A stretch of 64,000 bases of DNA from Clostridiales bacterium (GCA_012840355.1 DULN01000010.1:226683-290682); one strand, 5' to 3'. Positions 1 to 64,000 are shown, numbered from the stretch's first letter. The notes: generated by a model from the sequence alone, not told the origin. Translations and numbers: made by a program.

Positions 1-737
1 TACTGCGCGAGCGTCGTACGCTCGGGCGATGCGGGGTCGCGGATCAAAAACCCATCGGCGGTGAGGGTGTCGCCGCCGGCATAGCCGTAGATAATCACCC
101 AATGCGAGGTGCCCGACCACTTTTGCCCGTGGAAGATAACCGGCCTTCCGGCAGCGAGCTGGTTGTAGGCGTACGCCATCCAGTCGGAGCCGGTGTAGCG
201 TGTGTAATGTGAAGGCCAATAAAGCGCCCCGCCTGGCGTAAACGAGCTTGTGCGAACGATAGTCGCAGGAGTTATGGCGGTGCCGGTGCGGAACGACTCG
301 GACATCGCGGTGCAGGTGACGGTGCATCCGATGTTTTTAACGTTTGAGGTACCAAGCTTCATCGAAGCCCAGCGTGAGTCGTACTGCGTGTAATACGGGA
401 CCGAAAGGTTAACCGCAGGGTATTTTTTTGCCTGGGGCGACGCATATCTTCCCACGTATGAGGAGTGCACGTAACCGGTGATGTTGCCGTAGCTTATTTT
501 TGTCCACTCGCCCGACTCTGACAAAATCTCAAACCGAGTGCCTTTGGGAAGAGATGTGATTATAGAGTATGTAAGCCCCGGGCCGGTCCTAACGTTTAAG
601 CCCGTTTGTTTCGTGTTGACGAAGCCCGCCTCGGCGCTTGCTGCGACCGTCAGGGCGGCGGCTACTAAAATCGCCGCGACTATGCCCATGGTTTTTTTGG
701 CAAGGCTTGGCGCAATCCTGGCTTTTCGTATAGTCAT
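1..737 (-). CDS. Secreted SH3b-domain + C39-like (papain-fold) peptidase; 3' end truncated by the window edge
   Basis: My own translation from the ATG at 737 (not in the ORF track because the stop lies outside the window): MTIRKARIAPSLAKKTMGIVAAILVAAALTVAASAEA (signal peptide), then GLNVRTGPGLTYSIITSLPKGTRFEILSESGEWTKISYGNITGYVHSSYV (SH3b-like), then YYTQYDSRW...NIGCTVTCTAM...SHWVIIYGY (Cys/His peptidase_C39_2-like). Confidence 0.6.
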   Translation of the reverse strand, partial: MTIRKARIAPSLAKKTMGIVAAILVAAALTVAASAEAGFVNTKQTGLNVRTGPGLTYSIITSLPKGTRFEILSESGEWTKISYGNITGYVHSSYVGRYASPQAKKYPAVNLSVPYYTQYDSRWASMKLGTSNVKNIGCTVTCTAMSESFRTGTAITPATIVRTSSFTPGGALYWPSHYTRYTGSDWMAYAYNQLAAGRPVIFHGQKWSGTSHWVIIYGYAGGDTLTADGFLIRDPASPERTTLAQ

Positions 738-909
738 CTTTTGCAGTCAACTTCTTTCTTTATTGGATTTGCCCATACCCTTGGCGGGATTATACCATAA
801 AGGCTTTTAAGGTTACAATGCAAAATATCTTCCTAAATTGCCAAATGAGCCTGGCAAATCTGCGTATGCGGCATAAAATGTACTAAAAACATTCCCAAAA
901 GCGAGGGAT

Positions 910-2739
910 ATGCCGCAGATGCTGTGTACGCGCGAGTATAATCGCGAGCATGCAGTCGAGTATGCGAGAAGGTGGGCATACGACCGCAACCCGCTGTTTG
1001 AAAATTATACGGGATTTGGCGGCGACTGCACTAATTTTGTTTCTCAGTGCATTTTCGCCGGATGCTGCGTTATGAATTTTACTGAAACGTTCGGCTGGTA
1101 TTACCTTTCGCCGACCGAACGCGCGCCTGCTTGGACGGGAGTGCAGTACCTTTACAATTTCTTAACCACCAACGCCGGCGAAGGGCCGTATGCCGTTGAG
1201 GTTGGGCCCGAACAAATCCAGATTGGCGATATTATAATCCTCGGCAATAGGGAAGGGGTATTGTACCACTCGCTTATTGTGACCGGATTTGCGCCGGGAG
1301 CCTTCCTTGTAGCCGCACATACGAACGACGCTTACAACCGCAGGCTTGATACATACAATTACTACAGCCTCAAATACCTTCACATAGTCGGCGCAAGGGT
1401 AGAGGTCGAAGGGCTCGACGACTGCTACCTCCCGCTGCTTGAGGGCCGCGCGATTGTCACCGACCGGGGCGAGATTTTGCTCCCGCAAAACGGAGTGCCT
1501 ACGCCTTATACACAGCCATTTGCCCAGCCGCGCGGGAACGGCGCTCTTGAGCGCCAGAGGGCGGGAATGGGCTCGCAGCAGCTCTTGTTTGAGGAAGACG
1601 AGCGGCTAAGGGAGACCGAGCCAGATTTCACATCTGAAGGCATGCCGCTAACGAACGGCACGAGAAACCAGGCGCAAAACAGGCAGCCTTCTGTGGGCAC
1701 ACGTAACGGCGGAGCTCCGCAAAATGGCGCCGCCGCGCCTAATGGCGCAACTCAGCAGCCTGCCCAGCCGCGCGGCATAAACCAAGTGACGCCCGCGCCC
1801 AATGTAACTGAACAACCGGAACCGGATATGACGAGCCAGCCTGCGCCGAATCAGGGAGTTATAGAAGAAGAGACGGCGCCCGATATGGAAGGGATGCCCG
1901 CCCCTGAGCCTGAGTTTTCGGAGCCTTTCCCCATGCCCGATGCCGAGATGGCGCCCGACACTACAGGCGAAGAGCTGCCGGTGCCGGAGCCTGTGCCTTT
2001 GCCCGAAGAGGACACAGATATAGAAATGGGCCCACCGGGCGATATGCCGCCGCAAGGCGTTCCAATGCCTCCGGTAACAACCCAGCCGCCGGCCCCGGGC
2101 GTGCCCCGCACGCAAACCCAAGGCGCCGCCCCTCTTAGCAGCCTTAATATGCCTGGCGCGCCTTCGCTTGCCGCCCAAATGGCATCGGCGGATGTAGACG
2201 GCTTAGGCTGCTATCCGCTGGACCTTGACATGGGGTCGCCTAGGCCTTCCAGGCAACGCTCTGGAGTGTATTTGCGTGAGTTGACTGCCGGAACCCGCGA
2301 AGGCGTGAAGATAGAATCCAAAAAAGACACGCGCGGCGGAGCGGGCACATCGCAAGGCAATGCTGCCCCAGACGCACAGCGTGATAAAGGTCGGGCAAGT
2401 ACGGATGGTATAAATAACAGCACTCAGCCCGAATCATCCGGCGGCGCCGATAAAAACCGCACCAACAAGCCGAATGCCCCGACTGCCGGCAGCAAAGCCG
2501 ATGCCAATGCCGTGTCGGCTATGAGCAGCTCGGCGCCGGCACAGGATACAGCCAAAAAGCCGGAGCCTGCGCCGTCGCAGCGCAGCGCCGCCAACGCTAA
2601 CACGCCGGCGCAAGCCGACTCGGCTGCAGCAAAACATACCTCCCAGCCCAACGTGAGCGCGAGCAAAACGACCGGCTATCGCGACCTTGAAAAAGTAAAG
2701 CCGCGCGTTTGGACCAATCGCGCGACAAAAAATAGATAA
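910..2739 (+). CDS. Amidase_6 ('putative amidase domain') protein with a ~440-aa Pro/Gln/Ala/Glu-rich low-complexity C-terminal tail
   Basis: N-terminus YNREHAVEYARRWAYDRNPLFENYTGFGGDCTNFVSQCIFAG matches my memory of PF12671-type amidase domains. From about residue 170 onward there are no hydrophobic segments, only a P/Q/A/E/N/T-rich sequence. No signal peptide. The start could be the ATG at 910 or the one at 919. Confidence 0.6.
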   Translation: MPQMLCTREYNREHAVEYARRWAYDRNPLFENYTGFGGDCTNFVSQCIFAGCCVMNFTETFGWYYLSPTERAPAWTGVQYLYNFLTTNAGEGPYAVEVGPEQIQIGDIIILGNREGVLYHSLIVTGFAPGAFLVAAHTNDAYNRRLDTYNYYSLKYLHIVGARVEVEGLDDCYLPLLEGRAIVTDRGEILLPQNGVPTPYTQPFAQPRGNGALERQRAGMGSQQLLFEEDERLRETEPDFTSEGMPLTNGTRNQAQNRQPSVGTRNGGAPQNGAAAPNGATQQPAQPRGINQVTPAPNVTEQPEPDMTSQPAPNQGVIEEETAPDMEGMPAPEPEFSEPFPMPDAEMAPDTTGEELPVPEPVPLPEEDTDIEMGPPGDMPPQGVPMPPVTTQPPAPGVPRTQTQGAAPLSSLNMPGAPSLAAQMASADVDGLGCYPLDLDMGSPRPSRQRSGVYLRELTAGTREGVKIESKKDTRGGAGTSQGNAAPDAQRDKGRASTDGINNSTQPESSGGADKNRTNKPNAPTAGSKADANAVSAMSSSAPAQDTAKKPEPAPSQRSAANANTPAQADSAAAKHTSQPNVSASKTTGYRDLEKVKPRVWTNRATKNR

Positions 2740-2754
2740 ACCCACAAAAAACTA

Positions 2755-2796
2755 AAACCGCGCCAAGCTTTTAAGCAAGGCGCGGTTTTTGTTTGC
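2755..2796. terminator. Bidirectional intrinsic terminator between convergent genes
   Basis: Stem aaaaccgcgcc (2755..2765) pairs with ggcgcggtttt (2779..2789). It is flanked by an A-run upstream and a T-run downstream, and lies between the stop at 2739 (+) and the stop at 2820 (-). Confidence 0.6.
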
Positions 2797-2819
2797 GGAT
2801 AATTTTATTGGCAACACCT

Positions 2820-3581
2820 TTACGCTGACTGCGCGCTCCTTGAAAACGTGCGCAGGAAAGCCCTCAGCCTTTCGGTCGGCGGGTCCTCGAGTATCTCCGC
2901 CGGCGTGCCCGACAGCGCGATTACGCCGCCGTCCATGAAAACCACTCGGTCGGCAATGTCGCGCGCGAACGCGATTTCATGCGTGACTATAACCATCGTC
3001 ATATTGTCCGCCGCAAGGCCGCGCATAACAGTGAGCACCTCGCCGGTAAGCTCGGGGTCGAGCGCCGAGGTCGGCTCGTCGAAAAGCATAATGTCGGGCG
3101 ATAGCATCAGCGCGCGGGCAATCGCGACGCGCTGCTTTTGGCCGCCAGAAAGCTCCGAGGGCATCGCGTCGGCTTTGTCGGCAAGCCCCACTTTATAAAG
3201 CAGCTCGGCGGCGCGTTCCGCCGCTGCCTTTTTGTCGAGCAGCCCCCGCAGCACCGGCGCAAGGCAAAGGTTGTCGCGTACGTTCATATGCGGGAAAAGG
3301 TTAAAATGCTGAAACACCATGCCGGTGCGCGAACAGATGTCGCGCGCCTCGCGGTCGCGCACGTACACTCCGTCGCGGACAAGCGCGCGGCCGGCAAGCT
3401 CAATCGTGCCGCCGGATACCCGCTCGAGCCCGACGCAGGCGCGCAGCATCGTCGATTTGCCCGATCCTGACGGCCCGATGACCGCGACGATTTCGCCGCG
3501 CCGGACCGATAGGCTAACGCCGCGCAGCACTTCATTTGTCCCGAAGGATTTCGTAACGTTTATAAGCTTAAGCATTTCCAT
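2820..3581 (-). CDS. Polar amino-acid ABC transporter, ATP-binding protein
   Basis: Walker [13 protein letters not shown] signature [15 protein letters not shown], Walker [13 protein letters not shown]. The layout is GlnQ/ArtP-like. Confidence 0.9.
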
Positions 3582-3602
3582 AACTAAATCAAGCCCGCCA
3601 AG

Positions 3603-4226
3603 CTAAAACTTAAATTTTTCCTCAAGCCGCGAAAAAAGGCGGGTGAGAAGAACCGTAAAAAGCAGGTAAAACACCGCAGCGAAGAAGAACGGCGTCACTT
3701 CCGCGCGGCTGTTGACAAGCGAACGGGTATAATGCATAAGGTCGCTTATGCCAATAGCCGAAGCGAGCGCGGTGTCCTTGACAAGCGTAATCGCTTCGTT
3801 AGCCACGGCAGGAAGCACGACCTTTACCATTTGGGGCAAAACAATCCTGAATGTAGTCTGAAAGCTCGAAAGCCCAAGCACGCGCGCCGCTTCGTATTGC
3901 CCCTTGTCGATTGACATGAGCCCGCCGCGGAAAATCTCACAGAAATAAGCCGCGTAGTTCAGCGCGAACGTAAGACACGCGGCGGGGAATCTGTCCATTA
4001 TCAGATATTTCCCGACATATGGCAAAAAAGGCAGTCCAAAATAGAAGAAAAACAGCTGAAGCATCAGCGGCGTGCCGCGCATTACTAATACATAGGCGCG
4101 CGTGAGAAGGCTCACGGGCTTTATCCGGCTGTTTGCAAGGAAAGTAAGCCCAAGCCCGAGCGGGATTGATGTGACGATCGTTATCGCGAAAAGGGCAAGC
4201 GTAAACCCGATGCCCTTAAGCAGCAC
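3603..4226 (-). CDS. Amino-acid ABC transporter permease (His/Glu/Gln/Arg/opine family)
   Basis: Multi-TM 207-aa protein with the EAA-type loop YEAARVLGLSSFQTTFRIVLPQ. It lies 21 nt upstream of the ATPase gene. Confidence 0.85.
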   Translation of the reverse strand: MLLKGIGFTLALFAITIVTSIPLGLGLTFLANSRIKPVSLLTRAYVLVMRGTPLMLQLFFFYFGLPFLPYVGKYLIMDRFPAACLTFALNYAAYFCEIFRGGLMSIDKGQYEAARVLGLSSFQTTFRIVLPQMVKVVLPAVANEAITLVKDTALASAIGISDLMHYTRSLVNSRAEVTPFFFAAVFYLLFTVLLTRLFSRLEEKFKF

Positions 4227-4393
4227 GCCGGTTATTACAAGGAAATCTTGCGTATTAATGGCTATATCCTTATTCTATGTAGTATTTTTATTTTAGAGAA
4301 TTAATTTGCTAAAATATTAATTTATAATGCCCACAGGGCGGGAGTCTATATTCTCCCGCCCTGCTAAACTCTTTGGTTAACTGCGATAATCTC

Positions 4394-5230
4394 TTAACTG
4401 TTTTTCTCGATGAGGTTGAGCCCGACGACCTCGTCGACCACCAGCGCGTCAATCCTGCCAGACTTCAGGTCGAGGAAAGCCGTGGGGTTGTCGCCGTAGG
4501 AGCTGATAAGCTCGCCGAAAGTGGAGGCAATCTCAGGCTTGGAATTGATGGCGTCGAGCGCGGACGAGCCCGCCTGGCACGCGACTTTCTTGCCGGCAAG
4601 GTCGGCGAGCGTCTTTATGCCCGAATCTTCGCGGACGATGACAATCATGCGGTTTGCTAGGTAGGGCTTTGAAATGTTCATCGCTTCAGCGCGCTCGGGG
4701 GTTATCGACATGCCGTTCCAAACGACGTCGATTGACTTGTTCTCAAGCTCCATCTCTTTGGCGTCCCATGAGATGGGCTGCAGCACAAGCTCTACGCCCA
4801 GGCGTTTTGCGACTTCTTTCGCCAAATCGATGTCGAAACCGACGATTTCGCCTTTATCGTCGTAGAACCCCATAGGCTCAAAACCGACGTCGAGCCCGAG
4901 GATGAGCGTGCCTTTATCCTTTATGTATTGCAGCGAGTCGTCGCCCGTATCCACAATCTCGCGCGGGAAAGGCTTATCTTTGAGGAGCTTGTCCTCTCCG
5001 AACCACTTTTTCGAGATTTCTGCCGCGGTGCCGTCGGCTATAACGGCGTCGAGCGCTTCTTGGAGCGCCAGCGTCAGCGCGTTGTCGCCCTTGCGCATGC
5101 CAATGCCATATTCTTCGTAGCCGAAATCCTCCTCAAGCACCACAAACTTCACGCCGGATGACGAGCATCCCGAAAGCGCAAAACAGAATATAAGCAGCGC
5201 GGAGACCAAAAGTGCAGGCAGACGTTTCAT
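4394..5230 (-). CDS. Amino-acid ABC transporter substrate-binding lipoprotein (SBP family 3)
   Basis: Lipoprotein signal MKRLPALLVSALLIFCFALSGCSS (lipobox LSGC) and a family-3 SBP-like body (LILGLDVGFEPMGFYD..., VVWNGMSIT). First gene of the SBP-permease-ATPase operon. A GC hairpin (about 4333..4362) separates it from the permease gene. Confidence 0.85.
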   Translation of the reverse strand: MKRLPALLVSALLIFCFALSGCSSSGVKFVVLEEDFGYEEYGIGMRKGDNALTLALQEALDAVIADGTAAEISKKWFGEDKLLKDKPFPREIVDTGDDSLQYIKDKGTLILGLDVGFEPMGFYDDKGEIVGFDIDLAKEVAKRLGVELVLQPISWDAKEMELENKSIDVVWNGMSITPERAEAMNISKPYLANRMIVIVREDSGIKTLADLAGKKVACQAGSSALDAINSKPEIASTFGELISSYGDNPTAFLDLKSGRIDALVVDEVVGLNLIEKNS

Positions 5231-5253
5231 ATCCTGTTTCCTCCGTTTTTCGC

Positions 5254-5296
5254 TAAAAAAACTAATAGCGGGCCCGCCTATTTTAAAGCCCGCTAT
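5254..5296 (-). terminator. Putative intrinsic terminator after the M23 peptidase gene
   Basis: On the minus strand, atagcgggc pairs with gcccgctat (9 bp, 14-nt loop), followed by tagttttttt. Confidence 0.45.
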
Positions 5297-5362
5297 ATAA
5301 TAACATATTTTCGATAAATTTTCAAGTGATTTAATAAATTAAAGGGATAAAATTTTAATATG

Positions 5363-6373
5363 TCAGTCGTTGACTGCCGGGTCGTAAATGACGGTTTCGG
5401 CGTAATATTCCTTAGCCTCTTTGTCGTAATAGACCTTCGAACGGTTTTTCGCGAGGAATTTCGTAAGCTCGTACATGTCTATCCAAATTTGGTTCCAGCC
5501 GTCCTTTTGCGACGGGTGGAAGATTAGCTGCAGCCCGACGTGCAGGTGCGGCACCGAGATGTTGTTGACGTTCTCGCGAGTGCTGTAGCCGGTCATGCCG
5601 AGATAACCGATAACCTCGCCGGCGTAGACGATTTTGCCCTCGTAGATGTCGTTGTACGGGTGGTTTTTGCGCAGGTGGGCATAGTAATAGTAGCGTTTGC
5701 CGTCAAACGACCTGATGCCGATCCGCCAGCCGCCGTACATGTTCCAGCCGCATGCCTCAACGTAGCCCGACTCGATAGCGATGATGGGAGTGCCGATGCT
5801 GCCCATGATGTCGTGCCCGAGGTGCTGCCGCCTGTACCCGTACGAGCGCGAGTCGCCGAAATCGTCGTAGTGGTGGTAGTAGTAGCCCGCCGCGATTGGC
5901 GAAAACGCCTTAAGCCCATATTTTTCCTCCATCACAACGGTACCGTCGGGGTTTTTCTTCGGGACATGATATGTGCCGACCATCCCGTCCAAAATCGCGC
6001 CGTAGGCTTTGCTGTAGTAGGGGTAGTATTTAAGCCCCGCGGTCAGCTCCTCCATCGTGGTGCCGGATTTCAGCTTTTCGTAAAGCTCAACCAACGCGGA
6101 TTTTTTGTATCGCCGAAAATCGCCGCCCCATTTCGCGCCAAGATACGCAAGAGAGGCGGAAAACCCGGGCGCCCAAGGCTCGTTGTGGTATTTTATATCA
6201 AGCTCCAGCGCGTCGGAAAGCGCCTGCGCGGTCACGTTGAAATCGACGTACTTTATATAGCTTTCTTGAGGTTTCGACTCGGCGCCCCATACCTGCGCGG
6301 CGAAAGAAAACGCGGCGGTGACCGCTAGCGCGACGAACAGCGCACCCGCAATAAGCTGTCTGTTAATACACAT
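5363..6373 (-). CDS. M23 family metallopeptidase (secreted or membrane-anchored)
   Basis: HxxxD motif HLGHDI and HxH motif PHLHVGL. I moved the start to the ATG at 6373 (MCINRQLIAGALFVALAVTAAF... signal/anchor, preceded by GGGGGG). The 439-aa track ORF runs through the neighbouring gene and its N-terminus is low-complexity. Confidence 0.8.
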   Translation of the reverse strand: MCINRQLIAGALFVALAVTAAFSFAAQVWGAESKPQESYIKYVDFNVTAQALSDALELDIKYHNEPWAPGFSASLAYLGAKWGGDFRRYKKSALVELYEKLKSGTTMEELTAGLKYYPYYSKAYGAILDGMVGTYHVPKKNPDGTVVMEEKYGLKAFSPIAAGYYYHHYDDFGDSRSYGYRRQHLGHDIMGSIGTPIIAIESGYVEACGWNMYGGWRIGIRSFDGKRYYYYAHLRKNHPYNDIYEGKIVYAGEVIGYLGMTGYSTRENVNNISVPHLHVGLQLIFHPSQKDGWNQIWIDMYELTKFLAKNRSKVYYDKEAKEYYAETVIYDPAVND

Positions 6374-6473
6374 CCCCCCGCGTTTTTTATATAATACAAA
6401 ATATGCGGATTTAGTTGCTAATATTCGCATGTCCGGGACAGGGGGGAAAGTAACTTCTGGCAGGGCAGCCAAA

Positions 6474-6890
6474 CTAGGAACCTCTACCGAGCATCCTGAT
6501 GAGCCTGCAGATGGCGGTGGCGGGTATACAGAGCAAAAACCAAATCCCCGAGAAAACGGGGCAAATCTGCCCGAGCACGTTAAACCGCTGGTCGGAGTAA
6601 TCCCACACGTTCCAGCCGAGCTTGCGGTTGACAATGCAGCCGACCGCGAACTCAAGCGCGGTGATAATGCCCGCGCCGGCAAGGCAGCGCAGCCAAAGGC
6701 TTCGGCTGTGCATCTTGCGATCGAGAAGGTAGATAAGCGCCATGCAAGTCCCGCCGGTCAGCGTCATCGTCCAGTGCGTAAAGCCGCGGAAGGCTATCTC
6801 AAGAAGGCTGTACAAGACCGCGCCTGTCCCGTAAGCGACGGCGCAGCGTCCAAGCTCGCCCGTGAGCGGTTTTTTGACCATATGCGTCAC
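6474..6890 (-). CDS. Small polytopic membrane protein (PF06541-like 'putative ABC-transporter type IV')
   Basis: Four predicted TM segments and the motif NRKLGWNVWDYSDQRFNVLGQICP, typical of that family. GTG start at 6890, or more likely the ATG at 6881 preceded by GGTGA. Confidence 0.55.
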   Translation of the reverse strand: MTHMVKKPLTGELGRCAVAYGTGAVLYSLLEIAFRGFTHWTMTLTGGTCMALIYLLDRKMHSRSLWLRCLAGAGIITALEFAVGCIVNRKLGWNVWDYSDQRFNVLGQICPVFSGIWFLLCIPATAICRLIRMLGRGS

Positions 6891-6996
6891 CGACTCGCTA
6901 GTTTTTTTGTTTTTTGCACGAAGCTATTTTTGACCCATGGCAGCGCAATTATACCCGCCGAAGAAAAGCGGCAAAGCAAATTTGTCGTTTTTGCTA

Positions 6997-7025
6997 TTGC
7001 AAAACCGCGACGATTATGTTAAATT
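6997..7025 (+). promoter_or_regulatory. Sigma-A-type promoter for the 7062 gene
   Basis: TTGCAA (6997..7002), 17-nt spacer, TAAATT (7020..7025), with TGn immediately upstream of the -10. Confidence 0.45.
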
Positions 7026-7061
7026 GCAAGTAAATGGAAAATATAAACGAGGTGAAAGCAT

Positions 7062-8288
7062 ATGAACACGCGTATGGATCGCTCAAGGCTCAACATTGGA
7101 GCGTATATTCTCGCGCCGTACGCGCGGACGGAGGAGCATATTAGGGACATAGCGGCAGCCGGCGTCGACTTTATCGTCTGCATGGAATACGACAAGCCGG
7201 CGCTCGACTTGTTTTTGAAATACGGCGTCGGCGCGATAGTCTCGGGCATACTTCCCGGTTGGTGGGGCGGCGACGGGCACAACGCCGGCACTATGGCGGA
7301 AAAAAACCCTCTTGAAAAATACGAGGAGGCGGCGAGGAATTTCATTGACCACCCCGCGATATGGGGCATTGACACCGGCGACGAGCCTTCGGCGCTCGAT
7401 TTTGAGCAATACGGCAAGATCATAGACCTTGTTGAAACACGCTTTTCGCGGCAGTTCGCTTACCTCAACCTTTACCCCAACTACGCTTCAGTCGCCCAGA
7501 CTACCGGCGAGCAAAGGGTAAGCCAGCTCGGCACGCCGACTTATGAGGAGTACATAAAGCGCTACTGCGAGTATGTGCCGACCGACTACATTTGCTATGA
7601 CTTTTACATGTACTCCGCGTCGGTTTCGGGAGCATATGAAAACTTGCGCATTGTGTCCGACGCTTGCCTGCGCACCGGACGTTCGCTGTGGATTGTGCTT
7701 CAGGTAAACTCGAGCCGTCCCGAGGAGTGGACAAGCGAGAACCGCCTGCGCTTCCAAGCCTATTCCGCGATGGCGTTCGGCGCCGAGAGTATTATCTGGG
7801 CGTGCTACACTGCTGGCTGGTGGCATAACCAAGTGCTCGACTCGCAGGGCAACAAGACCGAGCAGTACGAAAAGCTGAAAAAGGTCAACGCAGAGATAAA
7901 GGCGCTCGGCGTTCCGTATATGAAATACCGCAGGGTGTCGACTCACTTCGTCGGCTTTGAAGGCACGCCGTACCTTGCCGGAGCAAACCAGGCTCCGTTA
8001 AGTAAGCTCAACACCGGCGTGTTCTTCGATGTATGCGACCCGGACGGCGGCAGCCTTGTGGTCGGCGAGATGGCTGCAAGGTGCGGCGGCTCGCGCGCGC
8101 TTTTCGTCTGCGCAGCGAACGACCCGCTCGACAAGTCCCCCTCGCCCCAGCGCGTCAGCTTCCGCGTCGGCGGCGAGCGCTTGGTGCGCGTTTACAGCAG
8201 CAGCGGTTACGCGACGCTTGAGCGCAGCGACGGAGTTTATACCGTCGAGATCGCCCCGTCGTCGGCGGTGCTGATAGTTGCCGACTAA
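7062..8288 (+). CDS. Hypothetical protein, possibly a TIM-barrel glycoside-hydrolase-like enzyme
   Basis: Good RBS (GAGGTGA) and coding-like composition. Function is only suggested by IWGIDTGDEPS and NLYPNY motifs reminiscent of clan GH-A hydrolases. I do not recognise the family. Confidence 0.4.
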   Translation: MNTRMDRSRLNIGAYILAPYARTEEHIRDIAAAGVDFIVCMEYDKPALDLFLKYGVGAIVSGILPGWWGGDGHNAGTMAEKNPLEKYEEAARNFIDHPAIWGIDTGDEPSALDFEQYGKIIDLVETRFSRQFAYLNLYPNYASVAQTTGEQRVSQLGTPTYEEYIKRYCEYVPTDYICYDFYMYSASVSGAYENLRIVSDACLRTGRSLWIVLQVNSSRPEEWTSENRLRFQAYSAMAFGAESIIWACYTAGWWHNQVLDSQGNKTEQYEKLKKVNAEIKALGVPYMKYRRVSTHFVGFEGTPYLAGANQAPLSKLNTGVFFDVCDPDGGSLVVGEMAARCGGSRALFVCAANDPLDKSPSPQRVSFRVGGERLVRVYSSSGYATLERSDGVYTVEIAPSSAVLIVAD

Positions 8289-8314
8289 TTTTGCTAAAAA
8301 TCGGCTTAGCCCTG

Positions 8315-8343
8315 TTGACAAAAAGGTGAATGTGTGGTATAAT
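8315..8343 (+). promoter_or_regulatory. Sigma-A-type promoter of the T-box/trpB unit
   Basis: TTGACA (8315..8320), 17-nt spacer, TATAAT (8338..8343), with an extended -10 TGg. Confidence 0.6.
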
Positions 8344-8349
8344 GCGAAA

Positions 8350-8651
8350 AAAAAAACCGGCGATTGAGAGAAGTAACATATCAAGCCGCGCCCAGAGAGC
8401 GGACGGGTGGTGGGAGTTCCGTCGCGGCAAGATATGCGAATGGGCTCATGAGGGCGGCCTGAAAGCGGGGGAGGGGCGACTCAGGCTCCGCAAGTAAGCG
8501 CCGACGGAATCCGGCCGTTATCATCCGGAGGGCGTATAAAAGCGTGCAAGGCGCGGAGTACGCCGCAGAGTGGGCGGCTTTGCCGCCAAGTCAGGTGGTA
8601 CCGCAGAGATCAAATGATCCCTGTCCTGAGCGTTTCAGGACAGGGATTTTT
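8350..8651 (+). promoter_or_regulatory. T-box riboswitch leader, tryptophan specifier (UGG), with intrinsic terminator
   Basis: Stem I elements: AGUA at gaAGTAac, AG-bulge ccAGAGAGc, distal loop GGTGGGAG. Specifier context GAA-TGG-G with TGG at 8441..8443. Conserved T-box sequence AGGTGGTACCGCAG (about 8592..8606). Terminator stem tccctgtcctga (8618..8629) pairs with tcaggacaggga (8635..8646), followed by TTTTT. Confidence 0.8.
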
Positions 8652-8694
8652 AGTTTGTAAAAAATATAAATTTATAATACAAGGAGAAAGCAAG

Positions 8695-9954
8695 ATGCCG
8701 GAAAAGAAAACATATCGCGACTTTATAAACTACTTAAAAGAGTTCCCGGACAAAAACGGGCGCTACGGGGCATACGGCGGGGCGTATCTGCCACCGGAGC
8801 TTGAGCCTGCGTTCAAAGAGATAACCGGCGCGTACATGACGATTTGCCACAGCACAAAATTCATCGAGGAACTGCGCAGGATCCGCCGCGAGTTCCAGGG
8901 CAGGCCGACGCCGGTCTATCATTGCGAGCGGCTGTCGAATCTGATTGGAAAGACCCAGATATACCTCAAGCGCGAGGACTTAAACCACACCGGCGCGCAT
9001 AAGCTCAACCACTGCATGGGCGAGGGGCTGCTCGCAAAATTCATGGGCAAGAAAAAGCTAATAGCCGAGACCGGCGCGGGGCAGCACGGCGTGGCGCTGG
9101 CGACCGCTGCGGCGTATTTCGGGCTAGAGTGCGATATCTACATGGGCGAGGTCGACATGGAAAAGCAAAAGCCGAACGTAACGCGTATGCGGATGCTCGG
9201 CGCGAGGGTAATACCGGTATCGCACGGCCTGCGGACCCTCAAAGAGGCTGTCGACGCGGCGTTTGAAGCGTACCTTAAAGAGTACAAGACGGCGATATAC
9301 TGCATCGGCTCGGTCGTCGGGCCGCACCCGTTCCCGATGATGGTGCGCGATTTTCAGGCTGTCGTCGGTTTTGAGGCGCGCGACCAGTTCGTTGAGATGA
9401 CTGGACAGCTTCCCGACGCCGCTGTCGCGTGCGTGGGCGGAGGCTCGAACGCGATGGGCCTTTTCGCGGGGTTCCTTGACCAGCCCGTCGAGCTTTACGG
9501 CGTCGAGCCGCTCGGGCGTGGGCCGGGCATTGGCGACCACGCAGCGTCGATTACTTTCGGCAAGCGCGGAATAATGCACGGGTTTGAGTCGCTGATGTTG
9601 CAAAATCAAAATGAGGGCGAGCCCGACCCGGTATATTCCGTCGCGAGCGGGCTTGACTACCCGTCGGTCGGCCCCGAGCACGCGTATCTTTACGACTGCG
9701 GGCGGGTCAACTACGTCACCGCAAGCGACGAGGAAGCAATGGAGGCGTATTTCCTGCTCTGCAGGCTTGAGGGCATTATCCCCGCGCTTGAGTCGTCGCA
9801 CGCGCTGGCGTACGCGATAAAATACGCGCGCGAGCATGATGGCGGTACGGTGCTCGTCAACCTCTCTGGCCGCGGCGACAAGGACATCGATTACATCTTC
9901 GAGCACTATGGCTACGGCGAGCGTTTCCTTGAAAAGTACGGGATAAAGGCGTAA
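8695..9954 (+). CDS. trpB: Tryptophan synthase beta chain (stand-alone, no trpA nearby)
   Basis: PLP-lysine motif [41 protein letters not shown]. Start reassigned to the ATG at 8695 (RBS AGGAGA). The track ORF start at 8614 would translate the terminator hairpin. Confidence 0.85.
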
Positions 9955-10098
9955 AATAGGATACGCCGGGAAGGCTATGCCTTCCCGGCCCCCGCAAACC
10001 GGCTCCGCCCTGTGCCGAGCGTATGTGCTTTGGGCACCGTCTACGAAACCCGCGCCGCCTTGCTCGGGTCCTTCTCCCTAGCAGCGGCTTTGGTGGCA

Positions 10099-10134
10099 CA
10101 AAAAATACAAAAGCCGCACGGATAACCCGTGCGG
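10099..10134 (-). terminator. Intrinsic terminator after radA (looks bidirectional)
   Basis: Stem gccgcacgg pairs with cccgtgcggc (10113..10134). On the minus strand it is followed by ttttgtatttttt; on the plus strand by aattttta. Confidence 0.6.
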
Positions 10135-10148
10135 CAATTTTTATTCCG

Positions 10149-11525
10149 TTATCCGCCGAGCGCCGCTTCCATCGCCTCGAAAACGCTTTTGACGGGGGCC
10201 AGCTTTATTGACTCAGCCTTAATGCTTCCAAGCTCGCTGCCGCGCGCAGGCACGATGATTTTGGTAAATCCCAGCCGCTCGGCCTCGCGCACGCGCGACT
10301 CGAGCATCGGTACAGCACGCACTTCGCCGGCAAGCCCAATCTCACCCACGGCGATAAGCCCGGCGTCGACGGGTATGTCTTTGATGCATGAGATAAGCGC
10401 CAGCGCTGTCGGCAGGTCAGCGGCTGGCTCGTCAATCTCAAGCCCTCCTACGATGTTGAGGTATACGTCCGAGCCTGAAAAGCGCAGCCCAATCCGCTTT
10501 TCAAGCACCGCCAAAAGCATGCAAAGGCGGCTGTAATCGAACCCCGTAGCGGTGCGCCGCGGGGAAGGGAAGACGGTCGGGGATGCCAGCGACTGTATTT
10601 CGGCGATTATCGGCCGCGTGCCCTCTATCACGCATACCGCGCAGCTGCCCGACACATTTTTGGGGCGTCCGGCAAGTAGCGCTTCCGAAGGGTTAGGCAC
10701 CTCGCGCAAGCCCGCGGCGGTCATCTCGAAAACTCCAAGCTCTGACACCGAGCCGAAGCGGTTTTTGCTCGCGCGGATAATGCGGTAAGCGTGACGATGC
10801 TCGCCTTCGAAGCAGAGCACAGCGTCGACCATATGCTCAAGCACTTTTGGGCCGGCGATGCCGCCTTCTTTGTTGACATGCCCGACCATAATGACAGCGA
10901 CCCCGCGCGATTTCGCGAGCGTTATAAGCTGTGACGCGCACTCGCGCACTTGCGTCACGCTGCCCGGCGTCGAGGCGGCTTCGCTTGTCCGCAGCGTCTG
11001 TATCGAGTCGACGACGATAACCTCGGGGCAAAGATCGTCAATCTGCTTGAGGGAGGTGTCGAGGCTAGTTTCGGCAAGCACGAGCAGGTTGTCGGAGCGC
11101 ACGCCCAGCCGCTCGGCTCGCAACCGGATTTGACCGGGCGACTCCTCGCCTGATATGTATAACACCCGCCTCTTAGCCGCAATTGAGCCTGAAATCTGAA
11201 GCAGCAATGTCGACTTGCCTATTCCCGGCTCGCCCGAGAGTAGCACCGCAGAGCCGCGGACAAGCCCGCCGCCGAGCACCCTGTCAAGCTCCGCCATGCC
11301 GGAGGTAATGCGCAGGTTTGCGTCCGAGCTAATCTGCGAGAGCGGCAGGGCGATATTTTCGCCGCCGGGCGCCGGTTTTAGGCGCGATTTTTCTTTCGGT
11401 TCCGGAAGCACGGTTTCCTCTTCAAACGTGTTCCAAGAGTCGCACTCGGGGCAGCGCCCGAGCCATTTTGAGGACCTGTAGCCGCATTCGCTGCAAACAA
11501 AAAACGTTTTCGCTTTCAAATTCAC
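10149..11525 (-). CDS. radA: DNA repair protein RadA/Sms
   Basis: Zinc finger CSECGYRSSKWLGRCPEC, Walker A GEPGIGKSTLLLQ, KNRFG motif, Lon-like C-terminal domain. GTG start. Confidence 0.9.
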   Translation of the reverse strand: MNLKAKTFFVCSECGYRSSKWLGRCPECDSWNTFEEETVLPEPKEKSRLKPAPGGENIALPLSQISSDANLRITSGMAELDRVLGGGLVRGSAVLLSGEPGIGKSTLLLQISGSIAAKRRVLYISGEESPGQIRLRAERLGVRSDNLLVLAETSLDTSLKQIDDLCPEVIVVDSIQTLRTSEAASTPGSVTQVRECASQLITLAKSRGVAVIMVGHVNKEGGIAGPKVLEHMVDAVLCFEGEHRHAYRIIRASKNRFGSVSELGVFEMTAAGLREVPNPSEALLAGRPKNVSGSCAVCVIEGTRPIIAEIQSLASPTVFPSPRRTATGFDYSRLCMLLAVLEKRIGLRFSGSDVYLNIVGGLEIDEPAADLPTALALISCIKDIPVDAGLIAVGEIGLAGEVRAVPMLESRVREAERLGFTKIIVPARGSELGSIKAESIKLAPVKSVFEAMEAALGG

Positions 11526-11535
11526 ACACCGTTAT

Positions 11536-11576
11536 AACAAAGCGCCGACCGGAAACAAAGTTTTAGCGGTCGGCGC
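11536..11576 (-). terminator. Terminator-like hairpin between the URO-D-like gene and radA
   Basis: 10-bp stem gcgccgaccg (11542..11551) pairs with cggtcggcgc (11567..11576). On the minus strand it is followed by tttgttataac. It ends only about 17 nt before the radA start codon. Confidence 0.5.
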
Positions 11577-11581
11577 CGATT

Positions 11582-12820
11582 TTATCTCATTGTTTCCTCG
11601 ACTGCGATTTCAGCCCAGCGCCAGAGCCGCGGCGGGTCATATCGCACGGTCGAGATGTCCTTCATAATCAGCTCAAGGCGCTTACCGTAGCGCTTTGCGG
11701 CTTCGATAGTACGGCGGACGTCGGCGCGCGCGGCTTCCTCGTCGAACGTGTCGGTCGCGAAAATGGCGGGGGAGGGCTTTGCCGACATAATATACTCGTC
11801 CGGAACCTTTTCGGCGAAAGCCTCGCGGTCGCTCCACGGGCTGCAAGACACTTTTTTGATATTCGGCATGCGTGCGACGATATCGAGCCGGTCGTCAAGC
11901 CGGTCGCAGCAGCCGTAATAAATCGCGCCGAAATAGGGGAACAGCCGCTGCATATACGGCACTTCAAACTCGGCGGTAATCTCCGGCGAAACTCCGGTAA
12001 AAAGCTGGGCAAGCCCAAACGCCCACGCGTCTTTCGAGGTGGGGCGCTCGGGGTCGCAATCCGGGCCGGGCAGGGCACTCGAGAAAGTGTAAGAGCAATG
12101 CGTGATGTTGGTGTTTATATCGAAAATCCCAAGTTCGTTCGCCTGTTCGATCATTGAAACAAACGCCTCTGTCATGCGTTCCATGCAGGCGTGCATGAAC
12201 TGCGGCCGCTCGATTAGCTCGATATAGGCATTCTCCACGCCGAGCCACTGGGAAAGGTAGTCCCAAGCGCCGAGGTGCATGTTAAGCCCGCTGAACTTCC
12301 ACGGGATGATGCCTTCAAATATGTAATTGGCAGCCTCGGCGGCGGCTTTGTCCGCTTCCCGGTCTACGCCGAGCTGTGGTATCTTTATCTTTTCAATATC
12401 CTCAGGCTCGCTTATGACCGCTTCATAGTAATGGCCGACAACCGAGCTTGTCGGGTCGGTCACCGCGATGCGCTCCTTGTTTGTTACGCCAAATCCGGTA
12501 TTTGAAATATGGCGGGGGATAAGCACATATGGGTTAAGCACCATATCGGCGGGCAGGTGCTCCCATTTGTAGATTTCGGTGCGAAGGTGCCACTCGACAT
12601 TGCGCCAGTATGGATGCTCCACCTCGCATCTGAGGAAGCCGTCGACGTCAAGCTCGTTCCAAGGCATCTGGTCTATCGCCACCATCGGCTTTACCATATG
12701 ACCGTCGTTCAGCGAGCGCCACATCTTGAGCTTTTGGGCTTGGACAGGCAGCGCGGCGTGCTCGGCATAGCGAGCCGCAAGCCTGCGCAGTACCTCTATG
12801 TCTTTTTTTGACGGCAGCAT
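11582..12820 (-). CDS. Hypothetical protein, possibly uroporphyrinogen-decarboxylase (URO-D)-superfamily
   Basis: Strong RBS (AAGGAG) and a 412-aa soluble protein. The family assignment is a weak recollection of similar Clostridia proteins (KMWRSLNDGHMVKPMVAIDQMPWNE) and is not motif-proven. Confidence 0.3.
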   Translation of the reverse strand: MLPSKKDIEVLRRLAARYAEHAALPVQAQKLKMWRSLNDGHMVKPMVAIDQMPWNELDVDGFLRCEVEHPYWRNVEWHLRTEIYKWEHLPADMVLNPYVLIPRHISNTGFGVTNKERIAVTDPTSSVVGHYYEAVISEPEDIEKIKIPQLGVDREADKAAAEAANYIFEGIIPWKFSGLNMHLGAWDYLSQWLGVENAYIELIERPQFMHACMERMTEAFVSMIEQANELGIFDINTNITHCSYTFSSALPGPDCDPERPTSKDAWAFGLAQLFTGVSPEITAEFEVPYMQRLFPYFGAIYYGCCDRLDDRLDIVARMPNIKKVSCSPWSDREAFAEKVPDEYIMSAKPSPAIFATDTFDEEAARADVRRTIEAAKRYGKRLELIMKDISTVRYDPPRLWRWAEIAVEETMR

Positions 12821-12900
12821 GGCACGGACTCCTTTTAGCGTGTATTACAATCTAAGTATATCATAGCCGCCGCCAAAAGCAACAGCGGTAATAAAATTTC

Positions 12901-13860
12901 TCAGGCGAAAATAAAGTCGAGCAATTTGCCCGCCAAAAAAAGCGATACAGGTATCGTCCCGACCGAGAATAGCGTTGCCACCCCGACCGTATGCGCCGCA
13001 TACGAGGGGTTTATATCGTATGACTCGGCTAAAATCGCCGTATTCGCGGCGGTGGGCAGCGACGCCATAACCGCGCCGAACATCGCCATCTCTTTTGAAA
13101 AGCCCAAAAGGGCTAAAAGCACGCTTGAAACAAGGGGCAATACCAAAAGCTTTACCGCCGAAAGCAGGTAAATTTTTGGCTCGGTAAAAAGCCTGCCGAG
13201 CGGGACGGTCGCGAGCAGCCCTCCGACGACAAGCATCGAGAGAGGCGTGCAAATCGAGCCGAGGTAATCCATCGCTTCGAGGGCTTTTGCCGGCAGAATG
13301 TCGCCCACCCTCAGCACGTAAAGCAAAAGCCCGAGCACGCATGGCACCGTGCCGAAGTTGATGAAAATGTTAAGCGGCTTAATTTTTACGCTCGAGTCGG
13401 CGCGCGAGAGGATAAACTGCCCGTATGTCCAGCATACGAGGTTAAAGACAATCACATAAAACGAACCCCAGAACACCCCGACGTCACCGAATATGGCGCG
13501 AAGGAGCGGAAACCCCATAAAGCCGCAGTTCGCGAAAACTATAGCAAACTCGGTCAGCCGGCGCGCGTCGGCATTTTTTATGCGCATGGTGGCTAAAAAT
13601 CCTAGGAGAGCGCCTACCGCATGCACGATAAGCCCGACAGCCAAAACCAAAAGCCCCTCGCGGAGGTTTGAGTCGGAGTAAGGCATGCCGAGCACCGCCG
13701 ATATAATCATAAACGGCTGCCCGACGCGGATTATAAGGTCGCTCATCAGTTTCGGCGAAGTCTCGCCGATAAAATTCAGCTTGCGGGCTATGTAGCCGGT
13801 GATGATAATAAAAAACATCGTCGCGACTACCGGCCCGACCGCGTTTAAATCGGCTGCCAA
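12901..13860 (-). CDS. AEC (auxin efflux carrier) family transporter
   Basis: About 10 TM segments in a 319-aa protein with an N-terminus typical of AEC/malate-permease-like proteins (VVATMFFIIITGYIARKLNFI). TTG start 2 nt after the UDG stop, with RBS GGGGGTG. Confidence 0.8.
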   Translation of the reverse strand: MAADLNAVGPVVATMFFIIITGYIARKLNFIGETSPKLMSDLIIRVGQPFMIISAVLGMPYSDSNLREGLLVLAVGLIVHAVGALLGFLATMRIKNADARRLTEFAIVFANCGFMGFPLLRAIFGDVGVFWGSFYVIVFNLVCWTYGQFILSRADSSVKIKPLNIFINFGTVPCVLGLLLYVLRVGDILPAKALEAMDYLGSICTPLSMLVVGGLLATVPLGRLFTEPKIYLLSAVKLLVLPLVSSVLLALLGFSKEMAMFGAVMASLPTAANTAILAESYDINPSYAAHTVGVATLFSVGTIPVSLFLAGKLLDFIFA

Positions 13861-13862
13861 TT

Positions 13863-14438
13863 TTACACCCCCGAGAGAGCGTCGAGCGCCGCTTTTATGT
13901 TTTGCATGTCACGAAGCATGTCCTCCCGCTTGCGAGGGTCGCGCAACAGCAGGGAAGGGTGGTATACGGCGCAGATTTTAAACTGCCCTTTATCAAACCA
14001 TATCCCATGCTCGGAGGTAATCTTAAAGTCGGGCTTGATTAGCCTCATAGCCGATATCCTGCCGAGGCAGACGATAATTTTGGGCTTAATCAGCCGCACC
14101 TGCTCGCGCAGGTAATCGATGCACATGTCTTGTTCGGCAGGGAGCGGGTCGCGGTTGTGCGGCGGCCTGCATTTTAAAATATTGGTTATGTAAACGTCCT
14201 CGCGCTTTATGTCAACCGCGTAAAGGAACTTGTCGAGCAGCTGTCCCGCCCGACCGACAAAGGGCATGCCGGTGAGGTCTTCCTGTTCGCCCGGCGCCTC
14301 GCCCACAAACATCAAATCGGCATCCCGGTTGCCGCAGCCGAAAACGGTGTTTGTCTTGGTTTTGCCAAGCGGGCAGCGTGTGCAATTTTCGCAGGCGCGC
14401 TGAAGCTCGTCCCAGCGCGCGGCTATCTCGCTCGTCAT
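13863..14438 (-). CDS. Uracil-DNA glycosylase, family 4
   Basis: CENCTRCPL Fe-S cysteines, GEAPGEQED active-site motif, [13 protein letters not shown] near the C-terminus. Confidence 0.85.
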
Positions 14439-14570
14439 AGCAGCTCTCCGAAGTTATGTATATTTTCGGGTAAAGTTATTTTACCGCTCTTTTGACACAC
14501 ATTACGGGGGTGCATGTCGCGCCCCCGCCGCTCCTCCGGTTTAGTTTACTTTGCAATATTCTTTTATTCA

Positions 14571-15185
14571 TTAGAGCCCGCGCAGAGTCTCCACCGCGTC
14601 GGACATGCGTATCTCGTCGCAATGCTCGGCTACCCAGATATGTACGATATCGGGATCGAGCAAATTGCCGTACTCGCGCAAGATATTTATGTCGGCTATG
14701 CCGTCGAGGATAAGTATATAGCGCGTCTTGCTGCGGCTGCGGTCGCAGTATGCATAGGATTTGCCCCTATACCCGTCAGCATACAGCCTGCGGCAGCAGT
14801 TCGTCAGCTGAGAAAGCGTTTCAAACTCGGCGGCACAGCCGCGCACCTTTTTAAGGTCAAACTCGCCTGCGCGATCTAGCGTCAGCCGGTCGGAGGAGTC
14901 GCACGAGCGGTCGGTCATTTTAAGCGAGCTGCCGGTCTCGGGTGAGAGTTTGGTCACATACAGCTCGCACCCGCCGTCTTTTGAAGGGTAAATCTGTATG
15001 AAGACTCGGCTATGCGCTGCGTCAAACCCGGTCTTTTGCTTCGCTTCGTCGAGAATGCTCCAAAATGCGCGACGCGTGCCGGTGCTGTCATAGTCGATGT
15101 CGTCGCAGGACAGCTGAAGCGCTTTCATATCCTCCGGTGTCAGCGTCACCTTAAGTTTGCTTTCACTTATTAAGATTAGGTCCAC
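14571..15185 (-). CDS. mecA: MecA-family adaptor protein
   Basis: N-terminus MDLILISESKLKVTLTPEDMKALQL...FWSILDEAKQKTGF...CELYVTKL follows the MecA N-domain pattern. GTG start with RBS AAAGGGG. Confidence 0.55.
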   Translation of the reverse strand: MDLILISESKLKVTLTPEDMKALQLSCDDIDYDSTGTRRAFWSILDEAKQKTGFDAAHSRVFIQIYPSKDGGCELYVTKLSPETGSSLKMTDRSCDSSDRLTLDRAGEFDLKKVRGCAAEFETLSQLTNCCRRLYADGYRGKSYAYCDRSRSKTRYILILDGIADINILREYGNLLDPDIVHIWVAEHCDEIRMSDAVETLRGL

Positions 15186-15394
15186 TTACAATCCGCCCCT
15201 TTGCGCCAATAAACGATTTTTTGCAATACATTACTATTATAAGCGCGCGGCGGAAAAAATGTAACCCTAAAGTTTATGGAAAATCAGGGCGCCTTTTGAC
15301 GCCATGGATAGCAAAGCCGCCCTGAAAATTACGGATAAGGCGGGGCTAGTTTTTCCAAAGCGAAAGGGGCAGATCTTCCCGCCGAACGCATCGG

Positions 15395-16444
15395 TTAAAA
15401 TTTGATTCTTTCGCCAAGCCCGGGCACGGTACCCTCTTCCGGCAGCAAATACAGGCCCGAGCCGTCCTCCCAGGTGAGGTGTTTTTTGCCGCAGCCGCTG
15501 CCGGCGGCGCATTCGATAATGTCGGCTACAACCGCGCTAGCGGTGGGGAGGCTCCCCGCGCCGCGGCCGTAGAACATGACGTCACCGGTCATCGAGCCGT
15601 GCAGCAGCACGCCGTTGAACACGCCTTCGACAGAGTAGAGGGGGTTTGTCATCACAACCTCGTACGGCGCAACCTCGGCTTCGATTTTCCCGTCGGGCAG
15701 CCGGCGCGCGCGCGCGATGAGCTTTACCGCCCGGTTCTTTTCGGCAGCGGCGGCGAGGTGATCAAGCGTTAGCCCGCGTATACCGCGGCAGCTAACCTTA
15801 GCAGGCGGTATAAGCACGCCGAAAGCGACCGCCGCAAGAATGCATATTTTGCGGCAGGCGTCGTAGCCGTCGATGTCGGCGCTCGGGTCAGCCTCGGCGT
15901 AGCCGAGCCTTTGTGCCTCGCGCAGCGCAGCGTCGAAATCGTAGCCGGCTGCCATCTCTGTGAGAATAAAGTTCGTCGTACCGTTGAGTATGCCGGTAAT
16001 TTCGATTATATCGTCATGCGCTAGCGACTCGTTCATCGGGCGTATCAGCGGTATGCCGCCGCCGACGCTGCCTTCGAAAAGGTACTTTACGCCTCGGCTT
16101 TCGGCGATTCGGAGCAGCTCGATGCCGTGTGTAGCCACAAGCTCTTTGTTTGAGGTGACAACATGCTTGCCAGCCTCGAGAAGCGCTTTGGTATATTTAT
16201 ACGCCGCGCCGACGCCGCCCATCGTTTCCGCTACGACGGCGATTGACTCGTCGCTAATTATATCGTCAAAATTATGCGTTACTCGGTTGGCGTAAGGGCT
16301 GTCGGGAAAATCACGCAAATCGAGTATGCGCTTTATATTTATATCGTCGCCGAGGCGGCTTTTTACAAGCGCGTAGTTGTTTGAGATAACTTCCGCGATG
16401 CCGCTGCCGACAGTTCCAAAGCCCATGATGGCTATATTAAGCAT
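15395..16444 (-). CDS. hom: Homoserine dehydrogenase
   Basis: NAD(P) fold IAIMGFGTVGSG, central VTSNKELVA and GGGIPLIRP motifs. Start set to the ATG at 16444 (MLNIAIMGFG) rather than the track start at 16495. Confidence 0.85.
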   Translation of the reverse strand: MLNIAIMGFGTVGSGIAEVISNNYALVKSRLGDDINIKRILDLRDFPDSPYANRVTHNFDDIISDESIAVVAETMGGVGAAYKYTKALLEAGKHVVTSNKELVATHGIELLRIAESRGVKYLFEGSVGGGIPLIRPMNESLAHDDIIEITGILNGTTNFILTEMAAGYDFDAALREAQRLGYAEADPSADIDGYDACRKICILAAVAFGVLIPPAKVSCRGIRGLTLDHLAAAAEKNRAVKLIARARRLPDGKIEAEVAPYEVVMTNPLYSVEGVFNGVLLHGSMTGDVMFYGRGAGSLPTASAVVADIIECAAGSGCGKKHLTWEDGSGLYLLPEEGTVPGLGERIKF

Positions 16445-16530
16445 GCTGAAATTCACCTTTGCAGTTTTATTTTTATGGCTGCGGTTAAAAGGCACAAGTG
16501 CTAGGGGCGGGGTATAACCCCGCGGGGTTT

Positions 16531-17934
16531 TTATTTTTTGCCCGAGTCGAGCTCTATGTTTATTTTATCCGCGACGTAAAGCCCGTTTGCGGCAGCCTGC
16601 GACAGCGAGCGGGTAAAGCCCGCGCCGTCGCCTATCGCGTATATCTTCTCGCAGCCCTCGAGCTCGAAGTCGTTGCACTTAGGCCTTGCGGAGTAATACT
16701 TGCACTCAATGCCGTAAAGCAGCGTGTCGTAGTTAGCGGTGCCCGGCGCGATTTTGTCAAGCGCGTCGAGCGTTTCGATAATATTGTCGAGCTGGCGCTT
16801 GGGCATGCAGAGCGAAAGGTCGCCCGGCACTGCTTTCAGTGTCGGCTTGGTAGTCGACGCGGCGAGCCTGCGCTCGTCTGTGCGCCTGCCTAGCTTGAGG
16901 TCGCCAAGCCTTTGCACGAGCACGCTTCCGCCGCTGATGAGGTTGCATAGTTTCGCGACATGGCGCGCGTATTCTATCGGGTTGTCGAACGGCTCGGTAA
17001 ACTTGATAGTGGTAAGCAGCGCGAAGTTCGAGTTGGTAGTCTTCATCGCCGGGTCATGGTATGCGTGGCCGTTGACGGTAAGCACCCCGTCGGTATTCTC
17101 GATGACGACGCTGCCGCGCTCGTTAAAGCAGAACATGCGCGTCGTGTCGCCGTACGCTTTAGAGCGGTATTTGATTTTAGGCTCGTAGATGCGCCGTGAA
17201 AACTCCTCCCAGACAATGGCGGGAAGCTCGACGCGAACGCCGACGTCGACCTGGTTGTTTTCAACAGGGATATCATTGTCCTGGCACCATTTGTAGAAGA
17301 ACCGGCTGCCCGCGCGCCCGAGCGCGAGGATGATGCGATCAGCCGTGATGTCGAGCCTGCCGTCGCGCGTCGAGCATTTGAGCCAGTGCGCGGACTTGTC
17401 GATATCGGTAACCTCGGTTTCGGTGTAGATGGTTATATACTTCTCAAGATGGGTGATCATGTTGCCCATTATCTTGAGGTTGCCGTCGGTGCCGAAATGC
17501 TTGACCTGGGCCTGCGCCATGTGCAGGTCGTATTTAAGCGCCATTCGCTTTAGCTCGTTGTCGGGCATGTAGCGCTCGGTCGGAGCGCCTAAAGATACTA
17601 GTATCGAGTCTGCCTGCTCGATATAGCCGATAACCGTTTCATCGGGCAGAAGGTCGGTGAGCCAGCCGCCGTACTCGGTCGAGATTACGTATTTGCCGTC
17701 CGAAAAGGCGCCCGCGCCGGCCATGCCTTCCATAATTGAGCAGCGCTTGCATCTGATGCAGGTTTGGACTTTCTTTTGCAGGATTGGGCATCTGCGCTTA
17801 TCGAGAGCGGGGCCGCGCTCGATAAGCACGATTTTGAGTTCCGGATGCTTTTCCACAAGGCGGTAAGCGCACATGAGCCCGCTAATTCCGCCTCCGACAA
17901 TTGCGACATCGTAGTTTTCGTTTCTAATTATCAT
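16531..17934 (-). CDS. FAD-dependent protein (COG2509-type NAD(FAD)-utilising dehydrogenase)
   Basis: Dinucleotide fold YDVAIVGGGISGLMCAYRL, cysteine cluster CPILQKKVQTCIRCKRC, C-terminal IYAIGDGAGFTR. Confidence 0.75.
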   Translation of the reverse strand: MIIRNENYDVAIVGGGISGLMCAYRLVEKHPELKIVLIERGPALDKRRCPILQKKVQTCIRCKRCSIMEGMAGAGAFSDGKYVISTEYGGWLTDLLPDETVIGYIEQADSILVSLGAPTERYMPDNELKRMALKYDLHMAQAQVKHFGTDGNLKIMGNMITHLEKYITIYTETEVTDIDKSAHWLKCSTRDGRLDITADRIILALGRAGSRFFYKWCQDNDIPVENNQVDVGVRVELPAIVWEEFSRRIYEPKIKYRSKAYGDTTRMFCFNERGSVVIENTDGVLTVNGHAYHDPAMKTTNSNFALLTTIKFTEPFDNPIEYARHVAKLCNLISGGSVLVQRLGDLKLGRRTDERRLAASTTKPTLKAVPGDLSLCMPKRQLDNIIETLDALDKIAPGTANYDTLLYGIECKYYSARPKCNDFELEGCEKIYAIGDGAGFTRSLSQAAANGLYVADKINIELDSGKK

Positions 17935-17940
17935 TTTATC

Positions 17941-18630
17941 TTATCGGTTTACCTGTCCTGTAGTATTTCCCGGTGTCCCGCCGGGTGCGCCGGGCTTGGG
18001 GGTTGCAACCGGCTTCGCATGTTTGCGTATAGCCGCGGCTGCCGCTTTAATTTCACGGCCGCTTAAAAACCGGCTGCGGTTGATATCGTGCAGCGCCACA
18101 AGCAGCCTGTCGGCGGTATAAAGGTAATCTTGACGCGTTTTGAACTTCACGTCGGGGTATACGAATACCGCAAGGTTTAAAATCGGGACATTGTAGACAT
18201 TTTCAGCCTTGAATATCCGTTCAAGCGCCTTGAGGCAAGCGGCGTTTTGCTCGAATGGGTTGCGGAAGGGGACAATTTTATCCCCGTAAACCTGACACCA
18301 ATCGCCTTTATTCGGGTTTTCAATGAAACCTCTGTGCCTCATAACTTTGATAATGCAGACGCCTCCCCGCCCGACCGATATAAGGTCGGCAGCCGCTCTG
18401 GGGCTTTGTGGATTTGCGGGTTCTTTGGGGAGCGTCACGTTGCTAAACAGCCGCTGTTTGGGGTAGGCAGTCGAAAGCAGGTTATATATGAACCTTGGGC
18501 TGCCTCGCCCGTATTTAAGAAGGCTTTCCGCGGTGAGTTTTGCCGCGACCCGCCTTACCATGGCGATGACGAAAATCAAAACGGCTACAACGCCCAGCGC
18601 CGCAAGAGTGATTTTAATAAAAATATCCAT
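17941..18630 (-). CDS. Membrane-anchored NERD-domain-like protein
   Basis: N-terminal TM (IKITLAALGVVAVLIFVIAMV), then ...AADLISVGRGGVCIIKVMRHRGFIEN...GDWCQVYG...FRNPFEQNAACLKALE, resembling the NERD pattern (D...xK...W...NP..Q). Confidence 0.5.
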   Translation of the reverse strand: MDIFIKITLAALGVVAVLIFVIAMVRRVAAKLTAESLLKYGRGSPRFIYNLLSTAYPKQRLFSNVTLPKEPANPQSPRAAADLISVGRGGVCIIKVMRHRGFIENPNKGDWCQVYGDKIVPFRNPFEQNAACLKALERIFKAENVYNVPILNLAVFVYPDVKFKTRQDYLYTADRLLVALHDINRSRFLSGREIKAAAAAIRKHAKPVATPKPGAPGGTPGNTTGQVNR

Positions 18631-18787
18631 TTATAATTTGTAAGCTTTCCAATTTCCCGCGCTGCCGCGGGTTTATGTTTTGCCTGGCAAGTTTAGACCG
18701 CAAAAAACAGAGATAGGCGGCGGACCGGTATCACGGCCCGCCGTCCGTGGGGAATCGACAGCGGCACGTGTGGTGCCGGCTTTTATG

Positions 18788-19036
18788 TCAATCTTTTACG
18801 GAATCAAGGGTTACGCCCTGTTCGGTGAGGTAATTGACAACGTCGCCGACGGTGATGAACTTGTGGATGTCTTCGTCCTTAATCTCGATACCGAACTTCT
18901 CCTCGCACATAAGTATAAGGTCGGCAAGCTCAAGCGAGTTGATGCCGAGGTCGTTGACCAGCTCGGCGTCGAGAGTGACGTCCTCAGGTTTAACCTGCAT
19001 ATCCTCAACCAAGATTTTTTTAACTGCTTCGAACAT
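18788..19036 (-). CDS. Acyl carrier protein
   Basis: 82 aa, acidic, with phosphopantetheine-site motif DLGINSLELADL (Ser in an NSL context). RBS AGGAGA. Confidence 0.8.
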   Translation of the reverse strand: MFEAVKKILVEDMQVKPEDVTLDAELVNDLGINSLELADLILMCEEKFGIEIKDEDIHKFITVGDVVNYLTEQGVTLDSVKD

Positions 19037-19071
19037 GGGTGCATTATCTCCTGGATGTATATTTAAATTTA

Positions 19072-20895
19072 TTATTTTACCAGATAACGCTTAATTTTGC
19101 GGGACGAGGTTTTCTCAAACTCGGTCTCGCGCAGCTCCACCGCGCGGATTTGCTTGTATATCGGCAGTGTGCGGTTAAGCTCGTTTGCCGCCTCGCGGAG
19201 CGATTTTTGAATCTCGTCTTTCGTTTTGCCCGCGCTGTGCTCAGGGTCGGGGTATATCACCGCGGTGAGCACCGTCTCCCCGGCCTCGTTCTTGCGGCCG
19301 ATTACCACGCACTCGCCGACGCCCGGAACCCGTGACAGCTTTTCCTCAAGCTCCTCGGGGAAGATGTTCTTCCCGTTTGAGAGGATTATCACGTTCTTCT
19401 TGCGGCCGGTGATATAAAGGTATCCGTCGGAGTCAAGATAGCCGATGTCTCCGGTCCTAAACCAGCCGTCTTCGGTGAAGGCCTCGCGCGTCGCATCCTC
19501 GTTTTTGTAGTAACCGAGCATGACGTTGTCGCCCTTGACGAGGATTTCGCCGACCGGGCCGGCAGGGCGGGGCATTTTCCGCGATTTGGTGTTCTCGTAT
19601 GTCACATAATCGCCGCCGCTCGGGTCGATTTTGACCTGGCAGCCTTTCACGGGTTGTCCGACTGAGCAAAGCCTGACTTTGCCGGGCGAGTTTACCGCCA
19701 CCAGCGGCGCGCACTCGGTTATGCCGTAGCCTTCGAGCACGGTGATGCCGAAAGTCTCAAAGTCTTTTATCAGCTTTGGGTCAAGCGGTGCGCCGCCGCA
19801 GACTATGCTGCGCAGGTTGCTGCCGAACGCTTCCTTGATTTTACTAAAAAGCTTGTCGCGCACGTCGATGCCAAGCGCGAGCAAAAAGTTCGAAAGCTTC
19901 ATCGCGGCTTTCACCTTGCCGCGCATGCCTTGTTTGTCAATTTCCGCCCAGATGCGCTTGTACATCGTCTCGACGAACAGCGGCACAAGCATCAGCGCGT
20001 TCGGCTTATAGTATAAGAAGGAACGCAGCGCGTTTTTCAGCCCGTCGTTGATATAAATTGAGCCTCCGATATTTTGTATCGCGAGATGCCCGCAGGTTAC
20101 TTCATACGAGTGGTGCATTGGGAGCACGGACACAAAGGTATTCGTGTCGTCGTATTCCATCGACTGGCACGAAGCGTTAGTCGCCGCGGTAAGGTTGCGC
20201 TGCGAAAGCATGACGCCCTTACTTGTGCCGGTCGTGCCGGACGTGAAAAGCAGCGCACACATTTTTTCCAAATCTATCCGGTGGCTGGTAAAGCGGGTGT
20301 CGCCGGAGGCAAGCAGCCGCTCGCCCATCTCAAGTAGCTTTGCCATCGGATACGTCCCGTCGGCGCCGCTATCGGCACCGCCGATCGGTATAAAGACCTT
20401 AACTCCCGGCGCGTTCTTCCTTATGCCCGGTATCCGCTTCGCCATCGATTCGGTATAAACCAGCGCCGAAGCTTCGGACAAGTTTAAAAAATCGGCGAGG
20501 TCGTAATCCGACAGGTCGCGGTCAAGTGGCACAATAACCCCGCCGCCGTTGACGGTCGCGAAGTACGCGGTCATATAGTGCGGGTGAGTGTCGCCGACGA
20601 CCGCGATGTGCTTGCCCATAAGTCCAAGCTCGGCGAAAGCGGTCCCGAGCCTATTCATATGCTCGAGATTGTCGCGATAGCTAAAGCGCAAAAGCTCCCC
20701 GTGCTCGCGGTACTCGTATAAGGCTTTGTCGCCGAAGAGCTCCGCGCCTGAGACGACCAGGTGACGCAGGTCGGTTATAACTTTGGGCTTGCGCCTTGCT
20801 TTAAGCTGATTTTTCAATTTTATATCGCTCCGTGCTTGAAAAAATCCGGCCGCCATGCGCGCGGCCTTATGTATATGCCATTCAACGCGTCCCAA
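19072..20895 (-). CDS. AMP-forming acyl-CoA/acyl-ACP ligase (long-chain fatty acid ligase family)
   Basis: AMP-binding motif LFTSGTTGTSKGVML, EGYGITE, TGDIGYLDSDGYLYITGRKKN. The start is uncertain: TTG at 20895 or ATG at 20856. Confidence 0.8.
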   Translation of the reverse strand: MGRVEWHIHKAARMAAGFFQARSDIKLKNQLKARRKPKVITDLRHLVVSGAELFGDKALYEYREHGELLRFSYRDNLEHMNRLGTAFAELGLMGKHIAVVGDTHPHYMTAYFATVNGGGVIVPLDRDLSDYDLADFLNLSEASALVYTESMAKRIPGIRKNAPGVKVFIPIGGADSGADGTYPMAKLLEMGERLLASGDTRFTSHRIDLEKMCALLFTSGTTGTSKGVMLSQRNLTAATNASCQSMEYDDTNTFVSVLPMHHSYEVTCGHLAIQNIGGSIYINDGLKNALRSFLYYKPNALMLVPLFVETMYKRIWAEIDKQGMRGKVKAAMKLSNFLLALGIDVRDKLFSKIKEAFGSNLRSIVCGGAPLDPKLIKDFETFGITVLEGYGITECAPLVAVNSPGKVRLCSVGQPVKGCQVKIDPSGGDYVTYENTKSRKMPRPAGPVGEILVKGDNVMLGYYKNEDATREAFTEDGWFRTGDIGYLDSDGYLYITGRKKNVIILSNGKNIFPEELEEKLSRVPGVGECVVIGRKNEAGETVLTAVIYPDPEHSAGKTKDEIQKSLREAANELNRTLPIYKQIRAVELRETEFEKTSSRKIKRYLVK

Positions 20896-21019
20896 GCATA
20901 CAATTTATTATATAAACCGCCGCCGTAAATGTCAAGGAATTTTTGTTATTAAATTGCTTATTTAATGTTAATATCGGGGCGCGGCTGGGCAGTTTTCACA
21001 AAATCGGGCGCGGCGCGTA

Positions 21020-21048
21020 TTTACAAATAGTTTCGCATGTGATATAAT
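21020..21048 (+). promoter_or_regulatory. Sigma-A-type promoter
   Basis: TTTACA (21020..21025), 17-nt spacer, TATAAT (21043..21048), with extended -10 TGa. Confidence 0.55.
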
Positions 21049-21095
21049 CGGCTACGGCAAAGGCAGGAATTTATGCGTATAACGGAGGGAACGGT

Positions 21096-21947
21096 ATGAA
21101 ACCTTGTGTAAGCTCGTATAGCTTTGGCAGGTATTTCGGCGAGCTTGGGCCCGAAGGCGTGATGCGGAAGGCTAAGGAATTCGGGCTTTCGGCAATCGAG
21201 TTTACCGACGGCGAGTGGACCGACAATCTATCGGTAGACACCGCAAAGCGCGTGCGCGAGAAAGCCGAGGAGCTGGGGATTGAGATTGCGTCGCTATGCG
21301 TTGGCGCGGATTTTCTCGTCGGGGATACGGCTGCCACGATTGAGAGGCTGCGCCGCTGCGTCGATTTCGCCGCCGCGCTCGGCGCAAAGGCGATGAGGCA
21401 CGACGTCGCGCAGCAGCCGCGCGGGCGCAAGTACCACATCGGCTACAGCGACGTGCTCCCAACGCTCGCGAGCGCGTGCCGCGAGGTTACAAAATACGCC
21501 GAACAGCTCGGCGTCCGCACGATGACCGAAAACCACGGCTATTTCTCGCAGGACGCTGCGAGGGTGGAGGCGCTTATCAACGCGGTCGGGCACCCCAACT
21601 TCGGCGCGCTTATTGACATCGGCAACTTCATGTGCGTCGACGAAGACCCGGTGGTATCGGTGGGAATAATGGCTCCGTATGCCTTCCACGTCCACGCGAA
21701 GGACTTCCACTTCAAGCCCGGCACGCTCGACTTTCCGGGCTACGGCTGGTTTATCACGCGTTCTGGGAACTACCTCCGCGGCGCGATTATCGGGCACGGC
21801 GACGCAAAGGTGTCGCAGAGCATCGGTATCCTCAAGCGCGCGGGATACACCGGCTATGTTTCCATCGAGTTTGAGGGCATCGAGGACAACCTGCTCGGCA
21901 TCAGGCTCGGGCTTGAAAATCTGAAAAAATATATTGAATCACAATGA
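21096..21947 (+). CDS. Sugar phosphate isomerase/epimerase (xylose-isomerase-like TIM barrel)
   Basis: 283 aa with the typical pattern ...TENHGYF..., LIDIGNF, HVHAKD, VSIEFEG. Confidence 0.75.
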   Translation: MKPCVSSYSFGRYFGELGPEGVMRKAKEFGLSAIEFTDGEWTDNLSVDTAKRVREKAEELGIEIASLCVGADFLVGDTAATIERLRRCVDFAAALGAKAMRHDVAQQPRGRKYHIGYSDVLPTLASACREVTKYAEQLGVRTMTENHGYFSQDAARVEALINAVGHPNFGALIDIGNFMCVDEDPVVSVGIMAPYAFHVHAKDFHFKPGTLDFPGYGWFITRSGNYLRGAIIGHGDAKVSQSIGILKRAGYTGYVSIEFEGIEDNLLGIRLGLENLKKYIESQ

Positions 21948-22642
21948 GCTATCCGGGCAAAAATAGAGAAGGCAGGGAAAAGAAACCTCGCCTGCGTGAG
22001 GAGAAGGCACTAGCCCTCAAGATAATCGGGGGCTGCGTCGCGGCTTTCGTCGTGCTGCTCGCGCTAAACCAGATTGATTTCGACGCGATTTATCGGAAGC
22101 TTTTTACTCCGAAGCCGCTTTCCGAAGCCGTTGGGGAGCCGCCTGTGAGTTTTGCGGTGGCGGACTACAGCGAAAACATATTCGAAGACCCCGAGTACTT
22201 GGCGCAAATCCGCGACATCAGGTACACCGAGGGCGCGCAGTCGACGATTATAACCGACGGAAACTTCTCGCAGTACGGCGTAGGCGTCGAGCTTTTGCAT
22301 AGGTATCTTGAGGCGGTAATAAACGGCGACGCCGAGGCGTTGCCGGGATTTTTCACCGAGGACTACAAGAAAAACAACAAGCTGCCGAAAAAGTTTACTA
22401 TGCAAAAGATATACGAGCCCGAAATAGAGTTATACTCCAAAAACATCATAAACGAGGGCAAACCCAACCAAATGACGCGCTACGAGTATATTATGCGCTA
22501 TAGAATCATGGACAATAACGGCACGTTCCGCAGCGACGTCGGCAGCGACGTGGCGGTGCCTGAAATATATGAAATAATTGAGTACGAAAGCACCGGCGAG
22601 GTTTTGATAAACAGCATAACAAAAATCAGGCGTGTACAATAA
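21944..22642 (+). CDS. Hypothetical single-pass membrane-anchored protein
   Basis: ATGA overlap with the upstream gene. Basic N-terminus, one TM (IIGGCVAAFVVLLAL), then a soluble domain of about 180 aa. No family recognised. Confidence 0.5.
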   Translation: MSYPGKNREGREKKPRLREEKALALKIIGGCVAAFVVLLALNQIDFDAIYRKLFTPKPLSEAVGEPPVSFAVADYSENIFEDPEYLAQIRDIRYTEGAQSTIITDGNFSQYGVGVELLHRYLEAVINGDAEALPGFFTEDYKKNNKLPKKFTMQKIYEPEIELYSKNIINEGKPNQMTRYEYIMRYRIMDNNGTFRSDVGSDVAVPEIYEIIEYESTGEVLINSITKIRRVQ

Positions 22643-22663
22643 AGTTTTGGGGAGGGAAGCGGC

Positions 22664-22891
22664 GTGACGAGCCTTATGCCGATATTTTGGCTGGCTGCGC
22701 TTGTGCTGTCGGCGCTGTGCAAGCTTTACGGCGGGCGCGCGGCTACGAAACTGGTTTATCCCTCAGCCGCCGCCCTCTTAGCCGCCGCCGTGCCCCTCCC
22801 CGCCCGATATCAGCTTTTAGTATTTGCCGTCGCGCTATTCTTTGTCGCAACGCTATCGCTTGTTAAAAGGATATTTACAAAAAAGTCATAA
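22664..22891 (+). CDS. Small hydrophobic membrane protein (hypothetical)
   Basis: GTG start preceded by a strong RBS (GGGGAGGGA). 75 aa with 2-3 predicted TM segments. Confidence 0.4.
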   Translation: MTSLMPIFWLAALVLSALCKLYGGRAATKLVYPSAAALLAAAVPLPARYQLLVFAVALFFVATLSLVKRIFTKKS

Positions 22892-22900
22892 AAATACCTC

Positions 22901-22929
22901 TTGCAAAAAACAAGGCTATGTGATATAAT
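22901..22929 (+). promoter_or_regulatory. Sigma-A-type promoter of tRNA-Glu
   Basis: TTGCAA (22901..22906), 17-nt spacer, TATAAT (22924..22929), with extended -10 TGa. Confidence 0.6.
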
Positions 22930-22948
22930 ATAGTCGTCCCAGGGAAAC

Positions 22949-23023
22949 GGCCTGTTGGTCAAGGGGTCAAGACGCCGCCCTCTCACGGCGGAAACGGGAG
23001 TTCGAATCTCCCACGGGTCACCA
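22949..23023 (+). tRNA. tRNA-Glu (anticodon CUC), with encoded CCA
   Basis: Cloverleaf folded by hand. Acceptor GGCCTGT/ACGGGTC (two G-U pairs), anticodon stem CCGCC/GGCGG, loop CT-CTC-AC, T arm GGGAG-TTCGAAT-CTCCC, discriminator A plus CCA. Confidence 0.9.
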
Positions 23024-23026
23024 TAA

Positions 23027-23062
23027 ACAGGCGTTGCGCAAGCGACGCCTGTCTATATTTTT
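23027..23062 (+). terminator. Intrinsic terminator after tRNA-Glu
   Basis: Stem acaggcgt (23027..23034) pairs with acgcctgt (23045..23052), followed by ctatattttt. Confidence 0.6.
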
Positions 23063-23220
23063 GCATAAACTTCGACGGTGTACTTAAAGTACGCCGCTTT
23101 TTACTTTTAGCCTGCAGTGTGAATATCCGGCGATTATAAAAAAACCGGCTCGGCACGCCGCGGCGAAAGCTTGGCGGCGCGGTTTAAAAGCGCCGGTAAT
23201 TTAAAGGGGGATTTAAAATA

Positions 23221-24447
23221 ATGCTTTTTGGGAATGCAGTCATCGGACAGTCGGGCGGGCCCACGGCGGCTATAAATGCGTCGCTTGCCGGGGTTATAAG
23301 GGGGCTATTTGAGGCTGGCTGCATCGGCAAAATTTATGGAATGAGAAACGGCGTCGAAGGGCTACTACAAAAGAGGCTGATAGACCTGCGCGAAGCGATC
23401 AAAGGTGAAGAGGACCTTTTGCTTTTGTCGCACACACCCGCGGCGGCGCTCGGTTCATGCCGAAAGAAGCTGCCAGAGGTCGAAAGCAACGACGTCGTGT
23501 ACAAAAAGCTATTTTCGATATTTGAAGAGTACGGCATCCGCTATTTCTTTTATATCGGCGGGAACGACTCGATGGACACGGTCGCCAAAGTTTCTGCGTA
23601 TGCCGAAAAAGTGGGTTACGAGATGCGGGTAATCGGCGTGCCTAAAACGATAGACAACGACGTTGTGGGCACCGATCATACGCCTGGATATGGCTCCTCG
23701 GCGAAGTTTATCGCCACGTCGATGCAGGAGATACTTCGCGACTGCGCGGTGTACACCGTCCCCGCGGTGACTGTCGTCGAAATCATGGGGCGCGACGCGG
23801 GCTGGCTGACAGCGGCGTCCGCGCTGCCAAGGCTGTATGCTAATGTCGCGCCGGATTATGTATACTTGCCAGAGCGCCCGTTTGATTTTGAAAGGCTGTA
23901 CGAAGACATCGCCGAAGCGTTCAAGCGCCACCCTAACGTGGTAATTGGCGTCTCCGAAGGGATTAGGTTTGCCGATGGCAGCTATGTAGGAAAGGCTGCG
24001 CATAGCGGGGTGCGCGACGTGTTCGGGCACAGTTACCTTTCGGGCACCGGCAGGGTCGTCGAGCGGGCGATAAAGGATAAGTTCGGCTGCAAGACAAGGA
24101 CAGTAGAGCTGAGCATCCTCCAGCGCTGCGCTTCGCATATTGCGTCCGAAACCGACTTAAAAGAGGCTCAGATGGTCGGCAGATCGGCTGTGGAGCATGC
24201 CATAGCGGGCGAAACCGGCAAAATGATGGCGTTCGAGCGCGTCTCGGATTCGCCATATGAGGTAAAGGTTATATCGAACGACATTAAGATTATCGCGAAC
24301 CGAATGCGTAAGGTGCCGGACGAGTTTATAGCTATAAGCGGCAACAACGTCACAGACGAATGCTTGCGCTATATCGAGCCTCTCATTTTAGGCGAGCCGA
24401 AGCTCGAGTTTGTCGGAGGAATACCGAGGCATTTTAGTTTTATATAA
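23221..24447 (+). CDS. 6-phosphofructokinase, probably PPi-dependent-type (PFP-like clade)
   Basis: GQSGGPTAAINAS N-terminal motif, YIGGNDSMDT, PKTIDND. Strong RBS AAAGGGGG. Confidence 0.85.
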   Translation: MLFGNAVIGQSGGPTAAINASLAGVIRGLFEAGCIGKIYGMRNGVEGLLQKRLIDLREAIKGEEDLLLLSHTPAAALGSCRKKLPEVESNDVVYKKLFSIFEEYGIRYFFYIGGNDSMDTVAKVSAYAEKVGYEMRVIGVPKTIDNDVVGTDHTPGYGSSAKFIATSMQEILRDCAVYTVPAVTVVEIMGRDAGWLTAASALPRLYANVAPDYVYLPERPFDFERLYEDIAEAFKRHPNVVIGVSEGIRFADGSYVGKAAHSGVRDVFGHSYLSGTGRVVERAIKDKFGCKTRTVELSILQRCASHIASETDLKEAQMVGRSAVEHAIAGETGKMMAFERVSDSPYEVKVISNDIKIIANRMRKVPDEFIAISGNNVTDECLRYIEPLILGEPKLEFVGGIPRHFSFI

Positions 24448-24613
24448 AACCAATCGGCATATCATGTAGGCTGGAAAGAACAACATGCTTTCAAACCTTT
24501 TCAATGCCGACCGCCCGTCGACGGACGTCGCGTCATACAGCAATCGCATAGAAAAGGCTCAAAATGTGAGAGTCGAGCAGATAATGAAATTTTTTAAAAA
24601 AGAACACAGCATA

Positions 24614-24643
24614 AGAAAAAACCCGCCCATTTGGCGGGTTTTC
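24614..24643. terminator. Bidirectional intrinsic terminator (pfk and GH36 genes converge)
   Basis: Stem aacccgcc (24620..24627) pairs with ggcgggtt (24633..24640), with an A-run upstream and a T-run downstream. Confidence 0.65.
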
Positions 24644-24653
24644 ATATTATGCA

Positions 24654-26639
24654 TTATCTTAGCTTTCTGTAAAAATAAATCACACCGCTCCTTTTCGGCA
24701 GCGTCACGGTAAAGGAAGCCAGCGCCTTGCCGCTTACGATAAACCGATTGCCCGACTCCGCTTCCTCAAGCTCGTAAAGGGCGTTTTCGTCGGCATGCAG
24801 GCGCAGGGTAAAACTTTCCTCCGGCGCGAGGATGTTGCGGATCGCCTGGAAAAATCCTTCGCCGCGCTCCGGGCTGTCAAACTGCATCGCGTACCAATCC
24901 TCTACCGAGCGGCGGCATTCGGTGAGTGGGATATAGTCGCAAGTAAGCTCAAGCTCGGCAACGCGCCGCCAAATCGCGTTCATCTCGCGCGTCAGCGCAA
25001 AGCGCTCGGTGTCGTTGCGGTCGGTCATTACGGTAATAGCCGGAGCCATCGCGTTGTGATAGGCAAACCGGTCGGTGGGGGAGGAGGTGTTATACTGGCC
25101 TGAGGTAGGCATATCCACCGTGCCGTCGTCGAAATTCATTGTGTGCGCGCGGAAATAGGGAATCCACTCGAACATATAGCGGTGCTGGATTTGCTTTAGT
25201 GGGTGGTTGCCATACCCCACGTCGGTGTAGTGGAGCGGGATAGCGCGGCGCATGGTTTCAAGATCGTTGCGCCGCCCGCCCGACGCGCAAGAGTCAATTA
25301 TAAGCCCGGGATTACGCGCCAAAAGCTCGTCCCAAAGTTTATAGTAGCCTTGCACATGCAGGTTTTCCGGCGCGCCGACCCTGCCTTCGGTTTCCGCCGC
25401 TATCCAGTTCGGCATCGGGTCATAGTTGAAGTCCTGCCGGTATATCCCCACGCCGTATTCTTTGATTAGGGAATCTATACGGTTCGTAATCCACTCTAGC
25501 GCTTCGGGGTCGCCGAGAAAGAGAAGCCCGTTGTGTTCGCGGCTGTTTTCCCCTTTGCGGTAGAGTATCCACTCTGGGTGCTCTGTCGCAAGCTCGGTGC
25601 CGGGGTAGACGCGCTCTGGCTCAAACCATAACAGCAGCTTTGCGCCAAGCTCGCGGCATTTGTCTGAAATCGGCCGCAGCCCGCTCGGGAAGCGGCTTGA
25701 GTCGTGCTGCCAAGTGCCCGTAGCCGGCCAGTTGAAGTCGCATTTGTACCAGCCTGCGTCTATCCACCACACGTCGGGCAAAATACCCGCGCGCGCGTAT
25801 TTTTCAAGGCCGTCGAGCTGGCTTTCTTCGGTCGTGCCGGTAAACTCGGGCCCGCCGTCGGCGAAAACGTGAAGGCACAGTTTAGGCGGCATCGGCTTTC
25901 CATTCTCGCGCGGCAGAATATGCGCATAATACCAGCGCCGCCACATGTTGCGCGCAGCGTGCATCGTGCCGCAGTATGCCATAAGCGTCACGCGCGGGGT
26001 GCGCATCGTCTCGCTGGGCTTTATATAGGATGCAAACCGCCGCTGCCCGACCGAGAGCCTCACGCCGCCCTCGCATGGGGTAAAATCGGCTTGCCAAAGC
26101 CCCGTCCAGCCGATGGCGATGTTGTAGCCCAAATCCTCGCAGCCGGAATATAGCCTCATATAAGGGCTTGCGCCGCAGCAGGGCGTGCCACTGCGGTCGT
26201 ACGGGTGTATGGAGCGCGTCTCGGTAAGCGGCTCGTCGAACATGCTATAGCCTGTGGGCGTGCAGTCGTCGCCGGGGCCGTAAATCAGCCTTGGGTTAGC
26301 GCAGGGGAGAAGCCAGCCGTCGAAAACCTTAAGCTCCGAAATAATCGGCGTGTTTTTGTTTCCATGGTTGGTAAGGTAGGCGACGGTTTCGGTAACAGGG
26401 AAATCGGAATAAACCGTTTGCTCTACACGCACCTCCAGCCCTTCGGGGCTTATGCCGGTTACGGTATAAAGCGTTATCGCCGAATCTATCGCAACCCGCC
26501 GGGTAACCGGACTGTATTCCTTAGGGATGCCTTTGACCAATCTGTCCCCAATCTTAAACGATACCGGCAGCTTCTCCGGCTCCGCGAAAGCCGCGATTTT
26601 TTCGTAGCCTGAATAAAAAGTGCCCATAAGCGTTACCAC
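24654..26639 (-). CDS. GH36-like alpha-galactosidase family glycoside hydrolase
   Basis: GIYRQDFNY (nucleophile-region analogue of the K-x-D motif) and DSCASGGRRNDLE (analogue of C-x-SGGGR-x-D). 661 aa. Start is the GTG at 26639 or the ATG at 26627. Confidence 0.55.
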   Translation of the reverse strand: MVTLMGTFYSGYEKIAAFAEPEKLPVSFKIGDRLVKGIPKEYSPVTRRVAIDSAITLYTVTGISPEGLEVRVEQTVYSDFPVTETVAYLTNHGNKNTPIISELKVFDGWLLPCANPRLIYGPGDDCTPTGYSMFDEPLTETRSIHPYDRSGTPCCGASPYMRLYSGCEDLGYNIAIGWTGLWQADFTPCEGGVRLSVGQRRFASYIKPSETMRTPRVTLMAYCGTMHAARNMWRRWYYAHILPRENGKPMPPKLCLHVFADGGPEFTGTTEESQLDGLEKYARAGILPDVWWIDAGWYKCDFNWPATGTWQHDSSRFPSGLRPISDKCRELGAKLLLWFEPERVYPGTELATEHPEWILYRKGENSREHNGLLFLGDPEALEWITNRIDSLIKEYGVGIYRQDFNYDPMPNWIAAETEGRVGAPENLHVQGYYKLWDELLARNPGLIIDSCASGGRRNDLETMRRAIPLHYTDVGYGNHPLKQIQHRYMFEWIPYFRAHTMNFDDGTVDMPTSGQYNTSSPTDRFAYHNAMAPAITVMTDRNDTERFALTREMNAIWRRVAELELTCDYIPLTECRRSVEDWYAMQFDSPERGEGFFQAIRNILAPEESFTLRLHADENALYELEEAESGNRFIVSGKALASFTVTLPKRSGVIYFYRKLR

Positions 26640-26698
26640 CCGCCCAAAAATCGTGTTCTTATGGGTATATTACTACTTCGAGCCGGTTAAGTCAACGG

Positions 26699-26737
26699 CA
26701 AAAATAAAAACGCGGCATGTTGCCGCGTCTTTTTTTA
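26699..26737. terminator. Intrinsic terminator after the DUF4091 gene
   Basis: Stem acgcggca (26710..26717) pairs with tgccgcgt (26721..26728). Flanked by aaaaataaaaa and cttttttta, so there is a U-run in either orientation. Confidence 0.6.
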
Positions 26738-26741
26738 TGTA

Positions 26742-28316
26742 TTAAGCTAGTTCGCTCGCTGCGTAAAGCAGCGCTATGCGGATTTGCTCAAACTTATTTA
26801 CATCGTACTCGACATCGTTAAAAGCCCTAAACCCCATTGCGCAGATTTCGTCGGCTTTCGCTTTGTCGCGCTCGGCAATAAAGCAGAGCAGCTCGTAATC
26901 TTCCGCCGAGGCGCGCTGGGCTTCAAGCCGCATCGACATCCAAGGCTCGCCTTGGCCGGGGTAGATTATATGCGTGTCGCCCGGCGGCAGGATTGTCTCG
27001 GCGTCGGCGTTCCTATGGCGCGGGCAGTTTTGCTCAAACGGGTTTTGCCCCGGCTGGTAGCAGTTTGTCGCCCAGTGCAGGTAGCCCGTGAGGTTGTATT
27101 TGTAGTTGCCCCAGAAAAGGTACCGCGTCGAAAGCAGCGGGTAGTCCAAAAAGCGGTTGATATACCCGTGCCCGCGCGGGCCGCAGCAGACGTACATCCA
27201 AATCTCGCTGCCGTCTATCCGCATCGACTCGAACTCTTTTCTGTGCCGTTCGTACTCGCTGTTAAGCGGCACCCACACGTCGAGCGCGCCGTAGACCGGC
27301 ACAAAGCTCAATGCGTCAATTAGCCTAATCTTCGGCGCAAACCTGCGGACCAGCCCGCAAAGCGCGCGGTACTCGGTGGCGTTTGCTTCGTTCGGCTCGT
27401 CGGAGACGCCCACGACGAACCTGTCGGTCCAGCCCTTTTCCTCAAGGAATTGTTGCAGCGCCGGAAGATACGCCGAAAGGTAACGGAACGCCCCATAGCT
27501 CATTGCCGGCATGCCCGAGACGAGTATGGTCGACTCTTTCCAGCTCTTTCGCCAGCCGACGCTGCTCATGTTAAAATACTTCATGCCTGCGGCCATATAG
27601 CGGTTGACGACGGCTTCGAGCGGCGAAAAGTCGAAGGCATACTCGCCCTTGCCCTCATCATCGGGGCGGGACGTGACCTGCACGCCGCCGACATACATCA
27701 TGTTTTGCCGCGCCCGGAGTAGCAGCTTTAGGTACTCAGCCTCAAGCCTTTCGGCTTCGGGCGAGTTATTCGGCACACCGTGGTAGACGTCGAAATTCCT
27801 GTAAAACCCACCGATTATCTTGAGCCTGCCGTCTTTCGGCACCACTGCTTTGTAAACAGTCAGGCACACGGGGATTTCGACCTTCTCACAGGCGGCAGTT
27901 ATCACCACGGTGCCGCTATAGGCGCCGGGCGCAGCGTCTTCGGGTATAACGAACGCAAGGTAAAGCCCCGCAACCCCGCCTTCGGGTGCAAGCGTCTCGC
28001 CCAGCGGCTTTGCGCAGTCATAGAGCCTGTACGGCGCCTTGCGGACCGGCATGTGCTCGGTGCTGTTTTGATCGTTTAAAAACGGGTTGTCTTCCACCGT
28101 TACCGGGACAAGCTCGTATTTTTCAAGCTCGAACGCCGAAATGCCGCCCAATGCCTCAACTTTGACCGGAGGGGATTCCGGCAGGCCGGAAAGCAATACT
28201 TGCCCTGCCGCATAGCTGCCGCGCGCGGCATGGAGCGTAAGCTTATCGCCAGCCGAAGCGTAATCCCACCTGTCCGGATACGTCCATTCCGTATCTTTTA
28301 CAGTAACGTACCGCAT
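26742..28316 (-). CDS. DUF4091 domain protein (GH123-related glycoside-hydrolase-like)
   Basis: C-terminal region WMYVCCGPRGHGYINRFLDYPLLSTRYLFWGNYKYNLTGYLHWATNCY matches my memory of DUF4091. RBS GAGGGGAG. Confidence 0.55.
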   Translation of the reverse strand: MRYVTVKDTEWTYPDRWDYASAGDKLTLHAARGSYAAGQVLLSGLPESPPVKVEALGGISAFELEKYELVPVTVEDNPFLNDQNSTEHMPVRKAPYRLYDCAKPLGETLAPEGGVAGLYLAFVIPEDAAPGAYSGTVVITAACEKVEIPVCLTVYKAVVPKDGRLKIIGGFYRNFDVYHGVPNNSPEAERLEAEYLKLLLRARQNMMYVGGVQVTSRPDDEGKGEYAFDFSPLEAVVNRYMAAGMKYFNMSSVGWRKSWKESTILVSGMPAMSYGAFRYLSAYLPALQQFLEEKGWTDRFVVGVSDEPNEANATEYRALCGLVRRFAPKIRLIDALSFVPVYGALDVWVPLNSEYERHRKEFESMRIDGSEIWMYVCCGPRGHGYINRFLDYPLLSTRYLFWGNYKYNLTGYLHWATNCYQPGQNPFEQNCPRHRNADAETILPPGDTHIIYPGQGEPWMSMRLEAQRASAEDYELLCFIAERDKAKADEICAMGFRAFNDVEYDVNKFEQIRIALLYAASELA

Positions 28317-28402
28317 AGCAAATTCTCCCCTCGCACTTTTATTACCTCGCCCAGCCGGTCTGCCCGGGCGTATTTGCGCGGGATATAGCGCTTTTATGAT
28401 AT

Positions 28403-30061
28403 TTAGGCTTCCGCCCTTTTTATAAGATGCAGCTTTTCAAATATCGAGCAGAGCTTTTGTCCCCTCGGAAGCAGCAATATGTCTTCGCGCGTGACCGCAC
28501 CGGTTATAAATATAAACACGCCGTAAACTAGCGCCGCGAAGGCAATCGCGAGCAACGTCGAGATTTTGGGGTGCACCGCCATTGCGAGCAGTTTATACGA
28601 GCCAAGCGCGGTTGCGCCGCAAACTATAGCCGAAATGAGGGGTTTTACAAGTATCACTCGCAAGTCCGGAATAATCCCGACATAACGTGCTACGAAATAG
28701 AAGTTAACGAGCATTATGACAAGATAGCAGGCAAACGTGCTTGTCGGCGCGCCGTACATGCCGATTGACGGAGTGCCAATAAGCAGATAGCTCACAACTA
28801 TTTTCACCACGCTGCCGGCGATCATCGATATAATCGGCTTGCGCTCGTAGCCGTAGACCTGAAGGATCGCGTTTGTCACCGCAATCATCGCGACGAAGAA
28901 TACCGAAAGCGCGAGTATCGAAAGCAGAGGTGCCACGCGCTCGGCTGCGGCCTGATCGGTAAACACAAGCTTCAAAATCGGCTCGGCGAGCACCGAAAGG
29001 CCAATCGACGAGGGCAAGGCGATGAGCGCCGCGACTTTAATGGCGCTGTTCATTATGGTTTTGACGCGCTCGGTCTGCCCCAGCTTCATCGCGGATGCAA
29101 TAAGCGGGATAATCGAGTAGGAGATTGGATAAATCAGCGCCGGCGGCACATTCCACATAGTTACAGCCTGCGCCGAATAGTCGCCCATCATCGCGGCGGC
29201 AAGATCGGCGGTGTAGCCTATCGCCTGAAGCTGGCGCGAGATGATTATGTTGTCGATCATGCTGGTAAACGACATTATCGACGCCGACAGCGTCACCGGC
29301 ACGGCGATCATTAAAAGCTGCTTTGTTATGGCCTTCCAGCCGCGTACCGGCATAGTGTCGCTGTCCGGGCGCAGGTATTCGGCGTCGTAAACCTGCGCCT
29401 TAAACCGCAGCTTATATGTTATAAGGAATACCATGCCCACGAAGACGCCAACCGACAGCCCCATAATGGCTGCCGCCGCGTTCACTTCGTTGCCGGAGCC
29501 CATATTAACGGCAACAATCGCGAACGTTATGCCTATTGCCAGCTTGCCGACCGCTTCGATCAGCTGCGATATAGCCGTAGGCAACATTAGCTGGTAGCCT
29601 TGGAAGTATCCGCGCAGCGCGCTCGATATGCAGACGAAAAACAATGCCGGCGAGAGCGCTATAATGGCAAGGTACGCGCCTTCCTGCTCGTAGAGCTTTG
29701 CAAAAATTTTTGAGCCGAAAGCCATCGTCAGCGTGCCGGCTAAGCCGACGGCCATTAAAATCTGCAGCGTGATTTTTAGGATTTTGTTTACCTCGCGGAA
29801 GTTTCCGCGCGCACGGCTTTCGGAAATCATTATCGAGATGGCGACGGGGAGACCTTGGTTTGAAATCATGTAAAGAAGCTTATAAATGTCGTACGCAATG
29901 GTGTGGTACCCCATGCTGACGCTGCCGATTAAGCCGTGCAGCGGGATTTTCAGCGTCGCGCCGATTATCTTTTGAAGTACGTTGGAAATGGATAAAATCA
30001 GCACGCCGGAAACAAACATCCGGGTGCTCTTTTTTGTTTTTTCAATCGAAGTAGTGCTCAC
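28403..30061 (-). CDS. MOP-superfamily flippase (SpoVB/MurJ-like polysaccharide biosynthesis protein)
   Basis: 552 aa with about 14 TM segments. N-terminus FVSGVLILSISNVLQKIIGATLKIPL...GLPVAISIMISE is typical of SpoVB-type proteins. GTG start with RBS GAGGT, overlapping the mtaD 3' end by 20 nt. Confidence 0.7.
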   Translation of the reverse strand: MSTTSIEKTKKSTRMFVSGVLILSISNVLQKIIGATLKIPLHGLIGSVSMGYHTIAYDIYKLLYMISNQGLPVAISIMISESRARGNFREVNKILKITLQILMAVGLAGTLTMAFGSKIFAKLYEQEGAYLAIIALSPALFFVCISSALRGYFQGYQLMLPTAISQLIEAVGKLAIGITFAIVAVNMGSGNEVNAAAAIMGLSVGVFVGMVFLITYKLRFKAQVYDAEYLRPDSDTMPVRGWKAITKQLLMIAVPVTLSASIMSFTSMIDNIIISRQLQAIGYTADLAAAMMGDYSAQAVTMWNVPPALIYPISYSIIPLIASAMKLGQTERVKTIMNSAIKVAALIALPSSIGLSVLAEPILKLVFTDQAAAERVAPLLSILALSVFFVAMIAVTNAILQVYGYERKPIISMIAGSVVKIVVSYLLIGTPSIGMYGAPTSTFACYLVIMLVNFYFVARYVGIIPDLRVILVKPLISAIVCGATALGSYKLLAMAVHPKISTLLAIAFAALVYGVFIFITGAVTREDILLLPRGQKLCSIFEKLHLIKRAEA

Positions 30062-31325
30062 ACGTGTACCTCATTTCGGCTTTGACTTTCTCGATATCGA
30101 GCGTCAAAAACTCGCCGTTTTCGTACAGGATTTTGCCGTCGACCATCGTCAGGCAGACGTCGGAGCGGTTTGCGCTGTAGACGGTGGTGTAGGCGGGGTC
30201 ATACGAGGGGATGTTGTTTATGGTTGTGGCGTCAATCAAAATCAAATCCGCCCGGTAGCCTTCCGAGATTTTGCCACAGTCTAGCCGCCCTTGGGCGCGC
30301 GCGCCGCAAACCGTTGCCGACTCGATGACATCGGCGGCAGTCACGCTGTCGGGCGCGAGGTTTACCCCTTTGTGGATAAGCGCCGCGACGTACATCTCTT
30401 TTTGGATGTCAAGCGTGTTGTTTGAAGCCGCGCCGTCGGTGCCGAGCGCAACGTTTATACCGGCGTCGCGGTACTTGCGGTAGGGCATAACACCACTGCC
30501 GAGCTTGAGGTTTGACACCGGGTTATGCGCGACCGTGACGCCTTTCTCGCGCAGCAGGGGCAGGTCGTCGTCCTCAAGCCAGACGCAATGCGCTGCGGTG
30601 GTGGGGACATCGAGGACGCCGCAGTCGTACATAAAGCGCGCGGGAGTGCAGCCGCCGCGCCGCGCTTTGCACTCCTGGTGCTCGGTCTTGGTTTCGGAAA
30701 GGTGAATATGCATGCCGGTTCCCAGTTCTTTCGCGCACTCGGCAACTTCGCGGCAGGAGCGCTCGGTGTTGGTGTACTCGGCATGCAGGGACATGTCTAT
30801 TTTTATTCGCCCGCCGCAAGCGTTATGCCACTCTTTAAATAGCGCAATAGCCTCTGCCATCCGCGGGCTGTCTTTTATGCTCTCGCTTGGGTCAAACGAT
30901 ATGATAGGTCGGCAAAGATTAGCCTTTATCCCGGTCTCGGCGACCGCTCGCGCCGTCTCTTCGGGGAACATATACATGTCAGTAAAAGCCACCGTGCCGC
31001 CGCTTATCATCTCGGCAATTGCGAGCATGGAGGCGTCATAGACCGCCTTTGCGGTCAGTTTTTCCTCGGCGGGGAAAATCCGCTCGGTCAGCCACCTTTG
31101 CAGCGGCAAATCCTCGCCGTAGCCGCGGAAGAGCGTCATCGCCGCGTGCGTATGCGTGTTATAAAACCCCGGCAGCATCAGCTTGCCGGCGCAGTCTATC
31201 TCGCGCTCAAACTCGCCAGCTGGCCGCTCATGCGACACGCTTTTTATAAACGCGCCGTCGACCGCGACGTAGAGGTTTTCCCCAAAAAGCGTTGTGACGT
31301 TTTTAAAAAGCAACATTTTTTTCAC
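30042..31325 (-). CDS. mtaD: Amidohydrolase, 5'-methylthioadenosine/S-adenosylhomocysteine deaminase-like
   Basis: LMLPGFYNTHTHAAMTLFRGYGEDLPLQRWL, HLSET, GTDGAASNN. The likely true start is the ATG at 31316 (RBS GGTGA) rather than the GTG at 31325. Confidence 0.75.
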   Translation of the reverse strand: MKKMLLFKNVTTLFGENLYVAVDGAFIKSVSHERPAGEFEREIDCAGKLMLPGFYNTHTHAAMTLFRGYGEDLPLQRWLTERIFPAEEKLTAKAVYDASMLAIAEMISGGTVAFTDMYMFPEETARAVAETGIKANLCRPIISFDPSESIKDSPRMAEAIALFKEWHNACGGRIKIDMSLHAEYTNTERSCREVAECAKELGTGMHIHLSETKTEHQECKARRGGCTPARFMYDCGVLDVPTTAAHCVWLEDDDLPLLREKGVTVAHNPVSNLKLGSGVMPYRKYRDAGINVALGTDGAASNNTLDIQKEMYVAALIHKGVNLAPDSVTAADVIESATVCGARAQGRLDCGKISEGYRADLILIDATTINNIPSYDPAYTTVYSANRSDVCLTMVDGKILYENGEFLTLDIEKVKAEMRYTCEHYFD

Positions 31326-31393
31326 CTACATATGCGTTTTTCCATGTACCAAACCCCGCTGACGGGTGCATCCACCCGCGACGGCGCTGATAT

Positions 31394-32230
31394 TCAGATA
31401 GCGGCGACGAGCGCGTCGACGAGCTCGGTAAAGCGGTGTGAGACGACCTTGCCGGTCTCGAGCACTTCTTCTTCTGTAATCGCCGCGCCGGTGATGCCCG
31501 CCGCCATATTGGAAACGCAGGATATGCACAGCACCGGGATTTTGCACTGTGCCGCGAAAATCACTTCGGCGACAGTCGACATGCCGACCACGGTCGCGCC
31601 GAGCATGCCGAGCATGCGTATCTCAGCGGGGGTTTCGTACTGCGGGCCAGCCATATAGCCATAGACGCCCTCTTTAAGCTCAAAGCCAAGCTCGCCCGCT
31701 TTTTGCTTCGCGAGCGCAACTAATCCTTTGTCGTATACGCTCTGCATGTCAAAAAACCGCTCGCCGAACTCGGGGATGTTCTGCCCGCGGACCGGCGAGT
31801 CGGGCGAGAGCTTTATATGGTCGACAATCGCCACAAGGTCGCCGGGCTTGTAGCTTGGCGAAATGCCGCCGGCGGCGTTGGTGATAATCAGCTTTTCAAT
31901 GCCGAGCAACTTAAAGACGCCGACCGGGTAAGCGGTTTGCCACATCTCGTAGCCTTCGTAGTAGTGGAACCGCCCGTTCATCGCGAGCACGGGCACGTCG
32001 CCACGCAGCCCGCAGACAAGCTCGCCTTTCTGATATGACACCGTCGAGACAGGGAAGTGGGGGATATCCCTGTACGGGATAACGACGGGTCTCTCGAGCC
32101 GGTTCGCGTAATCGCCAAGCCCGCTGCCGAGGATTATCGCGATCCGGGGCATCTTCATCCCGGCCTCGGTTATTTTTTTGCGTATAAACTCTGCGCTTTC
32201 AACGTAGTCGGAATACACAGCCTTTTTCAT
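31394..32230 (-). CDS. punA: Purine nucleoside phosphorylase (PunA/PNP family 2)
   Basis: IAIILGSGLG, GRFHYYEGY, VGMSTVAEVI. Start set to the ATG at 32230 (MKKAVYSDY) instead of the track start at 32311. Confidence 0.85.
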   Translation of the reverse strand: MKKAVYSDYVESAEFIRKKITEAGMKMPRIAIILGSGLGDYANRLERPVVIPYRDIPHFPVSTVSYQKGELVCGLRGDVPVLAMNGRFHYYEGYEMWQTAYPVGVFKLLGIEKLIITNAAGGISPSYKPGDLVAIVDHIKLSPDSPVRGQNIPEFGERFFDMQSVYDKGLVALAKQKAGELGFELKEGVYGYMAGPQYETPAEIRMLGMLGATVVGMSTVAEVIFAAQCKIPVLCISCVSNMAAGITGAAITEEEVLETGKVVSHRFTELVDALVAAI

Positions 32231-32252
32231 CGCTATAACCTCTAACAGAAAA

Positions 32253-33182
32253 CTATGCTTTTCCTTTTTTTGGGCCGATAAACTCGCGGAACACCGAGCT
32301 GTCGGGCACATAATGCGAGTCTATTATTTCAAGCTGCAAAAGGCTTTCGATTATCGCCGCGGCTTCTGCTTTATACTCCGAGCTGTCGGGAATCTCACGA
32401 AGCAGCGGTATGGCATAATCCTTTATAACAAACAGCTCGTAGGGCAGGAATGAATCAAGCTTTATATCCGCCGCGTCGGCGTATGGCAAAATGTTCGCGT
32501 CTTCATTAGCCGACACGTTCTTCCAAAGCTTGAAGGTGTACTCCGGCGTCGAGGCGCGAAAGAAATAGTCGCGCACAAGCCGGCGCAAAAACCGCACCAT
32601 CCGGCTTGAGAAAAAGACGCCGTTTACCGTCACGTCGTCGGCGACCGAAACGTAAATAGATTTGGTGTGATAGTGCCTAAAAAGGTCGGTCACCTCGGGG
32701 TATATGGCTTGGATACCCTCAAACAGCGCGACGTCGTACATAGAGGCGTCAAACTCTTCGTAGCCGCGCCGGCTGCCGAGCGTGAAATCAAATATAGGAA
32801 GCCGCACCCGTTCGCCGCGGCTGATTTTTTCTACGCACTCGGATAAAAGCTCAAAATCTATCGCGCGCACCGTTTCAAAATCGGGCTCTTTCCTTCCTTC
32901 TGCTTTGGCTTCTTCAAGCAGCTCCGTCCTGTCGCGGAAAAAGTCGTCTATTGAAACAAGCCGGACGCGCCGGCCCGCTTTATTCAGGTCGCGGATTAAT
33001 GTGGCGGCGGTTGTGGTTTTGCCAGAGCAGGTAGGGCCGGCAAGCGTGACGAACCTTACGCCGTCCTCCTCTAGAATTGAGTTTGCTATCCGGTCAAGAT
33101 CGGATTCAAACTGCTCCTCGCACTCCAAAACAAAGCTTTGCTTTTCGGATTCGTTTAAAAAAGTCTTATTGATTGTTAACAT
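32253..33182 (-). CDS. Uridine-kinase/PRK-family P-loop nucleoside kinase-like protein
   Basis: Walker A LAGPTCSGKTTTA, SIDDFF, LFEGIQAIYPE. At 309 aa it is longer than canonical Udk. Confidence 0.65.
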   Translation of the reverse strand: MLTINKTFLNESEKQSFVLECEEQFESDLDRIANSILEEDGVRFVTLAGPTCSGKTTTAATLIRDLNKAGRRVRLVSIDDFFRDRTELLEEAKAEGRKEPDFETVRAIDFELLSECVEKISRGERVRLPIFDFTLGSRRGYEEFDASMYDVALFEGIQAIYPEVTDLFRHYHTKSIYVSVADDVTVNGVFFSSRMVRFLRRLVRDYFFRASTPEYTFKLWKNVSANEDANILPYADAADIKLDSFLPYELFVIKDYAIPLLREIPDSSEYKAEAAAIIESLLQLEIIDSHYVPDSSVFREFIGPKKGKA

Positions 33183-33192
33183 CTACTGTTTC

Positions 33193-34686
33193 CTATTTAA
33201 AATTCTCCTCGTAGAACTTGCGTATTTTATCGTAAATGGCGTACATTGCCTCTGGGTTTTTATCCATATCGAGATACTCGTATGGGTATTTCGGCACCGC
33301 AACGCGCTCTATCCGCCCGCCGTTTTTCGGGACGAGCTTCGTTATGCCGCCGGCGCCGATTGCAAACACGCTGTGCAGCTCTTCCATCATTATGATGTTG
33401 TACAGCCCCTCGTATCCGCGCAGCGCGAATCCCACGTTTTCAAGGTTGCCGACGGTATTCTTCTGCCTGTATATATAGTAGGGCACATATCCCGCGTTTT
33501 TAGCTTTAAGCTGCGAGTAATCGACGCATTTTGACGTATCGCCGCCGTTTCGGAGATATAGCTCCGTGCAGTCGCGGATAAGGTCCGCCGATTTTTTGAC
33601 GCAAAAGGTGTGGAACGTCACATTTTCCGGCCGCAGTTTGAGCACCGCGTCGACGCTGCGCGAAAAGCTTGAAAACCGCTCGGATGGTAGCCCCGCGATG
33701 AGGTCGCAGTTTATGGTCTTGACCCCGCCTTCGCGCGCGAGCGTAAAGGCGCGGTAGAAATCCTCGGCGGTGTGCTTGCGCCCGATAGCCTCGAGTATCG
33801 CGTTGTTTAGTGTCTGCGGGTTTATGCTGATGCGCGAGACACCGCAGCCGACCGCAACCGCTATTTTCTCGGCGGTTATGGTGTCCGGCCGGCCAGCCTC
33901 GAGCGTCAGCTCCCGTAGATCCGACGGGTCGACATAGCAGCCGATATGCTCGAGCAGCTCGCGCAGCTGCTCCGCCGAAAGTATGGTCGGTGTGCCGCCG
34001 CCGATATAGACGGTCACCACGCGCAGACCAAGCTCGCGTATAAGCCCGAACATTCTGTCAATGTCGCGGTGAAGCCGCTCAAGGTACGCGGGGATCAGCG
34101 ACAAAAGGCGCTTTGTGGCGTATGACACAAAAGAGCAATATGCGCAGCGCGTCGGGCAGAATGGGATTGAAATGTACACGCTGCACATGTTATCCTCAAG
34201 CGTTTTTGCTATATTGTGCTCGTTGCGCGCGATGGCGGTCAGCAGCGCCGCTTTTTTGGGATTGATAAGGTAGTTTGCCGTAAGCTCGCGCGCCGTGGCT
34301 TTGTCGTCGAGCCCACGCTCGATATATTGCCTGGCGATTTTGGCAGGCCGCACGCCGGTGAGCAGCCCCCACGCAGGGGTGTCGCCGAAAAGCTTGCTGC
34401 CCGCCTCTAGCATCGCGGCGCCGAGCGCGATATGCTCGGTGCGGCGACGGCTGAGAGGCTCGCTCGATTCGTAATGCCTGAACGCCTCGGCGTACGACTC
34501 GCCAAGCTCGGTTTTTATCTTAACGGTAGCGCGCACCCCGCTTTCCACTTCCGTCATCGTCATCTTCACGACCGGAGTCGAGGGCAAAAGCGGCTCCGAC
34601 TCGGAAAACTTCGAGGTGGGGAAGAAGAGAAGGCAGAGCGCCTGCGCGTAGTATTTATTTACATTGCCTTCGGTGATAAGTTTCAT
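33193..34686 (-). CDS. hemZ: HemZ-type radical SAM protein (oxygen-independent coproporphyrinogen dehydrogenase-like)
   Basis: Radical SAM motif CPTRCAYCSF. The length of about 500 aa and its position next to dtd are typical of HemZ-like genes in Firmicutes. Confidence 0.75.
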   Translation of the reverse strand: MKLITEGNVNKYYAQALCLLFFPTSKFSESEPLLPSTPVVKMTMTEVESGVRATVKIKTELGESYAEAFRHYESSEPLSRRRTEHIALGAAMLEAGSKLFGDTPAWGLLTGVRPAKIARQYIERGLDDKATARELTANYLINPKKAALLTAIARNEHNIAKTLEDNMCSVYISIPFCPTRCAYCSFVSYATKRLLSLIPAYLERLHRDIDRMFGLIRELGLRVVTVYIGGGTPTILSAEQLRELLEHIGCYVDPSDLRELTLEAGRPDTITAEKIAVAVGCGVSRISINPQTLNNAILEAIGRKHTAEDFYRAFTLAREGGVKTINCDLIAGLPSERFSSFSRSVDAVLKLRPENVTFHTFCVKKSADLIRDCTELYLRNGGDTSKCVDYSQLKAKNAGYVPYYIYRQKNTVGNLENVGFALRGYEGLYNIIMMEELHSVFAIGAGGITKLVPKNGGRIERVAVPKYPYEYLDMDKNPEAMYAIYDKIRKFYEENFK

Positions 34687-34715
34687 CGCTTTTATACCAA
34701 AAAATACGGTTAAAT

Positions 34716-35165
34716 CTATTTCAGTTGGCGGCTGTCGAGCACGAGCGTCACGGGGCCGTCGTTCTTAATGCTCACCAGCATGTCCGCGCCGAAAATTCCT
34801 TTTGCGACCGGCACGCCCTCGCCTGCGAGCGCGTCGCAAAACTTCTCAAAAAGAGCGTCCGCTTCAGCCGGCGGTGCCGCGCCCATAAAGTCCGGGCGGT
34901 TGCCGTGCACGTAGTTTGCTATAAGCGTGAAGTTCGGCACGACCAGTGCCGAGCCGCCTATGTCTTTTACGGATTTGTTGAGCTTGCCGTTTTCATCGGA
35001 GAAAACGCGAAGCTTTGAAATTTTCGCCGCAAGCTTTTTTGCGTCGGCTTCGGTATCGCCTGCCGCGACGCCGAGCAGCACGACGCAGCCCGCGCCGCAT
35101 TCCCCGACAACTTTGCCGCTAACGGCTACCGACGCTTCGGCGACGCGCTGAAATACCGCTACCAT
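34716..35165 (-). CDS. dtd: D-aminoacyl-tRNA deacylase
   Basis: MVAVFQRV..., PNFTL, GIFGADMLVSIKNDGPVTLVLDS. 149 aa. Confidence 0.9.
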   Translation of the reverse strand: MVAVFQRVAEASVAVSGKVVGECGAGCVVLLGVAAGDTEADAKKLAAKISKLRVFSDENGKLNKSVKDIGGSALVVPNFTLIANYVHGNRPDFMGAAPPAEADALFEKFCDALAGEGVPVAKGIFGADMLVSIKNDGPVTLVLDSRQLK

Positions 35166-36031
35166 GGCTGCTCTTTCTCCTTTCTGCTGCGCATATAAAG
35201 GTATACGCCAATCGACACGGCAGCGACGGCGGCGCCGATGCCGAGGCCGATATAAACCTGTCTGCGGAACACTTTATATGATGCCGCCAAGTCGATGTTC
35301 ACGTTGTTGTTTTTCGCATATTCCGCCGCGTACTCGTTGTCGGACACATCAAGCGTCAGACGCTCGCAAGTCATAAACGCGTCGTGGCCGATTTCTTTGA
35401 CCGACGGGGGGATGTAAAGGTGCTCAAGGCTTATGCACCCCTCAAACGCACGGTCGCCGATAACCTCAAGCGTGTCGGGAAGCTCAACCTTTGTCAGCTG
35501 TTTGCAGTTACGTAGCACGGCTTCCGGCAGCACCATAACCCCGCGCCCGAATTTAATCGAGCGCAGGGAAGGGCAAGCCGAAAACGCCGCGCGACCGATT
35601 TCGGTGACCGAGTCGGGAATGGTTATAGTATAAATGTACGGCTTGCCGAAAAACGCGCCCTCGCTTATGGCGCGGACATTCCCGCCGTCGATAATCGGGG
35701 GGATTTTCACGTTAAAACTGGTGCCGTTGTAACCGACGATGATTATGTCGCCGGTTTCATTACCATCCTCGTCGGTATAAGGCAGATAGAGAATCCCGCT
35801 TTCGGTTTCCTTGACGACGACATCGAAAAACTTGCTGATTTTCGGGATGACCACAGTTTCTGCATCTGTTTCGGCGGGACTCTTTTCGCCGCCTTCTTCG
35901 GATATGCCCCTTCCGGGCAAAACGGTGTCATAATACTGTGCCGGGTCGCCGGGCTTATTAAGCCTCGCTCCGCATGAGGCGAAGGCAAAAGCCAAGGCTA
36001 ATGCTAATATCGCGAGCACAATTTTCTTCAT
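35159..36031 (-). CDS. BspA-type leucine-rich-repeat (LRR_5) lipoprotein with a C-terminal TM anchor
   Basis: Lipoprotein signal MKKIVLAILALALAFAFASCGA. Repeats IPDSVTEIGRAAFSACPSLRSI, LPDTLEVIGDRAFEGCISLEHL, IPPSVKEIGHDAFMTCERL. C-terminal TM VYIGLGIGAAVAAVSIGVYLYM followed by RSRKEKE. Confidence 0.75.
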   Translation of the reverse strand: MKKIVLAILALALAFAFASCGARLNKPGDPAQYYDTVLPGRGISEEGGEKSPAETDAETVVIPKISKFFDVVVKETESGILYLPYTDEDGNETGDIIIVGYNGTSFNVKIPPIIDGGNVRAISEGAFFGKPYIYTITIPDSVTEIGRAAFSACPSLRSIKFGRGVMVLPEAVLRNCKQLTKVELPDTLEVIGDRAFEGCISLEHLYIPPSVKEIGHDAFMTCERLTLDVSDNEYAAEYAKNNNVNIDLAASYKVFRRQVYIGLGIGAAVAAVSIGVYLYMRSRKEKEQPW

Positions 36032-37410
36032 AATTCAATATCCTCAAGCGAAAACGCTTTTTGGGGATTCGCGTTGCCGGGGCTAGTTTCGCGCTCAAAT
36101 TCGGCTTCCGCGGGGATGCCGCCGTCGTATGCGGTCTTCAGCGTCACAACTCCGCTGCCCATTACTTCTTCGAATGTCGCCTTTGGGTTTTGAAGCAGGA
36201 TGTTTAGCACTTGCATATAGTCTCTTATAATCTCGCGCGGCGTTATCATGCTGTCCGCGCCCGCTCGCGCAAGGCAGGTTTTAAGGAACTCTACCTGCTG
36301 CTGCGTCGTTATGCGCGGCTCCCACGAGTGCGCCATGCCGTGAAGTTTCGTGATACGTGCGATAAGCGCCAAAAGCTCGTCGTCGGACAGCCTGCGCAGC
36401 CTTATGACGGGGCCGAGGATGTTTTTGTAGTCGAGGTTAGCAAACCTGCCGTCTGCCAGCCGCGAGCGCAGCGCCTCGTAGCTGAAAAGACCGCGGCGCG
36501 GGTCCTCGAGAAACTGCGGCGTCCCGCCGAGTATAATCGCAAGCCCGGGCGCGCGCCCGCCCAGCGCGTCGTTGAACATCGAGAGCAGCTTTTCGTAGTT
36601 GTTCTCGCGCGCGGTGCGGTTTGAGATTTTATAAAGGTTTACGCACTCATCGACAAATACGGCAAGCCCGCGGTAGCCAATCTTGCGGACAAATACCGCG
36701 AGGAGCTTTATATAGTCATACCAGTTCTCGTCGCCGATTATGTCGCCGACGCCGAGCGCGGCGCGGGCTTCGGTTTTGGTCGTAAACTCGCCGCGCAGCC
36801 AGCGCAGGCAAGCCGAGCGCTTCGCTTCTGACTCATCTGAATCCGAGCTCGAAGCTTCGTAGTAAAGCGTCAGCACCCGCGCGAAATCAAATCCTCCGAC
36901 CTGCCCCTCAAGCTCTCGACCAAGCGAATAGACGCGCGCCTTTAGCTCCACGTCAAACTGCGCGCTGCCTGGCTCAAGCCCCGACGCCGCAAGCTCCGAT
37001 CGCAGCTCGGACAGCCATTTTGAAATGATGATAGTCAGCGCGCCGCCGTCGGGCGCCGCTTTGGAGGCAAGGTTTTTAATAAGCTCGCGGTATGTCGCAA
37101 GTCCCGCCCCCTTGCCGCCGCAGAACCTGCGCTCGGGGGAAAGGTCGCAGTCGGCGGTGACAAAGCCGCGCTCGACCGCATAGCTGCGGATGAGCTGCAT
37201 GAGAAAGCTCTTCCCGCTCCCGTATTTGCCGATTATAAAACGCATCGAGCTGCCGCCCTCGTTTATAAGCTCGAGGTCGCCGAGCAACGCGTCTATTTCT
37301 TCGGCGCGGCCGATTGCAATATATGGCGCGCCGGTGCGGGGCACAACGCCCGCCGCGATTGAGTTTAGCAGGGCATTTAGTATCCTTTTTGGGATTTTTT
37401 GCTCTTCCAT
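36028..37410 (-). CDS. DUF2791 / BrxC-BrxD-type P-loop ATPase (SngB-like)
   Basis: N-terminus ILNALLNSIAAGVVPRTGAPYIAIGRAEEIDALL, Walker A GKYGSGKS (37207..37230), Walker B LAVFVDE. 460 aa. Its stop overlaps the LRR gene start (ATGA). Confidence 0.7.
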   Translation of the reverse strand: MEEQKIPKRILNALLNSIAAGVVPRTGAPYIAIGRAEEIDALLGDLELINEGGSSMRFIIGKYGSGKSFLMQLIRSYAVERGFVTADCDLSPERRFCGGKGAGLATYRELIKNLASKAAPDGGALTIIISKWLSELRSELAASGLEPGSAQFDVELKARVYSLGRELEGQVGGFDFARVLTLYYEASSSDSDESEAKRSACLRWLRGEFTTKTEARAALGVGDIIGDENWYDYIKLLAVFVRKIGYRGLAVFVDECVNLYKISNRTARENNYEKLLSMFNDALGGRAPGLAIILGGTPQFLEDPRRGLFSYEALRSRLADGRFANLDYKNILGPVIRLRRLSDDELLALIARITKLHGMAHSWEPRITTQQQVEFLKTCLARAGADSMITPREIIRDYMQVLNILLQNPKATFEEVMGSGVVTLKTAYDGGIPAEAEFERETSPGNANPQKAFSLEDIEL

Positions 37411-37429
37411 CTAAACACTCCGCCGCGTC

Positions 37430-39379
37430 CTACGCGCGGCCAAAATGCTCGTCAAGTTCAAAGACATAGTCTGGGACAAGCCTCCAGCCTGCTTTTTCGT
37501 CAGGCTCGGCAGCTATGTCGCCGATTATGTCATATGCGTACTCGTTCAGCTTTTCTATTAGTGTGTCGGGCAATATGTTAAGCCGCTCGGCAAGCGCGAT
37601 GAAGCCGCCCGTGTCGCCGTCTCGTAAAAATGCGAAAGCCTGCCGGCAAATATCAAACTCCGAGCCACCCTCTCCGCTAGCCTGCCCGCCGCCGGCAAGG
37701 ATTCTTGTATCCGAAAGCAGCGCTCCATTTAGCTTTTCATTTTCAGCCAAGCTGCTTTCGGGCGGTACGGAAGCCGGCAAATCTTTTGCCGAATCGTTTA
37801 TTTGCTCCGCCGCCGGCTCGTCGAAAGCCTCGATAAGCTTTTTGGTTGTTTCCCATGAGCTTCGCTCAAGCTCAAGCGCGGCTTCAGGCGAGATGCCGTG
37901 CGAGTCCGCCTCATAATAGCGCTCGTACTCCGGCGGCTCTTCGTCTTTTTTCTTGCGGCTTGCGCGGAGCGGCGCGAAATACTCCGCTATATATTTTTTT
38001 GCGGACTCCGGCAGGTTTGGCGTGCCAAACCGCGACTTAATGCCGAGCATCGCGCGGACGTTGTTCTCGGCATATTTTACCATATCGGTGACGATATAGC
38101 GCAGCTCGGGCGATCGCGTGCAGGAAAAATAAACTACCTCAATTTTGCGCTTTATCTCATACGAGCAAAGCGCGCCGGAGTATGCGTCCCGTACCGCGCG
38201 CTGGCGTATCCCATAGCTTTTCAGCGCTGAGCCGAGCAGGTTTAAGCCGTGCGGGCCTTCATTCCCGGTCGCTTCCTCTTGGAGCTTTTTGCAGGCGTAA
38301 AGGAAGGCGCCGCGGATATGCTCCTCGAACAAGTGGCGGTTTTCGTCGGTCATATATTTGCTGTGCCGCCAGTCGTAGCCAGAGTTAAAGCAGAAGAGCG
38401 CCTCGGCGAAAGGCATGTCTGAGCTGTCATTGCAGCCTACGTAAAACTCCTTAAACCTCGCGGCGGCTATGATTTGCGGGTATATCGCTTTCAGCCGCTC
38501 ATACGGAACCGGCAGTTTGTGGATGAGGCAGAGGTCGCATACCCATTCGGAAAGGTACCTGTCGAGCCTTGGGTGCTGCACCCTGTAGCCGAGCCATACG
38601 TCGCAAAGGCGGCTTAGCACCTCGTCCGGGCTTAAGACGTCCGAAAGGTTTATAAGCTCGTAAATATAAAGCATTACATAGCCGAAATCGGTGGGTGGGA
38701 ACTTGCCTTCGCGCACGAGCGAGCGCCAATAAAAGTACCATGCCCTCTGGTCGGCATTTAGCTGGACATACTGCGGCATAAAAGAGAAAAAGGGCGCCGG
38801 CCGGCATTCCTTTGCCGGATAGTCGAGGTATCGGCGCGCGTCGCTTCTAAAACGCTCGTAGAAAGTGTAAGGTGAAGGCCACTCGGATACCCGCACTTCG
38901 AAAATTAGCCTGTTATAGTCGGGCGTGTAGGTGAGATACGGTTGATTTTCGCCTTGCGCTGTGTTGGCGTGTGGGACGGCTTCGCCGCCGTTATCCCATG
39001 GCGAGATTCCCGGCGGGCGGTTGACGGCAGGCTCGCCGCTTTTTTCACCTTCACCCAAGCCGGGCTGGGCGGCACGGGACAAATCCCGCTCGGCGGCGGT
39101 CTCTGGGAACGGCTCAAGATCGCTGCCGCGCACAAGCAGCTTGTCGCGCATAAGCTCTTCAATCGTGGGCTTTTGCGGTTGGCTTTTTGCTTTGCCTTCA
39201 GTCCGGCGGGGGATTTTGGCGCCTTCTTCGGGCTCTTGTGCGTCGCCGTCCAAAATGCGCAAGAGAGCGGTGCCGGTGTCGTGATAGAAGCGGCGCAGCT
39301 TGCGCCTGGGACGCGTGGGCTCAAGGTCCCAAAACTCGTCGGGGCCGAGATCCCGGCCTTTATCGCTCACGTTCGGCAC
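37430..39379 (-). CDS. TerB-N / TerB-C domain protein (SngA-like)
   Basis: PFFSFMPQYVQLNADQRAWYFYWRSLVREGKFPPTDFGYVMLYIYELIN (TerB-N signature) and a C-terminal LIEKLNEYAYDIIGDIAAEP...LVPDYVFEL (TerB-C-like). The N-terminus is disordered for about 150 aa. GTG start with a weak RBS, so the start is uncertain. Confidence 0.7.
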   Translation of the reverse strand: MPNVSDKGRDLGPDEFWDLEPTRPRRKLRRFYHDTGTALLRILDGDAQEPEEGAKIPRRTEGKAKSQPQKPTIEELMRDKLLVRGSDLEPFPETAAERDLSRAAQPGLGEGEKSGEPAVNRPPGISPWDNGGEAVPHANTAQGENQPYLTYTPDYNRLIFEVRVSEWPSPYTFYERFRSDARRYLDYPAKECRPAPFFSFMPQYVQLNADQRAWYFYWRSLVREGKFPPTDFGYVMLYIYELINLSDVLSPDEVLSRLCDVWLGYRVQHPRLDRYLSEWVCDLCLIHKLPVPYERLKAIYPQIIAAARFKEFYVGCNDSSDMPFAEALFCFNSGYDWRHSKYMTDENRHLFEEHIRGAFLYACKKLQEEATGNEGPHGLNLLGSALKSYGIRQRAVRDAYSGALCSYEIKRKIEVVYFSCTRSPELRYIVTDMVKYAENNVRAMLGIKSRFGTPNLPESAKKYIAEYFAPLRASRKKKDEEPPEYERYYEADSHGISPEAALELERSSWETTKKLIEAFDEPAAEQINDSAKDLPASVPPESSLAENEKLNGALLSDTRILAGGGQASGEGGSEFDICRQAFAFLRDGDTGGFIALAERLNILPDTLIEKLNEYAYDIIGDIAAEPDEKAGWRLVPDYVFELDEHFGRA

Positions 39380-39412
39380 CTCGCTTTACGGTATTATCCA
39401 TCTTATCATATT

Positions 39413-39441
39413 ATTTTAGCATTATGGCGCGCCCTTGTCAA
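39413..39441 (-). promoter_or_regulatory. Sigma-A-type promoter of the TerB-ATPase-LRR-dtd array
   Basis: Minus strand: TTGACA (39441..39436), 17-nt spacer, TAAAAT (39418..39413). Confidence 0.55.
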
Positions 39442-39514
39442 TAAAGCCGCTGGAATTTATACCGCGCGTTGCCGCATGGTAGGGTTGTTTTTTGGCAAAT
39501 TTATCTATGATTCT

Positions 39515-39543
39515 TGTAATAAAATATGATTTAAGCTATAATA
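39515..39543 (+). promoter_or_regulatory. Sigma-A-type promoter of the AmmeMemoRadiSam pair
   Basis: TTGTAA (39515..39520), 17-nt spacer, TATAAT (39538..39543). Confidence 0.55.
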
Positions 39544-39578
39544 ATTACAAATATAAACGGGGACATGAGGTGAACATA

Positions 39579-40967
39579 ATGCCGGTCGTATCTGCTATAA
39601 TGGTTCCGCATCCGCCACTCATCGTTCCGGAAGTCGGCCGTGGGGAAGAGCGGAAGATTTCTGCCACTATCGCCGCATACAATACCGCGGCGAAGTTTTT
39701 GAAAGACTCGCAGCCCGAGACAATTGTGCTGACCACGCCGCACAGCCTTTTTTACTCAGATAGGTTTCACATATCGCCCGGCGAGTCGGCAAAGGGCAGC
39801 TTTGCTTCGTTTTTGGCGCCGAGCGTGCGGATAACCGTCGATTACGACACCGAGTTTGTCGACGCTCTCAAGAAGGAGGCGGCGAAAGTCGGGCTTCCCA
39901 TCGACACCTCGCCGGAGCGCGACCCCACGCTCGACCACGGCGCGATGGTCCCGCTGTATTTTATTCAGAAAGCGTACAGGCTTGGCAAGCTGCCCGCCGT
40001 CGTGCGGATAGGCCTTTCGGGGCTGCCGCTGACCGAGCATTACAGGCTCGGCATGCTTATCTCCGAAGTTGCGGACAGGCTCGGACGGCGCGTAGGCTTT
40101 GTCGCGAGCGGCGACCTTTCGCACCGGCTGCGCGAGGACGGGCCGTATGGTTACACGCCAGAGGGCCCGCAGTACGACGACAGGATAATGAACGTGATGG
40201 GCGAGGCAAACTTCGGCGAGCTTTTCGAGTTTGGCGAGGCGTTTTGCTACGCGGCGGGCGAGTGCGGGCACAGGTCGTTTACGATAATGGCTGGCGCGCT
40301 CGACCGGCGCGCTGTAAAAGCCGAGCGGCTGTCGTATGAGGGGCCGTTCGGCGTTGGGTACGGCGTCTGCATTTTCGAGCCAGGCGCGGCAGACCCGTCG
40401 CGCTGCTATCTCGAGTGCACTGCCAACACGCCTACCGCGCGCTCGTCTAACGATAGCGGCGACCCATATGTAAAGCTTGCGAAGCTCACGGTTGAAACTT
40501 ATGTCCGCGAAGGCAAACGCGCCAAAGTGCCTGACGGGCTGCCGGAGGAGCTCACCGGCCGCCGTGCGGGCGTCTTCGTGTCGCTGCACATCCGCGGCAG
40601 GCTGCGCGGCTGCATCGGCACAATTGAACCGACGACCCCAAGCGTCGCGGAGGAGATAATCCAAAACGGCATCAGCGCCTGTTCGCGCGACCCTCGCTTT
40701 GAGCCGGTTTCGCCCGAAGAGCTGCCGCTGCTTGAGTACAGCGTCGATGTTTTAAGCGAGCCCGAAAGGATTGACTCGCCGAGCCTGCTTGACCCTAAAC
40801 GCTACGGAGTCATAGTGGAGTACGGGTTCAGGCGCGGGCTGCTGCTCCCCGACCTTGAAGGCGTCGACACCGTAGAGGAGCAGATTGACATAGCGCGGCG
40901 CAAGGCGGGTATAGGGAAAAACGAGCCGTATACGCTATACAGGTTTGAGGTAGTGCGGCATGTCTGA
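39579..40967 (+). CDS. Fusion protein: class-III extradiol dioxygenase (LigB)/Memo-like domain + AMMECR1 domain (AmmeMemoRadiSam system)
   Basis: N-terminus MPVVSAIMVPHPPLIVPEVG and DLSHRL (LigB/Memo-like). C-terminus AGVFVSLHIRGRLRGCIGTIEP...SRDPRF (AMMECR1). Start set to the ATG at 39579 (RBS GAGGTGA). Confidence 0.75.
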   Translation: MPVVSAIMVPHPPLIVPEVGRGEERKISATIAAYNTAAKFLKDSQPETIVLTTPHSLFYSDRFHISPGESAKGSFASFLAPSVRITVDYDTEFVDALKKEAAKVGLPIDTSPERDPTLDHGAMVPLYFIQKAYRLGKLPAVVRIGLSGLPLTEHYRLGMLISEVADRLGRRVGFVASGDLSHRLREDGPYGYTPEGPQYDDRIMNVMGEANFGELFEFGEAFCYAAGECGHRSFTIMAGALDRRAVKAERLSYEGPFGVGYGVCIFEPGAADPSRCYLECTANTPTARSSNDSGDPYVKLAKLTVETYVREGKRAKVPDGLPEELTGRRAGVFVSLHIRGRLRGCIGTIEPTTPSVAEEIIQNGISACSRDPRFEPVSPEELPLLEYSVDVLSEPERIDSPSLLDPKRYGVIVEYGFRRGLLLPDLEGVDTVEEQIDIARRKAGIGKNEPYTLYRFEVVRHV

Positions 40968-41790
40968 AGTGACCTGCCACGTATGCTTCCGGCATTGCCA
41001 GATGAAAGAGGGCCAGCTTGGTTTTTGCGGCGCGCGGGCTTGCAAAGGTGGGCAGAGCGCCTGCGTAAATTACGGCAGGGTGACATCGATTGCGCTTGAC
41101 CCGGTAGAGAAAAAGCCGCTTGCGCGCTTTATGCCCGGGAAAACGGTGCTTTCGGTCGGCAGCTACGGCTGCAACATGAACTGCCCGTTCTGTCAAAATG
41201 ACTCGATTTCGCGCGCGTGCGCGGACGACGTGCCTTGGCGCTATATCCCTCCAGACGAGCTTGCCGCGCTCGCCAAGGCGAGAAAGCCTTTCGGCAACAT
41301 CGGTGCCGCTTTCACATATAACGAGCCGATGATAGGCTACGAGTATGTGCGCGACGCCGCAGCGGCTGTTAAAGCTCAGGGCATGGCTAATGTCGTTGTG
41401 ACAAACGGCGCGTTTTCGCAAGAGGTGCTCGAGGAAGTTTTGCCGTATATAGACGCGTTTAATATAGACCTCAAGTGTTTTACCGCCGAAGGCTACAGAA
41501 AGCTTGGTGGCGACCTAGACATGGTGCTAGCGTTTATTAAGACGGCGGCAAAAAGCGCACATGTCGAGCTGACGACGCTAATAGTGCCGGGTCTTAACGA
41601 CAACGAGGGCGAGATAAGGGAGCTTGCCGCGTGGGTAGCGTCGGTCGACCGCTCTATACCGCTGCACATCACAAGATTTTTCCCACGCAGCCGCTACAGC
41701 GACCGGCAGCCGACGCCGATAAGGACGCTTTACAGGCTCGCCGACGTGGCGCGCAAGGTTCTCGACACCGTGATTTTAGGCAATATCTGA
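40960..41790 (+). CDS. AmmeMemoRadiSam system radical SAM enzyme (PFL-activase-like)
   Basis: N-terminal Cys-rich CHVCFRHCQ...GFCGAR, radical SAM CNMNCPFCQN. 8-nt overlap with the upstream fusion gene. Confidence 0.8.
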   Translation: MSEVTCHVCFRHCQMKEGQLGFCGARACKGGQSACVNYGRVTSIALDPVEKKPLARFMPGKTVLSVGSYGCNMNCPFCQNDSISRACADDVPWRYIPPDELAALAKARKPFGNIGAAFTYNEPMIGYEYVRDAAAAVKAQGMANVVVTNGAFSQEVLEEVLPYIDAFNIDLKCFTAEGYRKLGGDLDMVLAFIKTAAKSAHVELTTLIVPGLNDNEGEIRELAAWVASVDRSIPLHITRFFPRSRYSDRQPTPIRTLYRLADVARKVLDTVILGNI

Positions 41791-41803
41791 TAAAAATAAA
41801 TAA

Positions 41804-41845
41804 AGCCGGGAACGGCGAAAACCGCGGTTCCCGGCTGATTTTGTC
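41804..41845. terminator. Bidirectional intrinsic terminator
   Basis: 10-bp stem agccgggaac (41804..41813) pairs with gttcccggct (41827..41836), followed by gattttg and preceded by an A-rich run. It lies between convergent genes. Confidence 0.65.
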
Positions 41846-41849
41846 CTAA

Positions 41850-42107
41850 TTATTTCCTGAAGCAGTCGCTGCAGTAAACTGGACGGTCGGTTTTGGGCTC
41901 GAAGGGCACCTTGCAAGCCTTGCCGCACTCGGAGCATACGGCGTCGTACATCTGGCGTGCGGGCTTACCGCGACGCGCGTCGCGGCAGGGTTTGCAGCGC
42001 TGCGGCTGATTGGTCAGTCCCTTTTCGGCGTAGAACTCCTGCTCGCCGGCGGTGAAGGTGAATTCGGCGCCGCAGTCGCGGCAAACGAGCGTTTTGTCTT
42101 TGTACAT
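41850..42107 (-). CDS. Zinc-ribbon protein with duplicated CxxC...CxxC modules
   Basis: CRDCGAEFTFTAGEQEFYAEKGLTNQPQRCKPCR and CSECGKACKVPFEPKTDRPVYCSDCF. 85 aa, basic. RBS GAGGTA. Confidence 0.7.
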   Translation of the reverse strand: MYKDKTLVCRDCGAEFTFTAGEQEFYAEKGLTNQPQRCKPCRDARRGKPARQMYDAVCSECGKACKVPFEPKTDRPVYCSDCFRK

Positions 42108-42123
42108 TACTAATACTATACCT

Positions 42124-42165
42124 CAAATAAAAATTGTGCCGCGGAGCCAGCGCTCGCGCGGCACA
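42124..42165 (-). promoter_or_regulatory. 5'-terminal terminator-like hairpin in the zinc-ribbon gene leader
   Basis: Minus strand: tgtgccgcg-c-gagc/gctc-cgcggcaca (13 bp with one bulge; 42165..42135), followed by aatttttatttg, then the RBS and the ATG at 42107. It begins about 2 nt after the predicted TSS. Confidence 0.5.
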
Positions 42166-42173
42166 GCGTATCT

Positions 42174-42202
42174 ATTATATGCTATGCGCGCATATAAGTC
42201 AA
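42174..42202 (-). promoter_or_regulatory. Near-consensus sigma-A-type promoter of the zinc-ribbon gene
   Basis: Minus strand: TTGACT (42202..42197), 17-nt spacer, TATAAT (42179..42174). Confidence 0.55.
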
Positions 42203-42314
42203 CTCTTTTTCAAAAAATATATTTGTTAATTAAATGTAAATATTGAAAGATTCGATTGAATTGTTTATAAGTCTTGCGTCAAACTATTATAAATAGCCTA
42301 TTTGGAGGTAATGT

Positions 42315-44132
42315 ATGTCCAAAATACTAAAATCCGTCTCGGGCGTACTGAGCGGTGCAGGCAGGGCAGCAAAAGCATATCCCGCTACCGTCCTTTGCGC
42401 CGTGGCGTTTGCCGTCATCAGCCTGCTACAGATACAATTTGACTTGTCAAGATACGAGTTCGTACTAAGCTGCATGAAATGGGCACTGGCGCTTGGCGCG
42501 ATATTCGGCATGGCGGCTGTTGCGGCGCAAGAGTGTTACTTTTCGCAAAAAAACGCGCCGCTCGCCTCCAACCTGCTCGCTCTCGGCGTCGCGGTGATTG
42601 TATATATTGCCCTATACTTAAGTGGCGCCGGCGAAGGCAGGGTCTCCGAAGCGGCCGGTATGCGCGTTTTAGCCGCTATGTTCGTTTCGATTGTAGCCTA
42701 TGTGATGATTGCCGGGCGCCGCTCGGAGGAGACAGACTTTGTTCGCTCGCTGTTTATGGCGCATAAATCGTTTTTCATTGCGTTCATATATGGGCTTGTG
42801 GCGTTGGTAGGCGCAAGCGGGGTCGCGGGCGCGGTACAGGGGCTCATTTACCCTGACATGTCTAGCAAGGTATACGGCTATATAACCACGCTCGCCGGGC
42901 TATTGGCGTTTCTGCTTTTCGTCGGATACTTCCCGCCACTCGGCGCAGGGAAGGCGCCCGAGCGCCGCGAGCAAGCGCAGCGTAAGCCACAGTTTATCGC
43001 CATGCTTCTCTCATATATCCTCATCCCCATAATGCTTGCGCTGACCGTGGTTCTTTTGATTTGGGCGCTGCTGAACGTTTTTGGGATAACAAAATCCGAT
43101 TTCGGCGAGCTTGCGGCTATCGCGGCGGCATATACCATCGGCGGGTTGTGGCTGCACGCGATGACGTCCGACAGCGAGGCTGGAGTGGCGAAGCTTTACC
43201 GAGCCGTCTACCCCGTAGCGGCGATTATAATACTCATCTTCGAAGCGTGGGCAGTAATAAGGCGCCTTTTGCTTTTCGGGCTTAAGACGACGGAGTATGC
43301 ATTCATACTGATTTGGGTTCTTGCGGCGGCAGGCAGCTTGCTGCTTTTAGCGATGCGCGACAGGGATAGGCGCAAGCAGGCGCACCGGGCGATCGCCGCC
43401 GTTGCGTGCGCGCTTGTCGTGGTAGCCGTGCTGCCCGCGGTCGGGTATATCGATCTGCCGGTCGCGGCGCAGGTGGCAAGGCTACAGTCGCTGCTTGAGA
43501 GTGAAGGTATGCTCAAGGACGGCAAGCTCATCCCCGCGGCTGAGATGCCAAGCCCTGCAGCCCGCGCCGCGATAACCGACGCGGTGGACTTTCTCGCATA
43601 CTCGGAAGGGAAGCTGCCCGCGTGGTTTGACAAAGATTTGGCATACGGCGAAGTCTTCCGCGAAAAGATGGGCTTTGACAAGCTTTGGCTCAATGAGGAC
43701 GGCACTCCGTCGGGGGGCGATTTGCCGCACGGGATTTTCCTTTACGCCGAGCCTGAGGCTATAAGAATCGAAGAATTCACTTGGGCGGTTAATTTGACCG
43801 GCAGGCAGGCAGACGTGGTCGTCAAAACAAACCGCGGCGAGTATATAATTTCATGGCAAAATACCGTCGACAAAGGCAGCCCAAGCATAAAGATAACGCT
43901 TGATGGCAATGTTGAAATCGAGCGTTCGCTTGAGGATTTTATAAGCCAGCTTGCGGACAAATACTCGGCAAGCAGCGATAAGGGCACCATAGCCCAAAGC
44001 GAGCTTTTGATCGAGCTTGAGGGGCAAAACATTTATGCCCTGTTGACTCTCTCCGAGGTGTCGATATCCGAATACGAAGGCAAGCGCAGCGTTTGGGTAT
44101 CGCCGTCGATGCTGTATATAAAAGAGAAGTAA
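42315..44132 (+). CDS. Large polytopic membrane protein (DUF4153-like) with a C-terminal soluble domain
   Basis: About 10-12 TM segments in the first 390 aa, then a soluble C-terminal region of about 210 aa. The DUF4153 assignment is from recollection of similar N-termini. RBS GGAGGT. Confidence 0.5.
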   Translation: MSKILKSVSGVLSGAGRAAKAYPATVLCAVAFAVISLLQIQFDLSRYEFVLSCMKWALALGAIFGMAAVAAQECYFSQKNAPLASNLLALGVAVIVYIALYLSGAGEGRVSEAAGMRVLAAMFVSIVAYVMIAGRRSEETDFVRSLFMAHKSFFIAFIYGLVALVGASGVAGAVQGLIYPDMSSKVYGYITTLAGLLAFLLFVGYFPPLGAGKAPERREQAQRKPQFIAMLLSYILIPIMLALTVVLLIWALLNVFGITKSDFGELAAIAAAYTIGGLWLHAMTSDSEAGVAKLYRAVYPVAAIIILIFEAWAVIRRLLLFGLKTTEYAFILIWVLAAAGSLLLLAMRDRDRRKQAHRAIAAVACALVVVAVLPAVGYIDLPVAAQVARLQSLLESEGMLKDGKLIPAAEMPSPAARAAITDAVDFLAYSEGKLPAWFDKDLAYGEVFREKMGFDKLWLNEDGTPSGGDLPHGIFLYAEPEAIRIEEFTWAVNLTGRQADVVVKTNRGEYIISWQNTVDKGSPSIKITLDGNVEIERSLEDFISQLADKYSASSDKGTIAQSELLIELEGQNIYALLTLSEVSISEYEGKRSVWVSPSMLYIKEK

Positions 44133-44150
44133 AAAACTAAAAAATAAAAA

Positions 44151-44175
44151 CCCCGCTTTCCCGGCGGGGTTTTTT
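44151..44175. terminator. Bidirectional intrinsic terminator
   Basis: ccccgc...gcgggg hairpin, flanked by aaaaataaaaa and tttttta. It lies between convergent genes. Confidence 0.7.
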
Positions 44176-44183
44176 ATGGGTAG

Positions 44184-45467
44184 TTATTTATAAAAATTCT
44201 GGTGCAGGCGGTCTACAAGCTTTAGCACGCTTCTTATGTAATCGTCAACCTCGCTTCCGCCCTCGTCAAGGTTGGTGAGTATCACGACCACATAGGGGTT
44301 TTTATCGAACACTATGCCCATGTCATGGTATGCATCCACATCCCAGCCGTATTTGTGCGCGACGGGCTTGCCCGGCACCGCTGCGGGTATGAGCACGCGG
44401 TGGTTGCTTTTGACCATCGCGTCGTACATAAACTGCGCGTATGGCGAGTCGCCACTAATAAACTCGTATATGGCGAGCATTACTTTGCCGCCGTCGGAAG
44501 CGGTCATCGTCGAAAGGTCCCGTCGCATTGCGGTCGTTCCAAGCCGCGACGCCAGCGCGCGGAAGCCATCGGTGCCGTATTTCTTTTTAAGCTGCGCATA
44601 CGCGACATTGTCGCTTTGCGAGAGCAAAAGCTCGATAAGCTCAAGGTATGTATACTCTGTACCCTCGGGCTGCTTTGTTATTATGCCCGAGCCAGTTTGA
44701 GCGTCCGCGGCGGTGTAGGTGTAAATCTCGTCGAAGTCGTAAACACGCTTTTCAGCTGAGCCTGTTATCTCCGCCGTCGCCGCCTCAAGAAGCGAGAGGG
44801 CAAACGGCGCTTTAAGGCAGCTTGCTGAGTAAAACACTTCGCCGTCGTTATATGAGTATGTATACCCGCGCGTTATGTCTTGGTAGAAGAGCGCTATTTT
44901 CGGGTACTCCTCAACTGTTACTTCGGCTTCTTCGCCTGTTTCTGTCGTCTCGAGCGTCTTTATCCGTCTCGGCGGCGCGCCGTTTTTGAGCAGCTCTTCA
45001 AGCTCGGAGATTATCTCAAACTGCGCGCTCATGTCGACTTTATATACCCGCCCGAGCCGCTCGAGGTCTTCGCGCATCCTGTTTATCTCGAGCTGTTTTT
45101 CTTCGAGCCGGGCTTCGAGATTTGAGATTTGTTCAAGCAGCTCCTTGTAGCGCTTGTCGGAGTCGGCGAATGAGCTTATAAGCTCATTTTTTTCTTTCTG
45201 GAGCTTAGCCGCCTCCCTCTCAAGCTCGATTATCCGCACCTCAAGCGAGCTTATCTCGGCTTCTGCGCTCTCCGATATGCTCTCTGCGTCATGCTCGAGG
45301 GTTTTATATGCCTCGGTCGCCGAGCTGTACCTTGCAACAAACACCAGCGCGACGGCGAGGGCTGCGGTAAAAAGCACCGCGAATACGGCGGCGAGAGCGG
45401 CGACCGGCGTGCCGTACTGAAGCCTGCGCCTGCTTGGCAAATTGCCCCTATTCATACTTGGCATCAC
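44184..45467 (-). CDS. Membrane-anchored coiled-coil + class-A beta-lactamase-related serine hydrolase
   Basis: N-terminal TM (VAALAAVFAVLFTAALAVALVFV), heptad-like region (EISSLEVRIIELEREAAKLQKEKNELI...), S-x-x-K motif SCLK, and a Beta-lactamase2-like C-terminus. Confidence 0.6.
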   Translation of the reverse strand: MMPSMNRGNLPSRRRLQYGTPVAALAAVFAVLFTAALAVALVFVARYSSATEAYKTLEHDAESISESAEAEISSLEVRIIELEREAAKLQKEKNELISSFADSDKRYKELLEQISNLEARLEEKQLEINRMREDLERLGRVYKVDMSAQFEIISELEELLKNGAPPRRIKTLETTETGEEAEVTVEEYPKIALFYQDITRGYTYSYNDGEVFYSASCLKAPFALSLLEAATAEITGSAEKRVYDFDEIYTYTAADAQTGSGIITKQPEGTEYTYLELIELLLSQSDNVAYAQLKKKYGTDGFRALASRLGTTAMRRDLSTMTASDGGKVMLAIYEFISGDSPYAQFMYDAMVKSNHRVLIPAAVPGKPVAHKYGWDVDAYHDMGIVFDKNPYVVVILTNLDEGGSEVDDYIRSVLKLVDRLHQNFYK

Positions 45468-45481
45468 TCCCCCAAGCAGCG

Positions 45482-46327
45482 CTAAAGCTCGCCTTCGGCA
45501 TGGCGCGTGACATGGCAGCCTATATTGACCGCGACCGGTAATCCGGCTATATGCGTTGGCCGGGCGATGATTTTGACCGCTAGCGCGGTAGTTCGCCCGC
45601 CGAAGCCTTGCGGTCCGATGCCGGTGGAGTTGATGCGCTCGAGCAGCTCTTCCTCAAGAGCGGCGTACCGCTCGTCGGGGTTGCGGTAGTCCGCCGGCAG
45701 CGTGAGAGCGCGCTTTGCGTCAAGCGCCGCCGACTCGAACGTGCCGCCGATGCCGACCCCTACGACGATTGGAGGGCAGGGGTCCCCGCCCGCTTTCTGC
45801 ACGGTTTCGACGACAAAATCCGACACGTCGCGGGCGGTCGCGGCCGGCGTGAACATTTTAATCGCGCTTTTGTTCTCGCTGCCAAATCCTTTCGGCGCGG
45901 CGATGATGCGCAGCTTGTTGCCTGGGACAATCCGCGTATGGATCACCGCCGGCGTGTTGTCGTTTGTGTTTTTCCTTGAAAACAGCGGGTCGCCTACGAC
46001 GGAGCAGCGCAAATACCCGCCGAGGTACGCAGCCCGCACGCCGGCGTTTATTGCCTCCTCAAAATTTCCGCCGGTAATATGCACGTCTTGCCCAAGCTCC
46101 ACAAAGACAACGGCAAGCCCGGTGTCTTGGCAGATAGGCACGTTATAGACTTTTGCGGCTTTGAGGTTTTCGCATAGCCGGCATAGGATTTGCTTTCCAA
46201 GCGGGTCGGGCTCGTTTTGCGAGGCGTCCTCAATAAGCCCCGCTAGGTCTGGGGGAAGGGTATAATTCGCTTCGACAAACAGTCGCTGGACAAGTTTTGT
46301 TATGTCGCTTGCTTTAATTTCCCTCAT
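45482..46327 (-). CDS. Fe-S hydro-lyase, fumarate hydratase/tartrate dehydratase alpha-type subunit
   Basis: VPICQDTGLAVVFVELG, GPQGFGG. The 281-aa length is typical of the alpha subunit. Confidence 0.8.
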   Translation of the reverse strand: MREIKASDITKLVQRLFVEANYTLPPDLAGLIEDASQNEPDPLGKQILCRLCENLKAAKVYNVPICQDTGLAVVFVELGQDVHITGGNFEEAINAGVRAAYLGGYLRCSVVGDPLFSRKNTNDNTPAVIHTRIVPGNKLRIIAAPKGFGSENKSAIKMFTPAATARDVSDFVVETVQKAGGDPCPPIVVGVGIGGTFESAALDAKRALTLPADYRNPDERYAALEEELLERINSTGIGPQGFGGRTTALAVKIIARPTHIAGLPVAVNIGCHVTRHAEGEL

Positions 46328-46385
46328 GTTTTGACCATAAATACTTACATGATCCGGTGCGGAGGAGCCGTACCGGAGCGCGGTT

Positions 46386-47627
46386 TTAAGCTTCTTTTTT
46401 GCCGTTTATCCATACGGCGGCGGGGCGGCTCATCACGTTCAGCGGGTCGCCCAGCCAGACCGCAAAATCTGCGTCTTTGCCGATCTCAAGCGAGCCGACG
46501 CGGCTGTCGATGCCTAAAATCTTAGCAGGGTTTATCGTGATGGCGCGCAGCGCGGCTTTTTTGTCCATGCCCGCGCGCACCGCGAGCGCGGCGCAAAGCG
46601 GCAAATACTGCAGTGGTATCACCGGATGGTCGGTCGTTATGCCGATCAGCACGCCGGCGCGGTCGAGTATGCCCGGTGTCTCAAATGACAGCGAGCGCAG
46701 CTCGGGCTTTGAGCGGTCGGAAAGCGTCGGGCCGGAAAATGCGGTGACGCCCTCCGCGGCAAGTATATCGGCGATAGCTGCGCCGTCGGTGCAATGCACG
46801 ATAGAAAAACGCAGGCCAAACTCCCGGGCTATCCGGATAGCGGTGAATATGTCGTCTGCGCGATGGGCGTGAAAATGCGCGGGCAGCTCTCCGCGGATTA
46901 CCGGGAGCAGTGCGTCGCATTTTGCGTCGTATTCGGGCTCGGAGGGCTCGTCCGGCTCGTCGTCGCCCGTGGCGCGGGCTTTCTCAAGCTCCCGGTTATA
47001 TTTGTCTAGCGCTATGCGATATTTGTTCCACGCTTGGTCATATTTTTTCGTTTTCTGCAAATATTCCCGGATGATGGACGCGGTAGCCATGCGGGTCTCG
47101 GGCGCTTGGTTTTTGCCGTGGTATACGTTTTTTGGGTTTTCGCCGAGCGCGAACTTCATCGCGACCGGCGCGGTGACGATCATGTCGTCAATCCGCTTGC
47201 CCGCGGTTTTGATAGCCGCAATCTGCCCGCCGATAGGATTGGCGCTTCCTGGACCGGCGGCGACGCAGGTTATGCCGCCAGCGCGCGCCTCTTCAAAGCA
47301 CCTGTCGAGCGGGTTGATGGCGTCGATAGCGCGGAGCTGGGCGGTGCAGGGGTCAGTAGCCTCGTTGACGTCGTCGCCCTCGAACCCTAGCGAGTCCTCG
47401 CAAAGCCCGAGGTGGGTATGCCCGTCGATAAATCCGGGGTAAATCGCGGCGTCGGGGCCGAAAGCCTTCTGCCCGTCGATGACTTCGCGCCCCTCGGGCA
47501 GGCTCGGCTCGCCCGGGCCTATGCCGGTGATTTTGCCGTCACAAAACGCGATGAAGCCGCGGTCGATGTCGCCGACCGACGGTGACATTGAGTAAATCGG
47601 TATGTTTTTTATTATTGTCGTCTTCAT
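46386..47627 (-). CDS. Amidohydrolase family protein (metal-dependent)
   Basis: PGFIDGHTHLGL metal-binding motif, HAHRADD, TTDHPV. Confidence 0.7.
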   Translation of the reverse strand: MKTTIIKNIPIYSMSPSVGDIDRGFIAFCDGKITGIGPGEPSLPEGREVIDGQKAFGPDAAIYPGFIDGHTHLGLCEDSLGFEGDDVNEATDPCTAQLRAIDAINPLDRCFEEARAGGITCVAAGPGSANPIGGQIAAIKTAGKRIDDMIVTAPVAMKFALGENPKNVYHGKNQAPETRMATASIIREYLQKTKKYDQAWNKYRIALDKYNRELEKARATGDDEPDEPSEPEYDAKCDALLPVIRGELPAHFHAHRADDIFTAIRIAREFGLRFSIVHCTDGAAIADILAAEGVTAFSGPTLSDRSKPELRSLSFETPGILDRAGVLIGITTDHPVIPLQYLPLCAALAVRAGMDKKAALRAITINPAKILGIDSRVGSLEIGKDADFAVWLGDPLNVMSRPAAVWINGKKEA

Positions 47628-47671
47628 GTTTCTCTGTATGTGATGAAGTATTTTTTTGAAAATACAAAATG

Positions 47672-48604
47672 TCAGTAGCGCCCGACTTCGGAAAGGTAGC
47701 GGCCCGCCGAAGTTGCGGCAAGCGCGCCGTCGGCGGTAGCCGTGACGATTTGCCGCAGCGGGGTATTGCGCACGTCACCCGCCGCGAACACGCCGGGAAT
47801 ATTAGTTCGCATGAGCGCGTCAACTTCGATGCTGCCGTCGGGCGCAAGCGCGATTGTGCCGGGCGGTATAAAAGAGGTGATTGGCGTGCTGCCGATAGCG
47901 ATGAATATCGCCGAAACGGGCAAAGAGAACTCGCTGCCGTCGGAGCGGCGCACGCGTATGGACTCGACTTTGTCGCCGCCTTCGATTTCCGAAACTGTCG
48001 CGCTCAGCACAAGCTCGACGTTGGGCTTTGATTTTGTGCGCTCGACGTTTATCGCCGAGCCGCGGAACTCATTCCTGCGGTGGATGAGGTACACTTTCCG
48101 GCATATCTCAGAAAGGTACTGCGCGTCTTCAAGAGCGGTGTCGCCGCCGCCGCATACCGCGACGTCAAGCCCTTTGAAAAACCCGCCGTCGCAGGTGGCG
48201 CAGTATGAAACGCCGCGTCCGGCGAGCCTTTCTTCGCCGGGCACGCCGAGCTTGCGGTTCTCAGAGCCGCTGGCGATGATAAGCGCCCGACAGGTGTACT
48301 CGCCCGAGTCGGTTATAACAGCCTTATCTGGCCCGTCGCCGAAACGCAGGCTTGTCACCTGCTCGTAAACTATTTTTGTCCCCGCTTCCTCGGCTTGGGT
48401 GAGCATTGCCATAGATAAGGACGGCCCTTCGGTGCCGGGAGTGCCGGGGTAGTTTTCGATTTCAAGCGTTTGGTTCAGCTTGCCGCCGGGCAGCCCGCCC
48501 TCGAAAAGGGTGACGGAGTAGCCGGCGCGGCGGCAGTACAAAGCGGCGGTAAGGCCTGCGGGGCCCCCGCCGATTACGATTACGTCGCTGTGAGTATCCA
48601 TCAT
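47672..48604 (-). CDS. trxB: Thioredoxin-disulfide reductase
   Basis: VIVIGGGPAGLTAALY, redox-active CATCDG, GGGDTALE, AAGDV. Confidence 0.9.
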   Translation of the reverse strand: MMDTHSDVIVIGGGPAGLTAALYCRRAGYSVTLFEGGLPGGKLNQTLEIENYPGTPGTEGPSLSMAMLTQAEEAGTKIVYEQVTSLRFGDGPDKAVITDSGEYTCRALIIASGSENRKLGVPGEERLAGRGVSYCATCDGGFFKGLDVAVCGGGDTALEDAQYLSEICRKVYLIHRRNEFRGSAINVERTKSKPNVELVLSATVSEIEGGDKVESIRVRRSDGSEFSLPVSAIFIAIGSTPITSFIPPGTIALAPDGSIEVDALMRTNIPGVFAAGDVRNTPLRQIVTATADGALAATSAGRYLSEVGRY

Positions 48605-48621
48605 TTTACCGGTCTTTTGTC

Positions 48622-48900
48622 CTATTTATCGTTATAAACTATTATTTCATCTGGCATGCAATATCCGAGCTTTTCCCGCGCAATCGAGATTATGTAGTCT
48701 TTGTCGTATGGGCTTTCGAGCAGCTCCTTTAATCCCTCGTTGAACTCCTCTTGCTCCTCAATTAACGCTGCAAGCTCGTCCCGCTGTTCGCGCAGTTTAT
48801 TAAAGTCAAATTGCAGCTTGACGATTGTAACAACGCAAAAGCTCACAAACGCGAGCACCGCGGCTTTTATAAATATATTTGAGAATTTATACTTTTTCAT
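48622..48900 (-). CDS. divIC: Septum formation initiator (FtsB/DivIC family)
   Basis: 92 aa: N-terminal TM, coiled coil (LREQRDELAALIEEQEEFNEGLKELL), and C-terminal IARE-KLGY motif. Confidence 0.7.
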   Translation of the reverse strand: MKKYKFSNIFIKAAVLAFVSFCVVTIVKLQFDFNKLREQRDELAALIEEQEEFNEGLKELLESPYDKDYIISIAREKLGYCMPDEIIVYNDK

Positions 48901-48911
48901 TTCTCGCGGTT

Positions 48912-49421
48912 TTATTTATAAAGCAGTTTATTATAGCGAACAAGCGTCCGTTTGGTATAGGCGGAAAGCAAAATGAGCCTTATCGCGTGCTCTATGCGGT
49001 CAAAAGCTGCGGCTGCAAGCTTTGCGATTGGCGAAAATAGAAAGAGCAGCAGCCGGCAAAACCGCCTTATGAGCTCCTTTATAAACGCGATTATCGCGTC
49101 CGCAACAGCCATAACGAGCCGGCCGACCGTGAAATAATAGGCGGCAAACCCGCCGATCATAAAGGCGATTGCGGAAAGGCGGATCCGGCCGGAATTAAAT
49201 TTGTAAAAGAAAATTGCCGATGCCGCGGTTGCGATTAAGAAAAAGAGGATGTCCTGAAAAAATACAAATAAAGCCGACGTGATGCTATTCTCCGCAAAGC
49301 GGGTGGCGCGCCGCAATATCCTAAAGAGGTCGAACAGCGCACCAAAAACGCAGCCCAGCGCCGCGGCGTAAACAAACAGTGCGGCAAGCTCGGTTTGCTC
49401 GACGTAAGTTATTATACCCAT
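48912..49421 (-). CDS. yabQ: Spore cortex biosynthesis protein YabQ
   Basis: Polytopic 169-aa protein with FDLFRILRR near TM1. Conserved position after yabP, with a 1-nt TAATG overlap. Confidence 0.65.
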   Translation of the reverse strand: MGIITYVEQTELAALFVYAAALGCVFGALFDLFRILRRATRFAENSITSALFVFFQDILFFLIATAASAIFFYKFNSGRIRLSAIAFMIGGFAAYYFTVGRLVMAVADAIIAFIKELIRRFCRLLLFLFSPIAKLAAAAFDRIEHAIRLILLSAYTKRTLVRYNKLLYK

Positions 49422-49693
49422 TATTTGCCCGATCCGAAGAGGCGGCGTTTTGCGGGCTTTACCGCTTGGTCGCTATAAAACAGTCCGGTGATTGTGCCTT
49501 CGACGATGAGCTTGCCTTCCTCAAGCTCGAGCTTGACGATGTTGAGGTTTTCGCCGTCGATGGTTAGTTCGCCGAGCTCGGTGCGCAGCGCTATTGTGCG
49601 GTCGTCGAAACTGATAACGCCGGTGACGCCGTCGAGCGTTGCGCGGTTTCTATTGTTTAAAATTAAGTTATGGGTGCCGGCTGTGCTGGTCAT
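49421..49693 (-). CDS. yabP: Sporulation protein YabP
   Basis: HNLILNNRNRATLDGVTGVISFDDRTIALRTELGELTIDGENLNIVKLELEEGKLIVEG. Start set to the ATG at 49693 (the track ORF is over-extended to 49870). Confidence 0.75.
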   Translation of the reverse strand: MTSTAGTHNLILNNRNRATLDGVTGVISFDDRTIALRTELGELTIDGENLNIVKLELEEGKLIVEGTITGLFYSDQAVKPAKRRLFGSGK

Positions 49694-49817
49694 TTTGCCA
49701 TACCATGCCTTTCTCGGGAGACTTGCGGTACAAGTATATTCGCGCGCCCCGCACGGTATGACTGAGCAAAGCCGCTGCTGCGGCAGCTTTGCGGAAAGCC
49801 GGGCTGCCCGCAGCCGT

Positions 49818-50066
49818 TTACGCTTCTTCGAGCACCTCGTACATTCCGGCGGCTTCGGCTTTCCCGGCATGCTCGCGGACGTCGAGCACCCGGACGCGCA
49901 GCTTGCGCGTGCCGAAGGTGATTTCGATTATGTCGCCCACTTTGACGTCGTACGACGCTTTGACAACCCTGCCGTTTACGGTAATATGTTCGTTGTCGCA
50001 GGCTTCGTTTGCGACAGTCCGGCGCTTTATGAGCCGGGACACTTTAAGAAATTTGTCAATTCTCAT
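49818..50066 (-). CDS. S4-domain RNA-binding protein (YabO/Hsp15-like)
   Basis: MRIDKFLKVSRLIKRRTVANEACDNEHITVNGRVVKASYDVKVGDIIEI. ATG at 50066; an upstream TTG at 50078 is also possible. Confidence 0.75.
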   Translation of the reverse strand: MRIDKFLKVSRLIKRRTVANEACDNEHITVNGRVVKASYDVKVGDIIEITFGTRKLRVRVLDVREHAGKAEAAGMYEVLEEA

Positions 50067-50172
50067 GTTTATGTGCAAAATGCGGATTTCGACGGTACAT
50101 TTGGAGAAGGGGGAAAAGCAGTATCGCCTTCCCCCGACGCCAAGTTATAAAAGCTAAAACTGTCTTTATGCC

Positions 50173-50460
50173 TTACTTGCCGGACGAAGATTTAAGGGTT
50201 TCCTTGAGCGTTTTGCCCGCGCTGAAAGTGACGTGCTTTGACGCAGCGATGGTCATCGGCTCGCCAGTGTAGGGGTTGCGGCCGACATGCTCGGCGCGGG
50301 TTTTGACTTCAAATGTCCCAAATCCCACTATCTGCACTTTTTCGCCCGAGGCGAGAGCGGAGATTATTGCGTCGATAACCGCGTTGACGGCTGTGTCCGA
50401 CTCTTTTTTAGTCATGCCGGTTTTTGCGGCAACTTCGGAGATAAGCTCGGATTTAGTCAT
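50173..50460 (-). CDS. hup: DNA-binding protein HU
   Basis: MTKSELISEVAAKTGMTKKESDTAVNAVIDAI...VQIVGFGTFEVKTRAEHVGRNPYTGEPMTI. Start at the ATG at 50460. Confidence 0.9.
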   Translation of the reverse strand: MTKSELISEVAAKTGMTKKESDTAVNAVIDAIISALASGEKVQIVGFGTFEVKTRAEHVGRNPYTGEPMTIAASKHVTFSAGKTLKETLKSSSGK

Positions 50461-50738
50461 TGCCAAAAATCCTTTCAAAGTGATTTAAGTTCAATGTATA
50501 GTGTATCATCTTTTGGCTATTTTATCAAGTGCTTTTATAAAATTCTGCGTATTTTCTACCGTTTTTTACAGTGAAAAAATATGCCAGCTCCGCCAGCCGC
50601 CGCAATTCACAAAGCCACTCGGTTTATGTCGGCGGGAGGGCTAGCCGGCTCGGCGACTCTGCGGCTTTTGGCAAAAGCGGAATCGACAAGTTTCGCCTAA
50701 AAAAGCAAAGTAAGCTTATGCTGCATTTTCGTTATTCG

Positions 50739-51461
50739 CTAAAACTTGCGGATGAACCGCTCGCAAGCGTCGTAAAGCGCCTGCTCTGGGTCGACGCCAT
50801 GCTTTTTAGCCGACGCGGCAAGCTCAAAAAGCAGCTCCCCGTAAAGCTCGTGCAGCTTTCCTTCGTCTTTGCCCTCGCAGCCCTCGGGCGAATACTTGGG
50901 GCTATACTTGCCGGTTTTCATCGCTTTGCCGGCGAGCTTTGCGGCGCGCATCAGTGCAGGAAGCGCGCGGGATACCCCGTCGAGCTCCTCGCGCAACGTG
51001 GACTGGTCCTTCGTTTGCCGCTTTATGGCGTCCCAATTTTTTATAACCGCCTCAGCAGTCTCGGCGACCGCAGCGCCGTCGCGCACCTCGCCGACCGCCG
51101 ACTCATTTTCGGAGGTTACCCCGAAAACGTGCGGGTGCCGCACGATGAGCTTTCGGCAAATCTCGTCTACCACGTCGGAATAGGAAAACTCGCCCGCCTC
51201 TTCGGCAATGCGCGCGTGAAAGATTACCTGCAGCAAAACGTCGCCAAGCTCCTCGCGCAGCATTGCCGGGTCGCGCTTGTCTATCGCCTCGACCGCTTCG
51301 TATACTTCTTCGATGAAGTTGTTCCTAATGCTTTCGTGCGTTTGCTCGATGTCCCATGGGCAGCCGCCCGGCATGCGGAGGATTGCCATTATCTCGAGCA
51401 AGTCCTCCGTCGTGTAGCGCTCTTTGTCAAGCAGCGCCGCCGCTTTTTCGCTTATGCTCAT
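50739..51461 (-). CDS. mazG: MazG nucleoside triphosphate pyrophosphohydrolase
   Basis: GGCPWDIEQTHESIRNNFIEEVYEAVEAID, ELGDVLLQVIFHA. 4-nt overlap with the tgt stop. Confidence 0.85.
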   Translation of the reverse strand: MSISEKAAALLDKERYTTEDLLEIMAILRMPGGCPWDIEQTHESIRNNFIEEVYEAVEAIDKRDPAMLREELGDVLLQVIFHARIAEEAGEFSYSDVVDEICRKLIVRHPHVFGVTSENESAVGEVRDGAAVAETAEAVIKNWDAIKRQTKDQSTLREELDGVSRALPALMRAAKLAGKAMKTGKYSPKYSPEGCEGKDEGKLHELYGELLFELAASAKKHGVDPEQALYDACERFIRKF

Positions 51462-52594
51462 ACGTCGCTTTCTCCTAGTACCTCTCTATAGTGCCGGTAA
51501 AACCGCTCAAACTCGCCTAAATCGAGCGCCTCGCGGATTTTTTTCATGAGCTCATTGTAAAAGTAAAGGTTATGCATCACGCACAGACGCATCGCGAGCA
51601 TCTCTTTGGCTTTGAAAAGGTGGCGGATATACGCCCGGCTGTAGCGCCGGCAGGCCGGGCAGCCGCATTTCTCGCTGATTGGGCCGGTGTCGTACATATA
51701 CCTTTCGTTTGTAATGTTTAGCTTGCCATCCCAGGTGAAAAGCGTGCCGTGGCGCGCGTTACGGCTGGGCATGACGCAGTCGAAAAAGTCGACGCCGCGG
51801 TACACCGCCTCGAGGATATTGACCGGCGTGCCTACGCCCATAAGGTAGCGCGGCCGGTCGGCTGGCATCAGCGGCTCGACGACCTCGATTATATGATACA
51901 TCACCTCTGCCGGCTCGCCGACCGCAAGCCCGCCTATCGCGTAGCCGTCAAGGTCTAGCTCGGCGATTTTTTTCATATGCTCTGCGCGCAAATCGTCGAA
52001 GGTGCAGCCTTGGTTTATCCCCCATAGCATCTGGTTGGGGTTGACGGTGCCGGGGAGGGAATTAAGCCTCGCCATTTCGGCTTTGCAGCGTACAAGCCAG
52101 CGGTATGTGCGGTCCGCCGCCTCTTTCGCATAGCTGTACTCGGCGGGGTTTTCGACGCATTCGTCAAACGCCATCGCAATCGTCGAGCCGAGGTTCGACT
52201 GTATCCGCATGCTCTCTTCGGGGCCCATAAAAATGGCACGCCCGTCGAGGTGGGAGTTGAAATAAACGCCCTCCTCGCGTATTTTGCGAAGTTTGGCGAG
52301 CGAAAATACCTGAAACCCGCCGCTGTCGGTGAGGATCGGCCCGTCCCAAGAGAAAAACTTATGCAGCCCGCCGAGTTCGCGGACGAGCGCATCGCCCGGA
52401 CGGAGGTGAAGGTGGTATGTGTTTGACAGCACTATTTGGCAGCCAATCTCACGCAGGTCATCCGTCGACACCGCGCCTTTTATGGCGGCGACTGTCGCCA
52501 CGTTCATAAAAACCGGCGTTTCGATTGTGCCGTGTACCGTCTCAAACCTGCCGCGCCTTGCGCGGCCCTCTTGTTTTAGCAGCGTAAAAGACAT
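51458..52594 (-). CDS. tgt: Queuine tRNA-ribosyltransferase
   Basis: GRFETVHGTIETPVFMNV, LTDSGGFQVFS, zinc site CGCPACRRYSRAYIRHL. Confidence 0.9.
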   Translation of the reverse strand: MSFTLLKQEGRARRGRFETVHGTIETPVFMNVATVAAIKGAVSTDDLREIGCQIVLSNTYHLHLRPGDALVRELGGLHKFFSWDGPILTDSGGFQVFSLAKLRKIREEGVYFNSHLDGRAIFMGPEESMRIQSNLGSTIAMAFDECVENPAEYSYAKEAADRTYRWLVRCKAEMARLNSLPGTVNPNQMLWGINQGCTFDDLRAEHMKKIAELDLDGYAIGGLAVGEPAEVMYHIIEVVEPLMPADRPRYLMGVGTPVNILEAVYRGVDFFDCVMPSRNARHGTLFTWDGKLNITNERYMYDTGPISEKCGCPACRRYSRAYIRHLFKAKEMLAMRLCVMHNLYFYNELMKKIREALDLGEFERFYRHYREVLGESDV

Positions 52595-52646
52595 CTTCTA
52601 ACCTTATATCGTCATTATTTAGAAATTTTTGTAGGCGGTATATACA

Positions 52647-54725
52647 TTATGTCCTTAAAAACAGCTTTTCAAGCCAAGCCTTGCTGGCTTCGACCGCGAC
52701 CGGGCGGCCGTGCGGGCAGACACGGACGGCAGGGTCGGTCATCACACGCTGAACCAGCCAAAAGAGCGAAGCCGCACTTCCGTCGTCGCGCCCGGCTTTC
52801 ATTGCGGCTTTGCACGACGCGGTGTAAAGCGCCTGTTCGTAAAGCGCGTCGCGCTCAAGCCTCGGCGTGCCCCCGCCTTCGGCGAGCGCGGCAGCAAGCG
52901 TCGCGAAAAGCTCGCCCGCCGCTTCGGTAGAAAGCCCAGCCGGTATCTGTAAGAGCCCGAGCCTTCCGTCATCAAGCTCGACGTATCCATACCCGAGCGC
53001 GTCAAATTCAGCGGCAAACTCGCCGACCGCCGCGCGCTCCTGCGGCGATAATGCAACCTCGATCGGTATAAACAGCAGTTGCGACTGGGCATCGGCTTGG
53101 CTGTGGAGCCGTTTTTTCATGTCTTCGAACAAGACCCGCTCGTGTGCAGCGTGCTTGTCGATTATATAAAGCCGCTCGCCCGACTCGACGAAGATATAGC
53201 AGTTAAAAAGCACGCCGGCGATCCGGTAATCCTGACCCAAATCAAACTCAATTTTATCATGTGATTCCTCTTGCGGCTGGGCAGGCAGCGACAATTGAGA
53301 CTGCGGCTCGGTTTTCCCGCTGGGCTGCGCAGGCTTTAGCGACTCGGCTGTGTCGATGGAAAAAAGCAGCTCGTCAAGCCGCGGCAGCTTTATAGGTTTG
53401 CTACCGGAGCCTTTAGCCTCATTTGGCTCGATAGAACTCGCAGCGCCGCCTACAATTTCAGCTTGCCCGCGAGAAGGGGATTTCCCCCTTGCGGCTTTGG
53501 ACGTTTTTTGAGTATCCGAAGTTTTTGTCTCTGGCGCGGCGCCCGCAGCCTTCTCATCCGGCTTTTCGCTAGGCGCGCTTTCGCCGGCTGGCTCGCCTTG
53601 CTCGAGGAGGGCGGACGCGGGCGTGGTGTCGCCGTCGCGCTCGTTTTGCTCGAGCTTGCCGCTTATAATTTGGGCCATAGGTCCGAGGTCGTCGCCGGTA
53701 AGCTTGACGCGTGGCTCGCTGAGCTTTGTCAGCGGCAGCCTTGTCATAAGCGCGTTGCGGACAGCGCAGTATACCGCCTCGAACACAGCGCGCTCGTTTG
53801 AAAATTTGACCTCGAGCTTCGTGGGGTGCACGTTCACGTCGACGAGCGTCGGGTGTATTGCGATGTGCAGCACGCAAGCGGGGAACTTGTCGGCGGGTAT
53901 GTACGACTCGAATGCCTGCTCGACAGCGGTGGAAATGGTAAGGCTTTTAATATATCTGCCGTTGACGAAGAAGTTTTCATAGTTGCGGTTGCCGCGCGCG
54001 GCTTCGGGCGTACCGATAAACCCCGTGACGTTTATCCCCTCGGTCATTTCGTCGACCGGCACGAGCCGGCGCGCGAAATCGCGCCCTAGCACCGCGTAGA
54101 TCGCGTCCTCAAGCTTGCCGGTCCCGGCGGTTTCAAATTTTACCGTGCCGTCGGAAATATAGCGTATCGCGATGTCGGGCCTTGAGAGCGCGAGCTTTTC
54201 GACAATCGAGCTTACCGCCAGCGCCTCGCTCGAGTCTTTTTTTAAAAACTTAAGCCTCGCGGGCACGTTCGCGAACAGCTCCTCGACTATAACCGTCGTT
54301 CCGGCGGGCGCGCCGGTGTCGTGTACTTCTACCTCGCCGTCGGGCTCGCTGACAAGCAGCGTGCCTATCTGTTCTTTGCGCGTGCGCGTGATAATCCGCA
54401 CGCGGGCGACGCTCGAGATTGCGGCGAGCGCCTCGCCGCGGAACCCGAGCGTCATAATCGACGCAAGGTCCGAGGCGTCTGATATTTTACTTGTCGCGTG
54501 CCTCTTTAGGGCAACTGGCGCGTCTTCGCGAGCGATGCCGCAGCCGTTGTCGGCGACGCGGATAAAGGTAATGCCGCCCCGCTTGATTTCGACCGTTATT
54601 TGTGTCGCGCCGGCGTCGACAGAGTTTTCAAGAAGTTCCTTTACGACCGACGCCGGGCGCTCGACCACTTCACCGGCGGCTATGAGGTTTGCAACCGATT
54701 GGTCAAGTATGTTTATCTTAGGCAA
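52647..54725 (-). CDS. mutL: DNA mismatch repair protein MutL
   Basis: IAAGEVVERPASVVKELLENSVDAGAT, GFRGEALAAI. C-terminal dimerisation domain with HGRP. Confidence 0.9.
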   Translation of the reverse strand: MPKINILDQSVANLIAAGEVVERPASVVKELLENSVDAGATQITVEIKRGGITFIRVADNGCGIAREDAPVALKRHATSKISDASDLASIMTLGFRGEALAAISSVARVRIITRTRKEQIGTLLVSEPDGEVEVHDTGAPAGTTVIVEELFANVPARLKFLKKDSSEALAVSSIVEKLALSRPDIAIRYISDGTVKFETAGTGKLEDAIYAVLGRDFARRLVPVDEMTEGINVTGFIGTPEAARGNRNYENFFVNGRYIKSLTISTAVEQAFESYIPADKFPACVLHIAIHPTLVDVNVHPTKLEVKFSNERAVFEAVYCAVRNALMTRLPLTKLSEPRVKLTGDDLGPMAQIISGKLEQNERDGDTTPASALLEQGEPAGESAPSEKPDEKAAGAAPETKTSDTQKTSKAARGKSPSRGQAEIVGGAASSIEPNEAKGSGSKPIKLPRLDELLFSIDTAESLKPAQPSGKTEPQSQLSLPAQPQEESHDKIEFDLGQDYRIAGVLFNCYIFVESGERLYIIDKHAAHERVLFEDMKKRLHSQADAQSQLLFIPIEVALSPQERAAVGEFAAEFDALGYGYVELDDGRLGLLQIPAGLSTEAAGELFATLAAALAEGGGTPRLERDALYEQALYTASCKAAMKAGRDDGSAASLFWLVQRVMTDPAVRVCPHGRPVAVEASKAWLEKLFLRT

Positions 54726-54762
54726 TATAACGCACCTCGCGCCGCAAATTTTTTTGCGGCAG

Positions 54763-57366
54763 TTATTCTGCGAGCTTTTTCAGCTCGGAGAGGAGATTCA
54801 GCGCTTCGAGCGGGGTAAGCAGGTCGACGTCGACTTTAAGGAGCCGCTCGCGCACCTCGGCGGCTTTGATATCGTCGATTGTGATAGGCTCGCTTTCGGG
54901 TTTCGGCTCGGGCGGCGGAGCGGCCATTTTCGCGCGCTGTTCAAGCTGCTCGAGTACCTCCCGCGCGCGCCGGATTACCGTTTTCGGCACGCCCGCGAGC
55001 TTCGCTACCTCGATGCCGTAGCTATCATCGGTCGCGCCACGCAGGATTTTGCGCAAAAATATTATGTCGTCGCCCTTCTTTTTTGCGGCGATGTTGCAGT
55101 TGAAGATGCCCTCGACCTGCCCTTCAAGGTCGGTAAGCTCGTGGTAGTGGGTGGCGAATAGAGTTTTTGCGCCTATCTTTTTGCTTGCGGTATACTCGGC
55201 GACGGCACGGGCTATTGACATGCCGTCGAACGTGCTTGTCCCGCGGCCAATCTCGTCGTAGAGTATCAGGCTGCGCTTTGTCGCGTGCGTGAGGATATAG
55301 GCGACCTCGTTCATCTCAAGCATGAAAGTCGAGGTGCCCGAGGCAAGGTCGTCGGACGCGCCAACGCGCGTGAAAATCTTGTCGACGATGCCGATCCTCG
55401 CGCTCGACGCCGGCACAAAGGAGCCAATTTGAGCAAGCAGCACAATCAGCGCGACCTGGCGCATATAAGTGGATTTACCCGCCATGTTCGGGCCGGTTAT
55501 GAGCATAAGCCTGTGATGCCCGCAGTCGAGGTATGTGTCGTTCGGCACGAACGCGCCCTCGGTAAAGCGCTCGACGACGGGATGGCGGCCGTCCTTTATA
55601 TCAATCACGTCGCTGTAGTCGACCTCGGGCCGGCAGTAGCCGTACTCCGAGGCAACTTCGGCGAGGCTGCAGTATACGTCCAGCAGCGCTAGGGTCGCCG
55701 CGACGCGCTGGATACGCGGGGTCTCGGCGGAAACCCGCTCGCGCAGCTGCGAAAATAGCTCCTGCTCAAGCGCGGCGAGCCTGTCCGACGCGCCGAGTAT
55801 CGTCTGCTCGGTTTCTTTAAGCTTTTCGGTAATAAACCGCTCGCCGCCCGCAAGCGTCTGCTTGCGTATGTATCGGCCGGGGATTTGCGAAAGGTTCGAC
55901 TTCGATACCTCTATGTAATAACCGAACACGCGGTTGTAGCCAACTTTCAGGTTCTTTATGCCTGTAGCCTGGCGCTCCTCTTCGGCGATGCGCTCTATGT
56001 AGCTTTTGGCGTCCTTTACAATCTCGCGCAGCCGGTCGGCTTCCTCGCTTGCGCCCGGGCGTATGAAGCCGCCGTCGTGTACCGAAAATGGCGGGTCGTC
56101 GCAAATGGTTTTGTCTATATCCTCGCGCACGTCTGTTAGCTCGTCAAGCGAGTCGCGCAACGAGCAAAGCTCGGGGTCCCGGCAGTCGGCGAGCAGGGAT
56201 TTTATCTCAGGCACGGCTGCAAGCGAGCTTGAGACCGCCTTCATATCGCGCGGGCCCGCTGTTCCGTATACAATTTTCGTCGTGAGCCGCTCAAGGTCGA
56301 GCACTTTCGACAAACACTCGCCGAGCTCTTTGCGAAGGATAAACGATGAGGCAAGCTCGCCGACCGCGCCCTGCCTGCGCTGGATTTTGTTGCAGTCGAG
56401 CAGCGGCGCCTCTATAAACCGCCGCAGCAGCCTTGCGCCCGCTGAAGTCCTCGTGCGGTCGAGCGCCCAAAGCAGCGAGCCTTTGCGTTCGCCGGTGCGC
56501 ATGGTTTCGCATAGCTCAAGGCTGCGGCGGGTGTTGGGGTCGATCTCCATGTACTTGCGCTCATCGTAGACCGAAAGCTCGGTGATGTTGCCGAGCGCCG
56601 AGCGCTGGGTCTCCTCGACGTATCCGAGCAGCGCGCCGACCGCGCGGACCATCGTCAGCTCGCGCTCACTTGGCACGCCGGCGGAGGGGAAGCGGCCCGG
56701 GAACTGCGCTCTGACTCTGTCTAGCGCGGCGCCGCCGTCAAACCGCGAGGGGGCATTGTCGACGACCGCGCAACCAATCCGCTTTGTCAGGTACTCCCTC
56801 AGCTTCGGATACGCCACGATGTCTGTGTCGCAGAGCAGCTCGCGCGGCTGATAGCGCGCGATTTCGGCGAGCACGCGGTCTATTATGTCAGCCCTGTCCC
56901 CCGAATCGAATACTGCCGCCTCGATGTCGCCGGTAGAGATGTCGCAAAAACAAACTCCGGCGGCAGCCGGCGAAAAACAGAGCGCTGCGATGTAGTTGTT
57001 GCGCTTGTCGTCGAGCATGCCGCCGTCTATTATCGTGCCCGGCGTCACGATGCGCACCACTTCGCGGCGCACAAGCCCCTTTGCGGTCGACGGGTCTTCC
57101 ATTTGTTCGCAAATTACGACTTTATAGCCTTTCGCCACGAGCCTAGCTATGTAGCTGTCGGCTGAGTGGTATGGGACGCCGCACATGGGGGCGCGTTCGC
57201 CCTCGCCGCAATCGCGGCCGGTTAGCGTTAGGTCTAGCTCGCGCGACACAAGCTTTGCGTCGTCAAAGAACATCTCGTAAAAGTCGCCGAGCCGATAAAA
57301 GACAATCGCGTCCATGTATTGGCGTTTTATCTCGAGGTATTGCTGCATCATCGGGGTCAGCGGCAT
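54763..57366 (-). CDS. mutS: DNA mismatch repair protein MutS
   Basis: MPLTPMMQQYLEIKRQY, Walker A TGPNMAGKST, DEIGRGTSTFDG. Start set to the ATG at 57366; the track extension covers a GC hairpin. Confidence 0.9.
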   Translation of the reverse strand: MPLTPMMQQYLEIKRQYMDAIVFYRLGDFYEMFFDDAKLVSRELDLTLTGRDCGEGERAPMCGVPYHSADSYIARLVAKGYKVVICEQMEDPSTAKGLVRREVVRIVTPGTIIDGGMLDDKRNNYIAALCFSPAAAGVCFCDISTGDIEAAVFDSGDRADIIDRVLAEIARYQPRELLCDTDIVAYPKLREYLTKRIGCAVVDNAPSRFDGGAALDRVRAQFPGRFPSAGVPSERELTMVRAVGALLGYVEETQRSALGNITELSVYDERKYMEIDPNTRRSLELCETMRTGERKGSLLWALDRTRTSAGARLLRRFIEAPLLDCNKIQRRQGAVGELASSFILRKELGECLSKVLDLERLTTKIVYGTAGPRDMKAVSSSLAAVPEIKSLLADCRDPELCSLRDSLDELTDVREDIDKTICDDPPFSVHDGGFIRPGASEEADRLREIVKDAKSYIERIAEEERQATGIKNLKVGYNRVFGYYIEVSKSNLSQIPGRYIRKQTLAGGERFITEKLKETEQTILGASDRLAALEQELFSQLRERVSAETPRIQRVAATLALLDVYCSLAEVASEYGYCRPEVDYSDVIDIKDGRHPVVERFTEGAFVPNDTYLDCGHHRLMLITGPNMAGKSTYMRQVALIVLLAQIGSFVPASSARIGIVDKIFTRVGASDDLASGTSTFMLEMNEVAYILTHATKRSLILYDEIGRGTSTFDGMSIARAVAEYTASKKIGAKTLFATHYHELTDLEGQVEGIFNCNIAAKKKGDDIIFLRKILRGATDDSYGIEVAKLAGVPKTVIRRAREVLEQLEQRAKMAAPPPEPKPESEPITIDDIKAAEVRERLLKVDVDLLTPLEALNLLSELKKLAE

Positions 57367-57503
57367 AGGCTCTCTTGCTCCAAGTATAAAAGTTTTTTGC
57401 GGGGCGGCATTATGCCGCCCCATAAAGACGTTAAAATCGAATAGTCAAGCTGGCTTTTTCGTTCGCTTAATTTAGCGCTCCAAAAAGCACAGCAGGGAAA
57501 ATA

Positions 57504-58892
57504 TTAGTCTGCGGCAAGCTTGCCCGTCAAGGTATAAACGTCCGCGCCGGTAATCTCGACCCAGGCGAAATTGCCGGTCAGCGCCTCGTATCCGCCTGTA
57601 AAATGCACGAGCTTCGCGTGCTTCGAGCGCCCGCTGTAAACCTCGGGGTTCGTTTTGCTCGGGCCTTCGACGAGCAGCCGCACGCGCTGGCCGATAAAGC
57701 GGCTGTTTTTCGCGATCGATATCGCGTTTTGAACCTCAAGCAGGCGCGCAAACCGCTCGGTTTTTACCTCGTGGGGCGTCGTATCCTCAAGTTCGGCCGC
57801 GGGCGTCCCCTTGCGCGGGGAGTAGATGAACGAGTATATAAAATCAAACTGAGCTTTCTCGACTGCGTCGAGTGTCTCGGCGAAATCCTCCTCGGTCTCG
57901 CCGGGGAAGCCGACGATTATGTCCGACGAGAGCGCGATGTCGGGGATTTTTTTGCGCATGTACTCGACAAGCGAAAGGTAATGCTCGCGGGTGTAGCGAC
58001 GGTTCATGGCGGCGAGGATTTTATTTGAGCCAGCCTGCATCGGGAGGTGGAAGTGGCGCGCGACGTGCTCCGAGCTGGCGATGACGTCGATGAGCTCGTG
58101 CGTAGCGTCTTTCGGGTGGCTGGTCATAAAGCGTATCACATAGTCGCCCGGGATTTTGTCAAGCTCATAAAGAAGTTTTGCAAAGCCGTACTCGTATGAG
58201 TTGACGTTCTGCCCGAGCAGCGTGATGTCCTTGCAGCCGGTCTCGACCAGCTCGCGAGCCTCGGCGAGTATCGCCTCGGGGCGGCGGCTGCGCTCACGCC
58301 CGCGGACATATGGGACTATGCAGTAGGTGCAAAAGTTGTTGCACCCGTACATAATAGGCAGCCAAGCCTTCCAAGTGGTCTCGCGCTTTACCGGCAGGTC
58401 CTCGGAAGGCGTTTCGACATTGTCGTACTCGTCGGGGTAAAACACGCGCTTTTTCGACGTCAGCGCATTATAAAGGATTTCAGGATACCGCTCGGGGGAT
58501 TTTGTGCCGAAAAGGAAATCGACGTATGGGTAGTGCTTTTTGATTTCCTCCATCCGGTGGGGCTGCGCGGTCATGCAGCCGCAGACGCCGACGAGGACTT
58601 CGGGATTTGCTTCTTTAAGGTGCTTTGCGCGCCCGATGAGCGATAGCGCCTTTTTTTCGGCATGTTCGCGCACAGCGCAGGTGTTGTATATGACAAGTGA
58701 CGCGCCGTCGGGCGAGGCGGCGCGCACAAAACCCATCGCTTCGGTCATTCCGGCAAGCCTTTCGCTGTCGGCTTCGTTTTGCTGGCAACCGAAAGTTTCG
58801 ATATAATATGCCGGTCTGCGCGGCATCGACGCGACAATGGCGGCGACCGCCTCCATGTATCGGCGCGCGGATTCGGCGTAACTATTTTGCAT
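57504..58892 (-). CDS. miaB: tRNA-2-methylthio-N6-dimethylallyladenosine synthase
   Basis: YYIETFGCQQNEADSE (UPF0004 domain), radical SAM CNNFCTYC, C-terminal TRAM domain. Confidence 0.9.
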   Translation of the reverse strand: MQNSYAESARRYMEAVAAIVASMPRRPAYYIETFGCQQNEADSERLAGMTEAMGFVRAASPDGASLVIYNTCAVREHAEKKALSLIGRAKHLKEANPEVLVGVCGCMTAQPHRMEEIKKHYPYVDFLFGTKSPERYPEILYNALTSKKRVFYPDEYDNVETPSEDLPVKRETTWKAWLPIMYGCNNFCTYCIVPYVRGRERSRRPEAILAEARELVETGCKDITLLGQNVNSYEYGFAKLLYELDKIPGDYVIRFMTSHPKDATHELIDVIASSEHVARHFHLPMQAGSNKILAAMNRRYTREHYLSLVEYMRKKIPDIALSSDIIVGFPGETEEDFAETLDAVEKAQFDFIYSFIYSPRKGTPAAELEDTTPHEVKTERFARLLEVQNAISIAKNSRFIGQRVRLLVEGPSKTNPEVYSGRSKHAKLVHFTGGYEALTGNFAWVEITGADVYTLTGKLAAD

Positions 58893-58946
58893 CTTTGAGT
58901 AAACTCCAGTTTTCGCTATAAGCTATAGTCAAAATGTTTACAATAA

Positions 58947-58976
58947 ATTATACCCGAGATTCGTATAAGATGTCAA
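58947..58976 (-). promoter_or_regulatory. Sigma-A-type promoter of miaB-mutS-mutL
   Basis: Minus strand: TTGACA (58976..58971), 18-nt spacer, TATAAT (58952..58947). Confidence 0.55.
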
Positions 58977-59085
58977 GGCAGAAATAAAAAGCCGTCATGT
59001 GCCCCGGCTTTGCCGAAAGGCTCGCCATTACAAAAAATTGCCTTTTTGTTTATAAATATTTAAATTTCGAGCCATCTGGCGCGTA

Positions 59086-59114
59086 TTGACAATGGCGCAG
59101 CGGGATAGTATAAT
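59086..59114 (+). promoter_or_regulatory. Consensus sigma-A-type promoter
   Basis: TTGACA (59086..59091), 17-nt spacer, TATAAT (59109..59114). Confidence 0.6.
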
Positions 59115-59156
59115 GTAAAATACAGTTTATATGTTAACCAGGAGGGACGGGGGAGA

Positions 59157-59357
59157 ATGAAGGTAACAAAGGAAACTATCATCGGCGACGTGCTCGATTA
59201 TGATATAGAAACCGCCCAGTTTTTCATCGAAATCGGGATGCATTGTCTTGGATGCCCCGCTTCGAGAGGCGAGACTATTGCCGAGGCCTGCGAGGTCCAC
59301 GGCGTGGATGCAGACGAGCTGGTAGAAAAAATCAACGCTTTTCTTGCCAAAAAATAA
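59157..59357 (+). CDS. DUF1858-type small redox-disulfide protein (hybrid-cluster-protein-associated family)
   Basis: 66 aa: TIGDVLDYDIETAQFFIEIGMHCLGCPASRGETIAEACEVHGVD. Strong RBS GGGGGAG. Confidence 0.7.
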   Translation: MKVTKETIIGDVLDYDIETAQFFIEIGMHCLGCPASRGETIAEACEVHGVDADELVEKINAFLAKK

Positions 59358-59371
59358 GCGGCCGATGGGGA

Positions 59372-59407
59372 GCAAGGCGGGCACCAGCTGCCCGCCTTGC
59401 CTCTCTT
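59372..59407 (+). terminator. Hairpin after the DUF1858 gene (possible terminator or attenuator)
   Basis: 12-bp stem gcaaggcgggca (59372..59383) pairs with tgcccgccttgc (59389..59400), followed by ctctctt (a weak U tract). Confidence 0.45.
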
Positions 59408-59424
59408 AATGGCAAAGACGGCTT

Positions 59425-60129
59425 ATGGTGGTTTTAAGCGACAGGCTCAAATCGGTTGCCTCATTCGTGAGGCGGGGCAGCCTTGCCGTAGACGTGGGTT
59501 GCGACCACGCTTACCTCGCGATTTGGCTGGTAAAAAACAACATCGCAAGGCATGTTATCGCATCAGACGTAAACGAGGGGCCGCTATTCCGTGCGATGAA
59601 TAACATCGCAAAAGAAGGCGTAGCCGACCGCATCACCGTGCTGCGCACGCGTGGCCTTGACGGTATCGCGCAATACGACCCCGACGACATCATAATCGCT
59701 GGCATGGGCGCCGACCAAATCGTCGAGATACTCATGGCAGCGCCATTTACGCGCTCGCACGGCAAGCGCGTTATTTTGCAGCCGATGACAAAGCCCGAGC
59801 GGGTCAGGCGCGAGATTGTGCGCATGGGATATGTCATCCGCGACGAGGCTCTAACCCTCGACAAGGGCAGGATTTATCAGGTCATCTGCGCTGAAGGGGG
59901 CGGCCGCGGGCATGGGGAAGGGTATAACCCCATAACGCCGGGCGAGTATTTGCTCGGCCGGCGCATAATCGAGCGGCGCGGCGAGCTGTTCGAGCGGTAC
60001 CTTGCAGAGCAGGCGAATATCGTCGCGACAAGGTTCACTGCGAAGAAAAACGCCGGCGCCGACTATGAGGACGACCGTATTTTGCTTCATGAGCTAATTG
60101 AAATCCAAAGGCGCGCGCCGGCAGGGTAA
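59425..60129 (+). CDS. trmK: tRNA (adenine22-N1)-methyltransferase TrmK
   Basis: LSDRLKSVASFV...VDVGCDHAYLAIWLV...ASDVNEGPL; IAGMGADQI. Confidence 0.8.
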   Translation: MVVLSDRLKSVASFVRRGSLAVDVGCDHAYLAIWLVKNNIARHVIASDVNEGPLFRAMNNIAKEGVADRITVLRTRGLDGIAQYDPDDIIIAGMGADQIVEILMAAPFTRSHGKRVILQPMTKPERVRREIVRMGYVIRDEALTLDKGRIYQVICAEGGGRGHGEGYNPITPGEYLLGRRIIERRGELFERYLAEQANIVATRFTAKKNAGADYEDDRILLHELIEIQRRAPAG

Positions 60130-60240
60130 AACCTGCATACAGCGCAGGCTGTAAATATAAAATAACACGGGAAAATATTGCGCCGTAAAAAAATGCCGGC
60201 GCTACATATACGGGAAAAAACGGAAAATACGGGCACAGCA

Positions 60241-60996
60241 ATGAGGACGCTTGAAATATACACGGCTTTGCGCGAGCATATCCCGGCGGAGCTTGCAGCC
60301 GGCTGGGACAATGAGGGAGTAATGCTGCTTGCCGACCGGGAAAAAGACATAAAACGCGCGCTTGTTACCCTTGATATAACCGAGGCTGCGGTGGACGAGG
60401 CGGTCGAAAGCGGGTGCGAGCTTATCGTCTCGCACCACCCGGTGATTTTCAAGCCTTTAAAACGGCTTGAGAGCCCAAAGCTCTTAAAGATGGTGCGCGC
60501 GGGTATCTCGGCGCTGTCTTTTCACACATCGCTCGACTGCGCGCCGGGCGGTACTGCCGACACGCTGGCGGGGCTGCTTGGTCTTTTCGATTTGCAGCCA
60601 CTGTTCGACGAGGGGATTCCCTGCGGCAGGATTGGGCGGCTGGCAGAGCCGCTTTCTTTCGACGGGCTTGTAGCGAGGGTGAAAAAAGCCGTCTCGCCCG
60701 CGATAATGCAAGTTGTCGCGCGGCGGGATAGCGGCGAGTATTTGCGGGTAGCGGTATGCCCGGGCGAGGGCAAGTCGCTTTATCCGGCGGCGCTCGAGGC
60801 GGGCGCGGACGCATATATTTGCGGCTCGATGCCGTATAACGAAATGTGCGACGCCTCGGAGCGCGGCATGACGGTTGTTTCCGCGGGGCATTTTGAAACC
60901 GAGCAGCCGGTATGCGCGCGCCTTGCGGGGCTTTTGGCAGGGCTCGGCGTTGAATGCACCGTTTTTAAGTCTAACCCGGCTCTCATCTTAAATTAG
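60241..60996 (+). CDS. Nif3-like dinuclear metal centre protein (YqfO family)
   Basis: WDNEGV, LIVSHHPVIFKP, C-terminal SAGHFETE. Conserved trmK-nif3 pairing. Start at the ATG at 60241. Confidence 0.8.
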   Translation: MRTLEIYTALREHIPAELAAGWDNEGVMLLADREKDIKRALVTLDITEAAVDEAVESGCELIVSHHPVIFKPLKRLESPKLLKMVRAGISALSFHTSLDCAPGGTADTLAGLLGLFDLQPLFDEGIPCGRIGRLAEPLSFDGLVARVKKAVSPAIMQVVARRDSGEYLRVAVCPGEGKSLYPAALEAGADAYICGSMPYNEMCDASERGMTVVSAGHFETEQPVCARLAGLLAGLGVECTVFKSNPALILN

Positions 60997-61009
60997 ATTG
61001 GAATACAAT

Positions 61010-62767
61010 ATGAGGAAAACCAAAATCATCTGCACAATCGGCCCGGCATCCGAGAGCGAAGAGATGCTGCGGGCGATGATGCTCGCGGGCATGGACGTCG
61101 CAAGGCTCAACTTCTCGCACGGCACATACGATGAGCACAAGGCTAAAGTCGACCGCATCAAAAAGCTGCGCGAGGAGCTTGGGCTGCACACAGCGCTGAT
61201 GCTTGACACCAAAGGCCCAGAAATCCGATTGGGCAAGATTCGCGGCAGCCGGGCGATACTGGAAGCCGGCCAGAAGTTTGTGATTTACTCCGACGGGCGG
61301 GAAGGCGACTCTTCGGGCGCGTCGGTGACATATGCCGGGCTATACCGCGACGTACGGCCTGGTGGGACCATACTTATCGACGACGGGCTGATTGAGCTTG
61401 GCATCGAGGCAATACGTGGGACCGAGATTGTCTGCACGGTCCTAAACGGCGGGCCGATTTCCGACCGCAAAGGGGTAAATGTCCCGGGCGTGCACCTTTC
61501 TATCCCGTTCATGAGCGAGCGCGACCGGGCCGACCTCGCTTTCGGGGTTGAAAACGGCTTCGACTTTGTCGCCGCGTCGTTCACGCAGTCGGCTGAAAAC
61601 ATCCGAGAGTTGCGACGCGAGCTTGAAAAGCTCGGCTGCACCGAAATGCGTATAATCGCTAAAATTGAAAACGCGGCGGGCGTCGAAAACTGCGACGAGA
61701 TTTTAAACGAAGCCGACGGCATAATGGTAGCGCGCGGCGACATGGGCGTAGAGGTGCCGATGGAAACTATCCCGGGCATACAAAAAAGGCTCATCGAGCG
61801 CTGCTATATGGCGGGCAAGCACGTTATCACCGCCACGCAGATGCTCGAGTCTATGACGCAAAACCCCCGCCCGACGCGCGCCGAGATAACCGACGTGGCG
61901 AACGCCATATATGACGGAACCTCGGCTATAATGCTTTCGGCAGAGACCGCAACGGGCAAATACCCTCTCGAGGCGGTGAAAATGATGGCGAAAATAGCCG
62001 AGCAGACCGAAAGCGAGATAGATTACCACAAGCGTTTCGCGTCGCTTGAGCCAAAAGGCTATTCGAGCGTTACCGGCGCTATATCGCATGCCACATGCAC
62101 CACGGCGCACGACTTGCACGCAGCGGCGATAATAACGGTCACAAAATCGGGACATACGGCGAGAATGCTGTCTAGCTTCAGACCTGAAGTGCCGATAATC
62201 GGCTGCTCGCCCGACCCGAAGACCTGCCGGCACATGAGCATGTCGTGGGGTGTCACGCCGATTTTAATAGAGGAGAAATATAGTACCGACGAGCTGGTCG
62301 ACCACGCCGTTGAGATGGCGCAAAAGCATGGGCTCGTCGAGCATGGCGATCTTGTGGTGGTGACTACCGGCATGCCGCTTGGGGTCTCGGGCACGACCAA
62401 TATGCTCAAGGTGCAGATTGTCGGGAACGTATTGATTTCGGGTACAGGCATCGGCAAAGACGCGGTTTGCGGCACGCTATGCGTGCTACGCGAAGACGAC
62501 CCTTGCCATTGCGACTTCGAGGACGGCGACATTGTCGTCGTCTCCTCTGCATCGGAGAAAATCATCCATATACTGCGCCGCGCACGTGGGATAATTTGCG
62601 AGCGCGGCGGGGTCGATTCCTACGCCGCCATAGTCGGTCAGGCGCTCGGCATTCCCGTAATCGTTGGCGCCGTCGGTGCGACGAAGATTTTGCGCAGCGG
62701 GACGGCGGTAACGCTCGACGCGGCGCGAGGGATAGTCGTAGTCAACGATAAATGTAATGACAGATGA
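61010..62767 (+). CDS. pyk: Pyruvate kinase with a C-terminal PEP-utiliser 'swivel'-like domain
   Basis: MRKTKIICTIGPAS, MVARGDMGVEVP, SAETATGKYP. C-terminal extension of about 110 aa containing GGVDSYAAIVGQALGIPVIVG. Confidence 0.9.
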   Translation: MRKTKIICTIGPASESEEMLRAMMLAGMDVARLNFSHGTYDEHKAKVDRIKKLREELGLHTALMLDTKGPEIRLGKIRGSRAILEAGQKFVIYSDGREGDSSGASVTYAGLYRDVRPGGTILIDDGLIELGIEAIRGTEIVCTVLNGGPISDRKGVNVPGVHLSIPFMSERDRADLAFGVENGFDFVAASFTQSAENIRELRRELEKLGCTEMRIIAKIENAAGVENCDEILNEADGIMVARGDMGVEVPMETIPGIQKRLIERCYMAGKHVITATQMLESMTQNPRPTRAEITDVANAIYDGTSAIMLSAETATGKYPLEAVKMMAKIAEQTESEIDYHKRFASLEPKGYSSVTGAISHATCTTAHDLHAAAIITVTKSGHTARMLSSFRPEVPIIGCSPDPKTCRHMSMSWGVTPILIEEKYSTDELVDHAVEMAQKHGLVEHGDLVVVTTGMPLGVSGTTNMLKVQIVGNVLISGTGIGKDAVCGTLCVLREDDPCHCDFEDGDIVVVSSASEKIIHILRRARGIICERGGVDSYAAIVGQALGIPVIVGAVGATKILRSGTAVTLDAARGIVVVNDKCNDR

Positions 62768-62817
62768 ATTTTTGCCACATAATCGCTGCAAAATAAACCG
62801 AAGGGATAACTGACTTT

Positions 62818-63933
62818 ATGCTAATCCAACTTGACGAGGCAAAGCGCGAGCTAAACGAACTTCGCCAAAAAGCCGAAGAACTCGGCAAAGCTATCAACTG
62901 CGAACATCTGCGTGAAAAAGCAAAAGAGCTCGAGGCTAAAACTGCCGAGGACGGGTTTTGGGCAAACCAGGAAGAGTCGAAAAAGATTTTAAAAGAGCTA
63001 AAAAGCATCAAAGACAAGCTCGAAGAATATAGTGAGCTGCTATCAAAGATTGAAGACACCGAAACTCTTATTGAGCTAGGGCTTGAAGCGCAGGACGAAA
63101 GCGTGGTCGGCGAGGTGGTAGCGAGCGTTAAGGAAATCGCCAAGCTTGAGGAGCGCATGAGGCTTGAGACGCTGCTCACCGGCGAGTACGACTCGTACAA
63201 CGCGATTTTGTCGTTCCATCCCGGCGCGGGCGGCACAGAAGCGCAGGATTGGGCACAGATGCTGTTCCGTATGTATGTCCGCTGGGGCGAGCGGCACAAT
63301 TATTCGGTGAAAGTCGTCGATTGGCTGGAAGGCGAAGAGGCGGGGATAAAAAGCGCGACAATAACCATTTCAGGCCCAAATGCGTACGGATTTCTTAAAA
63401 GCGAGCACGGCGTGCACCGTCTTGTGCGCGTTTCGCCTTTCGATGCGTCGGGGCGCAGGCATACCTCGTTCGCGTCTGTCGAGGTTATACCCGAGTTTAC
63501 CGACGACGACGAGAAAATCGAGATAAACGAAAACGACCTTGAAATCACGACCCACCGTTCCAGCGGCGCGGGCGGCCAGCACGTCAACAAAACCGACTCG
63601 GCGGTGCGCATACTGCATAAGCCGACCGGCATAGTCGTGGGCTGCCAGTCCGAGCGCAGCCAAATCCAAAACAGGGAGACTGCGCTCCGCATGCTCAAAG
63701 CGAAGCTGCTTGAAATCAAGCAGCGGGAGAAGCTCGAGCGGATTGAGGACATAAAAGGCGTCAAGACTAACATAGAGTGGGGCTCTCAGATACGCTCATA
63801 TGTGTTTATGCCCTACACGCTGGTCAAGGACAACCGCACGGGCTACGAGGTCGGAGACATCGACGCCGTGATGGACGGGGATATTGACGGGTTTATATAC
63901 GCATATTTAATACAAAACAGCAAAATAAGCTAA
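62818..63933 (+). CDS. prfB: Peptide chain release factor 2 (single uninterrupted ORF)
   Basis: SPF tripeptide ([15 protein letters not shown]), GGQ motif ([16 protein letters not shown]). The N-terminal coiled region is in the same frame. Confidence 0.9.
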
Positions 63934-63949
63934 ACGGAGGGGACCGCAA

Positions 63950-64000
63950 TGCTAAAGAAAACAAGGTTTTATATAGGGCTGACCCTGATTGTGCAGTCTC
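63950..64000 (+). CDS. 5' end of an unknown ORF (truncated by the window edge)
   Basis: ATG preceded by GGAGGGG. It begins MLKKTRFYIGLTLIVQS (signal/TM-like). Too short to classify. Confidence 0.3.

What the first reader, a model, noticed from the sequence alone, without database searches (positions are those of the whole stretch)
36028..39379. Helicase-less Shango-like core: TerB-N/TerB-C protein plus DUF2791 (BrxC/BrxD-type) ATPase
Seen in the sequence:
- A 649-aa ORF with a ~150-aa low-complexity N-terminus.
- It then carries the block PFFSFMPQYVQLNADQRAWYFYWRSLVREGKFPPTDFGYVMLYIYELIN (about 38651..38791), which I recognise as the TerB-N signature.
- Its C-terminal tail ...LIEKLNEYAYDIIGDIAAEP...LVPDYVFEL resembles TerB-C.
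- Nineteen nt downstream lies a 460-aa P-loop protein with the DUF2791-type N-terminus, Walker A GKYGSGKS and Walker B LAVFVDE.

Established knowledge: a TerB-N/C protein, this ATPase family and an SF2 helicase form a conserved triad. It was noted in comparative genomics of Ter-associated systems and later shown to be the anti-phage system Shango (SngA/SngB/SngC).

The unusual part: I see no helicase-like ORF anywhere in this 64-kb window. The slot after the ATPase is occupied by an LRR lipoprotein gene whose ATG overlaps the ATPase TGA.

Inference: this is either a two-component, helicase-independent derivative of Shango or a non-defence use of the TerB-ATPase module. To my knowledge neither has been characterised.
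Basis: partly seen in the sequence, partly recalled or inferred. Interest (0 to 1): 0.8.

Follow-up and report, generated by a model that had tools for sequence, protein, structure and literature searches.

The report
Shango gene pair without its helicase
This gut Clostridia genome carries two of the three genes of the Shango anti-phage system, intact and strongly conserved, but no helicase nearby; the same two-gene form recurs in many related species and is inherited like a housekeeping gene, so the pair probably works without a linked helicase.

Summary
Window 37430-39379(-) encodes a TerB_N/TerB_C protein that matches PADLOC SngA (3.5e-44). Window 36028-37410(-) encodes a BrxC_BrxD/DUF2791 AAA+ ATPase that matches SngB (1e-163). 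An LRR_5 surface protein gene overlaps the SngB stop codon. No SngC-like helicase or remnant lies in the 64 kb.

The locus is not a decayed Shango:
- SngB has dN/dS of 0.08-0.10, the same as its housekeeping neighbours.
- All ATPase motifs are intact.
- Of 71 evaluable related species, 29 (41%) also lack an adjacent SngC, in at least 11 separate lineages.
- In 15 species the order is SngA-SngB-AlaS, and SngB distances track AlaS distances (Mantel r = 0.96). This indicates long vertical inheritance.

The LRR gene follows SngB only in the window's own small clade, so it is probably incidental.

A helicase encoded elsewhere in the genome could not be excluded. Orphan SngC genes exist, but they are rare (5 of 71 SngC loci, against about 42% expected if every helicase-less genome kept one).

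Verdict: a new variant of a known kind, namely a vertically inherited, helicase-unlinked SngAB module. Whether it defends against phage or has a cellular role is open.

The parts
39413..39441 (-). Sigma-70-like promoter (TTGACA, 17-nt spacer, TG, TAAAAT; 11 of 12 matches) about 35 nt upstream of SngA
   Evidence: Consensus scan and sequence read. This is a pattern match only. No minus-strand terminator-like site was found between SngA and dtd.
37430..39379 (-). SngA: a soluble TerB_N/TerB_C scaffold protein of 649 aa (probably 646 aa from GTG 39370)
   Evidence: Pfam TerB_N 6.4e-20 and TerB_C 8.6e-4. PADLOC SngA 3.5e-44. AF2 model with pLDDT 78.8. No segment reaches transmembrane-level hydropathy. 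dN/dS 0.19.
39323..39340 (-). Conserved N-terminal short motif D-E-F-W-D-L (residues 14-19; P24 is also invariant) within the disordered tail. Candidate docking peptide.
   Evidence: Nearly invariant columns D14, F16, W17 and invariant P24 in the 56-sequence alignment A2. The motif is retained in both helicase-plus and helicase-less loci. The surrounding region has low pLDDT.
38516..38869 (-). TerB_N domain of SngA (residues 171-288). It is part of a confidently folded, mostly helical core spanning residues ~145-520 (nt 37820-38947).
37433..37666 (-). C-terminal TerB_C region of SngA (residues 572-649), with helix-helix-helix-strand-strand topology resembling a winged helix
   Evidence: pLDDT 85-97 and the secondary-structure order. 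The only consistent Foldseek PDB hits are ~75-residue winged-helix domains of MntR, DtxR and LysR regulators (probability up to 0.93, but E > 0.1). Assigning those hits to this region is my inference.
36028..37410 (-). SngB: AAA+ ATPase of the BrxC_BrxD/DUF2791 family, 460 aa
   Evidence: Pfam 3.8e-150. PADLOC SngB 9.9e-164. NCBIfam BrxD at 148 bits, below the 350-bit cut-off, so it is not a BrxD equivalog. The AF2 model matches AAA+ proteins such as HslU, RdrA, ORC subunits, archaeal ORC2, Hda, CED-4 and BrxC (probability 0.77-1.0, low TM-scores). dN/dS 0.08-0.10.
37207..37230 (-). Walker A motif GKYGSGKS (SngB residues 61-68)
   Evidence: The motif is invariant across 48 homologues and in both locus classes.
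36646..36666 (-). Walker B motif LAVFVDE (SngB residues 249-255), followed by the invariant CVNLYK
35159..36031 (-). BspA-type LRR_5 surface protein of 290 aa, with a lipoprotein-like signal and a C-terminal transmembrane helix. Its ATG overlaps the SngB TGA. It is a lineage-specific neighbour and probably not a system component.
   Evidence: It is found after SngB only in the window clade (window, L003/L009, L010, L069).
34716..35165 (-). dtd (D-aminoacyl-tRNA deacylase). Its start overlaps the LRR stop by 7 nt. It is the first housekeeping gene of the co-directional cluster headed by SngA-SngB, and is listed as context.
   Evidence: Pfam Tyr_Deacylase 3.6e-52. Junction sequence.

Best explanation
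The locus is a functional, chromosomally fixed SngA-SngB module. It is the TerB-N/TerB-C scaffold plus BrxD-family AAA+ ATPase core of Shango, and it is maintained without a linked SngC helicase, most likely without any dedicated SngC in this genome.

Shown by the analyses:
- Both genes are intact and under housekeeping-level purifying selection.
- They sit behind their own promoter-like site at the head of a co-directional housekeeping cluster (LRR, dtd, HemN-like, PRK, PNP).
- The same helicase-less pair recurs in about 41% of related species, in at least 11 lineages.
- In 15 species the pair has been co-inherited vertically with alaS down to 57% AlaS identity.

Inferred:
- SngA is a soluble sensor or scaffold. 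It has a disordered tail bearing a conserved docking motif, a large helical core, and a winged-helix-like TerB_C domain that could bind nucleic acid or a partner protein.
- SngB is an oligomerising AAA+ switch that binds SngA and uses ATP to change its state.
- In three-gene Shango, this pair probably recruits or loads the Lhr/Ski2-like helicase SngC, by analogy with the BrxD-BrxHI dyad of type 2 BREX.
- In this genome the pair acts as an ATP-gated sensing or binding module on its own, or through a generic host factor. The helicase is a separable accessory that this lineage has dropped.

Whether the output is phage defence or a cellular surveillance role is not resolved. The vertical, slow-evolving, housekeeping-embedded behaviour leans towards a conserved cellular role.
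For: Identity.

No SngC in the window.

Purifying selection: dN/dS is 0.077-0.096 for SngB and 0.19 for SngA, against 0.05-0.16 for the neighbours.

Equal constraint with and without an adjacent helicase:
- SngB has 166 columns at least 90% conserved in helicase-less loci and 163 in helicase-plus loci, with Walker A and B kept.
- SngA has 80 and 49 columns at least 85% conserved, respectively.

Recurrence:
- 29 of 71 evaluable species loci lack SngC within +/-10 kb.
- At least 11 state changes are needed on the SngB tree.

Vertical inheritance:
- Mantel r(AlaS, SngB) = 0.96 and r(AlaS, SngA) = 0.90, both p = 2e-4.
- SngB identity spans 54-94% and AlaS identity 57-94%.

Orphan SngC genes are too rare for a general split-system model:
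- 5 of 71 SngC loci are orphans, or 2 of 13 among close relatives.
- About 42% would be expected if every helicase-less genome kept SngC in trans (P = 5e-11 and 0.044).
- This implies that only about 10-25% of helicase-less genomes hold a trans SngC.

Structure.

Loader analogy: PMC12839542.
Against: - Only 64 kb of the genome was available, and orphan SngC genes in housekeeping contexts do exist (L089, L138). A trans helicase here is therefore not excluded.
- The orphan-rate comparison mixes a species-dereplicated genome set with abundance-weighted metagenome contigs. Most of the 71 SngC loci are also more distant (47-53% identity) than the SngB set.
- The unchanged constraint pattern on SngB is also what a trans-encoded SngC would predict.
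- dS is saturated (>1), so the dN/dS values are approximate.
- No experiment shows that SngAB has any activity without SngC. Published Shango tests used the three-gene unit.
- The winged-helix assignment rests on non-significant Foldseek E-values.
Confidence: 0.5

Rival explanations
1. Split Shango. The system still has three components, but SngC is encoded elsewhere in this genome, beyond the 64-kb window, and works in trans with SngA-SngB.
For: - Orphan SngC genes with no SngAB within 5-10 kb exist in related organisms, in housekeeping contexts (L089 next to GlmS and an FkbM methyltransferase; L138 next to ArgRS).
- Partial separation is seen. SngC lies 1.7 kb downstream with three intervening genes in L006, 2.5 kb downstream in L087, and upstream of SngA in L125.
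- SngB keeps the same conserved columns whether or not SngC is adjacent.
Against: - Orphans make up only 7% (5 of 71) to 15% (2 of 13) of SngC loci, against about 42% expected if all helicase-less genomes kept SngC.
- Each orphan is an isolated long branch, not a clade that mirrors the multi-species helicase-less SngB clades.
- No SngC lies within 36 kb downstream or 26 kb upstream in the window.
Confidence: 0.3
2. New triad. The overlapping LRR_5 surface protein has replaced the helicase as the third component, for example as an envelope-side sensor feeding the TerB-type protein.
For: - The ATG-TGA overlap suggests translational coupling, and it is conserved in L003/L009 and L010.
- LRR dN/dS is 0.14-0.26.
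- TerB-family proteins have been proposed to act in membrane surveillance.
Against: - The LRR gene follows SngB only in the window's own clade, where the whole neighbourhood is syntenic. That gives one evolutionary event and no independent recurrence.
- dtd overlaps the LRR gene in the same way, so tight packing is a property of the whole cluster.
- The cytoplasmic tail of the LRR protein is only about 10 residues.
- The LRR protein has no PADLOC hit.
Confidence: 0.07
3. Decayed Shango. The pair is an inactive remnant left after the helicase was deleted.
For: SngC is absent. DefenseFinder and PADLOC rules would not call a system here (my own knowledge of those rules).
Against: - Both ORFs are full length with all motifs.
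- SngB dN/dS is 0.08-0.10 and its amino-acid identity to relatives (85% and 82%) equals that of the HemN-like gene, dtd and PNP.
- Multi-species helicase-less clades have been retained over a divergence of AlaS down to 57% identity.
Confidence: 0.03

Closest known systems
Shango anti-phage system (SngA/SngB/SngC; Millman et al. 2022, Johnson et al. 2023)
   Same: SngA and SngB are clear family members (PADLOC 3.5e-44 and 9.9e-164). The gene order and tight spacing are the same. Sister species carry full SngA-SngB-SngC triads with SngC at 5.7e-246.
   Different: There is no SngC at the locus. The pair is chromosomal, embedded in housekeeping operons and vertically inherited at housekeeping rates. 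Canonical copies lie in defence hotspots and on conjugative plasmids instead. Only the three-gene unit has been tested experimentally.
BrxD-BrxHI dyad of type 2 BREX (Pgl)
   Same: SngB is in the same Pfam family as BrxD (PF10923), and SngC also hits BrxHI (3.4e-124). In BREX the ATPase and helicase form a tightly linked pair, and BrxD has been proposed as a helicase loader (PMC12839542).
   Different: SngB scores far below the BrxD equivalog cut-off (148 vs 350 bits). No PglX, PglZ, PglW or BrxC was found in the window. Here the ATPase is paired with a TerB-N/C protein, and the helicase is the missing part.
TerB-N/TerB-C + AAA+ ATPase + SF2 helicase gene triad (Anantharaman, Iyer and Aravind 2012, Mol Biosyst 8:3142; paper not held, cited from my own knowledge)
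   Same: The two proteins have the same domain architectures.
   Different: That description is of a three-gene neighbourhood. As far as I could find, a stable helicase-less pair has not been described.
Other TerB-containing defence systems (Bunzi BnzA, Dionysus DinB)
   Same: They share the TerB-family theme and a proposed membrane-surveillance role.
   Different: Those proteins carry the TerB domain proper together with transmembrane or pore-forming partners. SngA here has only TerB_N and TerB_C, has no transmembrane segment, and is partnered with an AAA+ ATPase.

Membership tests
Shango (PADLOC/DefenseFinder definition) | SngA: a protein with TerB_N and TerB_C domains | tested here: met
   PADLOC SngA 3.5e-44 covering profile positions 74-525 of 528. 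Pfam TerB_N 6.4e-20. TerB_C is sub-threshold at 20 bits against 26.3.
Shango (PADLOC/DefenseFinder definition) | SngB: a DUF2791/BrxC_BrxD P-loop ATPase with intact Walker A and B motifs, adjacent to SngA | tested here: met
   PADLOC SngB 9.9e-164. Pfam 3.8e-150. Motifs located. The gap to SngA is 19 nt.
Shango (PADLOC/DefenseFinder definition) | SngC: an SF2 DEAD/DEAH (Lhr/Ski2-like) helicase in the same gene cluster | tested here: not met
   No tblastn hit at E <= 1e-3. No HMM hit better than E = 2.1 in the whole 64 kb. No helicase Pfam family among the window ORFs scanned. Presence elsewhere in the genome could not be tested.
Shango (PADLOC/DefenseFinder definition) | Anti-phage activity | not testable with these tools
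   Activity has been shown only for three-gene units from E. coli and P. aeruginosa PA14.
Shango (typical, not defining) | Location in a defence island, hotspot or mobile element | tested here: not met
   The window holds only housekeeping genes. No relatives were found on IMG/VR contigs. The locus is vertically co-inherited with its neighbours.
BREX type 2 (BrxD) | BrxD equivalog score, plus the PglX/PglZ/BrxC/PglW/BrxHI neighbours | tested here: not met
   NCBIfam BREX_BrxD gives 148 bits against a 350-bit cut-off. None of the partner genes was found in the window.
Ter (tellurite-resistance) stress cluster | TerB domain proper (PF05099) with TerC/TerD/TerZ neighbours | tested here: not met
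   Only TerB_N and TerB_C were detected. No Ter genes appeared among the window ORFs scanned.
AAA+ ATPases, ORC/Cdc6-like clade (as BrxD is classified in PMC12839542) | AAA+ core fold with a helical lid | tested here: inconclusive
   The AF2 model (pLDDT 71) hits HslU, RdrA, ORC subunits, archaeal ORC2, Hda, CED-4 and BrxC with probability 0.77-1.0 but TM-scores of only 0.24-0.30. It is clearly AAA+, but the clade is not resolved.

The most novel reading that the evidence does not exclude
In a large group of gut Clostridia, SngA-SngB is not a mobile defence cassette. It is a vertically inherited, near-housekeeping module co-transcribed with essential translation genes (alaS, dtd). Its conserved function is cellular, for example ATP-dependent surveillance of DNA or envelope state. 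The SngC helicase, and with it classical Shango phage defence, is an optional add-on that has been gained or lost at least 11 times.
Probability: 0.3. Interest if true: 0.75.

Novelty: new variant of a known kind. Interest (0 to 1): 0.55.

Why it matters
- Shango has no known mechanism and has been tested only as a three-gene unit.
- A two-gene form that is natural, recurrent, strongly conserved and vertically inherited points to SngA-SngB as the functional core and to the helicase as separable. That gives a direct experimental handle: compare SngAB with and without SngC from sister species at 60-70% identity.
- Defence-annotation tools that require all three genes will miss about 40% of the family in this abundant gut lineage.
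- A 'defence' family evolving in step with AlaS raises the possibility of a non-defence, core cellular role.

Tried and rejected
1. A different helicase in the 'slot'. The ORFs of about 870-985 aa right after SngB in most (about two-thirds) of the helicase-less loci looked like candidate alternative helicases. They are AlaS or LacZ, with an FtsK gene ~1.3 kb downstream in L022.
2. A divergent SngC-type helicase nearby. The SngC HMM found none in any of the 31 helicase-less loci. That HMM also misses DinG-type helicases, so for the window I relied on Pfam as well.
3. A recurring replacement partner. Clustering all neighbouring ORFs found no family shared across the helicase-less lineages. The exceptions were AlaS (15 loci) and DUF6873 (10 loci), which look like conserved gene order.
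4. A genome-resolved search for SngC in trans. This was not possible. I considered spending the last protein search to match 'longest contig' lengths, but the estimated chance of success was a few percent, so I did not.
6. The original TerB-N/TerB-C paper (PMC4104200) is not held.
7. A prophage or viral origin. No relatives were found in IMG/VR.

Full report
**1. Observation**

The reported ORFs exist as described.

- *SngA*, window 37430-39379(-). It has a Pfam TerB_N domain (E = 6.4e-20) and a sub-threshold TerB_C match (E = 8.6e-4). It matches the PADLOC SngA model almost to its end (3.5e-44).
- *SngB*, window 36028-37410(-), starting 19 nt downstream of SngA. It is a full-length BrxC_BrxD/DUF2791 ATPase (3.8e-150). 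It scores far better against PADLOC SngB (9.9e-164) than BrxD (4.6e-44) and fails the NCBIfam BrxD equivalog cut-off. The quoted motifs and coordinates were verified.
- *LRR gene*, window 35159-36031(-). Its ATG overlaps the SngB TGA. It encodes a BspA-type LRR_5 protein with a lipoprotein-like signal and a C-terminal transmembrane helix.
- *dtd* overlaps the LRR stop in turn. A HemN-like radical-SAM gene, PRK and PNP follow on the same strand.
- A strong sigma-70-like promoter match lies just upstream of SngA. No terminator-like site on that strand separates SngA from dtd.

**2. No helicase in the window**

I first verified an SngC probe. The helicase in the related locus L006 scores 5.7e-246 against PADLOC SngC.

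- tblastn of that protein against the window found nothing at E <= 1e-3.
- An HMM of 36 SngC sequences, run unfiltered on all stop-to-stop ORFs of at least 50 aa, gave a best E of 2.1.
- Pfam scans of 26 window ORFs showed only housekeeping functions and no helicase family: MutS, MutL, RadA/Sms, TGT, a MiaB-like enzyme, a release factor, PFK, pyruvate kinase, homoserine dehydrogenase and others.
- One large ORF (42315-44132, 605 aa) was not scanned here, and its L003 orthologue has no Pfam hit on record.
- The window also shows no integrase or defence gene.

**3. Relatives**

SngB has thousands of homologues, almost all in uncultured Clostridia/Oscillospiraceae-type MAGs.

A scan of species-representative genomes returned 80 loci at 55-87% identity.

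| Class of species locus | Count |
|---|---|
| SngC directly after SngB (usually 12-670 bp away) | 42 |
| At least 3 kb of downstream DNA, no SngC within +/-10 kb | 29 |
| Contig too short to judge | 9 |

The script counted 43 and 31 because it also included the window, L003, L006 and L007.

- On an SngB tree the helicase-less loci fall in many separate places, including several multi-species clades. At least 11 state changes are required.
- The window's own clade (window, L003/L009, L010, L069) shares the full SngA-SngB-LRR-dtd synteny.
- The LRR gene occurs after SngB nowhere else.

**4. What sits after SngB in the other helicase-less loci**

- AlaS follows SngB in 15 loci (start 4-274 bp after the SngB stop, most within 116 bp, so probably co-transcribed).
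- LacZ follows in four loci and DUF2079 in one. In L022, an FtsK gene lies ~1.3 kb downstream, after two small ORFs.
- No neighbour family is shared across the helicase-less lineages apart from conserved gene order.
- Helicase-plus loci are also in housekeeping contexts, with a DinG-like helicase, LysRS/AsnRS and an aspartate aminotransferase downstream.

**5. Not decay, and old**

- Within the window clade, dN/dS is 0.08-0.10 for SngB, 0.19 for SngA and 0.14-0.26 for LRR. Housekeeping neighbours give 0.05-0.16. dS is saturated, so these are approximate.
- SngB has the same number of strongly conserved columns in helicase-less and helicase-plus loci (166 vs 163), including Walker A and B.
- SngA keeps all its conserved blocks.
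- Across the 15 SngA-SngB-AlaS loci, SngB distances track AlaS distances with Mantel r = 0.96 (p = 2e-4). The identity ranges are nearly equal: 54-94% for SngB and 57-94% for AlaS.
- Helicase-plus loci show the same vertical behaviour with their neighbours (r = 0.87-0.92).
- No relative was found on viral contigs.
- By contrast, more distant family members (<60% identity) are on 696 plasmids, mostly conjugative. Full triads sit beside relaxase or transposase genes on a Clostridium plasmid.

**6. Is SngC elsewhere in the genome?**

This could not be tested directly, so I ran the reverse test. An SngC-anchored scan of metagenome contigs gave 71 evaluable loci.

- 66 have SngB nearby, and 5 are orphans.
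- Among the 13 closest relatives, 2 are orphans.
- If every helicase-less genome kept SngC in trans, about 42% orphans would be expected. The shortfall has P = 5e-11 for 5 of 71 and P = 0.044 for 2 of 13.
- The implied share of helicase-less genomes with a trans SngC is about 10-25%.
- The orphans are real and sit in housekeeping contexts (L089, L138). Each is an isolated long branch on the SngC tree.
- The comparison mixes two differently sampled collections, so it is suggestive rather than decisive.

**7. Anatomy and mechanism**

*SngA* (AF2 model, pLDDT 78.8):
- A disordered tail of about 140 residues contains one conserved short motif, DxFWD...P.
- A confident, mostly helical core spans residues 145-520 and includes TerB_N.
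- A disordered linker follows.
- The C-terminal domain of about 78 residues has helix-helix-helix-strand-strand topology.
- Foldseek found no significant PDB match. The only consistent local hits are winged-helix DNA-binding domains, with E > 0.1.
- Neither SngA nor SngB has a transmembrane-like segment.

*SngB* models as an AAA+ ATPase with a large helical insertion. It matches HslU, RdrA, ORC subunits, archaeal ORC2, Hda, CED-4 and BrxC.

The literature classifies BrxD as ORC/Cdc6-like and proposes that it loads BrxHI (PMC12839542). SngC groups with BrxHI in helicase phylogenies (PMC12278908).

My inference is that SngA-SngB forms an ATP-gated sensor-scaffold, and that in triads it recruits or loads SngC. 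In this genome the pair acts alone or through a host factor.

**8. Comparison and novelty**

- Shango was validated only as a three-gene cassette. Protection was modest and the mechanism is unknown.
- I found no report of a two-gene form.
- The locus meets the SngA and SngB criteria and fails the SngC criterion. It should therefore not be filed as a complete Shango.
- I classify it as a new variant of a known kind: a vertically inherited, helicase-unlinked SngAB module.

| Reading | Probability |
|---|---|
| Functional pair without a dedicated helicase | 0.5 |
| Split system with SngC in trans | 0.3 |
| LRR as a new third component | 0.07 |
| Decayed remnant | 0.03 |

The remaining probability is unassigned.

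Interest is 0.55. This is a solid and somewhat surprising comparative result that makes the role of the Shango helicase directly testable. However, incomplete or split defence loci are common, and the key whole-genome check is still missing.

Noticed in passing
L011, L013, L014, L031, L038, L040, L046, L049-L052, L055, L056, L059, L075 (AlaS immediately after SngB); window 34716-35165 (dtd); L034 16776-18254 (LysRS/AsnRS); L138 13551-15275 (ArgRS beside orphan SngC); L006 from 20501 (ThrRS): Aminoacyl-tRNA synthetase and tRNA-proofreading genes recur next to SngAB(C) loci in several lineages. A rough expectation of about 14% per independent +/-10 kb context suggests this may be chance or conserved gene order. 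AlaS starting 4-116 bp after SngB implies that the pair is co-transcribed with an essential gene.
   Followed up: partly
L013 679-1362; L046 7584-8300 and the equivalent position in L050-L052, L055, L056, L059, L062, L075: A DUF6873 gene (Pfam 1.1e-63) sits immediately upstream of SngA in 10 helicase-less loci from two SngB clades. Whether it is a partner or just conserved gene order is unknown.
   Followed up: partly
window 39323-39340 (SngA residues 14-19): A nearly invariant short motif D-x-F-W-D, with invariant P24, is isolated in the otherwise disordered and poorly conserved N-terminal tail of SngA. It looks like a docking peptide for an unknown partner.
   Followed up: partly
L089 7641-10118; L138 9941-12487; also L102, L153, L158: Orphan SngC helicases with no SngA or SngB within 4-10 kb upstream, sitting among housekeeping genes (GlmS, an FkbM methyltransferase, MBOAT/AlgX, ArgRS). 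They may be the trans partners of helicase-less SngAB loci, or stand-alone helicases.
   Followed up: partly
window 10149-11525 (-): A RadA/Sms-type protein (zinc ribbon, KaiC/RecA-like ATPase and Lon_C domains). It is the only DnaB/RecA-fold DNA motor in the window. It is a standard repair gene and is unrelated to SngC.
   Followed up: no
window 51458-58892 (-): A housekeeping block: TGT (51458-52594), MutL (52647-54725), MutS (54763-57423) and a MiaB-like methylthiotransferase (57504-58892). It confirms that the whole window is core chromosome.
   Followed up: no
window 7062-8288 (+), 11582-12820 (-), 42315-44132 (+): Three sizeable ORFs (408, 412 and 605 aa) without a Pfam match: the first two had no hit at E <= 1e-4, and the 605-aa one has no hit on record in its L003 orthologue. 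The 605-aa one looks like a polytopic membrane protein and is conserved in L003.
   Followed up: no
L034 14217-16694 and equivalents in 11 helicase-plus loci: A DinG/XPD-type helicase (DEAD_2 and Helicase_C_2 domains) lies about 2.4 kb downstream of SngB (directly after SngC) in one helicase-plus clade. The SngC HMM does not detect it, which shows that the HMM is specific to SngC/Lhr-type helicases.
   Followed up: partly
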